Below, one piece after another: positions 1 through 64,000 of a stretch of DNA of 64,000 bases (its first letter is position 1; each line of letters starts with the position of its first letter). The position numbers and the translations under genes were made by a program. Location of the stretch: positions 32,001 through 96,000 of the forward strand of contig JBGPIA010000013.1 in NCBI GenBank assembly GCA_041484665.1, in the 5' to 3' direction. The stretch comes from Candidatus Krumholzibacteriia bacterium. Its GTDB lineage: Bacteria > Krumholzibacteriota > Krumholzibacteriia > JAJRXK01. The notes under the pieces are model-generated. The model worked only from the letters and a program-made list of their open reading frames with translations, made no database searches and was not told where the DNA came from.

Positions 1-612
1 ATCGTCTTCGATCACAGGCACTGGGTGGTCGGCCATCACCGCCATGAACTCGCGGCGCCGCTGCAGCGACCACGTGCGCCCCGATGGGTTCTGGCTGTAG
101 GGGATCACGTAGACCAGTTTCGGGTGGTGCTGGGCGAGCGCGCGCTGGAGCGCCTCGATGTCCATGCCTTCGTCGTCGGTGGGGATCTCGACGAAGCGCG
201 GGCGGCACACGCGGAACGAGCCCAACGCCGCCAGGTAGGTGGGGCTTTCGCAGAACACGACATCGCCCTCATCCAGGAACAGCTTGGCAGTGAGGTCGAG
301 CCCCTGCTGCGAGCCGGTGGTCACCATGACCTCTTCATCGGTGAAGCGTGCGCCCCATACGCTGGTCATACGCTGCGCGACCCAGCGCCGCAGCGGCCGG
401 AAGCCCTCGGTGGTCGCGTACTGCAGCGCGCGCGCACCGTCCTCACGCAGCAGATCGCGGGCGAGCTCGGCCAGCTTGGCCGCCGGGAACAGCTCGGGCG
501 CGGGCAGGCCACCCGCCAGCGAGATGATCTCGGGATGTTCGGTCACCTTCAGCAGCTCGCGCACGTCGGACGCGGTGATGTCGTCCATGCGCCGAGCAAC
601 GGGGAAATCCAT
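1..612 (-). CDS. PLP-dependent class I aminotransferase (LysN/ARO8-like), runs off the window start
   Basis: Not in the ORF track. Manual reverse translation from ATG 612 gives MDFPVARRMDDITASDVRELLKVTEHPEIISLAGGLPAPELFP...LQYATTEG...TTGSQQGLDL...ESPTYLAAL...QNPSG...VIEDD; AAGAAGG RBS upstream. Confidence 0.9.
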   Translation of the reverse strand, partial: MDFPVARRMDDITASDVRELLKVTEHPEIISLAGGLPAPELFPAAKLAELARDLLREDGARALQYATTEGFRPLRRWVAQRMTSVWGARFTDEEVMVTTGSQQGLDLTAKLFLDEGDVVFCESPTYLAALGSFRVCRPRFVEIPTDDEGMDIEALQRALAQHHPKLVYVIPYSQNPSGRTWSLQRRREFMAVMADHPVPVIEDD

Positions 613-690
613 GGTGCCACCTTCTTGCTGAGGGCCACCAACTGGGAGCCGATGGGGCAGCCGGCAGCCGCGATCCACACGGACGACACG

Positions 691-806
691 ATTCACCCGA
701 TCGAACGCAACCCATTCGCCCGATCGGGCGCCGCCCGTTCACCCGATCGAACGCCGCCCATTCACCCGATCCTGCGGTGCCCGTTCACACGATCGGGCGA
801 AATCCC
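691..806. repeat. Five imperfect ~23-bp tandem repeats (RTTCACCCGATCG...CCC)
   Basis: Units start at 691, 714, 737, 760 and 783; the last overlaps the MocR stop codon. Confidence 0.8.
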
Positions 807-2515
807 TCGTTCGCGGCTCGCCGTGCGGATGGCTGCGCCGCCGCCGCCGCCATGGCGCGCGCCAGCCTCTTCACGCCCTCGCGCAGCCGCTCGGGCGTTG
901 CGCCGCTGTGGTTGAGCCGGATGCAGTCCGCCCCATTCGCCCCGGTCGAGAACATCGTTCCCGGCAGGAACGTGACGTGCTCGCGCGCCGCCTCGGTCAT
1001 CAGGTGCGGCAGCGAGACCGCGGCGGGGAGCCGGCACCAAACGTAGAAGCCGCCGCGCGGTGTGCTCCACGACAGCCCCGGAACCGCCACCCGCTCGAGC
1101 GCCTGCAGCAGCACCTTGCGCCGGCGCGCGTACTCGCGGCGCGCGCGCTCGAGATGCCGCTCCAGCCTGCCCTCCGCGAGGAAGCGCGCGACCACCAGCT
1201 GCGCCCAGGTGCTGGTGTGCAGGTCCGCTGTCTGTTTCGCGTAGGCCAGGGGTCGCAGCGCCGTCTCGGGGCCCGCCAGCCATCCGACGCGCAGGCCCGG
1301 GAACAACATCTTCGAGCTGGTGGCCAGGTGCAGCACGCAGCCTGTGCGGTCCAGCGACAAGAGCGAGGGCAGCGGCTGTCCCTCGTAGCGCAGCTCCGAG
1401 TAGGCGTCCTCCTCGAGCACGGGGACCTGGTAGCGCCGGGCGAGCTCGAGCAGCCGCTCGCGGCGGGCGAGGCTCATCTCGCTGCCGGTGGGATTCTGGA
1501 AGGTCGGGACGGTATAGATGAGTTTAGGACGCCGGCGAGCGAGCGCCCGCTCGAGGGCGTCCATGTTCATCCCTTCGCGATCGACGGGCAGCCCCACGAT
1601 GCGCACGCCCGCGCGGCGGAAGGTCAGGATGGCGCCCAGGTAACCCGGATCCTCCATCACCACGATGTCGTCGGGCGCGAGGAACACGCGGCTGACCAGA
1701 TCGAGCCCCTGCTGCGACCCGGTCGTCACCATCACCTGCGCAGGCGTGCAGCGCGCCCCGCGCGCGGCCAGCCAATCGCACACCGCATGGCGCAGGGTGG
1801 GCGTCCCCTCGGTTGGGCTGTGCAGCATGGCGTCGGGACCATCCTCGTCGAGGATGCGCTGCTGCACCTCGCGCAGGTCATCCAGCGGGAGCAGCTCGCG
1901 GCCGGGCAGTCCCAGCCCCAGCGAGATCACTCCAGGGCGCTCCACATCGAGCAGGTCGCGGAGCAGCGGATCGTCCATCGCCGGCCCGCTGCGGGCGATC
2001 GGCTCCCAGGAGAACACGGGGCCGCTGGGGCGGCCGAAGCCGCCGAGGCTACCGGGGGTGCCAAGGCTACCGGGAGTGCCAGGGCTGCCGGGGCCGCCGG
2101 GCCTACCGGGGCGGCCAGTCCCGCGCGTCCCGCCCGTTCCGCCGGGGAGGCGAGCTCCAGCTGCCTGGCCGCTTCGGCCCGCAATCTCCGCAAGCCCCGC
2201 CGTAGGTTCTCCGGCGAATCCGCCGTCGAACCCCGCTGCCAGCCGCTCGTCGGCGGCGACCACTTCGGTCCCGCGACCCACGTGGCCCGAAATCAAGCCG
2301 TAGGCCTTCAGGTCCCGGTAGGCAGCCAGCACGGTGCTGCGGTTGACGCCCAGCGCGCGCGCGAGGGTGCGCTCGGGTGGCAGGCGGAATCCCGCCGGCA
2401 GCTGGCCCGAGGCGATGGCGCCCTCGATCTGGCGGCGGATCTGCTGGTAGATGGGTTCGGGCTGCGTCCGGTCGAGGCGCAGGCCCAGGTCGGGGAAATG
2501 CTGTCGGATTGCCAC
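785..2515 (-). CDS. MocR/GabR-family GntR regulator (wHTH + aminotransferase-like domain)
   Basis: PIYQQI...LPPERTLARALGVNRSTVLAAY...GRGT HTH; Gly/Pro-rich linker; TTGSQQGLDL, FQNPTG, SSKMLFPGLRVG (PLP Lys). Confidence 0.93.
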   Translation of the reverse strand: MAIRQHFPDLGLRLDRTQPEPIYQQIRRQIEGAIASGQLPAGFRLPPERTLARALGVNRSTVLAAYRDLKAYGLISGHVGRGTEVVAADERLAAGFDGGFAGEPTAGLAEIAGRSGQAAGARLPGGTGGTRGTGRPGRPGGPGSPGTPGSLGTPGSLGGFGRPSGPVFSWEPIARSGPAMDDPLLRDLLDVERPGVISLGLGLPGRELLPLDDLREVQQRILDEDGPDAMLHSPTEGTPTLRHAVCDWLAARGARCTPAQVMVTTGSQQGLDLVSRVFLAPDDIVVMEDPGYLGAILTFRRAGVRIVGLPVDREGMNMDALERALARRRPKLIYTVPTFQNPTGSEMSLARRERLLELARRYQVPVLEEDAYSELRYEGQPLPSLLSLDRTGCVLHLATSSKMLFPGLRVGWLAGPETALRPLAYAKQTADLHTSTWAQLVVARFLAEGRLERHLERARREYARRRKVLLQALERVAVPGLSWSTPRGGFYVWCRLPAAVSLPHLMTEAAREHVTFLPGTMFSTGANGADCIRLNHSGATPERLREGVKRLARAMAAAAAQPSARRAANEGFRPIV

Positions 2516-2606
2516 CCAATCACCTCATTGGATCGGTCCGTAAAGAGCATAATGCAGGGCTTCGGGCCTGCAAACCACCAATTGGAGGGCATTCGACCCA
2601 GCCAAT
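2516..2606. promoter_or_regulatory. Candidate MocR operator (CCAAT/ATTGG repeats)
   Basis: CCAAT-CACCTC-ATTGG at 2516-2531, CCAATTGG at 2578-2585 and CCAAT at 2602-2606, directly upstream of the MocR start. Confidence 0.55.
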
Positions 2607-2933
2607 CGTGGCGCGCGGCGGCGGCGGCGTGCGGCGATGCCCGGCCGTGCGCGGCAGCGTGCGACGACGCGCGGCGGGGCGCAGCGATGGCCGGCGGCGC
2701 CGGCTCAGGCCATGTCGGCAGAGGAGGTCTCGGGTGATAGACTGCGCGGCGCTTTGGCGGACGCGGCCAGCTGTTAAGCGGCTTCCCGATGGCGCGGCTC
2801 ATCGCTATCAGTCTTCGCCACGTGATGTCGCTCCAGACTGGTGTCGATCCACCTTACAGGAGGTCGGAACACCGACCGACCGGCCAGCCGTGCCGAATCA
2901 CGTTGAAGACAAGGGGAGGCGAAGGAGGCGAAC

Positions 2934-3914
2934 GTGTCGAGAGAGACCATGGCGACCGTACTGGCTGTGCTGGTGGGGCCGATGCTGGTTGCCTGCGCGT
3001 CCCCGGTGCCGCGTGAGCAGCAGGCTGCGGCGACCAAGCGGGCGCCCAAGGAGGAGCAAGCGATGACGATCAAGCCAAGCAAGTCCGGCTATGCCAATGT
3101 GAACGGCGTCAGGCTCTATCACGAGGTCTACGGGGCGGGAGAACCACTCGTCCTGCTGCACGGCGGCCTGATGACGATCCCCGAGATGGCGCCGCTGGTC
3201 CAAGCGCTGGCGGTCGAACGGCAGGTGATCGCGATCGAACTGCAGGGCCATGGACGCACCGCCGATACGGACAGGCCGCTGCGGCTGAAGACGATGGGCG
3301 ACGACGTCGCCACGCTGATCGAACACCTCGGCCTCAGGAAGGCGGATGTCGTCGGCTATTCGCTGGGCGCCGACGTGGCCATGCGCACGGCGATCCAGCA
3401 CCCCGACCGCGTGCGCCGCCTGGTTGTGCTGTCGACACCCTATGCGCGCTCCGGCTGGTATCCCGACGTGCTGGAAGGGATGGCGCAGGTCAATGCGAAG
3501 ATGGCCGAGCAGATGAAGGAAACGCCGACAGGCGTCGCGGCGCGGGACTGGCCGCAGCCGGAACGCTTCCCCCAATTCCTCGACAAGCTCGGCGCGATGA
3601 TGGCAGAGGACTATGACTGGTCAGCCGAAGTCCGGCGGTTGCAAATGCCGGTGATGCTGGTCTATGCCGACCACGACGCCATTTCGACGCGGCACATGGC
3701 TGAGTTTTTCGCCCTGCTGGGCGGCGGCCTCAAGGATCCGGGCTGGCAGTACACGCAGCTCACCAATGCGCGGCTGGCGATCATACCTGGCTACAGCCAC
3801 TACAACTTCTACACCGCGCCGGAGCTCGGCTCGATCATCGAGAAGTTCCTCGCCGATCCGCTGACGAAACCGCAGGGGGGCGAGGCGGCCGCCGCGTCGA
3901 AGGCTACGCAATGA
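2934..3914 (+). CDS. Alpha/beta hydrolase, probable lipoprotein
   Basis: LLHGG, LQGHGRT, GYSLG nucleophile elbow, D and H positions present; lipobox-like LVAC. Confidence 0.9.
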   Translation: MSRETMATVLAVLVGPMLVACASPVPREQQAAATKRAPKEEQAMTIKPSKSGYANVNGVRLYHEVYGAGEPLVLLHGGLMTIPEMAPLVQALAVERQVIAIELQGHGRTADTDRPLRLKTMGDDVATLIEHLGLRKADVVGYSLGADVAMRTAIQHPDRVRRLVVLSTPYARSGWYPDVLEGMAQVNAKMAEQMKETPTGVAARDWPQPERFPQFLDKLGAMMAEDYDWSAEVRRLQMPVMLVYADHDAISTRHMAEFFALLGGGLKDPGWQYTQLTNARLAIIPGYSHYNFYTAPELGSIIEKFLADPLTKPQGGEAAAASKATQ

Positions 3915-5056
3915 TCGCTCTGGGGATCCGACATCCTCGCTCGGCGCGCGCCGGCGGGCCGCCATGGGAACGCGGCGCGTCTTTCCTGACCTGGCTGTTC
4001 TTGCTGTTCTTGGGCGCGCTCGCCGCATGCGGGGACGGCGCAGCGCAATCCCATGGCGGGGGAGCGTTCCAGCCAACCGACGCACTCCTGCTGTCCACGA
4101 ACAGCCCGACCAAGGACGAGGATCCCAGCGTCCTCCGTGCCCGCGACGGAACGCTGTTCGTGGCTTGGTTCTCCGACCGGGGCGGGAATTCCGACATCTA
4201 CATCACCAGCACGAGCAATGGCCGGGACTGGAGTCCCCTAGGGCCCCCGGTCACCGCCAGCAGCGCCGGGGACTTCTACCCCACTCTCTTCCAGGATGAG
4301 CAGGGGACCTTCCACCTCACATGGTTTCGTTGGACGGCGCCGTTTCTGGGGCACATCTGGTACAACACTTCAACGGACGGCCTGACCTGGAATCCCGCTT
4401 CCGAGGTCCAGGTCACCACCGACGCGGGTGTGGATGACTGGGTACCGAGCATCACCCAAGCGGCTGATGGAACGCTGCTCATCTACTTCGTCAGCCGCCT
4501 GCGCAGGGCGCTGAGTCCGACCAACGACATCTACGTCGCGACCAAGCGACCCGCGCAGACCACCTGGGATCCCCCCGTGCCGGTGGCGGGCATCAACAGC
4601 GCCACCGAGCACGATCATCTCCCCTTCGCGGCCCGCACGGGGGCCACCATCACGCTCGTCTGGGACCGGTACGACACGACGAAGGTCATCCCGTGGGAAA
4701 ACCCGAAGTCCGACTTGTGGTACGCGACCTCTTCCAACGGCCTGAGCTGGTCGCCCCCGGCCAAGATCACCAACGACGTGGGCAACGTGGTGCACTTGTA
4801 TCCTGGGCTCTTTCCGAGTCTCACTGGAGAGTGGTCGCTGGTCTGGCTGTCCACCAAGCTCGGTCCGCCGTTGGTGTTCGAGCTTCCGCTCGCCAACGCC
4901 GGGATGTATCCGCTGGGGCTCACGCAGAACACGCTGCTGCCCGCGGGCTACTCCCATCGCATCGCTGCGACGTCGAGTCCGGGGGTCTACCTCGGCGTCT
5001 GGGTCCAGGGGCCAGACGGCGCGCAGGATATCTACTATCGCTTTTTCGAGAAGTAG
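3911..5056 (+). CDS. Lipoprotein with BNR/Asp-box (sialidase-like beta-propeller) repeats
   Basis: LAAC lipobox; Asp-box-like STSNGRDWS, STDGLTW, SSNGLSWS; ATGA overlap with the upstream gene. Confidence 0.75.
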   Translation: MIALGIRHPRSARAGGPPWERGASFLTWLFLLFLGALAACGDGAAQSHGGGAFQPTDALLLSTNSPTKDEDPSVLRARDGTLFVAWFSDRGGNSDIYITSTSNGRDWSPLGPPVTASSAGDFYPTLFQDEQGTFHLTWFRWTAPFLGHIWYNTSTDGLTWNPASEVQVTTDAGVDDWVPSITQAADGTLLIYFVSRLRRALSPTNDIYVATKRPAQTTWDPPVPVAGINSATEHDHLPFAARTGATITLVWDRYDTTKVIPWENPKSDLWYATSSNGLSWSPPAKITNDVGNVVHLYPGLFPSLTGEWSLVWLSTKLGPPLVFELPLANAGMYPLGLTQNTLLPAGYSHRIAATSSPGVYLGVWVQGPDGAQDIYYRFFEK

Positions 5057-5348
5057 GGGTTCCGCGCGTCTTCGAGCAGTCGGGTTCCCGCGCGTGTTCG
5101 AGCCGTCGGTATCGCGCGCGCGCGCAGATCCGCGTCGGGTCGGTGTTGGACGCGATTCTCCGGAAGCGCGATGAGCCGACACGCTACCAGGAGCACCACG
5201 CAAAACGCCACCGAACGGCCTACTTGGAGCGTCACCCAAAACGCCACCGAACGGGCTCCCCAACGAGCGCTTGCAGCAGCTGGGCCGGCTGACCATGTTT
5301 CGCCAGGCAGCGCGCGCTCTCGACCGGGCCTTCACCAGGAGGACGACC

Positions 5349-5846
5349 ATGCCGGGGACCGAGGAAAATCTCAAAGAGGCGTTCGCCGGCGAGAGCCAGG
5401 CGAATCAGAAGTACCGCGCGTTCGCCAAACGGGCGGAGCAGGAGGGCTTTCCCAACGTCGCCCGCTTGTTCCGCACGACGGCGGAGGCCGAACGGATCCA
5501 CGCCGAGGGGCATCTGGGTGCCCTGGCGGGCGTCGGCTCGACCGCCGACAACCTCCAGGCCGCCGTCGCGGGCGAGACCTACGAATTCACCGAGATGTAT
5601 CCGCCGATGCTCGCCCAGGCCGAAGCGGACGGGCACAAGGCGAAGCGCATGTTCGGGTACGCCGTCCAGGCCGAACAGGTCCATGCGAAGCTCTACCAGC
5701 TCGCCCTGGAAGCCGTGCGCCGCGGTCAAGACCTGACCGAGGTGTCGTTCTACCTGTGTCCCGTCTGCGGCCACATCGAGCTCGGCGGCGCTCCCGATTC
5801 GTGCCCCATCTGCGGGACGAAGGGCTCGAAGTACGTCCAGATCTAG
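5349..5846 (+). CDS. rbr: Rubrerythrin
   Basis: TEENLKEAFAGESQA, EAERIHA, GETYE...MYP, AEQVHA; C-terminal CPVCG...CPICG; AGGAGG RBS before ATG 5349. Confidence 0.95.
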   Translation: MPGTEENLKEAFAGESQANQKYRAFAKRAEQEGFPNVARLFRTTAEAERIHAEGHLGALAGVGSTADNLQAAVAGETYEFTEMYPPMLAQAEADGHKAKRMFGYAVQAEQVHAKLYQLALEAVRRGQDLTEVSFYLCPVCGHIELGGAPDSCPICGTKGSKYVQI

Positions 5847-5975
5847 CGGCCGGCGGCCTCACCGATGTGGCCACACCTGTGGCCTCACCCCTTGCCCGTG
5901 GCGCGGCCGGCGGTGTAGCCTGATCGTCCCCCGGCTCAAGAAGCGGATCCGGCGGCTCGAGAACCGGATCCACGG

Positions 5976-6095
5976 ATGACCACGCGCGCGACAGGCACGC
6001 TCGAGATCAAGACCCGTGTCACTCGCCCTACGATCGGGTCGACTCGAGGGCGAAGCTCACCCGCGCCAGCGTGCCCAAGTCATTGGCCGAAAGCG
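5976..6095 (+). pseudogene. Frameshifted N-terminal remnant of a DUF3224-like gene
   Basis: MTTRATGTLEIKT, then in a shifted frame PYDRVDSRAKLTRASVPKS, resembling DUF3224 N-termini as recalled; no continuation. Confidence 0.5.
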
Positions 6096-6132
6096 ACGCG
6101 GCCAACACCGGACCCCCTTGTCGGAGCCGATC

Positions 6133-6654
6133 ATGGCAGTGGTGCGGGAAAGCACGTGTCCGGGGTGCGGACTGCGGATGCCGGTCAGCGATCGGACGAT
6201 CTATGAGGGGTATTACAACGCCTCACCGGAATGCTGGGGCGTCTACACCGAGGTGCTTGGAGCCGAGTTCGGCAACGCCGTGCTGTTCGGGCAGGTCCAT
6301 CAGCTGACCGTGGACGCCTACGCGGCGCAGCATCCGGGGGGGATACATCCAGACAAGTCGGTGGCTGTCCATCTCACCGGACTGCATCTCGTCCTGGATC
6401 GAGGCGTGGCTCCCACCAGCGTGGCAAGGCAGCTCCAGAGTCTCGCCCTGACGATTCGAGAGTGGCCCCACTTCACACCTCCTGCTGATCGCGGGCGGCT
6501 GACGGTGTGCGACGTTGCCCTCTCCGACGATGCGGATGGGCACATCAAGAGCGTGCGGGAGTGGGCGGGGCTGGTCTGGCGAGCGTGGGGGCAGCACCAC
6601 GGCGCGGTGGCAGCCCTCGTCACGCAACATCTCAGTCTCGAGAGAACCCCATGA
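6133..6654 (+). CDS. DUF5946-like protein (CxxC plus His-rich motifs)
   Basis: CPGCG, ASPECW, HQLTVDAYAAQHPG, SVAVHL. Confidence 0.75.
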   Translation: MAVVRESTCPGCGLRMPVSDRTIYEGYYNASPECWGVYTEVLGAEFGNAVLFGQVHQLTVDAYAAQHPGGIHPDKSVAVHLTGLHLVLDRGVAPTSVARQLQSLALTIREWPHFTPPADRGRLTVCDVALSDDADGHIKSVREWAGLVWRAWGQHHGAVAALVTQHLSLERTP

Positions 6655-7220
6655 CCCTGGCGGCGGCAGTCCGGCTCGGGAGCCTCCTGTGGCCAGCTTC
6701 AGAGCTTGTCCTGATCGCCGCTACGCGCAAGCGGCTGCGTGGCGCCTCCGGGCGCGACCGGGGCTCGCTTGCCATCTTGTGGATCGCGATCACGATCGCC
6801 ATCACGGCGGGCATCGGCTTGCATCGGGTCGCGGCCGCGCGGATCCCGATTCCCGGGCCCTGGCTGCAGATCGGCGGTCTGGTCCTGCTGCTCGGGGGGC
6901 TCGCCATCCGATGGGCGGCGATCCTCACACTGGGCCGCTTCTTCACGACCAGTGTGGCGATCCATCAAGATCACCAGCTCGTGCGGACGGGTCTCTTCCG
7001 TTACGTGCGTCACCCGTCCTACAGCGGCGCCCTGCTGGCTTTCTTCGGATTGGCGATCACGTACGGGAACTGGCTCAGCCTCGCGGCCATCTTCGTGCCG
7101 ACGCTGCTGGCATTCCTCTACCGCATCCATGTGGAGGAGTCCTCGCTGGTGGAGGCGCTGGGCGCGGACTACGTCGACTACCAGCGAACGACCCGGCGGC
7201 TCATCCCCGGCGTCCTGTAA
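6651..7220 (+). CDS. Isoprenylcysteine carboxyl methyltransferase (ICMT/Ste14) family membrane protein
   Basis: LGRFF, HQLVRTGLFRYVRHPSYSG, RIHVEE...LG.DY..Y...T.RLIP. Confidence 0.92.
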   Translation: MTLAAAVRLGSLLWPASELVLIAATRKRLRGASGRDRGSLAILWIAITIAITAGIGLHRVAAARIPIPGPWLQIGGLVLLLGGLAIRWAAILTLGRFFTTSVAIHQDHQLVRTGLFRYVRHPSYSGALLAFFGLAITYGNWLSLAAIFVPTLLAFLYRIHVEESSLVEALGADYVDYQRTTRRLIPGVL

Positions 7221-7232
7221 TCGAGGTCTTGA

Positions 7233-8417
7233 TTGGCTCGACCGACCCACGCAGTGGGCGCCCTCACGAGCGCGGTCCTGCTGTCTGCATGCGCGCATTG
7301 GTCGCCCCCGAGCAGCGTGAACCCGTCGCCGCACGCGGGCGATTGGGAGGCTGCCACGCGCTTCGCAACACGCGTGGACTCTCTTCGATTGGCCTCGCGC
7401 ATTCCGGGGTTGGCGATCGTCGTTCTGCGCGATACGACGGTCATCCTGGCACGCGGTTTCGGCTACGCCGATCTGGCGCGCGCCGTGCCCGTTACACCGG
7501 AGACGCCATTCAACATCGCCTCAGTGACAAAGCCGATCTCCGCTGTCGTTGCACTGCGCCTGGTGGAGCGCGGCCTGCTCGATTTGGATCGACCGTTGAC
7601 TACATACGATGGCTTCGCGGACTTCTGCACGGAAGTCCGGGGAGCGGGCGGCATCTTCTTCCGCGACTACGAGTGCGATCGTTACCCCCTGACGCTGCGT
7701 CACGTGCTGTCGATGACGGCGAATGGCGTGCCCGGTACGCACTTCCTCTACAATCCACCGTCATATTCGTGGGCATCCCGGCCCATGGCCCAAGTCAGTG
7801 GCACTTCGTTCTCGGAGCTGACGGCGAGCGAAGTGTTTGCACCAGCCGGTATGACGCACTCGGCGCGCATCCATCGGCGGCTCCCGTTGCCACCCGCTAT
7901 GGCAAGCCAGCTCGCGACGCCCTATCACGTAGACTCAACAGGGCGCATCGTGCCGTCTGATCCGCCGCCGCCCCAGGGCGACGGCGCAGCAGGCGGCGTG
8001 ATCTCGACTGCCATGGATCTGGCGCGCTTCGATGTCGCGCTCACCCAGGGCCGTCTTCTCTCTCCGGCGTCACTACATGCCATGTGGTCGGCGGGGCGCT
8101 CACCCTCGGGGATGGTGTTGCCGTATGGCCTCGGATGGTTCGTCCAAGAGTATGTCGACGAGCCGCTGCTCTGGCACTCGGGCTTATGGGAAAGCGCCTA
8201 CTCCGCCCTCTATCTCAAAGCACCGACCCGTCACCTCACCCTCATTCTGCTCGCCAACTCCGACGGGCTGAATTGGGACAACGGCTTGGACGAGGCGGCG
8301 GTCCACCGGTCGCCGTTCGTGACCGCCTTCTTGGCGGCGTTCCCACGCAAGGTGCTCGGCCAGCGTCGCCGGAGAGGCCCGCCGAACAGCTGTTGCCTAA
8401 CAGGGCGTTGCACTTGA
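7233..8417 (+). CDS. Serine hydrolase, beta-lactamase/AmpC-like family
   Basis: FNIASVTK (SxxK), FLYN, YGLGW, WHSG. Start uncertain. Confidence 0.88.
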   Translation: MARPTHAVGALTSAVLLSACAHWSPPSSVNPSPHAGDWEAATRFATRVDSLRLASRIPGLAIVVLRDTTVILARGFGYADLARAVPVTPETPFNIASVTKPISAVVALRLVERGLLDLDRPLTTYDGFADFCTEVRGAGGIFFRDYECDRYPLTLRHVLSMTANGVPGTHFLYNPPSYSWASRPMAQVSGTSFSELTASEVFAPAGMTHSARIHRRLPLPPAMASQLATPYHVDSTGRIVPSDPPPPQGDGAAGGVISTAMDLARFDVALTQGRLLSPASLHAMWSAGRSPSGMVLPYGLGWFVQEYVDEPLLWHSGLWESAYSALYLKAPTRHLTLILLANSDGLNWDNGLDEAAVHRSPFVTAFLAAFPRKVLGQRRRRGPPNSCCLTGRCT

Positions 8418-8496
8418 CGAGGCGGCAAGCGCGCACGAGCGTGGAGAGCGGCGGCGTTTGCCGCTTCGCAAGTGAACGCCAGTGCGATGGACAGGC

Positions 8497-9384
8497 CTAT
8501 CGTCCGACGTCGGCGGCGCTCCTGGCTGCGACCTGGCGGACGATGCGCCGCACGTCGTTGAAACGGGTCGGGGAGTTCGGGGCGCCCAGCACGACGGCAA
8601 TCAGGTCGCGGCCGTCGTCCCGCAGCCAGGTCGCCACGCAGAAGCCCGCCGCGCCGATGTGGCCGGTCTTGCCACCCACGACCTCGTAGCGGTCGTAGAC
8701 CATGCGATTCGTGTTGCTCAGGTCGTGGGAGCGCCGGCTCGCGCTCACGAAGTGGTACTCGCGCGTGGTCATGATCCGGCGCAGAAGTGAATCCCCCGCG
8801 GCAGCGCGCAGGAGCGCTGCGACCTCGACGGCAGTGGAGACATTGCCCGGATCGAGCCCCGCCGGATCCACGAAACGCGTGTGGGCCAGCCCGAGCTCGC
8901 TCGCCCGCCCATTCATGCGGCCGACGAAGTCGTCCAACGGCAGCCCGGAGCCGCGGGCGAGCGCGCGCGTGGCGGCGTTGTCCGAGATCATGAGGCTCAT
9001 GCGCAGCAGATCGCCGATGCGGACGTGCTCCCGCCGGGTGAGATGCGTGTGGCCGGCGCCGTGCCGGTCGTCGAGCGTGATCTCGACGACCTGGTCCAGG
9101 TCCGGGTGCTGCTCGAGCAGGACGAGCGCCGTCATGAGCTTGGTGAGGCTCGCGATCGGCACCTCCGCGCCGGGATCCTTCTCGAACAGCGTGGTGCCGG
9201 TCTGCGGGTCGATCGCCACGGCATTGCGCGCGTAGACGCCGCCGGGGGGGCCGGGGCGGTAGCGCCCGCGCCTGACGCGGTTGGAGGCCGAGCCGTCCGA
9301 GGGCGACAGGGCCAGCAGGGCGAACAGGGCCAGCGCGGCCATCAAGGTGAGGACGATCGAGCTGCGCGAGGAGCGTGGCCGCAT
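8497..9384 (-). CDS. D-alanyl-D-alanine peptidase, family S11 (PbpG/DacC-like)
   Basis: ASLTKLMT, SDN and GKTG motifs; signal peptide after ATG 9384. Confidence 0.92.
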   Translation of the reverse strand: MRPRSSRSSIVLTLMAALALFALLALSPSDGSASNRVRRGRYRPGPPGGVYARNAVAIDPQTGTTLFEKDPGAEVPIASLTKLMTALVLLEQHPDLDQVVEITLDDRHGAGHTHLTRREHVRIGDLLRMSLMISDNAATRALARGSGLPLDDFVGRMNGRASELGLAHTRFVDPAGLDPGNVSTAVEVAALLRAAAGDSLLRRIMTTREYHFVSASRRSHDLSNTNRMVYDRYEVVGGKTGHIGAAGFCVATWLRDDGRDLIAVVLGAPNSPTRFNDVRRIVRQVAARSAADVGR

Positions 9385-9609
9385 GGGCACCTTTCGCGAG
9401 GGTGGGTTCCGGGGGAGGGGGCACCGCGTGCCGCCCTCCTCCTGCCGCCGGATCTCAGGGATAGAGGGATAGAATGAAGGCATAGCGAACGACGGGCCAA
9501 TGTAGGAGCGCTCGCGGCCAGGCGTCAACCGGACGATAGGCCAGGACCCGATTCCTAGAGTACGATCATACGATCAAAGGGCTCCCCTCGTGCCCCCCCC
9601 GGAACGCCC

Positions 9610-10332
9610 GTGGATCCAGAGCGCTGGCAGCGCATCCAGGAGCTCTTCGACGCGGCCCTCCCGCTGGGCGCGTCCGAGCGTGCGGATTTCCTCGACCGCG
9701 CTTGCGCGAGCGATGCCGATCTGCGCTCCGAACTCGCGACGCTGCTGCGACTTCACGACGGCGATCCGGCCTTTCTCGAGGAGCCTGCCAGCCCTCTGCC
9801 GATCGCGCCGGGGGCGAACCCGCAGGTGGATCTCAGGGAGATCCTGAAGGCGGATGATCGGCGGAAGGATCTCAGCGCCACGCCGGGGCCCGCCCCGGGG
9901 GCCGCGCCGGGGCCCGCGCCGGGAGCTAGCCCGATGGCCGTGCCGGGGCCCGCCCCGGGGCCCGCACCAGGAGCCGTCCCGGGGGCTAGCCGGATGGCCG
10001 TCCCGATAGCCGTCCCGGGGGCCGCTGCAGGCCCAGGCCGGGTGTTCGATCCGGCAATCCAGCTGGAGACCGACCCGCTGCAAGGCACGATGGTCGGCCC
10101 CTACCGCATCTTGCAGCGCCTGGGCGACGGCCTCGGCGGTCGCAACAGAGTCAACGTCCGCGTTTTCGGCGGACTCACGACCGACGAGACGGCCGAGGTC
10201 CTGCAAGTGGCACCCATGACGGTGAAACGGGCGTGGCTGCTAGCCAAGGCGTGGATTCGCAGGATGCGCAGGGAGATCGACGAGGGGGACGCCGGCGAGG
10301 GGGATGCCGGCGAGCGAGAGGCGCAATCGTGA
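9610..10332 (+). pseudogene. In-frame chimera: Ser/Thr kinase N-terminus fused to an ECF sigma (TIGR02999-like) C-terminus
   Basis: MDPERWQRIQELFDAAL...LDRAC..D..LR.E and GPYRILQRLG, then FGGLTTDETAEVLQVAPMTVKRAWLLAKAW. Confidence 0.7.
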
Positions 10333-13052
10333 TCGGTCGCCGAGTCGCTCACTACGAGATCGTCGAGCGGATCGGCGCGGGTGGGATGGGCGAAGTCTAC
10401 CGCGCGCGGGATACCACGCTCGGCCGCGACGTCGCCCTGAAGTTCCTGCCGGCGCCCCTGGCGTCCGATGCAGAGCGGCTGGCGCAGCTGCGGCGCGAAG
10501 GCAAGCTGCTCGCGTCGCTGAGTCACCCCAACATTGCTGCCATCTTCGGGCTGGAGGATGCGGGAGCCGACCACTTCCTCGTGCTCGAGCTGGTGCCAGG
10601 CGCGAGTCTCGCCGAGCGGCTGCGCGACGGGCCCTTGCCGGTGGCGCAGGTTCTGGAGGCCGGCCTGCAGATCTGCGATGCCCTGGCCGCGGCCCACGGA
10701 CAGAACCTGATCCACCGCGACCTGAAGCCGGGAAACGTGATGCTCCGTCCCGACGGGCGGGTCATCGTGTTGGACTTCGGCCTGGCGAAGGCGCTCGCCA
10801 GCGGGCCGGCGGCAGCGGACGGCGCTGGCGCGGGTGGCGCGGCTGCGACCTCGACTGCGGCTGCGACCGCGACTGCGACCTCGATCGGGTCGCCGCTGGC
10901 GGCCTCGGGCGGCGCGGCTGGCGCTGCCGCCGGCGCTGCGGCCGGCGACGCGCGCTGGGGGGGCACACCTCTCTATATGAGCCCCGAGCAGATCCGCGGG
11001 CGGGCCGTCGACACGCGGACCGATTTGTGGTCGCTCGGCTGCGTGCTGTACGAGTGTCTGACCGGGCACCCACCGTTTCACGGAGCCAGCGTCATGGACA
11101 TCCTCGGCTCGATCCTCAGCGACGAGCCGGAGTGGGGGGCGCTGCCTGCGGATGCCCCTGCCTCGTTGCGCACGATCCTGATCGCCTGCCTGCACAAGCC
11201 CGCCGACCGCCGCATCCAGACCGCCCGCGCCCTGCGCGAGCAGCTGCACGACGCGCGCGACCAGCTGCAAGCGCGGTCGCGCTCGGCCACAGCGACCGTG
11301 CGCCGCCTCGTCCAGGTGACCTTCGCGGATGCGGTCGAGGGCTCTCCTACCTGGTCCCCCGACGGGCGCGAGCTGGTCTACACCCTGCAGGTGGGCCGCG
11401 TGCGCAAGCTGATGCGCAAGAACCTCGAGACGGGCGAGACGCAGCAGATCACCCACGGCGAGCACGACGATTGGCAGCCGCGCTGGACGCCCGACGGAGC
11501 GCAGATCCTCTTCACGCGGGCGCGCGAGGCCGGGCGCAAGAGCGAGCCCGGCGACGTGTTCGGCGGTCACTTCGAAGAAGCAGACGTCTGGTGCCTGGGG
11601 CTGGTCACGGGCCGCGAGAACCGGCTCATCGAGAATGCCTACAACCCGGCCGCATCGCCCGACGGCGAGCGCATCGCCGTGGACGCATCGTGGGCAGGGC
11701 CGCGCCGCATCTGGATGGTGGACCGCTCTGGGCGCAACCCGCTGCAGATCACCACCGATACCTCCGAGGCGGTGACGCACGTGAGGCCGCGCTGGTCTCC
11801 CGACGGCCAGCGCATCGTGTTTCAGAACATCGAGCGCACGCAGTTCGACCTGCGGGTCGTCGACGTGCGTACGCGCGACATGCGGTGGCTGACGCGCGAT
11901 CTCTTTCACGACACCGGTCCCGAGTGGTCGCCATGCGGGCGGTTCGTGTACTTCACGTCGGCCTATCGCAGCGGCGGCCTGAATGTCTGGAGAGTCCCGG
12001 TGTCGCCCGAGGGAGCGCCTGCAGGGCCGTTGCAGCAGATCACTTCGGGTGCAGGCCAGGACGTGGAGGTGGCGGTTGCGCCGGACGGCCGCAAGCTGGC
12101 GTTCTCGATCCTGCGCCAGCACGCCTCGATCTGGCGTCTACCCGTCTCGCCCGAGACCGGCATCGCACAGGGCGCGCCCGAGAAGTTGGTCGCGACCACC
12201 CGCGAGGACAGCCGGGGGGCGTGGTCCCCGGATTGCCGTCTCGTGGCGTTCAACTCCGATCGCTCCGGTGACATGAATCTCTGGGTGCAGGAGATCGCAG
12301 GTGGCGGTGTCACGGGTGGCGGCCTGCCTGGTGGTCGCCTGGTGGGTGGTCGCCTGGCGGGCAGTGCCTTGCCTGGTGGTGGACTGCTGCAGATCACACG
12401 CGGACCGGGCGGCGACTACCAGCCGAATTGGTCGCCTGATGGGCGCACGCTCGCCTTCTTCAGCTCGCGCAATGGCAATCCCGGCATTTGGACCGTGGAT
12501 CTCGACTCGCTGCGCCTGCGGTGCCTGTCTCCGGCGGACTGCGTCGAGGTGAATCCCAGCTTTTCCCTCGACGGCGGGCGCATCGCGTACCAGTCCGATC
12601 GCGACGGGCGGCTGGAGGTGTGGGTGATGAACGCCGATGGCAGCGCCCCGCGGCAGCTCACGCGCATCGGCGTGATGGGCCATTTCCTGCGCTGGACTGG
12701 CGATGCACACTGGATTGTCTTCCGCTCACCGGGGCAGGGAAAGGCTGCAACCTACCGCATCGCGGTGGAGGGCGGGGCGGGTGGCGCCACGCCGGAGCAG
12801 CTCCCGGAGGTCATCGGCGGCTCGCACATGTCCTTCTCTCCCGACAGCAATATGATCCTCGATGTGCTCGGCCACCGGACGGTGTGGGTCTCTCCGTTGG
12901 ACGGGCGGCAACCCTGGCGCAGCTTCGAGTTCGACGACGCGGAGGTCCGGATCGACTACCCCGTCTGGTCACCTGACGGGCGCTGGGTGCTGTTCGACCG
13001 GTTCCGGCCGGAGGGTGGGGATATCTGGGTCGCGGAGGGGGTGGACGTGTAG
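10329..13052 (+). CDS. Ser/Thr protein kinase with TolB-like PD40/WD40 repeats
   Basis: IGAGGMGEVY, VALK, HRDLKPGN, DFGLAK, GTPLYMSPEQ; many P.WSPDG repeats; GTG start overlaps the upstream stop. Confidence 0.93.
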   Translation: MIGRRVAHYEIVERIGAGGMGEVYRARDTTLGRDVALKFLPAPLASDAERLAQLRREGKLLASLSHPNIAAIFGLEDAGADHFLVLELVPGASLAERLRDGPLPVAQVLEAGLQICDALAAAHGQNLIHRDLKPGNVMLRPDGRVIVLDFGLAKALASGPAAADGAGAGGAAATSTAAATATATSIGSPLAASGGAAGAAAGAAAGDARWGGTPLYMSPEQIRGRAVDTRTDLWSLGCVLYECLTGHPPFHGASVMDILGSILSDEPEWGALPADAPASLRTILIACLHKPADRRIQTARALREQLHDARDQLQARSRSATATVRRLVQVTFADAVEGSPTWSPDGRELVYTLQVGRVRKLMRKNLETGETQQITHGEHDDWQPRWTPDGAQILFTRAREAGRKSEPGDVFGGHFEEADVWCLGLVTGRENRLIENAYNPAASPDGERIAVDASWAGPRRIWMVDRSGRNPLQITTDTSEAVTHVRPRWSPDGQRIVFQNIERTQFDLRVVDVRTRDMRWLTRDLFHDTGPEWSPCGRFVYFTSAYRSGGLNVWRVPVSPEGAPAGPLQQITSGAGQDVEVAVAPDGRKLAFSILRQHASIWRLPVSPETGIAQGAPEKLVATTREDSRGAWSPDCRLVAFNSDRSGDMNLWVQEIAGGGVTGGGLPGGRLVGGRLAGSALPGGGLLQITRGPGGDYQPNWSPDGRTLAFFSSRNGNPGIWTVDLDSLRLRCLSPADCVEVNPSFSLDGGRIAYQSDRDGRLEVWVMNADGSAPRQLTRIGVMGHFLRWTGDAHWIVFRSPGQGKAATYRIAVEGGAGGATPEQLPEVIGGSHMSFSPDSNMILDVLGHRTVWVSPLDGRQPWRSFEFDDAEVRIDYPVWSPDGRWVLFDRFRPEGGDIWVAEGVDV

Positions 13053-13202
13053 GGAGCGGCCAACGGCCGCCGGGCTTCAATTGCACGGTGATGGCGGCGG
13101 CGGATCAGATCGAGCGCTACCCCGCCCTCGCGCTGGCGCGGCAGGAACGTGCCGAAAGCGCACTGGCGCTGGGATTCCATGCGTCGGCCGCTGCACATCA
13201 AT

Positions 13203-13244
13203 TTGCTCAGAGCATTGAGCAATTCTGCTCAATGCTCTTGGCAC
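13203..13244. repeat. Tandem TGCTCA-N6-TGAGCA palindromes (dispersed family)
   Basis: TTGCTCA GAGCAT TGAGCA ATTC TGCTCA ATGCTC TTGGCA. Confidence 0.7.
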
Positions 13245-13333
13245 CGGTAGAGCCTCCACAGGAGGAGGTCGCGCCCCTCGGGAGGGCCCAGGAGAGACCG
13301 CACGCTGCCGCGCGTGTGTGACCAGCCCGTGGG

Positions 13334-15016
13334 TCAGGTTACCGCCCCCTGCGCGAACCATCTCCGTCGGCGCCGATCGAAGTACACCCACAGCCACCCG
13401 GTCTTCTCGGTGCGCACATAGTGGTACTCGCGGTGGATCTCGCGCACCCACCAGCCGCCGGTGACGACGAACGGACCGATCGCCTCCTGCACCGGGCCGC
13501 CTTCCAAGCCAAGGATCATCCAGCCGTCGGGCTCGTTGCGCTGCTGGCGCGAGAGCGCGAGCGGACGCTGCAGCAAGCGGCGGATGAGTGGGCGGTTGAG
13601 CACGACGCGCGGCTTGGCGTCGGGGAGCGCGGACACTGGCGCGCCGCTTTGGCCTGTGCGCACCGGGTCGCCCGATCCTCCTTCCCATACCTCCCATCCG
13701 AACCGCGCCTCCGGCAGGTGCCCGTCGGTGAGCTGCGCGCGCGCGATCGCGCCATCGCCGAACATCGCCCGCAGCCGCGCGAAGGCGCGGCCGGCCGCCG
13801 CCCGGTCGCGCTGCGGGCTCTGGGGAAAGAGCTCGAGCTGGTCGCGGTCCGGGGCGGCGCCCGCCAGCTGCAGCTCGATCCGGGCCACACCCGAGCCCAG
13901 GCCCCCGTTGAGCTGGAGCGCCTCGAGGCGCAAGCGGATCAGTTCGAGCATCTGCCGCAGGTCGCGAGTGGGGCGCGCAGGGTGGAGGTGATGCTCGATG
14001 GTGGAGGTGGCCGTTCCTGGTGCGGCGGGCCCCGCCGGCCGCTCCGCGGCCCGCCCCGCCCCTCGCGGCGCATCCTCCAACCCCAACCGCAGCGCCAACA
14101 TCGCTACCAGCTGCCGCCGCCGCCCCAGCTCCGCGACCAGCTGCCGCAGCAGCTCCTCGATCACGCGCATCAGCCGCTCCAGGTCGGCTTCTGGGTGGTC
14201 GAGGTGCGCTTTCGCTTCGATCGGCTCCTCCGCTGGCTGTGGTTGCAGCGGCGCCCACATCTCCCCCCGCGCGAGCTGCTGCAGCCGGTGCGCCTGCGGG
14301 CCGAAGCGCTCGAGCACCCCGTCGACCGGCAGGTTCAGGAAACCGCCCAGCGTGCTGATGCCCAGCTGGAGCAGGGCGTCGCGCAGCTGCGGCTCGAAGC
14401 CCAGGCGGTCGAGGGGAATGCCGCGAGCGAGCGCGGCCTCCTGCTGGGCGCTCTCCAGTACCAGGACGCCGGGGTGCCAACCTGAGCTGTCCCGACCGCC
14501 GCCCGCGCGTGGCGTAGCGCGTGGCGTGGCGCACGGTGTGGCCCTGGCCAGGGCGTAGGTCCCAAAGCGTGAGAAGCCGACAACCACCGAGCACAGCCAG
14601 CCCTCGCGCGTGAGGTCGTCGTGGATGAGGCGCGCCCAGCGCTCCAAGGATGGGTGCAGCAGCGAGAGCCCGCTGGCGCCCAGCCAGAAGCCTCCGACAT
14701 CCCTCGTCGCAACCTCCGCCGCCTCGACATCTGCCGTATAGAACCGCAGTCGGGCGGCCAGCTCGGTGACGGCCTGGACGATCTCAGCAGCCCCGACGAT
14801 GCCTGCCCGAAGCTCGCGGCACAGCGCCAGTCCCTGGGCGTAGCGCATCCCGGGCAGGATGCGCAGTCGGTAGGCGTGGGCGTTGACCCAGAGGATCAGG
14901 CCCTGCGGCTTGTCACGGTCGATGACCACGGCGGGGTGGGCGCACCAGTCGCGGTTGCGGCGCAGCAGCAACTGCAGCGGCAGGGCGGGAAGGGTGAGGC
15001 AGGCCAGGTGGTCCAT
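13334..15016 (-). CDS. imuB: ImuB, catalytically inactive Y-family polymerase
   Basis: ACLTLPALPLQ, VNAHA...I.PGM...Q.LALC, LGISTLG, QLELF clamp-binding motif, IGPFVVTGGWW...REYHY...WLWVYFD...WF.QG. Confidence 0.88.
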   Translation of the reverse strand: MDHLACLTLPALPLQLLLRRNRDWCAHPAVVIDRDKPQGLILWVNAHAYRLRILPGMRYAQGLALCRELRAGIVGAAEIVQAVTELAARLRFYTADVEAAEVATRDVGGFWLGASGLSLLHPSLERWARLIHDDLTREGWLCSVVVGFSRFGTYALARATPCATPRATPRAGGGRDSSGWHPGVLVLESAQQEAALARGIPLDRLGFEPQLRDALLQLGISTLGGFLNLPVDGVLERFGPQAHRLQQLARGEMWAPLQPQPAEEPIEAKAHLDHPEADLERLMRVIEELLRQLVAELGRRRQLVAMLALRLGLEDAPRGAGRAAERPAGPAAPGTATSTIEHHLHPARPTRDLRQMLELIRLRLEALQLNGGLGSGVARIELQLAGAAPDRDQLELFPQSPQRDRAAAGRAFARLRAMFGDGAIARAQLTDGHLPEARFGWEVWEGGSGDPVRTGQSGAPVSALPDAKPRVVLNRPLIRRLLQRPLALSRQQRNEPDGWMILGLEGGPVQEAIGPFVVTGGWWVREIHREYHYVRTEKTGWLWVYFDRRRRRWFAQGAVT

Positions 15017-15051
15017 GGCAGAGTTCCCAATGCCCCGGGGAGGCCGAGATC

Positions 15052-15080
15052 ACTATAGAAGAATTTTGTCTGATAAACAA
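15052..15080 (-). promoter_or_regulatory. imuB sigma70 promoter with candidate LexA box
   Basis: Minus strand TTGTTT-17bp-TATAGT; the spacer contains AGACAAAATTCT (15060-15071). Confidence 0.75.
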
Positions 15081-15301
15081 ACGGTGGAAGAACGCCCCCT
15101 CGTTGCAAGATCGGCGAATGGCCCATGGGCCCGGCCAGGGGCGGCACCACGGCTGCGAGCCGAGCCGGCAGGTCTAAGGAATGTAACCACGCGGATGGCG
15201 TGCGTTCATTTCGCCGACGCTCTACCAGTGTCAAAGTCATTGAGTAGATTGACTCAATGCAATGACCCGCCTCCGAGGGCTCCAAGAGCCGTACCCATCC
15301 C

Positions 15302-16591
15302 ATGGAGTTCCAGCGCAAGAAACTGCTCGAGCCTCTCCTGCAACGCATTCATGAGCCTCGGCGCTCCTTGCTCGTGCTCGCCGGGCCGCGTCAGACTGGC
15401 AAGACAACGCTGGCCCTCCAGGCGGCGCGGGCCAGCGGACCGCGGGTGCGATATGCGCCCGCCGACGAGCCATCGCTGCGCGACCGCGTGTGGCTCGAGC
15501 AACAGTGGGACCTGGCCAGGGACCTCGCTCGCCGTGGGGCGCCCGCCGATACGTACCGTGCAGCGGGCCATAGCGGCGTCGGGGAAGCACTTCTGATCCT
15601 CGACGAGGTCCAGAAGATCGAGGGCTGGGCGGACGTGGTGAAAGCGCTGTGGGACGACGACACGGCGACGGGCCTGCCCCTGAGAATCGTGCTGATCGAA
15701 TCGTCCCCCGAGCACATGCAGCGCAGCCTAGACGCGAGCCTCTCCGGACGGTTCGAGCTGATCCATGTGCCGCACTGGTCCTTCGCCGAGATGCGCGATG
15801 CCTTTGGGTGGAGCGTCGACCAGTACATCTGCTTCGGGGGCTATCCCGGCGCGGCGCCCCTGATCGGCGAGCGACAGCGGTGGGCACGATACGTCGCCGA
15901 GTCGATCGTGGAGACCGCGGTGTCGCGCGACGTGCTCCTGACGACAAGGGTCGACAAACCAGCATTGCTGCACCGGCTGCTGCAGCTCGCCTGCGGGCAC
16001 TCGGGGCGGGAGCTCTCGTACCAGAAGATGCTCGGCCGGCTCGTGGACGCCGGCAATACGACGACGCTGGCGCACTATCTCGGGCTGCTGTCGGCGGCGG
16101 GGCTGGTGGCGGGGTTGCAGAAGTTCACCGGCGAGCAGGTACGGCAGCGTGGATCGAGCCCCAAACTGCAGGTATACAACCCAGCGCTCATGACTGCGTC
16201 GATGACCCTGTCGACGACTGCGCCGATGGGGATCGCGGCGGACGCGCCGCCGGCCGCCGCGCAGACCTTGGAGGACGTGCGCCACGATCCCGACCTGTGG
16301 GGTCGCCTCGTGGAGTCCGCCGTCGGGGCCCACCTGCTCAACGCGTCTGGCGCCGGAGGGTACGAGCTCTTCTACTGGCGCGACCGCAACCGCGTTGTGG
16401 ACTTCGTGGCGCGCGGTCAGCGCGGAATGCTCGCCATCGGGGTCAAGAGCAGCCAGCGGCGCCTGGTGGTGCCGGCACTGGAGTCATTTCGCAATGCGAA
16501 CCCGGGCATGCGTGCGCTGCTCATTGGTGGGCGCGGCATGCCGCTGGAAGCCTTCCTGCTGGCCGAGCCCGGGCGGTGGGTGGATGGGTAG
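15302..16591 (+). CDS. AAA_14 ATPase with C-terminal DUF4143 domain
   Basis: GPRQTGKTT, LILDEVQK, LSGRF, FGGYPG, SSPKL, GRLVESAVGAHL, YWRD...VDFV. Confidence 0.9.
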   Translation: MEFQRKKLLEPLLQRIHEPRRSLLVLAGPRQTGKTTLALQAARASGPRVRYAPADEPSLRDRVWLEQQWDLARDLARRGAPADTYRAAGHSGVGEALLILDEVQKIEGWADVVKALWDDDTATGLPLRIVLIESSPEHMQRSLDASLSGRFELIHVPHWSFAEMRDAFGWSVDQYICFGGYPGAAPLIGERQRWARYVAESIVETAVSRDVLLTTRVDKPALLHRLLQLACGHSGRELSYQKMLGRLVDAGNTTTLAHYLGLLSAAGLVAGLQKFTGEQVRQRGSSPKLQVYNPALMTASMTLSTTAPMGIAADAPPAAAQTLEDVRHDPDLWGRLVESAVGAHLLNASGAGGYELFYWRDRNRVVDFVARGQRGMLAIGVKSSQRRLVVPALESFRNANPGMRALLIGGRGMPLEAFLLAEPGRWVDG

Positions 16592-16818
16592 ATCCGCCGC
16601 GGGTTCAGCTCCGACGCGCTCCGGAGGTGCTAGAGGTCGCCCAGCGGACACTCCACCACGGCCAAAATGGTTGAGCAAAACTACTCGATGTCTTGAGCAA
16701 ATCGACGGGTGACGGGCACCATTCCCCCGCGATTCCGGTAAGCGCTTGCAGGGCGCCATCGTTGCCACTCCCCGGCAGATGGCATTCGAGTCGAAGCTAG
16801 CGACGGCTAGAAAAAGTC

Positions 16819-16847
16819 TTGACCGTGTTCGCTAAGTCAGCTAACAT
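16819..16847 (+). promoter_or_regulatory. Sigma70 promoter of the sigma-factor gene with overlapping operator
   Basis: TTGACC-17bp-TAACAT; GTGTTCGCTAAGTCAGCTAAC (16825-16845) fills the spacer and overlaps -10. Confidence 0.7.
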
Positions 16848-17065
16848 ATGGAACAAAGACGCATCCAATCTGGGACAGAAGGGCGTCCCCCCCCCCCGGA
16901 CCCAGAGGACAACCCCCTGGGACGAGCGGACATCCCACCCGGGTCCTGAAATCCGGCGGCCGGCGGCCTGGGCCCCGCCTGCAGATCTGCCTCAGCTCGC
17001 CATGGCCGGCCGAGGCCGCCCACGGGACCGACACTTCAGGATACAGACGCAAGAGGACGGAATCC

Positions 17066-17923
17066 ATGTACGAGGTCGAGAGAGGTTCGGATCGCCGCCA
17101 GGACCAGGCGCTGCAGCACTATCTCAAGGGGATCGGACGCTACCCGCTGCTGACCAAGGAGCAGGAGTTCGCGCTGGCCCGGCGCATCCGCAACGGCGAC
17201 GCCGCGGCGCTGGAGAAGCTCGTCTACTCCAACCTGCGCTTTGTCGTGAGCGTTGCCAAACGCTACGCGGGCCACGGCCTGAGCTTCCTGGACCTGATCG
17301 CGGAGGGGAACTCCGGCCTGATCACCGCGGCGCGCCGCTTCGATGAGCGGCGCACCTTCCGATTCATCAGCTACGCGGTGTGGTGGATCCGCCAGGCGAT
17401 CCAGAAGGCTCTGGCCGAGCAGACGCATACGGTGCGCCTGCCGATCAACCGCTCGCAGCAAGGTCAGAGGTTGCGCAGGATCAACAACCGCCTCGAGCAG
17501 AAGCGCGGCGGCTCCGTCCACGCGGAGGAAGTGGCCAAGGAGCTGCAGATCTCGGTGAAGAAGCTCTATGAGATCAACGCTGTGCTGCGTCCGCTGCTGA
17601 GCCTGGACGCGAGCCTGCACGACGACGACGGCCAGCCGTTGCAAGAGATCCTGGCGAACCCGGAGGATGCGACACCGGAGGAGAGCTTCGTGCAGGACGA
17701 GTTGCGGCTGCAGCTGGAGGCGGCGATGACGAAGCTCACGAACCGCGAGCGCAGCATCGTGATGCGCTACTACGGGCTCGAGGGCGACGAGTGCTCTTCC
17801 CTGGAGGCGATCGGCGAGGACATCAACCTCTCGCGCGAACGGGTACGGCAGATCCGCAACGACGCACTGCGCAAGATGCGCCACGCGGCGACCGGGGCTG
17901 GCCTGGGCGACTACCTTGCCTAG
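17066..17923 (+). CDS. RNA polymerase sigma70 factor, RpoD/RpoS-like, lacking region 1.1
   Basis: YLKGIGRYPLLT.EQE, NLRFVVSVAKRY, DLIAEGN.GL, FISYAVWWIRQAI, LSRERVRQI. Confidence 0.95.
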   Translation: MYEVERGSDRRQDQALQHYLKGIGRYPLLTKEQEFALARRIRNGDAAALEKLVYSNLRFVVSVAKRYAGHGLSFLDLIAEGNSGLITAARRFDERRTFRFISYAVWWIRQAIQKALAEQTHTVRLPINRSQQGQRLRRINNRLEQKRGGSVHAEEVAKELQISVKKLYEINAVLRPLLSLDASLHDDDGQPLQEILANPEDATPEESFVQDELRLQLEAAMTKLTNRERSIVMRYYGLEGDECSSLEAIGEDINLSRERVRQIRNDALRKMRHAATGAGLGDYLA

Positions 17924-17972
17924 CCGCGTCGCGCCTCCCACCAGGACAGCGCATTTCGAACGTTCGCGCGGT

Positions 17973-18086
17973 CCTTCGGGCGATTGTTCGGGCCGTTGTT
18001 CGGGCCGTTGTTCGGGTCATTGTTCCGGCCGTTGTTCGGGCTGTTCTTCGTCCCGCCCGGCGCGTCATTGTTCCGGTCATCGTTCG
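17973..18086. repeat. 12-bp tandem repeats (TTGTTCGGGCCG-like)
   Basis: About 9 imperfect units between the sigma and XRE genes. Confidence 0.8.
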
Positions 18087-18141
18087 ACGCGTCCGGCGCG
18101 CGGCCCAACGCCAGGGTCGATCGCCCTCGCCTGTGTTCGCC

Positions 18142-18567
18142 ATGTCAGCTAACGCGAGAAACAAAAAAACGACGCCCCTCGGTCAGGAGGTCCGGCGGCT
18201 CCGCTTGGAGGCTGGCGACACGCTGCGCGGGCTCGCCAAGAAGCTCTCCATATCGCCGGCACATCTGTCGGACATCGAGCACGACCGGCGCCGGCCCTCT
18301 GAGAACCTGCTGCGCAGGATCGCGCATGAACTCCGCGCTGTCGGCGCGACGTTCGCTTCGCTCGAGGTGCTCATCACTGGGATCGACCCCCAGACGCGCG
18401 AATGGGCCGCATCGACGCCGGGAGCGCGCGCGCTGCTTCGGAAGGTGCTCGGAGCGGGCGCGGACCCCCTCGAGATCCTCCGCGCTCTGGAGAAAGGCGT
18501 GGCGCGCAACGGACGCCGGAGCACCCGGAGAGCGCAGGGAACCGGAACGAACCGAAAGGTCCGCTGA
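18142..18567 (+). CDS. XRE-family HTH transcriptional regulator
   Basis: LGQEVRRLRLEAGDTLRGLAKKLSISPAHLSDIEHDRRRPSENLLRRIA. Confidence 0.85.
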   Translation: MSANARNKKTTPLGQEVRRLRLEAGDTLRGLAKKLSISPAHLSDIEHDRRRPSENLLRRIAHELRAVGATFASLEVLITGIDPQTREWAASTPGARALLRKVLGAGADPLEILRALEKGVARNGRRSTRRAQGTGTNRKVR

Positions 18568-18793
18568 CCGGGTTGGGCTCGCCCGAGATCGCGCTGAGCT
18601 GGAAGCCAGTGTCAGACGGATCCGGGCCATCCAAGGCCGCAAGCCCGTCTACCCGGCGTTGCGCCGGACGCTCCCCTCGGCGAGCACTGGATCGGTCCAG
18701 TCCCGGCCAGAAGGGACAGGCATCCTGGAGGCCTCTGCAGTCACAGGAATCCTGGAGCCCTCCGCGAGCCTTCCTTTGTCCGTGTAGACCGGG

Positions 18794-19261
18794 TCAACCC
18801 CGCTCTCCCTGATCCTGTTCCTGCGCGCTGCGATTCCCCGACACGATCCGCTCGTACTGCGTTTCCATGAGCGGACTCGACAGCATGAAGTCGGCGCTCG
18901 CGCGGTTGCACGCGATCGGCGTGTTGTACACCACCGCGATGCGGAGCAGGGCCTTCACGTCGACGTCGTGCGGGTGCGGCTCGAGCGGATCCCAGAAGAA
19001 GACGACGAAGTCGATGCGCCCCTCGGCAATTGCGGCGCCAACCTGCTGATCGCCACCCAGCGGCCCGCTCAGGAACCGCGTGACCTCCAGCCCGAGCTCG
19101 GCCGCCAGCAAGCCGCCCGTCGTCCCGGTGGCGTAGAGCTCGTGCCGCGCGAGCGTCCCCCGGTTGAAGCGGGCCCACTCCAACAGGTGCCCCTTGCGGT
19201 TGTCGTGCGCGATGAGGGCGATCCGCTTGCGCTCGGCCATGCGGACAGTGGGTCGGGTCAT
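18794..19261 (-). CDS. mgsA: Methylglyoxal synthase
   Basis: [48 protein letters not shown]. Confidence 0.97.
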
Positions 19262-19602
19262 TGCTGTCTCCACACGTTTCGGTGGGGGTGTCGAACGGTT
19301 CGCCGCATGGGTGGGGTTCGGTGCGCGGCGGGTCGCCGGGTCGGCCGATCGGTGCTCAACGCGGTGGGTCGGTTGGTCGGCCGACGGGCGCTGAACGCGG
19401 CGGGTGGATGTCGGATCGGCCGGTGGATGCTCGGACTGACCGGTGAGGGTCGGCTCTGCCGCTGAATGCCCGGATCCGCCGGTGGGTGCGGACTCGGCCG
19501 GCGAGCGTCGGGTTGGCCCGCGCCAAATCCGCCCGCACCACGTCCGCCCGCACCGATTCGGCCGGCACCCGAGCGAGCGTGGTCCCGGCGCCTGGACGAG
19601 CC

Positions 19603-20625
19603 TCATTTCTCGATCTTCATCGACTCCAGCGCCGTCGCAAACTCCTTCTCCGATACGTCCGGCCCGCGCTCGGGCCCGCTCATCCCGATGAGGAACACGA
19701 ACGACCCGCGCGGCACGATCCACATCCGCGTCAGCGTGCGGAATTGCAGGCTGTCGCCGGTCGAGAGTGTGTACTTGAACTTAGCGTGGGCGGCCTTCAG
19801 CCCGCAGACTACGGTCTCCTCGATGGGCGTCACCGTCTGGAAATCGGCATACGCGTGCTGGAGCGGCGCCATGGCGCCCTCGAGAAGCTTCGTCGCCGGT
19901 AGGCTGGCCAGGGCCCCGAGCGGCCTCAAACCGACCTGGATGCTCGGATTGAGATCGTCGTACGGCTCGGGATACTTCGTGAAGACGAACAGCGGCGCGC
20001 TCGCGCGCTTCTGGATGGCGTCCTGCAACTCGGCGTCGGAGAGGCGCACCCTTGCCCGGTTCTCCTCCACTTGCTGCAGCGATGCGGTGCTCCAGCCGGC
20101 GGGCCGGACCAGCGAGATCCCGGCCGTCGCGTTGTCGAAGCGCTCACCTCGGGGCTGGGTTGCTGGAGGGGTGGCTGGAGAGGACGGTTGGGCGGACGAC
20201 TGGGCTGGTGGCTGGGCGGACGATTGGGCGGGCGATTGGATGGACCGCTGAGCTGATGGCTGAGGTGATGGGTGGGCGGAGGACTGGGCCCCGTGATGGG
20301 GCACGGCCTGGTCTGAGGATGGAGCCAGTGGTTGGGGTGTAGGTGCATCGGTGGGCGACGCGGCGAACCGAGCGGGCGGCCGCGCCTCCGCTCGATGCGG
20401 CGCTGTGAGCGGCGCGGCTGCGAGCTGGACCGCTCCCGATCGGGTTTCCTGCGCGCGCGCGGTGGAGCCGGGGCCAGTGGGAAGCACAATCGCCACCAGC
20501 GCCGCGAGGGTGGCGAGCGCGGCGATCGCTGCCGACGCAGCGGGCCCGGCGACCGTGCCGGAGCGACGCAAGGCGGCGCGACCGGAGATGGCCCAAGGCG
20601 GGCTCGGGTGTTGGCGCTGCATCAT
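19603..20625 (-). CDS. Exported hypothetical protein with Ser/Pro/Gln repeat linker
   Basis: Hydrophobic N-terminal segment, 12-bp-repeat linker, globular C-terminus ([19 protein letters not shown]); TTGTCC-18-TACCCT promoter-like site at 20679-20708. Confidence 0.7.
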
Positions 20626-20792
20626 GACCCACCTCGCGAGGCTGCGTGCGATGAGAAGTGCGGGACCTTCCGGGCTCCAGGGTAGCGCCGTGCGCGGGGT
20701 GGGGACAAGGAGCGGGTCGGTGGCGGGTCGGCGGCGAGAGCGCGGCGGCTGCGGAGCTCGGGCCTTGGGAGGACAGCGGTCGCCCAGCGAAA

Positions 20793-21011
20793 GGTGTCCT
20801 GATTCCCGGGATGTGTCCTGAGATCATGACACATGCACAACTCCCTGCGATTGAATTGATTAACCGCGATACGCGGCCGCAGTGCCCGGCCAGCAGTACA
20901 CCCGGGTCAGCCACGACCGACAGTCCACATGCGGTGGTCCGATGTAAGTGACGCATCGACAAGCGATCAGACAGGTGTCCGAGCCCAGCGGTGTTGGGCA
21001 TGGCGACTGCT
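20793..21011 (+). promoter_or_regulatory. Candidate sigma54 promoter with upstream activator sites
   Basis: TGGGCATGGCGACTGCT (GG at 20997-8, N10, GC at 21009-10); tandem GTGTCCTGA sites including TGTC-N10-GACA at ~20794-20831; AT-rich IHF-like patch at ~20850-20863. Confidence 0.5.
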
Positions 21012-21172
21012 TTGTCTGCGGTGGAGCGAATGCCCGGCAGAGGGTGCTGGGCGCATGGTGCGGTGGTGCGACCGCACGCGGATTCTGGCGACTGCCGCAC
21101 GCTGATGCGACCGGTGGGGCCGCGCCCGGGCTGCCGATCAGGAGGCGGATCGAATGCAGCGAGGGCGCGAAT

Positions 21173-21420
21173 CAACTGCGAACGGCCGGATGGAGCGGGG
21201 CGGGGCGACGGGATTACGAGGGGCGACTGCGGACGGCCGGATCGTGCGGTCGCCGAGGTTGGAGGTCGACTGCGGACGGGTAGATCGAACGGGACGCGGC
21301 GACGGGGGCGCCAACTGCGAACGGCCGGTTCGCACCTGCGGTCGGACGGGGCTGCTGGCGGATGCGAACGTCGGCGAGGCCACCGACGATGGGACGCGAG
21401 AGGGCAGGGCGGCGAACGTC
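21173..21420 (+). repeat. Degenerate 43-51-bp tandem repeats (core CRACTGCGRACGGCCGGATCG)
   Basis: Cores at 21173, 21224, 21267 and 21312; weaker ones at 21359 and 21410. Confidence 0.6.
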
Positions 21421-22009
21421 CGTGCACTCCGTCAGCCTTGGTTCTGGTCCGGCGGGAGGCGATGAACATCGGGGCCACTCAGCGCCCAACGAATGCGACT
21501 GAACATTGAATGGCGCTCTTCTGACGGCGGCGGCCGGGTCCGGTCTGGACGAACCGCCTTCGTTCTTGGGACGCCTGGCGCCAAGGCCACAGTGGCTGGC
21601 CGTGATTGGATCTAGGACTTTTCCTTAGAATCGTTGCTTGTCCGCGGCTCGCGCCGCGCGACGGGAGGCTCCACAACATCAACGAGTGGACCGAACGCTG
21701 GGGGGCGTCCGGCCTTGCACCATTGTTACCCTCCCGGTGTGCACCCGAAGCACCCGCATTCGAGCGGCCAGTCCCTTGCCAGGCACGGGACCCCTCGCGG
21801 GCGTGGGCCCCCTCTCGTCAGCCGCTTGACAGAGCGCCCCGCTCGCAGGCAAGCTTATTCCGCGCGGTCAGGCTGGACTCGCCACCGCCTGATCCCCTCA
21901 CATCGCCTCCACTCCTGACGGAAAACATGGCGAGACGGGGCCTCCAGCGCCCGGATTTTTGGGCCAGGTTCGACGCGGCTCCGCCTCAGAACGCGATAGG
22001 AGTCGTCCG

Positions 22010-22420
22010 ATGCTCGCTCGCACCGCCTCCCGCTTTGCCGCGCACGCGCCTCTCACGCGCGCCATCGTGTGCCTGGTAGCAGCATTCGTATTGGGCACCA
22101 CATGCGCACCGCAGACGGCCTTGGCCAGTCGTCCACACATGGCGGACGCCTCTGGCGGCATGTACGCCAACGGCGACCCGGACGGAGGCCATGGCAAGCC
22201 ATTTGATCCGGGCGCGACCACTCTCGGGAGAGCGTCGACCGGGCTCGTTGGTGGGGGTGAGATCTCACCGAACACGGCGCGGGTCAATCAGCTCCGACAG
22301 CCGGCGACCGGCGAGACACATCGGCCGGTTGTTTTCAGTCCAGTGTGGGCGCACGCGAGCCGCAGCGGGTTTGTCTCACTCTTGACCTGGCTGGCATCTT
22401 TCGCCCGAAGCTGGAGGTAG
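22010..22420 (+). CDS. Small secreted precursor protein (136 aa)
   Basis: AGGAG RBS; signal peptide ending TALA; NGDPDGG segment; C-terminal amphipathic FVSLLTWLASFARSWR; stop 3 nt before the next ATG. Confidence 0.65.
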   Translation: MLARTASRFAAHAPLTRAIVCLVAAFVLGTTCAPQTALASRPHMADASGGMYANGDPDGGHGKPFDPGATTLGRASTGLVGGGEISPNTARVNQLRQPATGETHRPVVFSPVWAHASRSGFVSLLTWLASFARSWR

Positions 22421-22423
22421 GCC

Positions 22424-24982
22424 ATGGTTCGTGCCCCACTGCCGAACATCGAGCAACTGGCAGAATTGCATGAGAGGATCGCGGCAAGGGCGGACACGGT
22501 CCGGCCGTCTCCTTCGGCCCCGGTGGAGTTGCTATCGCTCGTTGAGGATCTCCTAAACGCTGGCGCCCCGGAGTTGGCTGGCCAGTTGATCGCAGAGCCA
22601 AACATCCCGCGCCCGAGTTCCGGTTCCGAGGCGGAGTCTCGGGCTCATCTACTTTTCGCACGCGTCCTCTACGAACAGCATCGGTGGGAGGAGTTGTTCT
22701 CGTTCGTGGAGTCGCACGAACGAGACCTGGAGCCTGAAGAGGCCGGACGGGCTTGCGTCCGAGCTGCCTGGGCTGCGCTCCTCTCAGGTGACGTGGCTCG
22801 CTGCAGCGAGTACGTGCACCGCACGATAGCGCACCAAGTTTCGGCTCGGTCCTTAGCCATCGCTGCAGATCTCGGCTTTTTGGGCGGCTACCGAGCCGCG
22901 CACACGGGTGGGGCGATCATTGAAGCCAAGCGTGAAGTCGAAACCGCGATCGCGCTGTATCGCCACGCGGGTGAGTCCCATTATCTGATTCGCGCGCTGC
23001 TACTTGGGGCAGCATTAGAACTAAGGCTCGGCAAGCTGGAGAGCAGCACTTCCTACGGACTCGAGGCTCTGGAAATTGCGGCGTCCAAAGGTAACGTATC
23101 CGAATCGGTTGGGGCGCTTGGAATCCTTGCAATCGTGCAATACCGGCAGGCGGCGTTTGACCAAGCGATCGAAACGATCGAGCGGGCGAATCGACTCTGC
23201 GTGTTGTTTCCAGGGCTCTTACGAAGTCACCAAGTAGGTCTTCTTGATGCTCGCGTGCAGCTCTTTCTTGGGAATTTGGACGCTGCGCGCTCTCGACTCG
23301 CCGATGTGGCGGAAACTCTCCGCGGTGCACCGAGCACCACGTCCTCAAGCCTAGTTGCGGAATACAACGGGTTAGCGTCCCTGCAGGCAGGTGACCCAAC
23401 GCGCGCGATGCAAGATTTTCGCGAGGCGGAAAACATTCTGAAGACTAGCTCTTATGACTCGTACTATGCGGCCGAGATACTTCTGCGCCAAGCGGAAGCG
23501 TCGTTAGAGTTGGGAGCCTACGAGGGTGCGCGAGACCTCGCCGGCCGCGCGCTCGCGATGAGCCGAGCTAGAGGGATCGAGCTGGAAGTCGGCCATATAC
23601 TCCGGGTGGACGCCCTGGCGAGGTGGTTCTTGGGAGACGGACAGGGAGCGCGTGCTACCTTGCGTGACGCCGAATCCCACCTCCGCCACATCGGCGACCT
23701 GTACGAAGTCGGCCGCGTCCTCCTTGCTCGAGCCGAGTTCCTGGCCGAGACGCCCGGGGCCGCCGTGGCTGCGGCTGCCGAGGCTCTGAACCTCTTCGAG
23801 CGCATGGGCGTGATCCACCTCGCCGACCGCGCGCGCGACCTGCTGGCGATCTCGCAGGTGCGCCAGCGCGCGGCGCAGGCGCACGCCGAGCACGCCCCCG
23901 ATCTGGATCAGTCCCGCTCGAACGACCCAGCGCGCTCGGCGCGAACGACCTCGGACGCTGCGGCTGCCCTCACGCCATCCACCACGCCGGCCATTGCGCC
24001 ATCCACCACGCCATCTCCCGCATTCGACCCGATCATCGACCTCTCGACCGGCCCCATCGTAGCCGCCTCCCCCGCCACGCGGGAAGTGCTCGCCAAAGCC
24101 AGGACCATCGCTCCCCACCCCGGCTCCGTCCTCCTCACCGGTGAGACCGGCGTCGGCAAGGACATCATCGCGCGCTTCATCCACGACCACAGCGCGCGCG
24201 CCGGGAGCGAGTTCGTCCCTGTCAACTGCGCCGCGATCCCCGACACGCTCTTCGAGCGCGAGCTGTTCGGACACGCCCGCGGCTCGTTCACCGGCGCCGA
24301 CCGCACGTCGCCGGGGCTCGTCGAGTACGCCAACGGCGGTACGCTGTTCCTCGATGAGATCGGCGAGCTGCCCATGCCCCTGCAGGCCAAGCTGCTGCGC
24401 CTGCTACAGGACGGCTCATTCCGGCGCGTCGGCGAGGCCCAGGAGCGCAAGGTGGACGTGCGCGTGATTGCCGCGACCAATCGCGATCTGGGTGGGCAGA
24501 TCTCCCAGAAGATCTTCCGCGAGGACCTCTGGTTCCGGCTGTCGCTGTTCGAGCTCGAGATCCCGCCGCTGCGGGCGCGCTCCGAGGATGTCATCCCACT
24601 CGTCCACTTCTTCCTGGAGCGCGAGAGCCGGCGCCTGCGCAACACTTTCTGGATGACCAAGGATGCGTGGCAGCTTATCAAGCGCTATGGCTGGCCGGGC
24701 AACGTGCGCGAGCTGGAGTCGGCGATCGTGAGCTCGACCGCGCAAGCGGGCAAGGACGGCTGCGTGCACACCGAGCACCTCCCGCGCTCGCTGCGCGGGA
24801 TGGGCAGCATCCCAACGTCGGTGACCCTCGACCTCACCAAGCATCTGGAGAACGAGGAGCGCCGCATGATCCTGCTGGCGCTGCAGCGCTCTCGCCAGAG
24901 CAAGGCCGAGGCGGCACGCTATCTGGGCATCAGCCGCAATTCGCTCTACGACAAGCTGAAACGGTTGGGAATCGAGGACTGA
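22424..24982 (+). CDS. Sigma54-dependent activator with N-terminal TPR-like helical sensor
   Basis: GETGVGKD, VNCAAIP, ELFGH.RGSFTGA, LFLDEIGE, WPGNVREL, Fis-type HTH; ~480 aa helical-repeat N-terminus. Confidence 0.93.
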   Translation: MVRAPLPNIEQLAELHERIAARADTVRPSPSAPVELLSLVEDLLNAGAPELAGQLIAEPNIPRPSSGSEAESRAHLLFARVLYEQHRWEELFSFVESHERDLEPEEAGRACVRAAWAALLSGDVARCSEYVHRTIAHQVSARSLAIAADLGFLGGYRAAHTGGAIIEAKREVETAIALYRHAGESHYLIRALLLGAALELRLGKLESSTSYGLEALEIAASKGNVSESVGALGILAIVQYRQAAFDQAIETIERANRLCVLFPGLLRSHQVGLLDARVQLFLGNLDAARSRLADVAETLRGAPSTTSSSLVAEYNGLASLQAGDPTRAMQDFREAENILKTSSYDSYYAAEILLRQAEASLELGAYEGARDLAGRALAMSRARGIELEVGHILRVDALARWFLGDGQGARATLRDAESHLRHIGDLYEVGRVLLARAEFLAETPGAAVAAAAEALNLFERMGVIHLADRARDLLAISQVRQRAAQAHAEHAPDLDQSRSNDPARSARTTSDAAAALTPSTTPAIAPSTTPSPAFDPIIDLSTGPIVAASPATREVLAKARTIAPHPGSVLLTGETGVGKDIIARFIHDHSARAGSEFVPVNCAAIPDTLFERELFGHARGSFTGADRTSPGLVEYANGGTLFLDEIGELPMPLQAKLLRLLQDGSFRRVGEAQERKVDVRVIAATNRDLGGQISQKIFREDLWFRLSLFELEIPPLRARSEDVIPLVHFFLERESRRLRNTFWMTKDAWQLIKRYGWPGNVRELESAIVSSTAQAGKDGCVHTEHLPRSLRGMGSIPTSVTLDLTKHLENEERRMILLALQRSRQSKAEAARYLGISRNSLYDKLKRLGIED

Positions 24983-25177
24983 GGGCGACTCTGGCGGGTC
25001 CTGGCCTGCGGGGCCCACGCGGGCCCGCGCTGGCGAGCGCGGGGTACCCGGGGGCGTCAGCGGCTCAGATGGCCGTGGCAAGTTTCCACGAGCGCGGGCG
25101 TGTGCGAGCGTACCCGGGCGCAATTCCCGCGGCCCATTCGCAGCCCATTCCCCGCTCGCGCGTCCCTTCACGCCCCC

Positions 25178-26107
25178 TCACGTCAATCCCTCCGGGCCCC
25201 TGCAGATCTCCTGGTGCCTCCACCCCGGCCCGCGCCGCTTGTCCTTGGTGACGACCAGCTCGCAGACGAACCGCTGCCCTTCGGCGCGGCGCACGCTGCC
25301 CTCGGCGCGCAGCGAGATGAGTGAACCCAGCCCAGTCCGCTCACCCTTGGTCAGGAACAGCAGCACCGCGTTGTGCTTCTTCACCAGCCCCGCCAACCGC
25401 GTGAGCGCGGGCTGCGTGACCTGTCCCCGTGGACCCTGCGCGCCCGCCGCCGCGAGATCCATCACCACCAGCCCGAACGCCCCGCTGCGCAGGAGCTGAT
25501 CGGCCGCGCGGGCCGCATTGGCAGCATTGGCGGCATTGGCTGCACTGGCAGCATTGGCTGCGCTGGCAGCGCCGGCCGCACCCGAGCTGCCGTTCAGGCG
25601 CACCACGGGCAACGCCGCCAGGTCGATCCCCCACGCTGCCATGTCGGGCGGGAAGAAGGTCGACCCGCCAACGGCGATCCACGCCACGGGCTGTCCACGA
25701 TGTTGGGCGTCGAGCACCAGCGAGGCCGCGAACGTCAGCAGCGGCGTCTGCCCGAAGCTGACGAGCTCGCACAGCCGGCCGCTGAGGGCGTCGAGGCTCC
25801 AGGACTTGCCACGGCCGGTGTCGGGTCGGGTGTCAGGTCTGACGTCAGGTCGGGTGTTTGGTCTGGCGTCGAGTCGAGTGTCGGGCCTGGCGTCGGGTCT
25901 GGCGTCAGGACTGATGCCAGAACGAGCGCCGGGCATGGCGTCGGAGCCGGCGCCGCGCCGAATGCCCGGCCAATCGTCAATCTGGCCATCCGGCTGGGGT
26001 AGAAGCTCGCCCTGGACCTTGCGCAGCACCTCGATGCTGCCCGCCGGCAAGGCGGAGGCCAGGGAGTCCGCGAGGGACTCGACGAACGAACGGGCGGCGC
26101 TTTCCAT
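25178..26107 (-). CDS. imuA: ImuA/RecA-like SOS mutagenesis accessory protein
   Basis: LSGRLCEL with degenerate Walker A, VAWI...FFPPD..WGIDL, AADQLLRSGAFGLVVMDL, LGSLISLR, KDKRRGPGW; GGAG RBS before ATG 26107. Confidence 0.82.
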   Translation of the reverse strand: MESAARSFVESLADSLASALPAGSIEVLRKVQGELLPQPDGQIDDWPGIRRGAGSDAMPGARSGISPDARPDARPDTRLDARPNTRPDVRPDTRPDTGRGKSWSLDALSGRLCELVSFGQTPLLTFAASLVLDAQHRGQPVAWIAVGGSTFFPPDMAAWGIDLAALPVVRLNGSSGAAGAASAANAASAANAANAANAARAADQLLRSGAFGLVVMDLAAAGAQGPRGQVTQPALTRLAGLVKKHNAVLLFLTKGERTGLGSLISLRAEGSVRRAEGQRFVCELVVTKDKRRGPGWRHQEICRGPEGLT

Positions 26108-26181
26108 GAGAACGCGCTCCGGTGCGGAGCCCACGGGGACCCGGGGGACCCGGGCGGTGCGTGGGGCGTCATGGCGTTCTC

Positions 26182-26210
26182 AGGATAGCAGACGTTTGTC
26201 TGAAAGACAA
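26182..26210 (-). promoter_or_regulatory. imuA sigma70 promoter with candidate LexA box
   Basis: Minus strand TTGTCT-17bp-TATCCT; the spacer holds the perfect palindrome AGACAAACGTCT (26190-26201). Confidence 0.8.
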
Positions 26211-26378
26211 GGTCGCGGTGAGATGTGGGCCGCTCGGAGCCCACCCTCCGCGGTGGGGCGAGATCTCGTCACCGCTCCGGTATCCGCAACCGCGGGATCC
26301 ACCGCCCGCCGGGACGACATACCGGTCGAAGTCGATGGGACGACGCGCCCGCGCCCGCGACTAACACTGCCAACGGGC

Positions 26379-27035
26379 TCATCGGCGATCGTCATCCTGC
26401 TCGGGCTTGTGGAGCCGCCCGTCGCCAACGGTCTCGACGACCTGGTCGTCGCGGTGCGTCGCGAAGCCCTGGGCCAGCTTGCGCGCGATCTCCTTCATGT
26501 CGACGGACCCGTCGGCCGCGCGCTGCACGCCGTAGACCGTGCTTGGGAAATCCAGCGGTTTCTGGACGGCCCAGATCCGCTCGTGCTCGCTCGGCGGGAA
26601 CAGCTGGGCGGGGTCGCCCACCGCTACCCACGCGATCGGCACGGTGACGCCGGGGCCGACGACGGTGTTCACGTGCACGACGCCGTTCACGCGCACCTCG
26701 GCGCCACGGCCGACGCGCGCGCCGAAGAATACCGTGACCCCCGTGGCGAGAAACACCTCGTTCTCGATCGTGCACCCCATCAGGCTGGCGTGCGGCCCGA
26801 CCAGTACGTGGCTGCCGATGTTCACCGGATGTCGGACGGTCGCGCGGAGCAGCGCCTGCTCGCGCACCACCACCGATTCGCCGAGCACGATTGGCGAGCC
26901 CTCGGCGACCAGCACGGCGCCGAATCCGATCTGGCAGTGCGGGCCGATCCAGACGTCGCCGCAGACAGTCGCCGTTGGCGCAACGTACGCGCTGGGATGG
27001 ATGGTCGGCGCCTTGCCGCGGTGCGTCAGAAGCAT
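26379..27035 (-). CDS. Gamma-carbonic-anhydrase-like hexapeptide repeat protein
   Basis: P.IHPSAYVAPTATVCGDV.IG, hexapeptide repeats, AVGDPA. Confidence 0.9.
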   Translation of the reverse strand: MLLTHRGKAPTIHPSAYVAPTATVCGDVWIGPHCQIGFGAVLVAEGSPIVLGESVVVREQALLRATVRHPVNIGSHVLVGPHASLMGCTIENEVFLATGVTVFFGARVGRGAEVRVNGVVHVNTVVGPGVTVPIAWVAVGDPAQLFPPSEHERIWAVQKPLDFPSTVYGVQRAADGSVDMKEIARKLAQGFATHRDDQVVETVGDGRLHKPEQDDDRR

Positions 27036-27203
27036 AGCGGCCTGTTCCTTTGGGGGGCTGGCGGAGGGGACGCGCACGCGGAGGGGACGCGCACGAGGTC
27101 AACAAGGCTAGTCCACGGTGAGCGCGACCGACAAGGCCTCCGGACGGACCGCAGGAAGGATCTCAGGACGGACGCCGGGACGGACCTCAGAAAGGACCCA
27201 TCT

Positions 27204-27707
27204 TCAAGAGAGTCCCCGACGACCGTTCGCCTGGGCGCCGGCCCGCCGCGCTGGTGCTCTCGCCCGCGCCCAGAGCCCACCGGCGTATGCCGCGAAGTTG
27301 ACGAGCGCGAAACCCAGCAGCACCCACCGGACGCCGTTCACTGGGAACGGCCGGACGATCTGATAGCCGACGTTGACGAACCAGAAAATGGCCATGCCCT
27401 TGGGCACCAGGCCGTCGCCCGCGGCGTTTGCGACGCCTCCGATGGCTGCACCGCCCGGGTCGCTCCCGGTGCCGGGGTCGCTCGCGAGGCGGCGCGCCAC
27501 GAGAATTGTCGCCACGCCGCCGAGCAGCATCAGCGTGCTGAGAAACACATTTATCGAGACCACACCCCAGCGGATGGGGGCGGGAATCGTGGTGATGAAG
27601 CGTTCCCAGTGGAAGATCGTAGGCAGTGCGAAATGGAATGCGCCCATCGCTGCACTGGCGAAGCCCGCGACGAGCAGCAAGGGTCTTGCTACGGCATCCC
27701 GCTGCAT
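27204..27707 (-). CDS. Hypothetical membrane protein (about 4 TM)
   Basis: GGAGG RBS; hydrophobic helices; HF.LP.IF.W motif. Confidence 0.65.
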   Translation of the reverse strand: MQRDAVARPLLLVAGFASAAMGAFHFALPTIFHWERFITTIPAPIRWGVVSINVFLSTLMLLGGVATILVARRLASDPGTGSDPGGAAIGGVANAAGDGLVPKGMAIFWFVNVGYQIVRPFPVNGVRWVLLGFALVNFAAYAGGLWARARAPARRAGAQANGRRGLS

Positions 27708-27784
27708 GAGACCTCCGTGGAGAGCGCGGCTGCGGGCCCAGGGTATGGCGCGGACCCAGCGCTTCGGCTTGCCCGTGTGCAGTC

Positions 27785-28402
27785 TCAGCGCGGCGCGCTC
27801 TCCAGGTACCGCCGGACCTCGATGACTTTGCCGAGGATCGTGCAGCTCTCGGGGACGATTGTGTCGTACGCGGCATTGGCCGGCTGGAGGTGGACCTTGC
27901 CGCGCCGCACGCGCAAAGTCTTGACCGTGGCCTCGTCGCCCACCAACGCAACGACGATGTCGCCGGACCGGGCGGCGCGCTGCGCGCGCACGATCACGAT
28001 GTCGCCCGGCAGGATCCCCACTCCGGTCATGCTCTCGCCACGCACGCGCAGCCCGAACACCTCGTCGTCGCTTGCACGGGTCTGGACCGGGACGTAGCCC
28101 TCCAGATCCTCGACGGCTGCCGACAGCCCGCCGGCCTGAACGCGGCCCAGCACCGGAACCAGGCGCGTCCCGCGTGGCTGGAACGGCCCCGGCAGACGGT
28201 AGCCCCGGGACTTGCCCTGTTCCTTGGTGAGGCGACCTTCCTCGACGAGCCGCGTGAGATGGGTCGCGGCGGTCTGCACTGCGCGGAAGCCCATGGCTTT
28301 CTGGACTTCGCGCACGGTGGGCGGGCGGCCCTGCATCAGGCGCTGGTGGATGAAGCGGTAGACCCGATTACGGGTCTCGCCGGGTGGGGTGATAGGTGAC
28401 AC
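27785..28402 (-). CDS. lexA: LexA repressor
   Basis: PPTVREV...GF HTH, SRG, PVLGRVQAG cleavage site, GESM (Ser), ATVK (Lys), ILGKV. Confidence 0.95.
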   Translation of the reverse strand: MSPITPPGETRNRVYRFIHQRLMQGRPPTVREVQKAMGFRAVQTAATHLTRLVEEGRLTKEQGKSRGYRLPGPFQPRGTRLVPVLGRVQAGGLSAAVEDLEGYVPVQTRASDDEVFGLRVRGESMTGVGILPGDIVIVRAQRAARSGDIVVALVGDEATVKTLRVRRGKVHLQPANAAYDTIVPESCTILGKVIEVRRYLESAPR

Positions 28403-28411
28403 GGCGTGGTG

Positions 28412-28440
28412 AAGATAGAGGACGTTTGTCTATGCGGCAA
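28412..28440 (-). promoter_or_regulatory. lexA promoter (near-leaderless) with autoregulatory box
   Basis: Minus strand TTGCCG-17bp-TATCTT, 9 nt before the GTG start; the spacer holds AGACAAACGTCC (28420-28431). Confidence 0.8.
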
Positions 28441-28582
28441 GTCGTTTCTGTGCTGTGGGAGGCGTACGGGAGGGGTGGTGCGCGGTGGAGGAAGCACGCG
28501 CCGCGCACGCCGCGGGCGCCACGTACGCCGCACGCGCCGCGCGGGCGACACGACGACACCGCGAGGGCGACGCAATAATGTT

Positions 28583-28641
28583 CCCGGCGGGGCCGTAAGC
28601 ACAAAGTGCATACGGCGCCTGGCTGTCCCGACACGCGCGAT
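28583..28641. repeat. Palindromic element homologous to 63808-63884
   Basis: CCCGGCGGGGCC-GTAAGCACAAAGTGCATAC...CCCGACACGCGCGAT. Confidence 0.55.
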
Positions 28642-28893
28642 CTGGACAGGCGAGCTTCGGATATACAATGTATGTCCGAGCTCGCAGGGGACAATCGTAG
28701 TGGGGCCTTCCATGCGCCCTGCTCGCGCTGCTTGCACTGCTCGCGCCAACCGCGACTCCAGCCGCCCAGAGCGCCCACTGCTCCAGCCGATCCCGCCGTC
28801 CAGCTTGAGGAATCGATCCGGTCGCGCGTACCATTGATGAACCGCCCCCAGCGCGGCACCAGGCTGCGCTGCCCCTCGACGCCCGGAGCGACC

Positions 28894-31800
28894 ATGCCCC
28901 GTCCCCAGTTCAGCATTCAGGCCGCGGAATTCCAGCCGCGCGCGGCCGCCCGGGCTTGGGCGCGGGTGGCAGTCCTCACCGCCGCTCTGAGCTGGGCCCT
29001 CGGCGCCGGGCCTCCCAGCGCTGCCGCCGCCACTACCCGCGCCGCCGACCGCGCCGCCGACCGAGCCACCGGCCGCACCACCGACCGAGCCACCGGCCGC
29101 ACCACCGACCGAGCCACCGGCCGCACCACCGACCGAGCCGCCGACCGCGCCGCCGACCGCGCCGCCGACTACGCCGCCGACCGCGCCACCCGCCGCGTCG
29201 CCGAGTTGACGCAGATCGATGGCCTCCTCGCCCATCACGCCTGGGGCGAGGCCGAGCGGCTCGCCGACACCGCCCGCGCGCGGCTCCTGGCGCAGCCGGC
29301 TCCCGACTCGCTGGCGGTCGCGGCCATGCTCACGCGGCTGGTGCTCGCCCGTGACCCCGGCTGTCGCTGGTGGGTTCCCGGCACGCGCGACCTTGCGCAG
29401 GAAGCGCTGGGGATCCGAGCCCGGCGGCTTCCGCCCGACGACCTGGACGTAGCGGCCAGCCAGCTCGCCCTCGGGCGGATCCTGTCGCGCGAAGCCGATT
29501 TCACCCACGCGCGCCCGCTGATCGAGACGGCGCTGGCATCCCGCGAGAAGGCCCGCGGCCCCGACGCACTCGAACTCGCCGCAGCGCTCGATGCGCTGGG
29601 CACGATACTCCTCGAGCTGGAAGAGACCGACGCGGCGGCCTCCCTGCTGGAGCGGGCGCTGTCGATCCGCGAAAAGGCGCTCGGACCCAACCATCCCGAC
29701 GTCGCGCTCAGCCTCAACTCCAGAGGGAATCTGCTGGTGGCGCAGGGCAAGTACACCGAGGCGCAGCCGGTGTATGCGCGCGCCCTCGCGATCCAGGAAG
29801 CGACGCTGGGAGCCAAGCACCTCGATGTGTCACAGACGCTGGTCAATCTCGTGGTGCTCGGTCGCGACAACGGAGCCTACCAGCAAGCGCGGCCGCAGGC
29901 CGCGCGCGCGCTCGCCATCCAGGAGGCTGCACTTGGACCGGTCAACGCCGAGGTCGGACGCACCCTCGATTACCTCGCGAGCCTCATCTACTTCGCGGGC
30001 GACTATTCTGGGGCGCAGTCGATGTGGGAGCGCTCGCTGCGCGTGCGCGAGCAGACGCTGGGCCAGGACCACCCCGATGTGGCCACCACCCTCACCAACC
30101 TTGCCCTCGTCTCCGAGTCCCAGGGCGACTACGCCGCCGCGCGCACCATGTACGATCGCGCACTGAGGATCTACGAGCAGGCGCTCGGTCCGGAGCATTC
30201 GCTCGTGGCGATCACCCTGAGCAATCGCGGCCACCTCGACAAGATGATGGGTGATTACGACTTCGCCCGCGCCGACTACGAACGCGCGCTGCGCATCAAA
30301 GAGAAAGCGATGGGTCCCGATCATCCCAGCGTCGCTACCAGCTTGGTCCACATTGCGAATCTGCTGCAGAACATCGGCGACTACGCCGGTGCGCGCCCCT
30401 ACTTCGAGCGCGCCCTGGCGATCTACGAGCGCACGCTCCGCGCCGACCATCCCAACCGTGCGAGCGTCCTCAACAGTCTCGCCGTTGGCTACGAGCGCAA
30501 CGGGGACTCGCAGCGGGCGCGTCCCTACTTCCAGCGCGCCCTCGACAGCTACCAGAGGAGCCTTGGCCCGCGGCATCCGTGGGTCTCCAGCATCCAGCTC
30601 AATCTGGGCGATTCGCTGCGCAAGACCGGGGAGTTGGCGCGGGCGGACTCGCTGATTGCGGCCGCGCTCGCGACGCGCCGCGAGATGCTCGGCGAGGACC
30701 ATCCGTTCGTTGCCGAGGCGCTGGGCCGCCGGGCGTTGCTGGAGTGGGCGCGGGGCAACCTCCGGGTGGCTCTGGAATCGAGCCTGGCGGCCGAGCGGAT
30801 CGGCCGCGCGCACCTGCAGCTCACGATCCCCACGCTCCCCGAGCGGCAGGCGCTGCTCTATGCCGCGGTGCGATCGTCGGGGCTCGACCTGGCGCTGTCG
30901 CTGGTGGAGCGCGGGCCGATCGGCAGGCAAGTGAGCCGCCAGCCGGGCGGCGGCCAGGCCGAAGCCGGCCGAAAGGGCGCTCGCGCGCAGGCAGCCCACA
31001 AGCGGGCAGCCCGCAATCAGGCGGCCCGCTCGCTGGACGCGACCACCGGGCGCCGCGTCTGGGACGCGGTGATCGGATCGCGAGCGCTGGTGCTCGACGA
31101 GATGGCCGAGCGCCGCCGTACTGCGCGGGCGGAGGCCGCAGCCGCGGCGGACTCCGAGACGGCCGCGCTGTTCGCCAAGTACGGCGCGGCCACGGAAGCG
31201 CTGGCCAAGCTGATGGTCCAGCAGGTCGGGACGAGCACGGCCGACGAGCTGCGCGCCAAACTCGCCGACGCGCGCGAACGTGCGGAGCAGGCCGAGCGTG
31301 CACTCGCCGAGCACAGCGCCACGTTCCGCAGCCACCAGGCGCGGGCGAATCTGACGTTGTCGGATGTCGCCACGGCGCTGCCGCCGCGTAGCGCGCTCGT
31401 GGGCTACGTGCGTTACCGCCGCGTGGAGCCGGCGCCGCGCAGCGGCGGGCAGGATCACACCGAGCCGGCGTATCTTGCGTTCGCGCTGTCGCAGGGACGG
31501 GCGGCCGGCGGCGGCGCGTCCTCCGCCGCAGCGCTTTCGCAGGTCTCGTGCGTCTCGCTGGGCGATGCGGCACAGGTCGAGGGTTTGGTCACGCGCTGGC
31601 GCGACGAGGTCACGCGCGGGCCGCTCCTTACCGGTCGCAGCCCGGCTGCCGCCGACGCCGCCTGCAGGATTGCGGGCGCCGAGCTGCGCGCGGCCGTGTG
31701 GGATCCCGTGGCGCGCCACCTCGCCGGCGCCGAGCGCGTCTTCGTGGTGCTCGACGGGCAGTTGAACATCGTCAACCTGGCGGCGCTGCCCGGCGCGGAC

Positions 31801-32970
31801 GGCCGTTACTTGGTTGAGACCGGTCCGCTGCTCCACGTGCTCAATGCGGAGCGCGACCTCGTGCCCGAGCAGCCGGGGGCGCCACAGCCGGCAGGCGCGG
31901 GCCTGCTCGCGGTCGGTGGGGCGGCGTTCGATGACGCCGCGGCTACGATCGCTTGGGCAGCGGCGGACGCAGGCACGAGTGCCAGCGCAGGCGCAGGTGA
32001 ACGCGGCAGCGCCGCGGTGGCCACATTCCGCGGTGCGCTCTCCGGCTGCGCTGCCTTCCACGATCTGCGCTTCCCGCTGCTGCCCGGCTCCAGCGCCGAG
32101 GTGGAGGAAGTCGCTGCGCTGTGGGAGGGCGCGCCGCAGCCGGCTTCCGCCGTCACGCGCCTGGATGGCGCACAGGCCAGCGAGGAGGCCGTCAAGCAGC
32201 TGGCTCCGGGCCACCGCGTGCTGCACCTGGCGACGCACGGCTTTTTCCTTGGCCCGGGTTGCTACGCCAGCTCGCCCTCGGGGCGCGGGGTCGGAACGCT
32301 GGCGTCGGCCGGCGCTGCGACTGGAGCGGCACCGGCGACAACGTCAACAGGAAGTTCAGCGGGAGCCTCAGCGGGAGTCTCAATAGCAACGTCAACGGGA
32401 ACCTCGACAGGAGCAGCAACCGGACCGCCAGCCGGAGCGACGGCTGGAGCGACGACGGGAGCGGCGCCGGGAGTGCCAGCGGCACTGGCATCGACAGCGG
32501 CACCGGCACTTGCGCCAACTTCCGTCGAGGAGTCCAACCCATTGCTGCTCTCGGGCCTCGCGCTCGCCGGAGCGAACCGTCGCAACGAGGCCGGTCCGCA
32601 GCAAGACGATGGTATCCTCACTGCCGAGGAGATCGCGGTCCTCGATCTGCGCGGTGTGGAGTGGGCTGTGCTCTCGGCCTGCGACACGGGGCTGGGCGAG
32701 ATCGGTGCCGGCGAAGGGGTGTTCGGGCTGCGCCGCGCGCTGCAGCTGGCCGGCGCGCGCACTGTGATCCTCAGCCTGTGGGGCGTCGAGGATGAGGCCG
32801 CCCAAGAGTGGATGCGGCAGCTCTACCGCGCGCGGCTTCTCCAGCACCTCGATACAGCCAACTCGGTGCGCGAGGCGAGCCTGGAGCTCCTGAAAGCGCG
32901 CCGCGCTCGCCGATCGTCGACGCATCCATTCTATTGGGGCGGCTTCATCGCTGCGGGCGATTGGCGGTAG
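28894..32970 (+). CDS. TPR-repeat (kinesin-light-chain type) CHAT-domain caspase-like protease, signal-peptide-like N-terminus
   Basis: Repeated LG.HP.VA.L.NL TPRs; HLATHG and LSACDTG dyad motifs; HPFYWGGF; GGAG RBS before ATG 28894. Confidence 0.92.
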   Translation: MPRPQFSIQAAEFQPRAAARAWARVAVLTAALSWALGAGPPSAAAATTRAADRAADRATGRTTDRATGRTTDRATGRTTDRAADRAADRAADYAADRATRRVAELTQIDGLLAHHAWGEAERLADTARARLLAQPAPDSLAVAAMLTRLVLARDPGCRWWVPGTRDLAQEALGIRARRLPPDDLDVAASQLALGRILSREADFTHARPLIETALASREKARGPDALELAAALDALGTILLELEETDAAASLLERALSIREKALGPNHPDVALSLNSRGNLLVAQGKYTEAQPVYARALAIQEATLGAKHLDVSQTLVNLVVLGRDNGAYQQARPQAARALAIQEAALGPVNAEVGRTLDYLASLIYFAGDYSGAQSMWERSLRVREQTLGQDHPDVATTLTNLALVSESQGDYAAARTMYDRALRIYEQALGPEHSLVAITLSNRGHLDKMMGDYDFARADYERALRIKEKAMGPDHPSVATSLVHIANLLQNIGDYAGARPYFERALAIYERTLRADHPNRASVLNSLAVGYERNGDSQRARPYFQRALDSYQRSLGPRHPWVSSIQLNLGDSLRKTGELARADSLIAAALATRREMLGEDHPFVAEALGRRALLEWARGNLRVALESSLAAERIGRAHLQLTIPTLPERQALLYAAVRSSGLDLALSLVERGPIGRQVSRQPGGGQAEAGRKGARAQAAHKRAARNQAARSLDATTGRRVWDAVIGSRALVLDEMAERRRTARAEAAAAADSETAALFAKYGAATEALAKLMVQQVGTSTADELRAKLADARERAEQAERALAEHSATFRSHQARANLTLSDVATALPPRSALVGYVRYRRVEPAPRSGGQDHTEPAYLAFALSQGRAAGGGASSAAALSQVSCVSLGDAAQVEGLVTRWRDEVTRGPLLTGRSPAAADAACRIAGAELRAAVWDPVARHLAGAERVFVVLDGQLNIVNLAALPGADGRYLVETGPLLHVLNAERDLVPEQPGAPQPAGAGLLAVGGAAFDDAAATIAWAAADAGTSASAGAGERGSAAVATFRGALSGCAAFHDLRFPLLPGSSAEVEEVAALWEGAPQPASAVTRLDGAQASEEAVKQLAPGHRVLHLATHGFFLGPGCYASSPSGRGVGTLASAGAATGAAPATTSTGSSAGASAGVSIATSTGTSTGAATGPPAGATAGATTGAAPGVPAALASTAAPALAPTSVEESNPLLLSGLALAGANRRNEAGPQQDDGILTAEEIAVLDLRGVEWAVLSACDTGLGEIGAGEGVFGLRRALQLAGARTVILSLWGVEDEAAQEWMRQLYRARLLQHLDTANSVREASLELLKARRARRSSTHPFYWGGFIAAGDWR

Positions 32971-33129
32971 CCGCACCGCTGCCATCGGCGACTGGCGGTA
33001 ACAGCACCGCTGCGGGCGGCCGAGTGGACAGCGCCGCGCGGGGCGCAAGTTCGGACCAGGGCGGATAGAAACATCGCTCCCGATCGGTTCTGACGACCGT
33101 GCGGTCGACCAGCGTATCGCGTGCTCCTG

Positions 33130-34824
33130 TCATTTCAACAACTCGATCTTTTGCATCACCTTGGCACCGGACGCCTCGATGCGGCAGAAATACACACCGC
33201 TCGGCAGTGGGTGACCCGAGTCGTCCCGCCCGTCGAACGCGATCCGCCGCCAGCCCGCTTCCACATTGGTGAGCGCGACCCCACGCACGCGCCGCCCCGC
33301 AACGTCGAAGACGTCGAACGAAACGTCGGAGGGTTCATTCAAGCGCACGTTGAGGTCCGTTGTCTGAGCGAACGGATTCGGCCGTGCGGGAAGGAACGTA
33401 AACGGGGCGCTCGGCGCATCTCCCACGCCGGTCGGGGTCTGGCCATCGGAGCCGACGCGCTGCGCATAGATGTCGCTCTCGAAGTACCCCCGGAAATCTT
33501 GCCACGCGACAATCGCTCCGCCCGTGCCGTCCGACACGGCCGCCGGGCCGTGCTGATCGAAGTCGGCTTGACACACGACGACGCCGTTCGAAGTCCACGG
33601 GACGGTCCCGGAAGCCTCCACTCGCTGGGCATAGACGTCATATCCAACGCCGCTGCGGTTGTCCTCCCACACGACGAGCACTCCGCCTGCGTTATCCGAG
33701 GTCATCGTGGAGAGGCGCTGATCATTCGGGTCGGTGCAAACCGGGACCTCGTCGGGAAGCCACTGTCTGGCACCGGAAGCGCTGATCCGCTGAGCGTAGA
33801 GATTGAGGTCGGAAGGACCATCGAATCGGCTCCAGGCAATGAGGGCCCCGCCGGCGCCGTCGGGAAGCGTTCGAGGCATGTCGAATACCGAAGAGCCGCT
33901 CGGGGAGCCGACAGCGACTCCGTTGGGAGTCCACTGGACGGCGCCGGCGGAGTTGATTCGCTGCGCATAGATAGCCTCGATCCGGGCATCCGACCACGCG
34001 ATGATCGCGCCCCCGGCGCCGTCACCGACGCAGGCCGGGTAATACTGGTCACTGGCGTACTGACAGACGGCGAGCCCGCGCGGGTCGAGCACAACGCCGC
34101 TAGCGGAGAAGCGGGTCGCGAAGATGTCGAGGCTCCCGTTTCGGCTATCGATCCACGCGATAATGGCTCCCCCACTCCCGTACGGCGTGAGCGACGGGAC
34201 GCTCTCGTTGGTGGGGCCGGACGATATGGCAATCCCGCCGGGCCCATCCGGCACAACGCCCGCGAACGTCAATCGTGCCGCGTAGACGTCGGAGTTCAGC
34301 GAGCCGTTCCGATAATCATCCCATACGACGATCGCCCCACCGGAGCCGTTGCTCGTCATCTTCGGATAGTACTGTCCTCCGGTCGCGGTACACACCGCCA
34401 CGCCGTTGGGCGTCCACTGAGGGGCGCCCGAACCGTCCACACGCTGCGCGTAGATGTCGAAACTCGATGTCGCGCCATTGCGGTAGTCGGTCCAGGCGAT
34501 GATCGCTCCGCCGGCACCATCGGACAAGAGCGTCGCGTACGACTGGTCGGCCGGTGCCGTGCAGACGGCCACTCCGTCAGGTGCCCACAGGGCGTGTCCC
34601 CCGGCGTCCATTCGTTGCGCGTAGATGTCCCCGCCGGAGCCGTTGCGCGCGTCCGTCCACGCGATGATCGCTCCGCCGGCTCCGCCCGAGATAGCGACCA
34701 CATTGGATTGGTTGTGCGAGGCGCCACAAACCAGGACCCCGTCGGGCTGCCACTGACTGTGGCCGACGAGAGGCAGGAACGCGATAGGGAGAGAAAGGAA
34801 AGCGATAGCTGCTCGGCTTGACAT
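33130..34824 (-). CDS. Secreted repeat protein with C-terminal FlgD-Ig/T9SS-like domain
   Basis: Seven repeats of DGAGGAIIAW.D.R...DIYAQR; C-terminal PNPF...VFDVAGRRVR...FDGRDDSG.PLPSGVYF. Confidence 0.9.
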   Translation of the reverse strand: MSSRAAIAFLSLPIAFLPLVGHSQWQPDGVLVCGASHNQSNVVAISGGAGGAIIAWTDARNGSGGDIYAQRMDAGGHALWAPDGVAVCTAPADQSYATLLSDGAGGAIIAWTDYRNGATSSFDIYAQRVDGSGAPQWTPNGVAVCTATGGQYYPKMTSNGSGGAIVVWDDYRNGSLNSDVYAARLTFAGVVPDGPGGIAISSGPTNESVPSLTPYGSGGAIIAWIDSRNGSLDIFATRFSASGVVLDPRGLAVCQYASDQYYPACVGDGAGGAIIAWSDARIEAIYAQRINSAGAVQWTPNGVAVGSPSGSSVFDMPRTLPDGAGGALIAWSRFDGPSDLNLYAQRISASGARQWLPDEVPVCTDPNDQRLSTMTSDNAGGVLVVWEDNRSGVGYDVYAQRVEASGTVPWTSNGVVVCQADFDQHGPAAVSDGTGGAIVAWQDFRGYFESDIYAQRVGSDGQTPTGVGDAPSAPFTFLPARPNPFAQTTDLNVRLNEPSDVSFDVFDVAGRRVRGVALTNVEAGWRRIAFDGRDDSGHPLPSGVYFCRIEASGAKVMQKIELLK

Positions 34825-35018
34825 CGGGAGCCTCCAAATGCGTCGTCGGGATCCGCACGGCGTGGATTGCGCGCGTGCGGAGCCGCTGGGCTAGCAATCC
34901 AGACTATGGGCGAAAACGCCACGAATCGCAATTTGCTCGGAGACTTGCAGCTCCATGGCGAGGGCCATCTTCCAGGTCGCCACCGTCCCATTCGTTTCCA
35001 GTCGAACAATGTCAACAC

Positions 35019-35306
35019 CCGGTCCGCAGCAAGACGATCGTACCCTCACTGCCGAGGAGATCGCGGCCCTCGACCTGCGCGGTGTGGAGTGGGCTGTGCT
35101 CTCGGCCTGCGACACGGGATTGGGCGAGATCGGTGCCGGCGAAGGCGTGTTCGGGCTGCGCCGCGCGCTGCAGCTGGCGGGCGCGCGCACCGTGATCCTC
35201 AGCCTGTGGGGCCTGGAGGACGGGGCCGCCCAACGGTGGATGCAGCAGCTCTACCGCGCGCGGCCGCCCGTAACAACTTCGCTGCAGGGCGGCCGAGTGG
35301 ACAGCG
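35019..35306 (+). pseudogene. Duplicated, internally deleted 3' fragment of the CHAT gene
   Basis: 35019-35264 matches 32591-32836 (about 16 mismatches by eye); 35270-35306 matches 32998-33033. Confidence 0.9.
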
Positions 35307-35514
35307 TCTCGCCGGTCTGTTCTACTTGAAGGGAGAGGGGAAGCCGCACGCATCGGCTCCCCGCCCGGGATGGGCCGCGGCGGCCGGCAAGGTCCCTTTG
35401 ACCGGCTGCCAGGGTCGACCGTTGCTCTCCCGGGCTCCTCCTGGCGCCTCCGCATCACGGGCTAGCGCCCCGCCGGCGGCCGGCGCCCCACGCCCACTCA
35501 CTGGAGGCAACGTC

Positions 35515-36792
35515 GTGAAGTCCACGCTCAGGTTCGCGGGCGCGACGCGCGCGCTCGCTCTTGCCGCAACTTTGGCTCTCCTCCTTGCCGCGCCCCTCTC
35601 CCCCCTGCTGACCACGGGCCTGGGGCCGGGCAGCGCCGTGGCGGCACCCTTGAGCACCGAGTTCACGTATCAAGGCCAGCTCCTGCTCAATGGAGTCTCC
35701 AGCACCGGCCTCTACGACCTGCGCCTCACCCTCTGGGACGCGCTCACGCTCGGCACCCAGATCGGATCCCAGGTGACGCTCTCCGGCGTGGCCGTGACCA
35801 ATGGGCTGTTCACGACGACGCTCAATTTCACCGATCCTGCGGCATTCAACGGCAGCGATCGGTGGATGCAGATCGCGGTCGCGACAGCCGGCAGTGGAAC
35901 ATTCACGACGCTCAGCCCGCGCCAGAAGGTGACGGCCGCGCCCTACGCGCTGTTCGCGAGCAAGCCGTGGGTGACCAACGTCAGCAACATCTATTACACC
36001 GCGGGAAGCGTCGGCATCGGGACCACCGCGCCGTCCCGGCCTCTGGAGGTTTCCGCCGCCCAGGCCATTGCCCGCCTGACCACGACGAGCAATGTGTTCG
36101 GGTCTGTGATGGAGCTGAAGAGCAACGCCGCGACGCCGACCTATCTCGGTGCGATCAATTTCCTGGACGCTGCGAACGGAGTGCCGGGCCAGATCGCGTT
36201 CCTGGGCGCGACGAGCTCGCTGTCGTTTCGGACCGGCGGCGCCGATCACATGTTCCTCGATGCGGCCGGCAATCTCGGAGTGGGCACGTCTACCCCGACG
36301 GCGAAGTTGGACATCGCCGGCACCACGCGCACGCAGATCCTCACCATCACAGGAGGCTCCGACCTCGCGGAGCCGTTCCACGCCCTGCGGGACCCGCAAT
36401 CCGGCGCCGCCCAGCCCGGACCGGGGATGGTGATGGTGATCGATCCGGAGAACGCCGGCGGCTTGAAGCTCGCTTACGAGCCCTTCGACCGCCGCGTGGC
36501 GGGCGTGATCTCCGGCGCGAACGGCCTCTCCCCCGGGATGGTGATGAGCGCGCAGGGCGATCCCCACACCGACGGTGACTATCCGCTCGCGCTTACGGGC
36601 CGCGTGTGGTGCTGGTGCGACGCAGGCGCCGGCTCGATCCAGCCGGGCGATCTACTGACGACCTCTGCTACGCCCGGGCACGCGATGAAGGTGACCGACT
36701 TCCACCGCGCGCAGGGCGCGATGATCGGCAAGGCCATGACGGATCTCAACGAAGGCAAGGGCCTGGTGCTGGTGCTGGTCAGCTTGCAGTAG
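35515..36792 (+). CDS. Secreted fibre/tail-spike-like protein
   Basis: GGAGG RBS, signal peptide, FTYQGQL...YDLRLTLWDA...NGLFT...RQKVTAAPYA, GNLGVGT..P...LDI.G, GSDLAEPF, IQPGDLLTTS.TPGHAM. Confidence 0.8.
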   Translation: MKSTLRFAGATRALALAATLALLLAAPLSPLLTTGLGPGSAVAAPLSTEFTYQGQLLLNGVSSTGLYDLRLTLWDALTLGTQIGSQVTLSGVAVTNGLFTTTLNFTDPAAFNGSDRWMQIAVATAGSGTFTTLSPRQKVTAAPYALFASKPWVTNVSNIYYTAGSVGIGTTAPSRPLEVSAAQAIARLTTTSNVFGSVMELKSNAATPTYLGAINFLDAANGVPGQIAFLGATSSLSFRTGGADHMFLDAAGNLGVGTSTPTAKLDIAGTTRTQILTITGGSDLAEPFHALRDPQSGAAQPGPGMVMVIDPENAGGLKLAYEPFDRRVAGVISGANGLSPGMVMSAQGDPHTDGDYPLALTGRVWCWCDAGAGSIQPGDLLTTSATPGHAMKVTDFHRAQGAMIGKAMTDLNEGKGLVLVLVSLQ

Positions 36793-36835
36793 ACGCGCAG
36801 GGCAAACCCAAGTCCTTACGGGAAGGAGGTCCCTC

Positions 36836-38839
36836 ATGCAACGCTCCTGCGCAACTTCAAGCACGCTCACCTGCGAAAGCTCCCGCTGGCGCTACTCTGT
36901 GACCGCCGCGCTGACCGCGGCCCTCGTGCTGCTGGCGCCCATACTGCTCTTGATCACGCGCGTGGTCGCCGCGCCGATTTCCGTGGCGCCGCGGCAGCTC
37001 GAGGCGCCCGCGGCACGTGTCATCACCCCCGCGCTGATGCGCGAGGCGATGGAACGGACCCTTACGCAGCCGCCCTCACAGGAGGAACGCGAGGCGGATG
37101 AGGCCGAGCACAACCTGGGCTACGAGCCGAATCCGGCGCTCTCCGGAGAAGGCGTCGAGCCACCGGCGGCTGAAGCGCCCGCTCTGGCGCCCGAAGCGCC
37201 CGCGGTGCCCGAGTCGCTCTCGGGGCGCGGAGTGCCCGCAATCGCCGCGCCCCAGAGCGTCTTCGGCTACGTCCCGCGCATGACGCGCAATTGGTTCGCC
37301 GGCGAGGAGGGCGGCTACCCGCCCGATCCGCAGATCGCTGCGGGCCAGGGCCACGTCGTGACCGTGATCAACGGCCGGATCGACATTTTCGCCAAGGATG
37401 GAACCGCGCTCTACACGTCGAGCCTATACAACCTGTTCAGTCTCCCAGCCGGCTATCCGGGGCCCTTCGACCCCAAGATCCAGTACGATGAGGCCAGCCA
37501 GCGCTTCTTCGTGCTGACGCTGGCCAACGACACAAGTTGCGCCTTCGCGTCCTACTTCTATCTGGCGGTGTCGCAGACGTCCGACCCCACGCAGGGCTGG
37601 TACGTCTGGACGCTGCGCAACGAGCTCGAAGGCTACTGGGTCGATTACCCGGGCTTGGGCGTCAGCGACCGCGGCGTCTATCTCTCCGGCAACTATCTGG
37701 GAGGCTGCTGCTGCCCGTCGGGCACGAGCTGCCCCAGCTGCAACTGTGCGTGCCCAGGGTCAATTGGCACCTCGCGCGTCAACACGTTGTGGGCCCTGCC
37801 CAAGGCGCAGGTCCTTGCGGGCGCGACCTTCACGTCGTGGGCCTTCGACGACCTGCCCGATGATGAAGGGCGCCCGATGCAGTCGCTGAATCCTACGCTC
37901 ACGCACGGCCTCCCCGCAGGGGTGGAGAGCTTCGTCGTGGCGCTGCCGGGAGGCACCTTCTCCGGCGGCGTCCACAAGCTACTGGTGTTCGGCATCACGC
38001 TGCCACCTGGTTTCCCGGCCGTCGGCCCAGGCGTCAACCGGCGGGAGGTCGTGATTCCCACCGCCCTCGCGTTGACGCTCGCGCCGCAGCAGGGCGGCTG
38101 TGGGCTGCTCAACACGAGCAACATCGGAGCTCCACCTCTGGGAGCGGTGTACCGCAGTGGGTTCGTGTGGACGTCGAGCCACTACGGCAACGGGGGCGCG
38201 CCGAATCGGACGATCATCCGTGTCTACAAGGTCGACGTGTCGAGCTGGCCCACGCTCGTCCTGAACGGTACCAACTACGTCGACGATGGGGCGAGCTGGC
38301 ACTACTACTCGGGGGTGACGGCCAACCGCTTCGGTGATGCCGGCGTCGTCCTCTCCCGCTCCGGCCCGGCGGAGTATCCCGGATCGGCCTGGGCGGTGCG
38401 CCTTAAGGACGACGTCGGCTTCGGCTCCTTGGGTGAGCTCGCCCCAGGAGAGTTCTACTACGGCAATCCCACCCTGCCCTGCACGCCGACCCCAGTATTT
38501 CGCTGGGGCGATTATGCCGGCGCCGCGGTCGACGCCGCCGACCAGGGGTTCTGGTTCTGCCACCAGTACGCGACGATGCGCCCGGACGGCAACGGGTACT
38601 ACCGCATCCGCGTCGGCTACGTCCCGCGGGCGGTGTTCGTCGACGGCGCCACGACCGGGACACAGGCCGGCTCTCGTTCACGGCCGTGGAGCACCGTGTT
38701 CGCTGGGCATTCCGACGCATTGTCCGGCAACGACCTCGTCATCCGTACCGGTGTCTACCCGGAGGCGCTCACGCTCAGCAAGGGCGTGACGATCTTCGCC
38801 GATGGGGGAGCCGTCACGATCGGAGATCTGACGCCATGA
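36836..38839 (+). CDS. Secreted protein with Cys-rich insert and shared C-terminal domain
   Basis: AGGAGG RBS; PPDP.IAAG, FDPKI.YD, LAVSQTSDP, DYP.LG, RWGDY motifs; GCCCPSGTSCPSCNCAC. Confidence 0.8.
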   Translation: MQRSCATSSTLTCESSRWRYSVTAALTAALVLLAPILLLITRVVAAPISVAPRQLEAPAARVITPALMREAMERTLTQPPSQEEREADEAEHNLGYEPNPALSGEGVEPPAAEAPALAPEAPAVPESLSGRGVPAIAAPQSVFGYVPRMTRNWFAGEEGGYPPDPQIAAGQGHVVTVINGRIDIFAKDGTALYTSSLYNLFSLPAGYPGPFDPKIQYDEASQRFFVLTLANDTSCAFASYFYLAVSQTSDPTQGWYVWTLRNELEGYWVDYPGLGVSDRGVYLSGNYLGGCCCPSGTSCPSCNCACPGSIGTSRVNTLWALPKAQVLAGATFTSWAFDDLPDDEGRPMQSLNPTLTHGLPAGVESFVVALPGGTFSGGVHKLLVFGITLPPGFPAVGPGVNRREVVIPTALALTLAPQQGGCGLLNTSNIGAPPLGAVYRSGFVWTSSHYGNGGAPNRTIIRVYKVDVSSWPTLVLNGTNYVDDGASWHYYSGVTANRFGDAGVVLSRSGPAEYPGSAWAVRLKDDVGFGSLGELAPGEFYYGNPTLPCTPTPVFRWGDYAGAAVDAADQGFWFCHQYATMRPDGNGYYRIRVGYVPRAVFVDGATTGTQAGSRSRPWSTVFAGHSDALSGNDLVIRTGVYPEALTLSKGVTIFADGGAVTIGDLTP

Positions 38840-39996
38840 GTCAGCAGCGCGCCTTGGCGCTCATCTGGTTGATGTCGTTGAGCGGTACGACCGCCCCAGC
38901 GTGGGGGCAGCCGCTGGAACTGCGGGAGGGGTACTACCTCTATCTGGGCGACTACCCCTCCAACTCCAAACCGGACTGGGTGGAGGACGTGCAGGGTGTG
39001 GCGCACGATGCCAACAACTGGTTCATCACGAACACGTGGCGAGTGCAGAAGATTCCCGTGACCGGCGATCTCGACTCGTCGCCCGGCCCCGGATACATCG
39101 ACAGGTACCTCTGGCATTGCCAGGGCGTCTTCTGCAGCACCGACATGCCGGCGCTCTACAACGATGGCTACAGCCATATCGGCGACCCGGACTACTACCA
39201 GGTCGGCGCGCAGGGCTACCTGCTCGCGCCGGTCGAGGGTGGGCCGTCCCCGGGGATCGCCGCCTTTGATACCAGCGATCTCTCCTACATCGACCACGCC
39301 TACATGCCGGGCGCCGGAGGAGCGGCATGGTGCGCTGTGGATCGCGGGGGCTCTCTGTACACCTCGCAATTCACTGACGTGACGGCGATCATGCGTTGGG
39401 CAGTGGACTGGACCACTCTGCGTGACAGCGGGACGCTGGTGATGCTCAATCCGACGCCCCTCGACCTGCTGGACGCGACCGGCGCGCTCACGACACTCCA
39501 GCACGTGCAGGGCGGGGCGTTCTCACCCAGTGGACAGCGCCTTTACCTGGTCGCCGACGATCTCCATGTGTTCGACATGGTGACGCGGCGCCAGGTGCAG
39601 GTGTCGAGCAATGGATCGGGCATCTTCAATTTCCAATTCCATCCCGGCGATGGTGAGGAGCCAGAGGGAATTGCGTTCTGGGATCTGGACGACGGGCGCG
39701 CGCCCAACCTGTCGGGGCAGCTGCATGTGCTGCTGCTCGTCAACAGCTTCTTCGGGGACGCCATCTACTTCAAGCACTACACGGCCACGATCCGCGTCGA
39801 CGGCGCCTACGCTGGACCGCAGGATGGCACGCCCGCGAGGCCCTTCATGACTGTGGGTGCTGCGAACGCCGTGGCCTGGGATGGCTCGATCCTGCGCGTC
39901 CGCGCGGGCAGCTATCCCGAGACGCTGAGCTTCTCGCGCGTGATGACGGTGCAGGCTGACGGCGGGCCGGTCACCATCGGACAGCTGGCGCCGTAG
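38836..39996 (+). CDS. Secreted protein with shared C-terminal domain
   Basis: ATGA overlap; signal peptide; QGVAHD, HIGD, EPEGI; C-terminus similar to the upstream gene. Confidence 0.8.
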   Translation: MSQQRALALIWLMSLSGTTAPAWGQPLELREGYYLYLGDYPSNSKPDWVEDVQGVAHDANNWFITNTWRVQKIPVTGDLDSSPGPGYIDRYLWHCQGVFCSTDMPALYNDGYSHIGDPDYYQVGAQGYLLAPVEGGPSPGIAAFDTSDLSYIDHAYMPGAGGAAWCAVDRGGSLYTSQFTDVTAIMRWAVDWTTLRDSGTLVMLNPTPLDLLDATGALTTLQHVQGGAFSPSGQRLYLVADDLHVFDMVTRRQVQVSSNGSGIFNFQFHPGDGEEPEGIAFWDLDDGRAPNLSGQLHVLLLVNSFFGDAIYFKHYTATIRVDGAYAGPQDGTPARPFMTVGAANAVAWDGSILRVRAGSYPETLSFSRVMTVQADGGPVTIGQLAP

Positions 39997-40007
39997 GCAG
40001 CCGCCGT

Positions 40008-41123
40008 TCAGGAGCTCGCGTTCGCCAGCGCCGGCCTGGCCTCCCGCGCAGCCAGCTCCTGGTAGGCGCGGCGCAGCTGCGCGGTCACCGGGCCGGGCCG
40101 GCCACCGCCCACGTGGAGACCCTCCACGGTCACGACAGGGATGCAGTTGCGCGAAGCGCTGGTGAGAAACGCCTCGTCGAGCTCCGGCAGCTCGTCCAGC
40201 CGCGGCGAGCGCAGCTCCACGAGAATCCCGGCGGCGGCTGCAAGCTCCAGGATGAAGCTGCGGGTCACGCCCTCGAGCATGCCGGTCGCAGCCGTGACCA
40301 GCGCGCCACCGCGCACCGCGAAGAAGTTGGCGCTGGTGCACTCCAGGATGCCGCCGTCGTCGTCGACCAGCAGGTGCTCGAAGTAGCCGCGGTCGCCGGG
40401 CCCGGTGCCGCGGCGCTCGATCACCCAGCGCGCTTGCTTGATGCGCGGCGGTAAGCGGTGCTTGCCGAGCGCAATGCCCACCCCCACCCCGTCGCGTAGC
40501 TCCTCCGCGGACGGCTCATCGTGGGGCGAGATCGCCAGCAGCATGCGGCTGTCGGTGTCGAGTCCGTGGGGTGGCTGCGCGAGCACGTCGAAGCGCACGC
40601 GGGCGTCGACGGCGGTCGACGTGGCCCCGGCGGTCCCGACGGACCCTGCGCTCCCGACGGCCCCAGCAGTCCCTGCGGCCCCAGCGGTCGCGACGGTCCC
40701 TGCAATCCCTGCGGTCCCGACGGACCCATCCGTCCCTGCGTTCCACGCACGGCACGCCTCGTCCAGCGCGCGGGACAGCAGCGCACGGTCGAGGCGGTCC
40801 TTCCAGCCCAGCAGCGCCATCGAGCGGTCAGCGCGGTCCATGTGGCGCTCCAGGCCCAGGAAATAGCTCGCGCCGAAGGTGCGCAGCCCTTCGTAGATGC
40901 CCAGTGGCTGATCGTCGAGCAACTCATGCACGTCGCGGGCGCCGGCGGGAGGCTCGAGCGGGTGCGCGCCGTCGGGCGTGACTGCGTACAGCCGGACCGT
41001 GCCGTGCGGTCCCGCCGCTGCGACTGGCCGGGGCTTCCCAGCTGCCTTGGACTTGACGTCTCTCTTGGCCTTGCCCGCCCGCGCGCCGCCGCGGCGTGTC
41101 GGAGTGCCATCCTGCCCGCTCAC
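40008..41123 (-). CDS. Aminotransferase class IV (IlvE/PabC-like)
   Basis: GIYEGLRT, HMDR..RS, LECTSANFF, LEGVTR, DEAFLTSASR, GRPGPVT. Confidence 0.9.
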   Translation of the reverse strand: MSGQDGTPTRRGGARAGKAKRDVKSKAAGKPRPVAAAGPHGTVRLYAVTPDGAHPLEPPAGARDVHELLDDQPLGIYEGLRTFGASYFLGLERHMDRADRSMALLGWKDRLDRALLSRALDEACRAWNAGTDGSVGTAGIAGTVATAGAAGTAGAVGSAGSVGTAGATSTAVDARVRFDVLAQPPHGLDTDSRMLLAISPHDEPSAEELRDGVGVGIALGKHRLPPRIKQARWVIERRGTGPGDRGYFEHLLVDDDGGILECTSANFFAVRGGALVTAATGMLEGVTRSFILELAAAAGILVELRSPRLDELPELDEAFLTSASRNCIPVVTVEGLHVGGGRPGPVTAQLRRAYQELAAREARPALANASS

Positions 41124-41557
41124 GTCCGTCCTCCTCGCCAGGGGCGCGGGGTTTCGACGATCCGCGCGAACCCCGCTCCGAACACCATGCCCATCGCGCT
41201 GAACATATAAAGAAAGAGCCTGGCCTCGGGAGAAGCGAGCTGGCGGAGGCTTCCTCCGTGGTAGAGGACCACGATGGACGTGGGGACGATTCCCAGCAGC
41301 GCTGCTGCCAGGGCAAACAGAGCGGTTGCAGGACGGCCGCCGACCGCGCGGCGCAGGACGAGCAGAACGGGCAGGTCGACCACGACGATGGCGACGAGCG
41401 ACGGCAGGGCCGCAGAGTACAGGATGGGTATGAGATCTCCCCGCCCGATCCGCTGATGGTAGAGCACCGCCAGCGCGAGCACGTAGACGGCGATCCCGAC
41501 CGCCCACGACGCGAGGATCACCACCATCACGCCCACTGCCTGCAGGAGCGGCCGCAT
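41120..41557 (-). CDS. Hypothetical membrane protein
   Basis: Four hydrophobic segments; stop overlaps the next GTG. Confidence 0.65.
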   Translation of the reverse strand: MRPLLQAVGVMVVILASWAVGIAVYVLALAVLYHQRIGRGDLIPILYSAALPSLVAIVVVDLPVLLVLRRAVGGRPATALFALAAALLGIVPTSIVVLYHGGSLRQLASPEARLFLYMFSAMGMVFGAGFARIVETPRPWRGGRT

Positions 41558-41779
41558 GGATCGTATGGAACCGCCCTACGGCACCGGCTGTCAAGGAGTC
41601 GCGGCCTGCGGCCGGCACTGGTGTCGCAGGCCCTACGCCCAGCAGTGAGGTTGGCAGCGGTGGTGTCGGCGGTCATGGTGCCGCGTGACGCCTGCGCCGC
41701 GGTGCTGCTGCCGGGCTCCCCCTGCTGGCTTGACCCCCCAGCACCGGTCTTCTATCGTCGTCGCCGCAGAGGTCCCCCG

Positions 41780-42451
41780 ATGCCTTCGATCTACGGGCTG
41801 AAGCCGCGCTTCCAGGCGCTGCTGCGGCCGCTCGTCCCGGTGCTCGCTCGCGCGGGGCTCACGCCCAACGCCGTCACGCTCGCCGCGCTTGCGGGATCGA
41901 TCATCGTCGGAGTCGTGATCGCCTGCGTCACTGCCCCTGCGACCGAGGGGCTGCTCGTCATTTTTCCACCACCACCACGGACGGCGGTGCTGCTGCTGCT
42001 GCCCTTCTGGCTGGCGGTGCGAATGGCGCTCAACGCGCTGGACGGGATGATGGCGCGGGAGCTGCACCAGGCGTCGCGGCTGGGCGGCGCGCTCAATGAG
42101 ATCGGTGACGTGCTGGCCGACGTGGCGCTGTACCTGCCCCTGGCGCTGGTGCACCGTCCGTCGCTGTGGCCCGTCGTGGCCTTCACGCTCGGCGCCGCGC
42201 TGACCGAGTTCTGCGGGGTGTTGGGCGTGGCCCTGGGTGCGCGGCGCCAGTATGGAGGTCCCATGGGCAAGAGCGACCGAGCATCGCTCGTGGGAGCGCT
42301 CGCGTTGGCCACAGCGGTGGCGCCCAGGGCGCTAGCCGCCTGGCCGTGGATCTTCGCAGCGGCCGCGGCGCTCGCGGCACTGACGTGCTGGAACCGCGTC
42401 TGCGCTTCGCTCGCGTCGGCGCCGCCGCACGACGCGGGGTCGACAACATGA
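41780..42451 (+). CDS. CDP-alcohol phosphatidyltransferase (YnbA-like)
   Basis: SIYGLKPRFQ.LLRP, TPNAVT, RMALNALDGMMARE, NEIGD..AD, GPMGKSDRA. Confidence 0.92.
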   Translation: MPSIYGLKPRFQALLRPLVPVLARAGLTPNAVTLAALAGSIIVGVVIACVTAPATEGLLVIFPPPPRTAVLLLLPFWLAVRMALNALDGMMARELHQASRLGGALNEIGDVLADVALYLPLALVHRPSLWPVVAFTLGAALTEFCGVLGVALGARRQYGGPMGKSDRASLVGALALATAVAPRALAAWPWIFAAAAALAALTCWNRVCASLASAPPHDAGSTT

Positions 42452-42467
42452 GCCCGGGCCCCCACCC

Positions 42468-43412
42468 ATGAGCCTACCGGGCTTCGCCCACCCCATCTGG
42501 CGCATGGTCTGGATCGTCGGCGCCCTCCTGGTGCTCGCCAGCGTGGCGGTCGCGAGCCTGTGCGCGCTGCAACCGCGCAAAAACCACGCCGAGCTTACGG
42601 CGCGCGTGCGCGCCTGGTGGTTCATGGCTGCGGTGTTCTTCGCCGCGCTCGCGCTGTCCCCGGCCGTGCCCATCCTGCTGTTCGCATTCCTGAGCTTCTG
42701 GGCGCTGAAGGAGTATGTGACGCTGCTGCAGACCCGGCCGGCCGACCACCGCGTGCTGTTCTTCACGTTCCTGGCCGTCCCGGTGCAGTACTACTGGGTC
42801 CACACCGGCTGGTACGGGATGTTCGTGCTGTTCATCCCGGTGTACGTGTTCTTGCTCTTGCCGTTTGGGCTGGTGCTGACGCAGGAGACAGCCGGCTTCG
42901 TGGCGGCAGCCGCGCAGATCCAGTGGGGGATGATGGCGTTCGTGTTCGGTCTCAGCCATCTGGCCTACCTCACACGATTGCCTGTCGAGGCGGGCTTACC
43001 CGGCGTCGATGGCAAGACGCTGCTGGTGTTCCTGGCCTTCACCGTCGAGATGAGCGACGTGATGCAATACGTTTGGGGCAAGACGCTGGGCCGCCACCGG
43101 ATCCTGCCCGGCGTGAGCCCGAACAAGACCTGGGAGGGCTTGCTGGGCGGCATCGCCACGGCGACGGCGCTGAGCCTGGGTATCCGGTTCCTGACGCCCT
43201 TCTCCGTCGGCGAGACGCTGCTGGTGTCGGTGCTGATCACAGTTGCTGGCTTCTGCGGTGGCGCCGTCATGAGCGCGGTCAAACGCGACTTTGGCGTGAA
43301 GGATTTCGGCGGGCTGATCCCGGGTCACGGCGGCGTGCTCGACCGGGTCGACTCGCTGTGCTACGCGGCGCCGGTGTTCTTCCACTACGTGCGCTACTTC
43401 CACAGTCCGTGA
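42468..43412 (+). CDS. Phosphatidate cytidylyltransferase (YnbB/CdsA family)
   Basis: SDVMQY.WGK, SPNKTWEG, KRDFGVKD...IPGHGGVLDRVDS. Confidence 0.95.
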   Translation: MSLPGFAHPIWRMVWIVGALLVLASVAVASLCALQPRKNHAELTARVRAWWFMAAVFFAALALSPAVPILLFAFLSFWALKEYVTLLQTRPADHRVLFFTFLAVPVQYYWVHTGWYGMFVLFIPVYVFLLLPFGLVLTQETAGFVAAAAQIQWGMMAFVFGLSHLAYLTRLPVEAGLPGVDGKTLLVFLAFTVEMSDVMQYVWGKTLGRHRILPGVSPNKTWEGLLGGIATATALSLGIRFLTPFSVGETLLVSVLITVAGFCGGAVMSAVKRDFGVKDFGGLIPGHGGVLDRVDSLCYAAPVFFHYVRYFHSP

Positions 43413-44143
43413 TGGCGGAGTCCGAGGGGGGCCCAGTAGGTGGGGGCGGGGCGGGCGCGGGCACGGGAGCGGGCGCGGGCACGGGAGCGGGCGCGGACGC
43501 GACGGTGCGGCGGTCGCCGCTGGCGGACCTGCTCCAGCAGCTGGCGTTCCTGCTGATCTTGCGGCCGTTCCTCGCGCTGTTCGTCGGCCTGCGCGTGCGC
43601 GGGCGCGAGCACCTGCCCGCCGACGATCCCTTCATCTTGATCGCCAACCACTCCAGCCACCTCGATGCGGTCTCGCTGCTGAGCCTCTTTGCGCAGGGCC
43701 GGCTGCGCCGCATCCGGGCGGTGGCCGCCGCCGACACGTTCGAGCGCAACCGCTTCGTGTCGTGGGCTACGCGGACGTTCTTCAACACCCTGCCGATCGT
43801 TCGCCGCGAGATCACTCCCGAGAACGACCCGCGGCCACGGATGCTCGCGGCGCTGCGGGCAGGGCAGTCGCTGATCCTGTTCCCGGAGGGAACGCGCAGC
43901 CGAGATGGCGAGATCGGGCCGTTCCGCACCGGCGTGGCGTGGCTCGTCGAGCGGATGCCCGCCGTCCCGGTCGTGCCCGCCTACCTGGTCAACATGGGTC
44001 GCAGCTTGCCCAAAGGGGAGTTCCTACCCGTGCCGTTCTTCTGCGAGGTACGGTTGGGGGCGCCGCTGCGTCCACGTGGCGGCCAGGAGGAGATTCTGGC
44101 CGAGCTGGAGTCGGCGGTGCGGCGGCTGGCACGGGGAGAGTGA
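43412..44143 (+). CDS. Lysophospholipid acyltransferase (PlsC family)
   Basis: ANHSSHLD, FPEGTRS, VPVVP. Confidence 0.93.
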   Translation: MAESEGGPVGGGGAGAGTGAGAGTGAGADATVRRSPLADLLQQLAFLLILRPFLALFVGLRVRGREHLPADDPFILIANHSSHLDAVSLLSLFAQGRLRRIRAVAAADTFERNRFVSWATRTFFNTLPIVRREITPENDPRPRMLAALRAGQSLILFPEGTRSRDGEIGPFRTGVAWLVERMPAVPVVPAYLVNMGRSLPKGEFLPVPFFCEVRLGAPLRPRGGQEEILAELESAVRRLARGE

Positions 44144-44265
44144 GAACGGGGGAGAGCATGAGGCCGGGGAGCAGCGCGAGGCTGGGGAGTAGCGCGAGGC
44201 TGGGGAGGAAGCGCGAAACCGGGGAGCAGCGCGCAGCCAGGGTCGTCGCAGGAGTGCGCGGTGGA

Positions 44266-44304
44266 CTGCACGGCAAAATGCTCAATGCACTGAGCAATCT
44301 GACG
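44266..44304. repeat. Dispersed repeat (copy at 48892-48930) with TGCTCA-N6-TGAGCA core
   Basis: CTGCACGGCAAAATGCTCAATGCACTGAGCAATCTGACG versus CTGCACGGCAAAATGCTCAATGCGCTGAGCAATTTGACG. Confidence 0.85.
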
Positions 44305-44346
44305 GGCTCCGCAAGTGTCGCACGATCTGCCGCTGCGAGTGGACAC

Positions 44347-45072
44347 TCAACCCTTGACGAGCTGCTCCGCGCTGCCAGCCACGACCTCGACAGGTCGGCT
44401 GGACGTTTGCAGGACATGCTTCGCCATCTGGTAGGCTGGCGTACGCTCGGCCAGCAGCGACGTCAGGCGCTCCATTGCTCTCGGGTCGCCCTCCATGGGC
44501 CGACGGTCCCCCTGCGCGACCACCCGGTTCCAGTGGTCCTCGGGACGTGCCTTCAACCAGACCGTCACAGTGCTCTGGCGCAGCAGCTCGTAGGTGATGG
44601 GATCGGTCACGATGCCCCCAGTGGTCGCCAACACCGCGCGGCTCGTGGTGGCCAGGAACTGCTGAAGCGCCTCCCGCTCGTACTGGCGGAAGGCGGGTTC
44701 GCCATGCAGCTGCCAGATCTCGCCCAACGACAGCCCGGCAGCCTGTTCGATCAACGCGTCCAGCTCGACGAAGGGCACACCGAGACGCTCGCCCAGCAAC
44801 TTCCCGACCGTGGACTTGCCCGCGCCGCGCAGGCCCAGCAGGGCGATGATCTCGCTGCGGGCCGTCAGCAGAGACGCCGGCGAGGTCTCGAAAGCGCGGG
44901 CGATCTCGGAAAAGCTGCGCAGGGACGGGTTACCCCGGCCCGCCTCGACCTGGGCCAGGAACCGCTCGGACAGGCCGCAGCGCTGGGCCAGCTCGCGGCG
45001 GCTCCAGCCTTTCTCCCGGCGCAAGCGGCGGATCCGAGCCCCGACCTCGCTCAGGATGTCGATCGTAGTCAC
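44347..45072 (-). CDS. boxR: BoxR/BzdR-family regulator (XRE HTH + shikimate-kinase-like domain)
   Basis: SRRELA..CGLSERFLAQVE.G.GNPS; IALLGLRGAGKSTVG; WLKA.PEDHW.RV..QGD.RPM; divergent from boxC. Confidence 0.9.
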   Translation of the reverse strand: MTTIDILSEVGARIRRLRREKGWSRRELAQRCGLSERFLAQVEAGRGNPSLRSFSEIARAFETSPASLLTARSEIIALLGLRGAGKSTVGKLLGERLGVPFVELDALIEQAAGLSLGEIWQLHGEPAFRQYEREALQQFLATTSRAVLATTGGIVTDPITYELLRQSTVTVWLKARPEDHWNRVVAQGDRRPMEGDPRAMERLTSLLAERTPAYQMAKHVLQTSSRPVEVVAGSAEQLVKG

Positions 45073-45077
45073 GATAA

Positions 45078-45133
45078 TGCACTATAGTGCACAACAACAA
45101 CCTATACCATGAGATTTTCTCCAGTATAGTGCT
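45078..45133. promoter_or_regulatory. BoxR/BzdR-type operator(s)
   Basis: Perfect palindrome TGCACTATAGTGCA (45078-45091) and degenerate TCCAGTATAGTGCT (45120-45133); TGCA-N6-TGCA fits the family's TGCA sites. Confidence 0.75.
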
Positions 45134-45226
45134 TGATGCTGCCACCCTGCGTCTCTACCATGTCCTGACCATCCGACGAGTGGCCTGCCGGCCCCCCGAA
45201 CACCAACGCCCGCGGACGCCTACGCC

Positions 45227-46882
45227 ATGACCACCTTTGAGACCCATCCCGATCGCTATCTGCACTGGAAGCTCCAGGTGGACGGCCCCGTCGCGCGCCT
45301 GTTGATGAACGTCGATCCCGAGAAGCCGCACCGGCCGGGCTACGTGCTCAAGCTCAACTCCTACGACCTGGGCGTGGACATCGAGTTGAGCGACGCGGTA
45401 CAACGCCTGCGCTTCGAGCACCCCGCAGTGCGCGTCGTGGTCGTCACCTCGGCCAACCCGCGCATCTTCTGCGCCGGCGCGAATATCATGATGCTCGGAT
45501 CGTCGACGCATCCCTTCAAAGTGAACTTCTGCAAGTTCACCAACGAGACGCGATGCGCAATCGAGGATGCCAGCGTCCACTCGGGCCAGAGGTACATTGC
45601 AGCCGTGAACGGCACGGCGTCGGGCGGGGGCTACGAGCTCGCCATCGCCTGTGACGAGATCTACCTGGTCGACGACGGCAACTCCGCGGTGTCGCTGCCG
45701 GAGGTTCCGCTGCTGGGCGTCCTGCCCGGCACGGGTGGCCTCACGCGCTTGGTCGACAAGCGCAAGGTGCGCCGTGACCTGGCCGACGTGTTCTCGACGC
45801 TGGCCGAGGGTGCCAAGGCCAAGAAGGCGCAGGAGTGGGGGCTGATCGACGGATCCTTTCCGCGCACGAAGTTCGATCAGGCGATCGCCGATCGCGCCGC
45901 CGCCCTCGCCCGCGAGGTCGCGCAGCAGAACGCGCAACGCCTGCCGGGCAAGGACGACGCCAAGGGCATCACGCTCACGGCGCTCGCGCCCAAGGTCACC
46001 GACACGCGCCTGGAGTATCGCCATGTGACGGTCGCAATCGACCCCAAGGCCCGCACCGCGGAGATTACGATCGCCGGCCCCGAGGACCGCCCGCCTGCCA
46101 GCGTCGCCGACCTGCACCGCGCCGGCGCCGATGCTTGGGCGCTGCACGCCTTCCGCGAGCTGGAGGACGCGATCTGCCGGCTGCGGTTGGACTTTGCGGA
46201 GATCGGCCTGCTGCAGATCAAGACCCGCGGCGACATCGACAAGGTAATCGCGCACGGCAACTTCCTCGCCGCGCACCGCAGCGACTGGCTCGTGAACGAG
46301 ATCGTGCTGCTGGCGGCGCGCGCGCTGCGCCGCCTCGACGTGACGGCCAAGAGCCTGTTCGCCATCGTCGAGCCCGGCAGCTGCTACGGCGGCCTGCTGC
46401 TCGAGGCGGCGCTGGCCTGCGACCGCATCTACATGCTCAACGAGAGCGACAAGCCGGCGTATCTGGCGCTGGACGTGCTGAACGGCGGCGCGCTGCCCAT
46501 GGCCCACGGCCTCACCCGCCTGCAGTCGCGCTTCCTGGCGAAGCCGGAGCACGCCGCCAGGCTTGCCGCCGAGCGTCCCAAGCTCGATGCTGGCCAGGCG
46601 CTGGCCGCCGGCATGGTCACAGCTGCGCCCGACCAGATCGACTGGGACGACGAAGTGCGCGTGGCGATCGAAGAGCGCTGCTCCCTGTCGCCCGACGCGC
46701 TCACGGGCATGGAGGCCTCGCTGCGCTTCGGTGGCCCGGAGACGCTGGATTCCAAGATCTACGGCCGGCTGTCGGCCTGGCAGAACTGGATCTTCATCCG
46801 CCCCAACGCCGTGGGGGAGAGCGGGGCGCTCAAGCTCTACGGTCAGCCCGAACGCCCGAAGTTCGACTGGCGCAGGACATGA
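45227..46882 (+). CDS. boxC: 2,3-epoxybenzoyl-CoA dihydrolase
   Basis: FETHPDRYLHWKL, LKLNSYDLGVDIEL.DAVQRLRFEHP, SPDALTGMEA.LRF.GPET, AWQNWIF.RPNAVG. Confidence 0.96.
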   Translation: MTTFETHPDRYLHWKLQVDGPVARLLMNVDPEKPHRPGYVLKLNSYDLGVDIELSDAVQRLRFEHPAVRVVVVTSANPRIFCAGANIMMLGSSTHPFKVNFCKFTNETRCAIEDASVHSGQRYIAAVNGTASGGGYELAIACDEIYLVDDGNSAVSLPEVPLLGVLPGTGGLTRLVDKRKVRRDLADVFSTLAEGAKAKKAQEWGLIDGSFPRTKFDQAIADRAAALAREVAQQNAQRLPGKDDAKGITLTALAPKVTDTRLEYRHVTVAIDPKARTAEITIAGPEDRPPASVADLHRAGADAWALHAFRELEDAICRLRLDFAEIGLLQIKTRGDIDKVIAHGNFLAAHRSDWLVNEIVLLAARALRRLDVTAKSLFAIVEPGSCYGGLLLEAALACDRIYMLNESDKPAYLALDVLNGGALPMAHGLTRLQSRFLAKPEHAARLAAERPKLDAGQALAAGMVTAAPDQIDWDDEVRVAIEERCSLSPDALTGMEASLRFGGPETLDSKIYGRLSAWQNWIFIRPNAVGESGALKLYGQPERPKFDWRRT

Positions 46883-46981
46883 CCCGGCACGCATGACCAG
46901 CGTGCGGCCCACCGGTCGGCCGCCGCACTCCGACGGCGACACGCGACCCGACGGCGACACGCGACACAGGAGAACCTGACG

Positions 46982-48394
46982 ATGTCGATCGACCTCGAAG
47001 GCAAGATCCCCAACAACGTCGACCTCAAGAACGACCCCAAGCTCCTGCGCGCGCTCGAGCACTGGCAGCCGAAGTACCTGGAGTGGTGGATGGACATGGG
47101 GCCGTCTGACTTCTACAACCACGACATCTACCTGCGCACCGCAGTCGGCGTAGGCAAGGGCGGCTGGGCCAACTTCGACTATGTGCGCATGCCCGAGTAT
47201 CGCTGGGGGATCTTCCTGGCCGAGGGCGAGGCTGCCCGCAAGATCCACTTCGGCGACCCGCTGGGCGAGCCCGCGTGGCAGGTCGTCCCCGGCGAGCTGC
47301 GCAACCGCCTGCGCCGCCTCATCGTCACGCAAGGCGACACCGAGCCCGCCTCCGTGGAGCAGCAGCGCCAGCTCGGACACACCGCGCCATCGCTCATCGA
47401 CCTGCGCAATCTCTTCCAGGTGAACGTGGAGGAGGGCCGCCACCTCTGGGCGATGGTCTACCTGCTCCAGAAGTACTTTGGGAGCGATGGCCGCGACGAG
47501 GCCGAGGACTTGCTGCGCCGCCGCTCGGGCAATCCGGACAATCCGCGCATCCTGCAGGCCTTCAACAAGCCAGTACAGGACTGGCTGACCTTCTTCTGCT
47601 TCACAACCTTCACCGACCGCGATGGCAAGTACCAACTCGCCGCTCTGGCCGAGAGCGGCTTCGATCCGCTGGCGCGCACTACGCAGTTCATGCTCACCGA
47701 GGAGGCGCACCACCTGTCCGTCGGCGAGAACGGCGTGGGCCGCGTCGTCCAGCGTACCGCCGAGCTGATGCAGCAGGGCGTCGATCCGCGCAAGGTGGGC
47801 GCCATCCCGCTGGACATGGTGCAGCGCTACATCAACGAGTGGTCCACGGCGAGCTACGACCTGTTCGGCGGCGAAGACAGCAGCAACGCCGCGGAGGCCT
47901 TTGCCTGCGGGCTCAAGGGCCGCTACCGCGAGGGGGACGGCCTCTACAAGGACCCCAAGGCGCTCGAGCAGGTGTACACGGCGCAGGCCGAAGAGAACGG
48001 CCGGCTGGTCACGCTCGAGATTCCGCTGCGCCGGGCCATGAACGCGCTGCTGCTCGATGCGTACCATGCCGACTCCGCACGCATCGCCGACCGCTGGAAC
48101 CGCATCCTGGCGCGCTACGGGGTTGGCACGAAGCTGGTGCTGCCCAGCGTGCGCTTCAACCGCCAGATCGGTATCCACGCCGGCAAGTGGTACAACCCGG
48201 GTGGCGAGCCGATCGGCAAAGAGGAGTGGGACCGACGCCAGAGTGAGTGGTTCCCCGGCGACGCGGATCGCACCTACGTTCGGTCGTGCATGGTGCCGGC
48301 GCTGGAGCCAGGCAAGTTCGCCAACTGGATCGCCCCGCCAGCGCAGGGAATCAACGAGCGGCCGGTGGAATTCGAGTACGTGAAGCTGCACTAG
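46982..48394 (+). CDS. boxB: Benzoyl-CoA 2,3-epoxidase diiron subunit
   Basis: KIPNNVDL, QGDTEPASVEQQ, VNVEEGRHLW, TDRDGKYQL, MLTEEAHH, WIAPP..GIN. Confidence 0.97.
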   Translation: MSIDLEGKIPNNVDLKNDPKLLRALEHWQPKYLEWWMDMGPSDFYNHDIYLRTAVGVGKGGWANFDYVRMPEYRWGIFLAEGEAARKIHFGDPLGEPAWQVVPGELRNRLRRLIVTQGDTEPASVEQQRQLGHTAPSLIDLRNLFQVNVEEGRHLWAMVYLLQKYFGSDGRDEAEDLLRRRSGNPDNPRILQAFNKPVQDWLTFFCFTTFTDRDGKYQLAALAESGFDPLARTTQFMLTEEAHHLSVGENGVGRVVQRTAELMQQGVDPRKVGAIPLDMVQRYINEWSTASYDLFGGEDSSNAAEAFACGLKGRYREGDGLYKDPKALEQVYTAQAEENGRLVTLEIPLRRAMNALLLDAYHADSARIADRWNRILARYGVGTKLVLPSVRFNRQIGIHAGKWYNPGGEPIGKEEWDRRQSEWFPGDADRTYVRSCMVPALEPGKFANWIAPPAQGINERPVEFEYVKLH

Positions 48395-48434
48395 CTGCGG
48401 CGCAAAGGCGCGACCCGGCCGCCGAGGAGCAACG

Positions 48435-48773
48435 ATGGAAGCGGGCAAGCGTCTCGTCTACGTGTGCGAGGGCGGCGACTGCTCGGAGAAGGGCAGCGTC
48501 GAGCTGCACAACGAGCTGAAGGGAATGTTGGAGGAACGCGACACGGCGTGTACGAACAGGATGAGGAAGTATCCCTGCTTCGGTGGCTGTGAGCACGGAA
48601 TCAACGTCGTGCTGTTCCCCGACAAGGTCTTCTATAGCAAGGTGAAGCTGGGCGACCTGGCCGAGATCGTCGATCATCTGGTGGGCGACGGCGACGTCGT
48701 GCAGCGGCTGACCGGCGTCGTGCCCAAGGACGTCGAGCAGATCACGTGGGATCTCCTCGACACGGGCTTCTAG
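48435..48773 (+). CDS. Thioredoxin-like [2Fe-2S] ferredoxin (NuoE-type fold)
   Basis: VYVCEGGDC...CFGGC..G.NVV.FPD..FY..V...D..EIV.HL. Confidence 0.88.
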   Translation: MEAGKRLVYVCEGGDCSEKGSVELHNELKGMLEERDTACTNRMRKYPCFGGCEHGINVVLFPDKVFYSKVKLGDLAEIVDHLVGDGDVVQRLTGVVPKDVEQITWDLLDTGF

Positions 48774-49009
48774 CCGCTGGCAATCCGGTAGCCGCTGGCA
48801 ATCCGGACGCGGACCGCGGGGGCGGAGCACCGATCGACCCAACCCCAGCGCAAAGGAGAGCGCGGAGAGACTCGCAGCGAAGCGTTGGCGGCCTGCACGG
48901 CAAAATGCTCAATGCGCTGAGCAATTTGACGGTCACCACAGATATCGCAAGATATCGCACGATGTCGCATGACTGTCGTCGCACCCTAGCCGAGGAACCG
49001 AGCATCGCC

Positions 49010-50314
49010 GTGCCCCTGCTGTTGACCCGCTCGCCGGACGCCCCCCCGCAGACGCTGGCAGAGTACCGCGCAGCGGGGGGCTACGCGGCGCTGGCCAAGG
49101 CACTGGGCAAGGCACCAGCGAACGCACCAGCTAGGACAGCGAGCAGCGCGCTGGCCAAGGCACCGGGCCACGCGCCCGGCAAGGCACCGGGCAACGACAC
49201 AGGCGGCGCGCTGGCTGCCGACGACGTGCTGCACGCGGTCGCCGACGCGCGCCTCCACGGCCACGGCGGGGCCGGATTCCCAACAGCAAGGAAGTGGGAG
49301 CTCGCGCGAGCAGCCACCGAAACGCCCAAGTACGTCATCGTCAATGGCGGCGAGCACGAGCCGGGCAGCAGGAAGGACCGGCTCCTGCTCACCCAGTATC
49401 CACACACCGTGCTCGAAGGCGCGGCGCTCTGCGCATATGCCACCGGCGCGTCCACGATCTACTTCTACCTGATCGAGGACATGACCGCCGCGCGGGCGAG
49501 CGTGCAGGCTGCGATCGCCGATGCGCGTGCGGCGCAGCTGGTGGGCGACCTCGAGTTCGAGATCACGCTCGCTCCGGCGACCTACGTCGCGGGTGAGGAG
49601 ACGGCGGCGCTCGAGGTGATCGAGGGACGCAAGGCCTGGCCGCGCAAGAAGCCACCCTATCCGGGTCAAGTGGGGCTGTTCGGCAAGCCAACGACGGTCA
49701 ACAACGTCGAGACGCTGGCCTTCGTGCCGGGCATCGTGCGCAATGGACCGGCATGGTTCGGCGCCGGCGCGATGCTGTGCACCCTGGACGAGAGCTTCAA
49801 GCACCCGGGCGTGGTCGAGGTGCCGCTGGGAACGAGCTTCCGCGCTCTGATCCACGACATCGGCGGGGGCACGCGCGGGGGGCGGCCGGTCCGGGCCATC
49901 CTGCCGGCAATGTCATCGGCCTTCCTGTCCGCCAGCGCGCTCGACACTCCGATGACCTACCCGGACGTGCGCAGGGCCGGCAGCAACCTGGGCTGCGGCG
50001 GGATCTCGCTCTTGGAGGACGGCCAGTGCGTGGTGGAGAAGCTGGTCGCGATCAGCGAGTTCTTCATGCGCGAGCAGTGCGGCCAGTGCCCACCGTGCCG
50101 CATGGAGACCAACACGCTGGCGGCAATCCTCAGGAAGGTCGTGGCCGGCGATCCCGGCGACTACCGCGCCCAGATCGTCAAGATCGCCGAGTTCACGCGC
50201 GGGCGCGGCAACTGCAACCTGATCGAGATGGCCGCCGCGCCGGTGCTGTCGGCGTTGGCGCACTTCCCTGACGACTTCGAATTCCATGTCGCCCATGGGC
50301 GCTGCAGAAGCTGA
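49010..50314 (+). CDS. NuoF/HoxF-like FMN and [4Fe-4S] flavoprotein
   Basis: L.G.GGAGFPT..KW, NGGEHEPGSRKDR, YVAGEETA, KPPYP...GLFGKPT.VNNVET, CGQCPPCR plus a later C. Start uncertain (48962 or 49010). Confidence 0.9.
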   Translation: MPLLLTRSPDAPPQTLAEYRAAGGYAALAKALGKAPANAPARTASSALAKAPGHAPGKAPGNDTGGALAADDVLHAVADARLHGHGGAGFPTARKWELARAATETPKYVIVNGGEHEPGSRKDRLLLTQYPHTVLEGAALCAYATGASTIYFYLIEDMTAARASVQAAIADARAAQLVGDLEFEITLAPATYVAGEETAALEVIEGRKAWPRKKPPYPGQVGLFGKPTTVNNVETLAFVPGIVRNGPAWFGAGAMLCTLDESFKHPGVVEVPLGTSFRALIHDIGGGTRGGRPVRAILPAMSSAFLSASALDTPMTYPDVRRAGSNLGCGGISLLEDGQCVVEKLVAISEFFMREQCGQCPPCRMETNTLAAILRKVVAGDPGDYRAQIVKIAEFTRGRGNCNLIEMAAAPVLSALAHFPDDFEFHVAHGRCRS

Positions 50315-50356
50315 GCTCGCCTTGGTGCCGGCCCTGCCCGCGCCGCAAGCGGACCC

Positions 50357-51235
50357 ATGAAGCCAGCCCTCGACGTCGTCATCCCGGCGGTCACCTTCCT
50401 GCTCATGGCAGTGGTGGGACTGGACCTGACGCCCGCGGATTTCGACCGAGTTCGCCGCCGCCCCGGCACGGTCGTGGCGGGTCTGCTGGGACCCCTGCTG
50501 CTGCTGCCGCCAGTCGCGCTCGCGCTGATCCACTGGCTGAGACCGGCGCCCGAGATCCAGGCCGGCCTGCTGCTCATTGTTTCCTGCCCGGTGGGCGGCA
50601 TCTCGAACACCTATAGCTACCTGGCCCGGGCGTCGACGGCGCTCTCGGTGACACTGACGGCCATCTCGTGCCTGGCGGCAGTGGTCACGATGCCGTTGCT
50701 CACGCGATTCTTCGCGCTGGCGCTCCACCGGCCCTTCGGCGCCAGCGTGCCGGTGGGGCTGCTGATGGGGCAGCTGCTGGTGATGCTGGTGGCCCCGGTG
50801 GGACTGGGGATGATCGTCCGGCGGCGGGCGCCGGCCTTCGCCCGGCGACACGAGCTGCGCCTGCGCCTGGCCGCCCTGGGCGCGCTGGCCGCCCTGCTGC
50901 TGTTCGTCGTGGCGCACGAGTCGCGACGATTCGCGGCGGACGTCGCCGCTACCGCCCCGCTCGCGGCGGCGCTGGTGCTGACGGCCATGCTGGCCGGGCT
51001 ACTCGTGGGACGCCTGCTGCGGGCGGGGCCGCAGGACTGCTTCACCCTCGCGGTGGAGTTCTCCACGCGCAACGTGGCGATCGCCACGGCGATCGCGATC
51101 ACGCTGTTGGGTCAGGTGCGCTTCGCGGTGTTCGCTACCACTTACTTTCTGATCGAGGCGCCTCTGATGCTCGTGGCGATCGCAGTGTTCCGCCGGATCA
51201 CTGCCCGCCATACAATGGCGGCGCGGCCTGGGTAG
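50357..51235 (+). CDS. Bile acid:sodium symporter (BASS) family transporter
   Basis: M..VGLDLT..DF, CPVGGISN, ALSVTLTAIS, EFSTRN. Confidence 0.9.
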   Translation: MKPALDVVIPAVTFLLMAVVGLDLTPADFDRVRRRPGTVVAGLLGPLLLLPPVALALIHWLRPAPEIQAGLLLIVSCPVGGISNTYSYLARASTALSVTLTAISCLAAVVTMPLLTRFFALALHRPFGASVPVGLLMGQLLVMLVAPVGLGMIVRRRAPAFARRHELRLRLAALGALAALLLFVVAHESRRFAADVAATAPLAAALVLTAMLAGLLVGRLLRAGPQDCFTLAVEFSTRNVAIATAIAITLLGQVRFAVFATTYFLIEAPLMLVAIAVFRRITARHTMAARPG

Positions 51236-51276
51236 GTCTCCCGCAGCTTTGCCCTCGTCACCCGGAGGTGCCCGCT

Positions 51277-51678
51277 GTGACGCTCCTCTCCTTCATCTAC
51301 GTGCCGCCGCAAGAGCCATCGCCGCGCGCGCGCCGCCTGCGCACGTCGATCTCCGCGGTGATCGAGCAGTTCTCCCGCGAGAATCCGGACACCACGCCGC
51401 AGGACATCCGGCAGGCCCTCCAGCTCGCAGCGCAGGCGAAGGGAGGGGGCCGGCCCGTTGTCGCGGTGGCGCTCGCCGCGGCCGCGGCCCTGCTGCTGGC
51501 CGGCGCGCTGGTGTTCTTCGCCAGCGGACGCCACGGTGGAGGTCCCGGCGGAGGTCCCGCTGGAAGCCCAGGCGCGCACCCCATCGCAGGCCAAGGCATG
51601 GGCGACTGGATCTGGGCGCTGGCGGTTGCCATCGTGCTGGTCGCCGGAGTGCTCCTGATGGTCAAGCGCAGGTCGTAG
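51277..51678 (+). CDS. Small membrane protein
   Basis: GGAGG RBS; charged helical N-terminus, two TM helices, basic C-terminal tail. Confidence 0.6.
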   Translation: MTLLSFIYVPPQEPSPRARRLRTSISAVIEQFSRENPDTTPQDIRQALQLAAQAKGGGRPVVAVALAAAAALLLAGALVFFASGRHGGGPGGGPAGSPGAHPIAGQGMGDWIWALAVAIVLVAGVLLMVKRRS

Positions 51679-51761
51679 CAACGCGCCGAACGGCTAGAGC
51701 GGGGTCACTCCCCGCGCCGTACGCCCACGCGCCACGCCGGCGCAACGCGCCGGCCGTCACC

Positions 51762-53962
51762 TCAGATCCCGATGGACAGCCGCAGCGAGATGTTGCGGCC
51801 CGGCTCCAGCGCGAACGCCTTGTACCGGCTCAGGAGATCGCGGTACTGCTTGTCGAGGATGTTGCCGACGCGCAGGTCCGCTCGCAGCGCACGCCCGGCG
51901 AACGAGCGCTCGATCCCTGTCTCGAGATTCAACAGGATGTACCCCGCCGGAGCCTCGTCGAGGGGGCTGGGGCGGTTCTGCTTGGCGACCAGGTCCACCT
52001 CGGCTCCCACCCGGGCGCGCTGCGCCCAGCCCAGCTTGGTCGAGGTCAGCTCGGCTCCCAGCACGGCGCGCCGCGGGGGGATCAGCGGCAACGGGTCGTC
52101 GGTCTGCTCGTTCGTGCCGCGCAGGAACTCCGCCCGGCCTCGCAGCGCGAGAGCGTCGAGCGCCTGGACCTCGGCACCCAGCTCGCCGCCCGTCAGCGTC
52201 GCGTCGGCCTGCTGATTCACGAACACGGGCAGCCCGCCGCTGCTGTCACCCCGTGCCGCGGTGAAGATGTAGTCGTTGATACGATTGCGATAGAAGGACG
52301 CCTCCCCGCGCAGGCGGCCGCGTTGCCAGCGGATGCTCCCGTCGACGTTGAGGCTGGTCTCGGTCGAGAGGCGCGGATCCCCCAGCTCCCAGCGTTGCTC
52401 GCCGATCTGGGGCCCGTTCGCGAACAGCTCGAAGTAGGTGGGAGCCCGCCACGCGCGCCCGCCAACAACGTCCACTGCCCCATAACAAGCTGCTCGAAGG
52501 CGAACGCGGCCCCCGAGCTTACGTGCGCGTCGGGCACCAGCGGCTCGGGGCCGCGCGTGTCGTTGCTCTGGTAGACGCCCGAGACGCCGAGCGTGCCGCT
52601 GAGGTGCTCGCCTTTGGCATGATGTGCTAGCAGGTCGATGCTCTCGGTGTTGAGCAGGAGATCGAACGCGGTGGTCTCGGTCTGTTCGGCTTTGTTGATC
52701 GTCACCGTAGCGGGCGAGGTCGACTGTCCGAACTCATCGGACAGCTCGATCAGGGAATGCCGCTGCCACTGCGCCTTCCCCTCGAAGCGCCAGATTCCTC
52801 GCAGCAGGTTTCCCACGATCTGCACGCGGTCGTCACTCAGCTTGCGCTCGGGCCCGCCCTCCTCGTGCGCGCCGCCCGTAGACGGCGGCGGGCCGCCTGC
52901 CTCCAGCAGCTTGAACTCGCCGCCGTAGTGGGAATAGCGCAGCGTGGCGTTCGCCCGGTCTCCTTGCAGCCCGACGGCGGCCTCTCCGTTGAGGGCGCCG
53001 TAGCCGGTGTTGGGAACCTCGCCTTGCGGCGTGTGCAGGTCGCTCGCGTGGCGGCCGATGCCGAACAGGCGCCATCCCAGTCGCTCATGCGCTCCCTCCA
53101 CGCGCACGCCCGCGCCGAATTGGGCGTTGTTGCTGGCGCCGTACAGCTCGAGCCCCGTGCGAGTGAAGGGGCGCTGGCCCTGGGCGCTGGGAAGGCGGGC
53201 AGGAAGCACGTTCACGACACCCCCCAGCGCATCGGAGCCGTACAGGACGCTGGCGGGTCCACGGATGACTTCGACGCGCTGCGCGAGGCGCACGTCCACC
53301 GAAGGGCCGTCTTCGTCGCTCCACGAGTAGTCCTCGAGCGGGCTGCCGTTCTCGAGCACCAGCACGCGCGCGCCGGACAGGCCGCGGATCACCGGCTTGC
53401 CGATCTGCTCGCCCGAGCTCAGGGCGCGCACGCCGGGCAGGCTCTGCAGCGCCTGCGCCAACGAGACCCCTTGCGCGCGCTCGAGGCGGTCCGGGCGCAG
53501 TTCGGACGTCGGCAACGGGGAAGCGAACGGCTGGATCGGCGAGCGCGTCGCGGTCACGTTCACTGCCGGCAGCCGGAAGGGCGTTTCGGTCAAGGTCAAG
53601 GTGAGCGTGAGCGACCGCCGTAGGTCGACCGCCCGCAAGAGCGGCGCGTAGCCCACCCGCTGCACCAGCAACTGGTAACGGCCGGCCGGGACCGGTGCGA
53701 AGCTGAACTCGCCGTTGCCGCCGGTGGTGGCGTCCAGCCCGAATTCTGCCAACACGATCCGGGCGCCCTCGATCGGCTGGCCCTGCGCATCGCGCACGCT
53801 GCCGGCGACCGTCGCGCGTTCCGCCGGCGGACTGTCGGCGCTGCGTCCGGGCGCCGAAGCTCCGCACAGCAGGAGCAGGAAGGCGAACGCGCCAACCGAG
53901 GCGAGCGCGGGCCGTCCGAGCACCGTGCGCATCGACTTGGCCAGGCTCGACTCCATCACCAT
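51762..53962 (-). pseudogene. TonB-dependent receptor (carboxypeptidase-like N-domain) broken by a frameshifting deletion at ~52452-52460
   Basis: Plug motifs (KPVIRGL.G.RV, RVEVIRGPASVLYGSDALGGVVN) in ORF 52217..54127; barrel C-terminus (AWRAPT..ELFANG...PGRNISL) in another frame. Confidence 0.85.
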
Positions 53963-54151
53963 CGTGGGCCCCGCTCTCGCTGGCGTCTTTGGAAACCGCT
54001 CGCCGCGGGGGCATGATAATAGCACAGGAAGTCGCGAGCGTGCAGTCCCCTCGGTGCACTTCCGGGGGCGCGCCGCGCCGCGTACCGGCTCCATCACCAG
54101 AAGACGCGCACCGCGAGCACGGACCACGGGTCACGCGGTGGCGGGCTCGGG

Positions 54152-55789
54152 TCACGCGGTAACGGGCTGGTGCAGCTCCCACCATTGCTGCGCCCGCTGC
54201 GGGGTCCAGCGCTCGGGCAGCGCGCAGGCCAGCAGCATCTCGCGCAGGGCGAGCGCACTCGCAGGCCGCTTGCCGGGATCCTTCTGCAGGCACGCGAGCA
54301 CGATCTCCTCCAGCGCGGGCGGGACCGGCAGCTCGGTGCGCTGCGAAGGTGGCGCCGGCTGCCGCTGCACGTGGGCGAGCAGCATCTTCATGGGCGTGTC
54401 CGCCTCGAACACGAGAGTGCCCGTCAGCAGCCAGTACGCCACGCAGCCCAGCGCGTACAGGTCCAGGCGCCCATCCACCGGCGCGTCGCCGGTGATCGCT
54501 TCGGGCGGCATGTAGGCCGGCGTGCCGCTGGTGGCGCCCTCCATCGTCACGCGCGTCTGCTCCGCATGGGCGTCGGCGTCCCACTTCACCAGCCCGAAAT
54601 CGAGCACCTTCACGAAGTCGACATCGAGTCCCATCCGGCACACGTACAGGTTGGCCGGCTTGATATCGCGGTGGACGAGACCGGCGTGGTGCGCGTCGGC
54701 CAGCGAGTGGCAGGCCTGCGCCAGCAGATGGACGACCCGCTCGGCGGGCAGCGGCCCGAACCGAGCAACCAGTGTCTCCAGGTCCATGCCGTCGAGGAAC
54801 TCCATCACGTAGTAGAACGTGCCCTCGTCGTCGATGCCGAAATCGAACAACTCGATGGTGTGGGGCGAGTGCAGGGCCGCTGTGGCCTGCGCCTCGCGCT
54901 CGAACCGGCGCAGCAGCGCCTGCGCCGGCAGACCAGGCGTCGAGCCCAGCACCTCGGGCCGTACCAACTTGATGGCTGCGGGGCGCGCCAGCATGCGGTG
55001 GCGCGCGCGCCAGACCTCCCCCATGCCGCCGCGGCCGAGCAGCTCGAGCAGCTGGTAGGCGCCCAGCTCGCGGGCGGCCTTCACCTCCGAGCTCAGCCGG
55101 CTCACGATCTGCGAGGGGACAACCGCGATCAGCGCAGCCACGTAGCTCCAGGCGAAGCGGAAGAACAACTCCGTGCCGGTGGGAGTCTGTTGACCGCGCA
55201 GTCTGTTGATCCCGACCACGACGAAGTCCATGGAGACCGCGATGAGCGTTGCGACGAGCATCTTGAGCGGTGGGCTGGGAACGATCAGCGCGTAAAGCAG
55301 CACCGAGAACGCGGTGTACGACAGCCCGTAGAAGATCACCGTACCGTGCGGGTCGATGGAGGTCTGGCAATTGATGTAGAGCGCGACGCCCAGCGCGTTC
55401 ACGATCATGAAGACGAGCCCCAGATCCAGCAGGCGCGCCGGCGGCAACCGTTGCGAGCGGGCCAGCGGGAACATGGGGGCCGACAGGGCGATCCAGATGG
55501 GGGGGATCCAGTGCTGCAACGGGGTCATGATGGCCTTGGCCACGCCCGCCCTGCGCGCCAAGAGCGGGAGCGCGAACGCCACCCCCCACGTCAGCGAGCA
55601 GATCAAAGCGCAGACGGACAGCCGTCGCGCCGCGTCCTGCAACAGGTCGGCTGGGAGCGAGCTGTGTCCCAGCAGGGCCAGCGGGCCGCGGCGGGGCGCG
55701 CGCGCGTCCGCCGCAGCCGGACCGCGGGGCGCCGCAGCGGGTCCGCTGGGCGCCGCAGCCGGCCCGCGCAGCTTCGCTGGCCCGATCAC
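54152..55789 (-). CDS. Membrane-anchored Ser/Thr protein kinase
   Basis: About 6 N-terminal TM helices; LGRGGMGEVW, AIK, HRDIKPAN, DFGLVK, GTPAYMPPE. Confidence 0.94.
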   Translation of the reverse strand: MIGPAKLRGPAAAPSGPAAAPRGPAAADARAPRRGPLALLGHSSLPADLLQDAARRLSVCALICSLTWGVAFALPLLARRAGVAKAIMTPLQHWIPPIWIALSAPMFPLARSQRLPPARLLDLGLVFMIVNALGVALYINCQTSIDPHGTVIFYGLSYTAFSVLLYALIVPSPPLKMLVATLIAVSMDFVVVGINRLRGQQTPTGTELFFRFAWSYVAALIAVVPSQIVSRLSSEVKAARELGAYQLLELLGRGGMGEVWRARHRMLARPAAIKLVRPEVLGSTPGLPAQALLRRFEREAQATAALHSPHTIELFDFGIDDEGTFYYVMEFLDGMDLETLVARFGPLPAERVVHLLAQACHSLADAHHAGLVHRDIKPANLYVCRMGLDVDFVKVLDFGLVKWDADAHAEQTRVTMEGATSGTPAYMPPEAITGDAPVDGRLDLYALGCVAYWLLTGTLVFEADTPMKMLLAHVQRQPAPPSQRTELPVPPALEEIVLACLQKDPGKRPASALALREMLLACALPERWTPQRAQQWWELHQPVTA

Positions 55790-56847
55790 GCGTACCCCCG
55801 CCCGTCACCGGATCCCGGAGCGCGGCCGACCGCTGCGCTCTCTGGCGCGGCCGCGCCTGCCTGCGCCGTGGCGCCTTGGCCAACGCTCATCCTGCTGCGC
55901 GCACCTGGAAGCGACACATGGAGCGCCGTCGTCCTGCCCTCGCCCAGCAGCTCGATCAGCGCTTTCGCCATCGCGGCCATGAAGTCCATGGCCACCTCGA
56001 AGTGATCCTCCAGGATGTCGAAGAACGCATCCACCTCGCCGCGCAGCGTCACCACCGGCGTCTGCGTGGTGGCATCGTACCAGCGTGGCCGGCCGCACAA
56101 TGCCTCGAGCGCTCCCATGGGAAAGCCCGCCCCGACGCGAAAGCGCTGGCGGCCGCCGTCTCCGACGCACTCCACCTCGCCGCACACGACCATATAGAGG
56201 AAGTCCGCGCGATCTCCCTGCCGCCACAGTTGCGCCCCCTGGTCGAAGCGCACCTCCTCCAGCTGACGCGCCAGCTCCGCGAGGGCGTCGAGGCTGCTCT
56301 TCTGGAAGTGCTCGACCTGGCGCAGCAGCACCATGCGCTCGACCAGGTCCAGCGGGCGCAGCGGGCACTTCAGACCCTCCGGGGCGGGTGCGGGCAGCCC
56401 GAGGTCGCCGGGCAGCTTGCGCAGCACCTCCAGCAGCTGGGAGCACGTTCCGCGCAGATCGCGCAACAGGATCGAGAAATTGTCCTCAAACAGGTTGGAG
56501 ATCAGATCGGCGTCGAACTCCAGCGCCAGCACGTCGGTCTCGGCGATGGCGTCGATTCCGGTCTCCTCGCGCGCCAGGAAACTCAGCAAGCCCACGCGCT
56601 CCTGCGGCCCGGCGACGCCATACTCGTGCCCCTGCCCGCGGACGCGCACGCGTCCCTCGACCACCAGGTAGAACGACTCGACGCGGCGGCCCTCGCGCAA
56701 CAGGTAGCTGCCACGCGAATAGAGCCGCTCGCGGGTGTTCTGCGCCACCACGGCCAGCTCGGCCGCCGGCAGGCCGGCCAAGGCCGGCAGCGACCGCAGG
56801 TACAAGACCAGGTCGCGCGGGCCGACGAAGCGCATCCGATCGGTCAT
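55786..56847 (-). CDS. Tandem cyclic-nucleotide-binding domain protein
   Basis: Two cNMP-like folds (LLREG...FYLVVEGRV; LWRQGD.ADFLYMVV.GEV); no HTH. Confidence 0.85.
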   Translation of the reverse strand: MTDRMRFVGPRDLVLYLRSLPALAGLPAAELAVVAQNTRERLYSRGSYLLREGRRVESFYLVVEGRVRVRGQGHEYGVAGPQERVGLLSFLAREETGIDAIAETDVLALEFDADLISNLFEDNFSILLRDLRGTCSQLLEVLRKLPGDLGLPAPAPEGLKCPLRPLDLVERMVLLRQVEHFQKSSLDALAELARQLEEVRFDQGAQLWRQGDRADFLYMVVCGEVECVGDGGRQRFRVGAGFPMGALEALCGRPRWYDATTQTPVVTLRGEVDAFFDILEDHFEVAMDFMAAMAKALIELLGEGRTTALHVSLPGARSRMSVGQGATAQAGAAAPESAAVGRAPGSGDGRGYA

Positions 56848-59645
56848 GGTTGCTCGAAGCTGAGCTGCTCGCGGGCGGGCAGCGTGCCGGCCAGGAACGC
56901 TACGGCCCGCTCGATCACGCCGGCCAGCGAGCTGCTCGGCTCGGCCTGGACGGCCTGCAATTGACCGAGGAAGCCGTGCAGCCGCAGCTCTTCGATGTGG
57001 TAGACGGTCATGCAGCGCAGCGACTCGCTGCCGTTCTCCAGCAGCCACTGCAGTACCCCATCGTAGGTCAGGCCCGCGGGCGTGTAGTACGGACGGGCGC
57101 GACCCAGACGAGCGTCGTCGGCCGCGTCATCCACGAGCCCCAGCAGCGGGTCGCGCAGCGGGTGCTGCACCAGGTTCTCCAGCAGCTCGCGGCTGTCGTC
57201 GCGCGTGGCGCGGTTCGGGCTGTGCAGGCCGGCGTAGATGCTGTGGAAGTCCTCGGCGACGTGGCGCAGGGCCAGCAAGCGGAAGAGCCGATCGACCGCG
57301 TGCTCCTCCTTGTCCTTCAGCATCGAGAGGACCAGCTGGTGCACGGGGGTCACGCGCACAGGCAGCGCCGCCCCCCCGCGTGCCAGTGTCGATCGCAGGT
57401 CCAGCGCCCGGAACGCGCCCGCCAGCGTTTGCCCGATGGCGTCGTCGAGCACATGGCGGTCGAGGTCCAGCATGGGATGATCGCGCCGCAGTCGGCCCAG
57501 CGCGCGCAGGATCTTGAAACGCACCACACCGTCGTCGTGGTGCAGCAGGTGGCGCAGCAGCACCGGGCCAGCGGCCTGTGGCGCAAACAGGCAAAGCGTG
57601 CGCGGCACGTGACGCTGGATGGGCAGTGGCACCGCGGGATCGGCCAGGGCCGAGTCAAGCGCCGCCAGCGCCGGATCGCCCAGGGTGGCCAGGGTCTCGC
57701 GCACTGCGGGGCGCAGCCGCCGCTGCGGCAGCATCTTCATCAGGGCGGGCAGGAAGCCGTGGCCGCCGATGGCGCGCATGGCCCAGACCACCTCCAGCTG
57801 CACGGCCCGATCCGGCGACTCGGCCAGGCGCAACAACGCGCGCTCGAATAGCGGCGCTGGCTGGCGGTGGATGGCGCGGGCCAGCGCCAGGTGGCTCTCC
57901 GTGTCGTCGCGGGCGAGCTCGGCATCGATGGCCTCGTCCGCCTCCTCCCCCGCCAGCCCTCCGAGCGCGATCAACCCCACGATCGCCGTGGCGCGCACGG
58001 CCGGCGAGGGGTCGCCGTAGGAGGCCCCCAGCAGCGACTCGTCCGGCTTGACCGCGGACCAGGCGCGCAACGTGGCGGCGCGCACCTCGGGATCGTCGTG
58101 GTGCAACAGCCGGCCGCCGATCGCCACGAAGTCGTCGCGGCCCGCGGCGGCGAAGATCTCCAGCGCGTGGATCACGACCTCGCTGGACGGGTGGTAGAGG
58201 ATCAGCGTCGGGATGAGGCGTGTGCGCCCCTCCTCGGCCAGCAGCTCCAGCGCCGCGATCACCTCGGCGTCGTTGCGGCTGTTGAGGGTGGCGATGAGCG
58301 TCTCCAGCGAGTTGAGGTCCAGCTGCGGGAAGTCCATCTTCATGCGGAACGACTTCTCCTGCAGCGTGGAGCGGAACACGTCGATGTAGTGGGAACGCAG
58401 GGTGAGCGTCAGCAGGAACCAGCCGGCCGCCAGCGCCACCACGGCAACGGCCAGCGCGCGCTCGCCGCCGCCCGCACCGGCAATCGCCAGGATCGCCAGC
58501 GATGCGGCGGCCTGGCCGCCGCGCTGGCCGAGCACGTCGATGAAGCCCTTGATCTGGGTGCGCAGCTCGAAGGCGAGCGGGACGTAGAGGACCTCGGATG
58601 ACGTGCGGTGCAGCGAGTGGCGCAGGGCGCCGTCGGGGCCCTTGAGCGCCAGCACCGCCACCAGCCCGCCCACCACCGCGACCGCCCCCGCGCCCAGCAG
58701 CAGCAAGAGGGGCAGCACGGCGATCACACGATTGATGCCCATCGTGCGCACGAGCCACGGCAACAGCACGAGCTGGGCACCCAGGGAGAGGAGGTTGAGG
58801 GCCAGGTACGTGGTGGAGAAGAACGCGGAGAGCTGCGGGGCCGGTACGTGACGCGCGACGCCGCTCTTGAACAGGTAGTCGACGATGGTGAGCGTGATGC
58901 TCGACAGCAGCACGAGCAGCGCGACGCGCCGCACGTAGGGCCGCTCCCACACCATCCGGCCGATGAGGGCGGCCTCGCGCGGCCCATGCCGTGCCGCTGC
59001 CAGGCGCCGCCGCGCGGGACCGGAGGATGCGGGCACTGCGGCCCCGGCCGCGGATGTCCGGGGCGCGAGCGACGGCCCGCCGGCGGTCACCAGCAGGATG
59101 CCGGCCGCCGCCAGCAACAGCATGCGCGGCTCGACCACTGTGCTTAGCGCCCGGGCAAGGCCAGCCCCGGCGATCGCCCCCAGCATGCTCCCGGCGCCGA
59201 TCAGCGGGAACAGCCGCTTGGCCTGCGTGACGGTGAAGACACTGCCCACCAGCGTCCAGAACCGCACGACCAGGGCGGTGGCGACGACGCCGGGCCAAGC
59301 GTACAGGGCGTAGAGGATCCACGGGCGCGGCGACCGCAGCAGCACCCAGAAGCCCAGCGTTCCCGCTGCCGCGACCAGCAGCAGGGCGCTCAGCACGTTA
59401 CGCTCCTGCAGACGCGCGGGCACCAGGCGCTGCGCTCGATCCACCACCAGGACGGCGGCCGGGATGGCCAGGTAGACCCACGGCAGGCGCGAGGCCGGCA
59501 GGCTGGCCAAAAACAGGGCGTCGCGGGCCGTCTCCATCAGCGCGTGGCCGGCCATCAGCCCCAGCAGGGTCAGGAAGGCGCCGAGGACGTCTCGGCGCTC
59601 GGCCGACCGGATGTCCGGGCGCAGGCGGGAGAGCTGATGGAACAT
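56844..59645 (-). CDS. Npt/TLC-like (ATP/ADP translocase) MFS domain fused to HEAT repeats
   Basis: ETARDALFL, FT.TQAKRLF..IG.G..LG, DYLFK, LRHSLHR...EVLY.P, K.FID...QR.G; C-terminal HEAT repeats. Confidence 0.88.
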   Translation of the reverse strand: MFHQLSRLRPDIRSAERRDVLGAFLTLLGLMAGHALMETARDALFLASLPASRLPWVYLAIPAAVLVVDRAQRLVPARLQERNVLSALLLVAAAGTLGFWVLLRSPRPWILYALYAWPGVVATALVVRFWTLVGSVFTVTQAKRLFPLIGAGSMLGAIAGAGLARALSTVVEPRMLLLAAAGILLVTAGGPSLAPRTSAAGAAVPASSGPARRRLAAARHGPREAALIGRMVWERPYVRRVALLVLLSSITLTIVDYLFKSGVARHVPAPQLSAFFSTTYLALNLLSLGAQLVLLPWLVRTMGINRVIAVLPLLLLLGAGAVAVVGGLVAVLALKGPDGALRHSLHRTSSEVLYVPLAFELRTQIKGFIDVLGQRGGQAAASLAILAIAGAGGGERALAVAVVALAAGWFLLTLTLRSHYIDVFRSTLQEKSFRMKMDFPQLDLNSLETLIATLNSRNDAEVIAALELLAEEGRTRLIPTLILYHPSSEVVIHALEIFAAAGRDDFVAIGGRLLHHDDPEVRAATLRAWSAVKPDESLLGASYGDPSPAVRATAIVGLIALGGLAGEEADEAIDAELARDDTESHLALARAIHRQPAPLFERALLRLAESPDRAVQLEVVWAMRAIGGHGFLPALMKMLPQRRLRPAVRETLATLGDPALAALDSALADPAVPLPIQRHVPRTLCLFAPQAAGPVLLRHLLHHDDGVVRFKILRALGRLRRDHPMLDLDRHVLDDAIGQTLAGAFRALDLRSTLARGGAALPVRVTPVHQLVLSMLKDKEEHAVDRLFRLLALRHVAEDFHSIYAGLHSPNRATRDDSRELLENLVQHPLRDPLLGLVDDAADDARLGRARPYYTPAGLTYDGVLQWLLENGSESLRCMTVYHIEELRLHGFLGQLQAVQAEPSSSLAGVIERAVAFLAGTLPAREQLSFEQP

Positions 59646-59932
59646 AGTGAGTGAAGGAGTGTGCGGCGACCGCCGGCCAAGCCTAGCCGATTTTGCGCGC
59701 GGCCGCGACCCACGTGGTATGGACCCAGGGCCCCCGGGCGCGGATAATGGGCGCTCGGGCGCGGGAAGTGGGTGTGGGGGCGCGGGAGTGGCCGCGCGGG
59801 ACTGGCCGCGCGGATGGACGGGGCGGAGGTCGGCGCATGCTGAGGCGGCGGGACGCGGATCGGGCTGTGAAGCTTGGCGCCGGGGTGGCGTGGGGGCTGG
59901 CCGTGTGGGCGGCCCTGCCGGCGGCTGCGGCG

Positions 59933-60898
59933 ATGGCTCTGCGGATCGCCCTGCGGAGGGCCGTGAGGCTCGCCGGGATCCTGGCCATCCCCCTGCTCGC
60001 GCCGGGCTGCGGGGAGCGCCCCCCGCAAGATCGCCTGCAGGTCGCCGTGAGCGTGCCGCCCCAGGCCTTCCTAGTCCAACGCGTCGGCGGGGCGCTCGTA
60101 ACGGTGCAGACGATGCTCGCGCCCGGCACCTCCGAGCACGCCGTCGAGCTGAGCCCGCGCCAGATGGCGGCCCTCAGCGATGCGCGTCTCTACGTGAAGG
60201 TGGGCCACCGCGACATGCTGGTCGAGAGCCGGCGCATCGATCCGTTCCTGGCCGCGCATCCGGCCATCCTGGTGGTGGACATGGCGGCAGCCGCCTTGCA
60301 GGACAGCGCATCGCGTCGCACCGTGCGCGCCCTGGACGCCGGCGACCCGCACCTCTGGCTGTCGCCGTCGGTGATGCGCAGCGGCGCGCGAGCGATCGCG
60401 AACGGTCTGCGCGCGGTCGATGCGGCCCACGCGGCTGAGTACGACACGAACCTGGGTCTGCTGCTGGCGGACATCGATGTGCTCGACGGCGACGTCCGCG
60501 CGCTGCTTGCACCCCGCGCCGAGCCGGACGCGGCCGGTCCACCCGAGCCGCGCGCCACGCCAACTCCGCCGCGGCGGTGCTTCATGGTCTATCATCCGGC
60601 GTGGGGCTTCTTCGCGCGGGAGTATGGTCTGCGGCAGGTGTCGATCGAGGAGGAGGGCAAGGAGCCCGGCCCTGCGCGACTGCAGCAGCTCATCGCGCAG
60701 GCCCGCCACGCCGGCGTCCGCACGATCTTCGTGCAACGGGGCTTTTCCACCAAGAGCGCGCACGTCGTGGCCGAGGAGATCGGGGCCCAGCTGGTGGAGC
60801 TCGATCCCATGACCACCGACTGGCTGGCCGGAATGCGCCAGGCCGCGCGAGCCATCCGTGACGGGCTGTCCGCAGACGTGGGGCAGGACGTGCCGTGA
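59933..60898 (+). CDS. znuA: Zn/Mn ABC transporter substrate-binding lipoprotein
   Basis: Lipobox-like LAPGC; SEH, DPHLWLSP, YHPAWG.FAREYGL.Q, EGKEP, LDP. Confidence 0.88.
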   Translation: MALRIALRRAVRLAGILAIPLLAPGCGERPPQDRLQVAVSVPPQAFLVQRVGGALVTVQTMLAPGTSEHAVELSPRQMAALSDARLYVKVGHRDMLVESRRIDPFLAAHPAILVVDMAAAALQDSASRRTVRALDAGDPHLWLSPSVMRSGARAIANGLRAVDAAHAAEYDTNLGLLLADIDVLDGDVRALLAPRAEPDAAGPPEPRATPTPPRRCFMVYHPAWGFFAREYGLRQVSIEEEGKEPGPARLQQLIAQARHAGVRTIFVQRGFSTKSAHVVAEEIGAQLVELDPMTTDWLAGMRQAARAIRDGLSADVGQDVP

Positions 60899-61659
60899 CC
60901 GATCCGCAGACCCTCATCGAGGTGCAGAAGGTCACCTTTGGCTACCGCCAGGAGATCGTGCTGGACGAGGTCGATCTGCAGATCCGCGCGAGCGACTACG
61001 TGGCGGTGATCGGCCCCAATGGGGGCGGCAAGACCACGCTGCTCAAGATCATCCTGGGGCTGTTGCGCCCGTGGTCGGGGCGCGTCGTCCTCCACCCACC
61101 TGCCGGGCGCGGGCGCCTGGGCTACGTGCCGCAGTTCTTCACCTTCGACCGCGAGTTCCCACTGCGTGTGCTCGACGTCGTGCTCATGGGCCGGCTCGGG
61201 GCGCGCGGCCTGTTCCACGCCTACAATGCCCAGGATCGAAGGACGGTGCAGGAGGTGCTCGAGCGCATGCACCTGCAGAAGCTCGAGCAGGCCCACATCA
61301 CCGAGCTGTCGGGCGGCCAGCTGCAGCGCACGCTGATCGCCCGCGCGCTCGTCTCCGATCCGGCAGTGCTGCTGCTGGACGAGCCGACGGCGTCCGTCGA
61401 TGCCGAGTCGCGGGAGATCCTGCGCGCGACCCTGGCGGAGATGAATCGTCGCATCCCGGTCATCGTGGTGACCCACGACGTCACGGCCGTTTCCACCGAC
61501 GTCAAGCAGTTCGCCTGCGTCAACCGTAAGCTCTACTACCACGGCCGCGCCGAGCTCACCACCGAGCTGCTCGAGCAGGTCTACGGCTGCCCGGTGGAGA
61601 TGATCGGGCACGGCCTGCCCCACCGCGTGCTGGTGGATCACTCGGGCCACGAGCACTGA
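60895..61659 (+). CDS. znuC: Zn/Mn ABC transporter ATPase
   Basis: GPNGGGKTT, GYVPQ, LSGGQ.QR, LLLDEPT, VTHD. Confidence 0.92.
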   Translation: MTDPQTLIEVQKVTFGYRQEIVLDEVDLQIRASDYVAVIGPNGGGKTTLLKIILGLLRPWSGRVVLHPPAGRGRLGYVPQFFTFDREFPLRVLDVVLMGRLGARGLFHAYNAQDRRTVQEVLERMHLQKLEQAHITELSGGQLQRTLIARALVSDPAVLLLDEPTASVDAESREILRATLAEMNRRIPVIVVTHDVTAVSTDVKQFACVNRKLYYHGRAELTTELLEQVYGCPVEMIGHGLPHRVLVDHSGHEH

Positions 61660-61683
61660 CCCGTGACGAGCGCGAGCTGACCC

Positions 61684-62511
61684 GTGAGTACGATGATCGA
61701 CGCCCTCTCCTATGACTTCGTGCGCCACGCGTTGCTCGCCGGGCTGCTCGCCAGCCTGGTGTGCGGAGTGATCGGCACGTTCGTGGTGGTCAAGCGGCTC
61801 GTGTTCGTGAGCGGCGGGATCAGCCACGCCGCTTTCGGCGGTCTGGGCATCTGCTATTACCTGGGCGCGGATCCGCGTGTGGGCGCGGTAGCCGTCTCGC
61901 TGCTGATGGCGGTGCTTCTGGGCATGGGAAAGCGGGAGCGCCTGCGGGCGCAGGATGCCACGATCGGCATCCTGTGGGCGGTAGGGATGGCCATCGGAAT
62001 CGTCTTCATCCATCTGGCGCCGGGCTACGCTCCAGACCTGATGAGCTATCTGTTCGGCAGCATCCTGACCGTAACGCAGGCCGACGTGCTGGTGTCCGCG
62101 GTCCTGACGCTGGTGGTCCTGGCGGTGGTGGCCCTGCTCTACAAGGAGCTCGTGGCGGTGGCCTTCGACGAGTCGTTCGCGGTCGTCCAGGGCATCCCCG
62201 TGCACCGAGTGCTGACGCTGTTGCTGGCCCTCATCGGGCTGTGCGTGGTCATGCTCATCCAGGTCGTGGGGATCGTCTTGTTGATCGCGCTGCTGACGAT
62301 TCCGCCCATGATCGCGCTGCGGTTGGCGCGGCGGTTTACGACGGTCCTGCTGTTGTCGGCGCTGATCGGGATGGCGACCACGGCGGCGGGGCTGGCGCTG
62401 TCGTTCCGCTACGACGTCCCTTCGGGGCCCTCGATCGTGCTGCTCGGAGCGCTCGTGATGCTGATCGTGTTCGCCGTCAAAGGGCGCCGTCGCCGGCGCC
62501 GGGTCGCCTGA
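61684..62511 (+). CDS. znuB: Zn/Mn ABC transporter permease
   Basis: ISHAAFGG, DLMSYLFGSIL, FDE.FA, VVGIVL.IALLTIP. Confidence 0.92.
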   Translation: MSTMIDALSYDFVRHALLAGLLASLVCGVIGTFVVVKRLVFVSGGISHAAFGGLGICYYLGADPRVGAVAVSLLMAVLLGMGKRERLRAQDATIGILWAVGMAIGIVFIHLAPGYAPDLMSYLFGSILTVTQADVLVSAVLTLVVLAVVALLYKELVAVAFDESFAVVQGIPVHRVLTLLLALIGLCVVMLIQVVGIVLLIALLTIPPMIALRLARRFTTVLLLSALIGMATTAAGLALSFRYDVPSGPSIVLLGALVMLIVFAVKGRRRRRRVA

Positions 62512-62622
62512 GCGGGGGCGTTGGGCTGCAACGGGGCGCTTGGCGTGCGGCTTTGCGAGGGTGCTCGGCCTCGTGCTCTGGGTGGCGACCGCCGGTGAGG
62601 GTCCGTTCGCGGAGGACTGTTC

Positions 62623-63744
62623 GTGGATCTGCTGGTGCGCATCCTATCGGGAGCCTGGGAGACGCTGCAGCAGGCCGCGCCCTATATCCTGTTGGGCCTG
62701 GTGCTGGGCGGCGTCCTGCACGTACTGCTCGATGCGCAGTCCATCCAGCGGCGCCTGGGCGGAGGGGGGCTGCGCTCGGTGACGCTCGCGGCGCTGCTGG
62801 GGATTCCCCTTCCGATCTGCAGCTGCGCCATCGTTCCCGCGTCCATCGAGTTGCACCGCAAAGGGGCCAGTCGCGCCGCCAGCCTCTCCTTCCTTATTAC
62901 TACGCCGGAGTCGGGCGTCGACTCGATTCTCGTCACGTGGGGGATGCTCGGACCGATCATGGCCGTGGCACGGCCGGTGGCGAGCTTTCTCACCGCGCTG
63001 CTCGCCGGCGCGATCGCGCTGCTCACTCCATCGCAGGCAGGAACGGGTGCGCAGGACCCGGCGCCGCCTGCGGATCCGTGCAGCTGCGACGAGCCGCTGG
63101 TGGAGGCCAGGGCGGTCGTGGGTGCCGCGCGTCGGCACCCGCCCCTCGTGCGGATGGCCCGCCACGCGTTCATCGACCTGCTCGACGACCTGGTGTTCTG
63201 GCTCGTGCTGGGGTTCCTGGTCGCGGGGGCGATCATCGCGATGGTGCCCGGCGACCTGGCGAAGCACGGCCTGGGTTCGGGGATCGCTCCCATGCTGATC
63301 ATGCTCGCCGTCGGCATTCCCATGTACATGTGCGCGTCGGCCAGCACCCCGGTGGGCGCGGCGCTCATCGGCAAGGGGTTGAGCCCGGGCGCGGCGCTGG
63401 TGTTCCTGCTGTCGGGGCCGGCGACCAACGCGGCGACGCTCGTGCTACTGCTGCGCCATTTCGGCCGGACGTTCGTCGCGATCTACCTGGCCAGCGTCGC
63501 CGTAGCGTCGGTCGTGTGCGGGCTCTTGCTCGATGCGCTGGTGCGCGTGGTGGGGTGGCGGATCGCGCCACGCCTGGCGCCTGCAGCGATCGGCGTGGTG
63601 GAGGCGGTCCACTGGCTGCCGGTGGTGCTGCTGTGCGGGCTCATGCTGTGGCGGCTGGCGGCCGGAGCCGGACGGCAGGGGGTGCGCGAGTTGGCGGAAA
63701 ACTTCCGCGGATGGGTCGGTGCGGGCGCGCGGGCAGGGGGGTGA
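62623..63744 (+). CDS. DUF318/SO_0444-family metal permease
   Basis: GIPLPICSC.IVP, FLITTPE.GVDS, GIPMYMCASASTP, FLLSGPATN. Confidence 0.9.
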   Translation: MDLLVRILSGAWETLQQAAPYILLGLVLGGVLHVLLDAQSIQRRLGGGGLRSVTLAALLGIPLPICSCAIVPASIELHRKGASRAASLSFLITTPESGVDSILVTWGMLGPIMAVARPVASFLTALLAGAIALLTPSQAGTGAQDPAPPADPCSCDEPLVEARAVVGAARRHPPLVRMARHAFIDLLDDLVFWLVLGFLVAGAIIAMVPGDLAKHGLGSGIAPMLIMLAVGIPMYMCASASTPVGAALIGKGLSPGAALVFLLSGPATNAATLVLLLRHFGRTFVAIYLASVAVASVVCGLLLDALVRVVGWRIAPRLAPAAIGVVEAVHWLPVVLLCGLMLWRLAAGAGRQGVRELAENFRGWVGAGARAGG

Positions 63745-63816
63745 GGTGGGCGTAGCCGGGCGGCAGCCAGGGTGTGCGCGCGCGGCGGGTCCCCGCGTGC
63801 TGTATTGCCGGCGGGG

Positions 63817-63884
63817 TCGTGAGCACATTGTGCTTACTTCCGGCCGACCCCCGACCGCCCGATGTAAGCACATTGTGCTCACGA
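63817..63884. promoter_or_regulatory. Two 19-bp palindromes forming a long inverted repeat
   Basis: GTGAGCACATTGTGCTTAC (63819-63837) and GTAAGCACATTGTGCTCAC (63864-63882). Confidence 0.7.
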
Positions 63885-64000
63885 GCGCGCGCAAGACCCC
63901 ACGCCATCGCGACGCGCCACTCCCACACCCCTACAGTTTCCTCGGGGAAACTCTCGCCGGCTTCGTCTATCATCCGCATCCGCAGCTAGCCCCCCGCTGG

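Follow-up and report, generated by a model that had tools for sequence, protein, structure and literature searches.

Does the short open reading frame (ORF) that ends just before a sigma-54 activator gene at this locus encode a signal recognized by that activator? The original prediction, made for the window (the whole stretch of 64,000 nt that was analyzed), read the two genes as a secreted peptide precursor and a TPR sensor, organized in the manner of RRNPP systems and wired to a sigma-54 output. We conclude that the pair is real and that it probably represents a form of peptide-receptor signalling, so far undescribed, with a sigma-54 output, the signalling steps of which we infer.

Two adjacent genes and their products

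All features described here are on the forward (+) strand. The small gene (22010–22420) encodes a 136-aa predicted Sec-exported precursor, as judged from conservation, selection, and a predicted signal peptide. A Shine-Dalgarno sequence, AGGAG (21998–22002), was read from the sequence upstream, and a purine-rich sequence resembling a ribosome-binding site (RBS) precedes most homologous small ORFs. The predicted signal peptide spans residues 1–39 (22010–22126) and has a basic N-region, a hydrophobic helix (residues 13–32), no lipobox, and an AxA site with cleavage between ALA and S (TALAS at residues 36–40). The stretch MYANGDPDGGHG (residues 51–62) overlaps the conserved linear motif G55-D-P-D-G-G-H-G-K63 (22172–22198), which is the candidate signal core based on the family motif G-[DE]-[PAGDQ] and a low pN/pS. 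The protein ends in an aromatic amphipathic helix (residues 119–135; 22364–22414) with a hydrophobic moment of 1.09, too polar for a membrane span. In the structure model, this helix and that of the signal peptide (13–32) are the only two, and the linker and the rest of the mature protein are unstructured. Pfam gave no match for the small protein of the window, NCBIfam gave no meaningful match among 71 small proteins (best E 0.014), and Rfam gave none at E ≤ 0.1 in the region 15,000–26,500.

The small ORF stops 3 nt before the activator ATG at 22424, and the RBS read for the activator, GGAGG (22413–22417), lies inside the last codons of the small ORF, through which the two genes are likely translationally coupled. 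Every element originally described for the 136-aa ORF, namely the RBS, signal peptide, motif stretch, C-terminal helix, and 3-nt gap, was confirmed by sequence and prediction. A TTGACA hexamer (21826–21831) read from the sequence is a possible, weak sigma-70 -35 element for the cassette, with a poor -10; the hexamer also occurs 5' of the small ORF in three of the six other family loci compared, and a consensus scan returned no full promoter for the cassette.

The second gene (22424–24982) encodes an 852-aa TPR-type sigma-54 enhancer-binding protein without a membrane span. Pfam identified a weak MalT-like TPR match (residues 113–416), Sigma54_activat (545–711; PF00158, E 1.4e-64), an AAA lid, and HTH_8, and matched no receiver, GAF, or PAS domain at E ≤ 0.1. 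The AAA+ domain (24056–24802) has intact motifs, including Walker A (GETGVGK), Walker B (LFLDEI), the arginine-finger region (FREDLWFRL), the lid, and a GAFTGA-type loop that reads GSFTGA here and GAFTGA or GAYTGA in all five of the closest family members. It is followed by a Fis-type helix-turn-helix (HTH_8; 24845–24967). AlphaFold2, run with a 69-sequence alignment, modelled residues 1–490 as a 24-helix solenoid (pLDDT 93), which agrees with Pfam on the TPR-like nature of the N-terminus that had been read from the sequence. The best matches of this solenoid among solved structures are MalT domain III, APC/C subunits, LGN, and a phage Rap protein with pheromone. Among databases, a word-index search with TPR residues 1–480 returned only the protein of the window itself, generic TPR proteins drowned out all else in a profile search against 50% representatives, and the Atlas search gave generic TPR clusters only.

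The solenoid can be divided into a variable N-half (residues 1–312; 22424–23359), which is exchanged between strains in family relatives, and a conserved C-half (23360–23890), within which a step in GC3 occurs near codon 417. Six nearly invariant residues, E313, E351, R355, E388, R394, and E428, are placed on alternating helices of the C-half, and the clade-dependent positions are in the N-half and the 344–354 stretch.

Conservation of the pair and selection on the motif

The TPR region was matched in 123 of 201 genomes of the phylum Krumholzibacteriota and in 9 of 10 of the order. A first set of 85 loci was taken from 168 TPR-region matches. Left out of this set were four loci without upstream DNA, one with both genes frameshifted, two with the AAA+ domain off the contig (both with a small ORF), and three giant activators (1,400–1,600 aa) and three TPR proteins without AAA+, all six of which lack a small ORF. 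Among the remaining 72 activators, 69 are preceded by a small signal-peptide ORF (68 found by script and one by eye). A second set consisted of the best 80 of 102 TPR-GAF-class loci, 75 of them with upstream room; a scripted search found the small ORF in 73 of these, with one frameshifted copy and one activator having none. The two sets share at least six loci, and kin within them are not independent. In the genome of the window, a loosely defined motif-bearing hydrophobic upstream ORF precedes 27 of 2,130 long genes (1.3%, a count that omits the two TPR activators of the genome), and none of the 24 other enhancer-binding proteins with a modelled start has an upstream small ORF. With 96–97% of homologous activators paired against a background of 1.3%, the pairing is beyond chance, and the expectation that homologues would adjoin a small signal-peptide ORF with a GDPD-like motif was borne out in both of these overlapping sets. 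The same genome has a second cassette (contig C3), in which a TPR-GAF-AAA+ activator follows a 114-aa signal-peptide ORF with GDPDD, and, among the homologues, G042 has two tandem small ORFs that have SGDPDGG[DE]G in common and are otherwise little alike.

The 138 distinct small proteins are 91–136 aa long, with six of ≤100 aa, and have in common an export signal and the G-[DE]-[PAGDQ] motif, usually with an aromatic segment, and nothing else. The N-region is net-basic in 135/138, an AxA-like site is present in 116/138, and a lipobox in 1/138; the hydrophobic core was a selection criterion. The motif has clade-specific extensions (GDPLDTND, GDPIDGNDF, xEPGEDPHL, GEPGHDP, GDADDY, and GDPxGG). 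Many members have no Pro or have Glu-Pro, and Asp-Pro autocleavage was rejected as a general mechanism on this basis.

The small ORF is under purifying selection, strongest at the motif, in line with what the original reading required of a translated gene: dN is below dS in each of the 13 close pairs for which dS is defined, and in 14 of 14 pairs pN is below pS. The nine motif codons, a window chosen for its conservation, have a pooled pN/pS of 0.106, compared to 0.49–0.58 for the rest of the small ORF, 0.24 for the TPR region, and 0.159 for the AAA+ domain; owing to that choice, the contrast is partly circular. In one clade (L043, L052, and L055), the AxA site is directly followed by the motif Gly (residue +1), as expected for a processed N-terminus; elsewhere, the motif is located further in, and no conserved protease site was found flanking the motif.

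As to co-variation between peptide and TPR region, the motif type follows the TPR clades, and paralogs of one genome carry different motifs. However, the AAA+ tree is largely congruent with the TPR tree, so that co-variation is confounded with descent, and shared descent alone would suffice to explain it.

Exchange of alleles and the composition step

Two close relatives in the family of the window differ by a block that spans both genes. The loci L188 and G052 (L004/L075) are mostly 97–100% identical from 1.5 kb upstream through the signal peptide to the motif, and identity of 97–100% resumes from activator codon ~311, whereas the intervening 1.1-kb block, comprising the tail of the small protein and the first ~310 TPR residues, is ~45% identical. 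The exchanged unit starts just inside the motif, which changes from GDPGGGEL to GDPDGGEL (Gly to Asp), and ends near TPR residue 311. The N-half of L004 is nearer to L181, from another species (63–88%), than to L188 (36–70%). At the protein level, the pattern recurs in P0155 and P0157, which do not differ in their AAA+ regions but share only 28–45% identity in their N-halves. Joint exchange was seen in one close pair, L188 and G052, with the L188 allele represented by one metagenome contig, and no similar block was present in the other close pairs listed, which are from other families. Because the tail and half of the sensor were exchanged together, the two genes are likely an allele-specific signal and its receptor, and the notion of a swapped specificity module on a conserved output domain is supported by this pair of loci, in which the output domain is unchanged. 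As the exchanged unit extends from the motif to TPR residue ~311, the ligand may exceed the 5–10-mer of the RRNPP type; the block holds the whole tail and thus fits a short signal and a ~70-residue ligand equally well.

The window itself has a step in composition. GC3 is 0.73 in the small ORF and 0.59–0.69 over TPR codons 1–420, compared to 0.86–0.91 over TPR codons 421–480, the AAA+ domain, and the HTH, with 0.81 in the linker. The GC3 scan placed the change point at codon ~417 (411–456; nt ~23,670), so that the contrast between an AT-rich peptide and TPR region and the AAA+/HTH half was recovered at the position originally given, near 23,680. Counted over all positions, the GC content of the small ORF (0.67) lies only just below the genome value (0.695), and the contrast is therefore mainly one of third positions. 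Contigs from other sediment runs span the step without differences, which indicates that it is not an assembly chimera. The step may best be read as an older or longer import of the same kind as the exchange block. Contigs from 8 of the 24 listed DNA runs contained no second allele of the cassette, and the sequencing runs listed included no RNA run holding it. A GC4 step of >0.15 occurs in only 7 of 67 homologues, three of which are among six family members; this rarity and the agreement of the TPR and AAA+ trees led us to reject domain swapping at a deep level.

A signalling model, its alternatives, and known systems

Our preferred reading, to which we assign a probability of roughly 55%, is that the signal is exported, processed, and taken up again, whereupon it binds the TPR region and switches sigma-54 transcription, in allele-specific pairs. 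Export by Sec is predicted for the small protein, which would be trimmed to a fragment starting at or near the Gly-Asp-Pro motif. The fragment may return to the cytoplasm by way of Opp/Dpp and bind there to the TPR solenoid of the activator encoded by the adjacent gene; the activator would then switch genes at other sites in the genome that depend on sigma-54. The six conserved residues of the TPR C-half could be the docking site of the invariant Gly-acid core, and the residues after the motif could be read by the variable N-half, creating pherotype-like pairs that strains would trade through recombination events bounded by the motif and the E313 helix. The sign of control is assumed to be activation by analogy with NprR and PlcR. 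Residue 351 is acidic (E or D) in every one of the 138 paired rows, and three of the four family activators without a small ORF (L063, L067, L082, and L111) have lost it, two of these three being sisters; as a ligand marker, the residue is only a hint. A complex prediction with TPR residues 1–485 and a 36-residue motif fragment scored 0.02 (mark 0.32) and supports neither side. Several features speak against the model. Among these, the precursors, at 91–136 aa, exceed RRNPP propeptides and keep an aromatic amphipathic helix, which could tether them to the membrane and hinder diffusion, and the signal must cross two membranes.

The host (5.45 Mb, GC 69.5%) encodes sigma-54 (rpoN; TIGR02395 above cut-off), BamA, and Opp/Dpp components, the last of which are near-universal (11 of 14 control genomes) and are not encoded beside the cassette. 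In the sister TPR-GAF class, located upstream of predicted exported proteins, 38 of 58 loci have a site matching the sigma-54 consensus no more than 500 nt downstream, compared to 6 of 276 control windows. Together with the intact AAA+ motifs, these sites make it plausible that the family serves sigma-54. Beside the window activator, the same consensus gave no sigma-54 promoter (best 5 of 8), and activators of its type have no conserved neighbours; its targets are probably in trans. The cassette is within a 10-kb stretch that parts imuA from imuB, which are adjacent in three of four relatives. Control of a nearby sigma-70-family gene (17066) was rejected for now, as no upstream sigma-54 site scored ≥5.5.

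The pair might instead monitor export, following FlgM-like logic: the unexported precursor would bind the TPR region in the cytoplasm and be removed by Sec export, so that the activator reports secretion or envelope state without re-import. We consider this unlikely, though it has several points in its favour. It requires no return passage across the membrane, the movement of the whole tail with the TPR N-half suits a long ligand, the overlapping stop and RBS would give 1:1 synthesis, and the sister class adjoins downstream genes for predicted exported proteins. On the other hand, allele exchange between near-identical strains and sharing across species (L004/L181) are hard to explain for a private sensor, and the motif is the mature N-terminus in one clade. 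The allele exchange thus favours communication between cells.

A ligand delivered by contact or vesicles would suit the long, amphipathic precursor. The whole mature protein would stay anchored to the membrane by its amphipathic helix and be handed over when cells touch, a long fragment of it then reaching the TPR region of the second cell in short-range kin recognition. At least two aromatic residues occur within the last 30 positions in 102 of the 138 small proteins, and the exchange of the tail and TPR N-half as a single block also fits. This reading is nevertheless improbable, since no delivery machinery is near any cassette and the GDADD class has its aromatic segment before the motif followed by a polar tail, so that the tail structure is not conserved.

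There is still less to recommend a passenger role, in which a co-transcribed periplasmic or surface product acts on its own account (metal binding or Asp-Pro self-cleavage) and the TPR region senses something else. The acidic Gly-rich motif and the four family activators lacking a small ORF would agree with it, but the 96–97% linkage persists despite unrelated neighbourhoods, and E351, invariant elsewhere, is missing from three of those four orphans. In ribosome-arrest export monitors of the SecM/VemP type, the arrest motif is conserved and its position close to the stop codon is constant. The least probable reading of all, that such a leader sets activator translation in cis according to export activity without binding the activator, has the overlap of the signal-peptide ORF stop with the activator RBS in its favour but is contradicted by a motif that is 41–92 residues before the stop with no fixed distance, by a gap to the activator of anywhere between -29 and +95 nt (in many homologues, between -11 and +4 nt), and by the restriction to TPR activators and the joint exchange with the TPR N-half, which it leaves unexplained.

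Among known systems, the best fold match of the solenoid is MalT domain III (PDB 1hz4; E 1.5e-7, TM 0.51/0.66), in agreement with the weak TPR_MalT profile match. MalT, a STAND ATPase responsive to maltotriose and active at sigma-70 promoters, differs from the window activator in sequence (14% identity) and lacks an adjacent exported partner.

Re-imported peptides with cytoplasmic TPR receptors have been described for Gram-positive Bacillota. As in NprR/NprX and PlcR/PapR, a signal-peptide small protein and a cytoplasmic TPR regulator are encoded by adjacent genes (PMC10075063; PMC4147580), and NprX provides an earlier example both of an active peptide internal to its precursor and of pherotypes, comparable to the internal conserved stretch and pherotype-like alleles seen here (PMC4147580). 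The RRNPP criteria are a propeptide of 10–100 aa that is Sec-secreted and a receptor of 250–500 aa with TPRs encoded by a direct neighbour (PMC10075063). The system in the window has the TPRs (Pfam, AlphaFold2, and fold matches) and the neighbouring genes (a 3-nt gap here; 69/72 and 73/75 in homologues), but its 136-aa precursor, with only 6 of 138 homologues at ≤100 aa, and its 852-aa receptor, of which the TPR part alone is ~490 aa, are too long. Departing from two of the five criteria, it is outside RRNPP. The RRNPP-like claim is therefore retained for the logic of an adjacent protein with predicted export and a TPR regulator and withdrawn for membership. The precursors and receptors of RRNPP systems are 21–50 and 285–473 aa, and their receptors have an N-terminal HTH or phosphatase rather than a C-terminal AAA+/Fis-HTH acting on sigma-54; the TPR region here has ~12 helix pairs, in a host with an outer membrane. 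Since both proteins exceed the size limits quoted for RRNPP_detector (PMC10075063), existing surveys would miss the system, and we found no description of an exported small protein with a TPR sigma-54 activator in the accessible text of the open literature.

Among enhancer-binding proteins, the clade-6 AAA+ domain, GAFTGA-type loop, Walker motifs, and HTH are shared with the known members, and the tabulated inputs of groups 1–5 in the review are receiver/PRD, PAS/V4R/ACT, GAF, or none, with no occurrence of "TPR" (PMC7175178). None of these groups, as tabulated there, accommodates a TPR solenoid that has its own exported partner, the nearest being group 4, with protein binding in trans (PMC7175178). 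A bolder proposal, against which we would place the odds slightly, is a phylum-wide Gram-negative language of self-recognition, in which the motif and tail serve as the signal, the receptor is a 12-repeat TPR region joined directly to a sigma-54 AAA+ motor, and recombination moves the alleles of both together in a cassette anchored on two conserved binding elements. If true, it would give diderms their first peptide quorum system with a cytoplasmic receptor and would add to the enhancer-binding proteins a new class whose input is a peptide or protein. The natural allele pairs with identical output domains make the specificity directly testable in E. coli, and the same logic, if it does drive sigma-54 in an uncultured phylum of diderms, would have evolved a second time and with a different output.

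Genomic setting of the cassette

In the window, the genes imuA and imuB lie approximately 10 kb apart (15016-25178), and the cassette, composed of the gene for the small, predicted exported protein and the TPR-type sigma-54 activator gene, is located inside this interval; in three of four relatives of the family, imuA and imuB directly adjoin each other. In addition to the cassette, the interval contains an AAA_14 ATPase gene, a sigma-70-family gene, a small HTH-like ORF, and a gene for a secreted protein, and one of its ORFs is presumably methylglyoxal-synthase-like. Further along the window, lexA is adjoined by a gene for a TPR-CHAT (caspase-like) protein of 1,454 aa (28606-32970), which has an apparent signal-like segment at its N-terminus.

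The 1.4-kb gap located 5′ of the cassette harbors four imperfect direct repeats of 41 nt each, spaced by 43-51 nt (21172-21351). An Rfam search of the region 15,000-26,500 returned no match at E ≤ 0.1, and the repeats could act as enhancer sites or, alternatively, represent a coding repeat that has degenerated. A moderate sigma-54-like site (5/8 against the consensus; 21767-21783, minus strand) is oriented away from the cassette and towards the repeats, and is not conserved among the family loci.

Variation among homologous loci

The hydrophobic element of the small ORFs varies with clade (loci L007-L029 and L109-L160). Small proteins of the GDPLD/GDPID class have a predicted beta-hairpin-like tail, and those of the GDADD class carry an aromatic segment N-terminal to the motif. 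At locus L074 (6985-7767, genome G042), a single activator is preceded by two tandem small ORFs, which have the motif SGDPDGG[DE]G in common and divergent flanks.

Giant activators of 1,400-1,600 aa (L032, L061, L071, and L081), in which a long N-terminal extension precedes the TPR and AAA+ parts, group in a clade of their own that has neither an upstream small ORF nor the conserved groove residues of the TPR region. In the cassettes L072 (G057), L041 (G023), and L101, one or both genes contain frameshifts or a premature stop, which may represent sequencing errors or decay.

A paralogous cassette in the same genome

The genome also encodes a second cassette, paralogous to that of the window, on contig C3 (L031, 3166-6728), in which the activator is of the TPR-GAF class. 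A strong sigma-54 site is located 202 nt downstream of this cassette, followed by a conserved gene for a predicted exported protein or lipoprotein.
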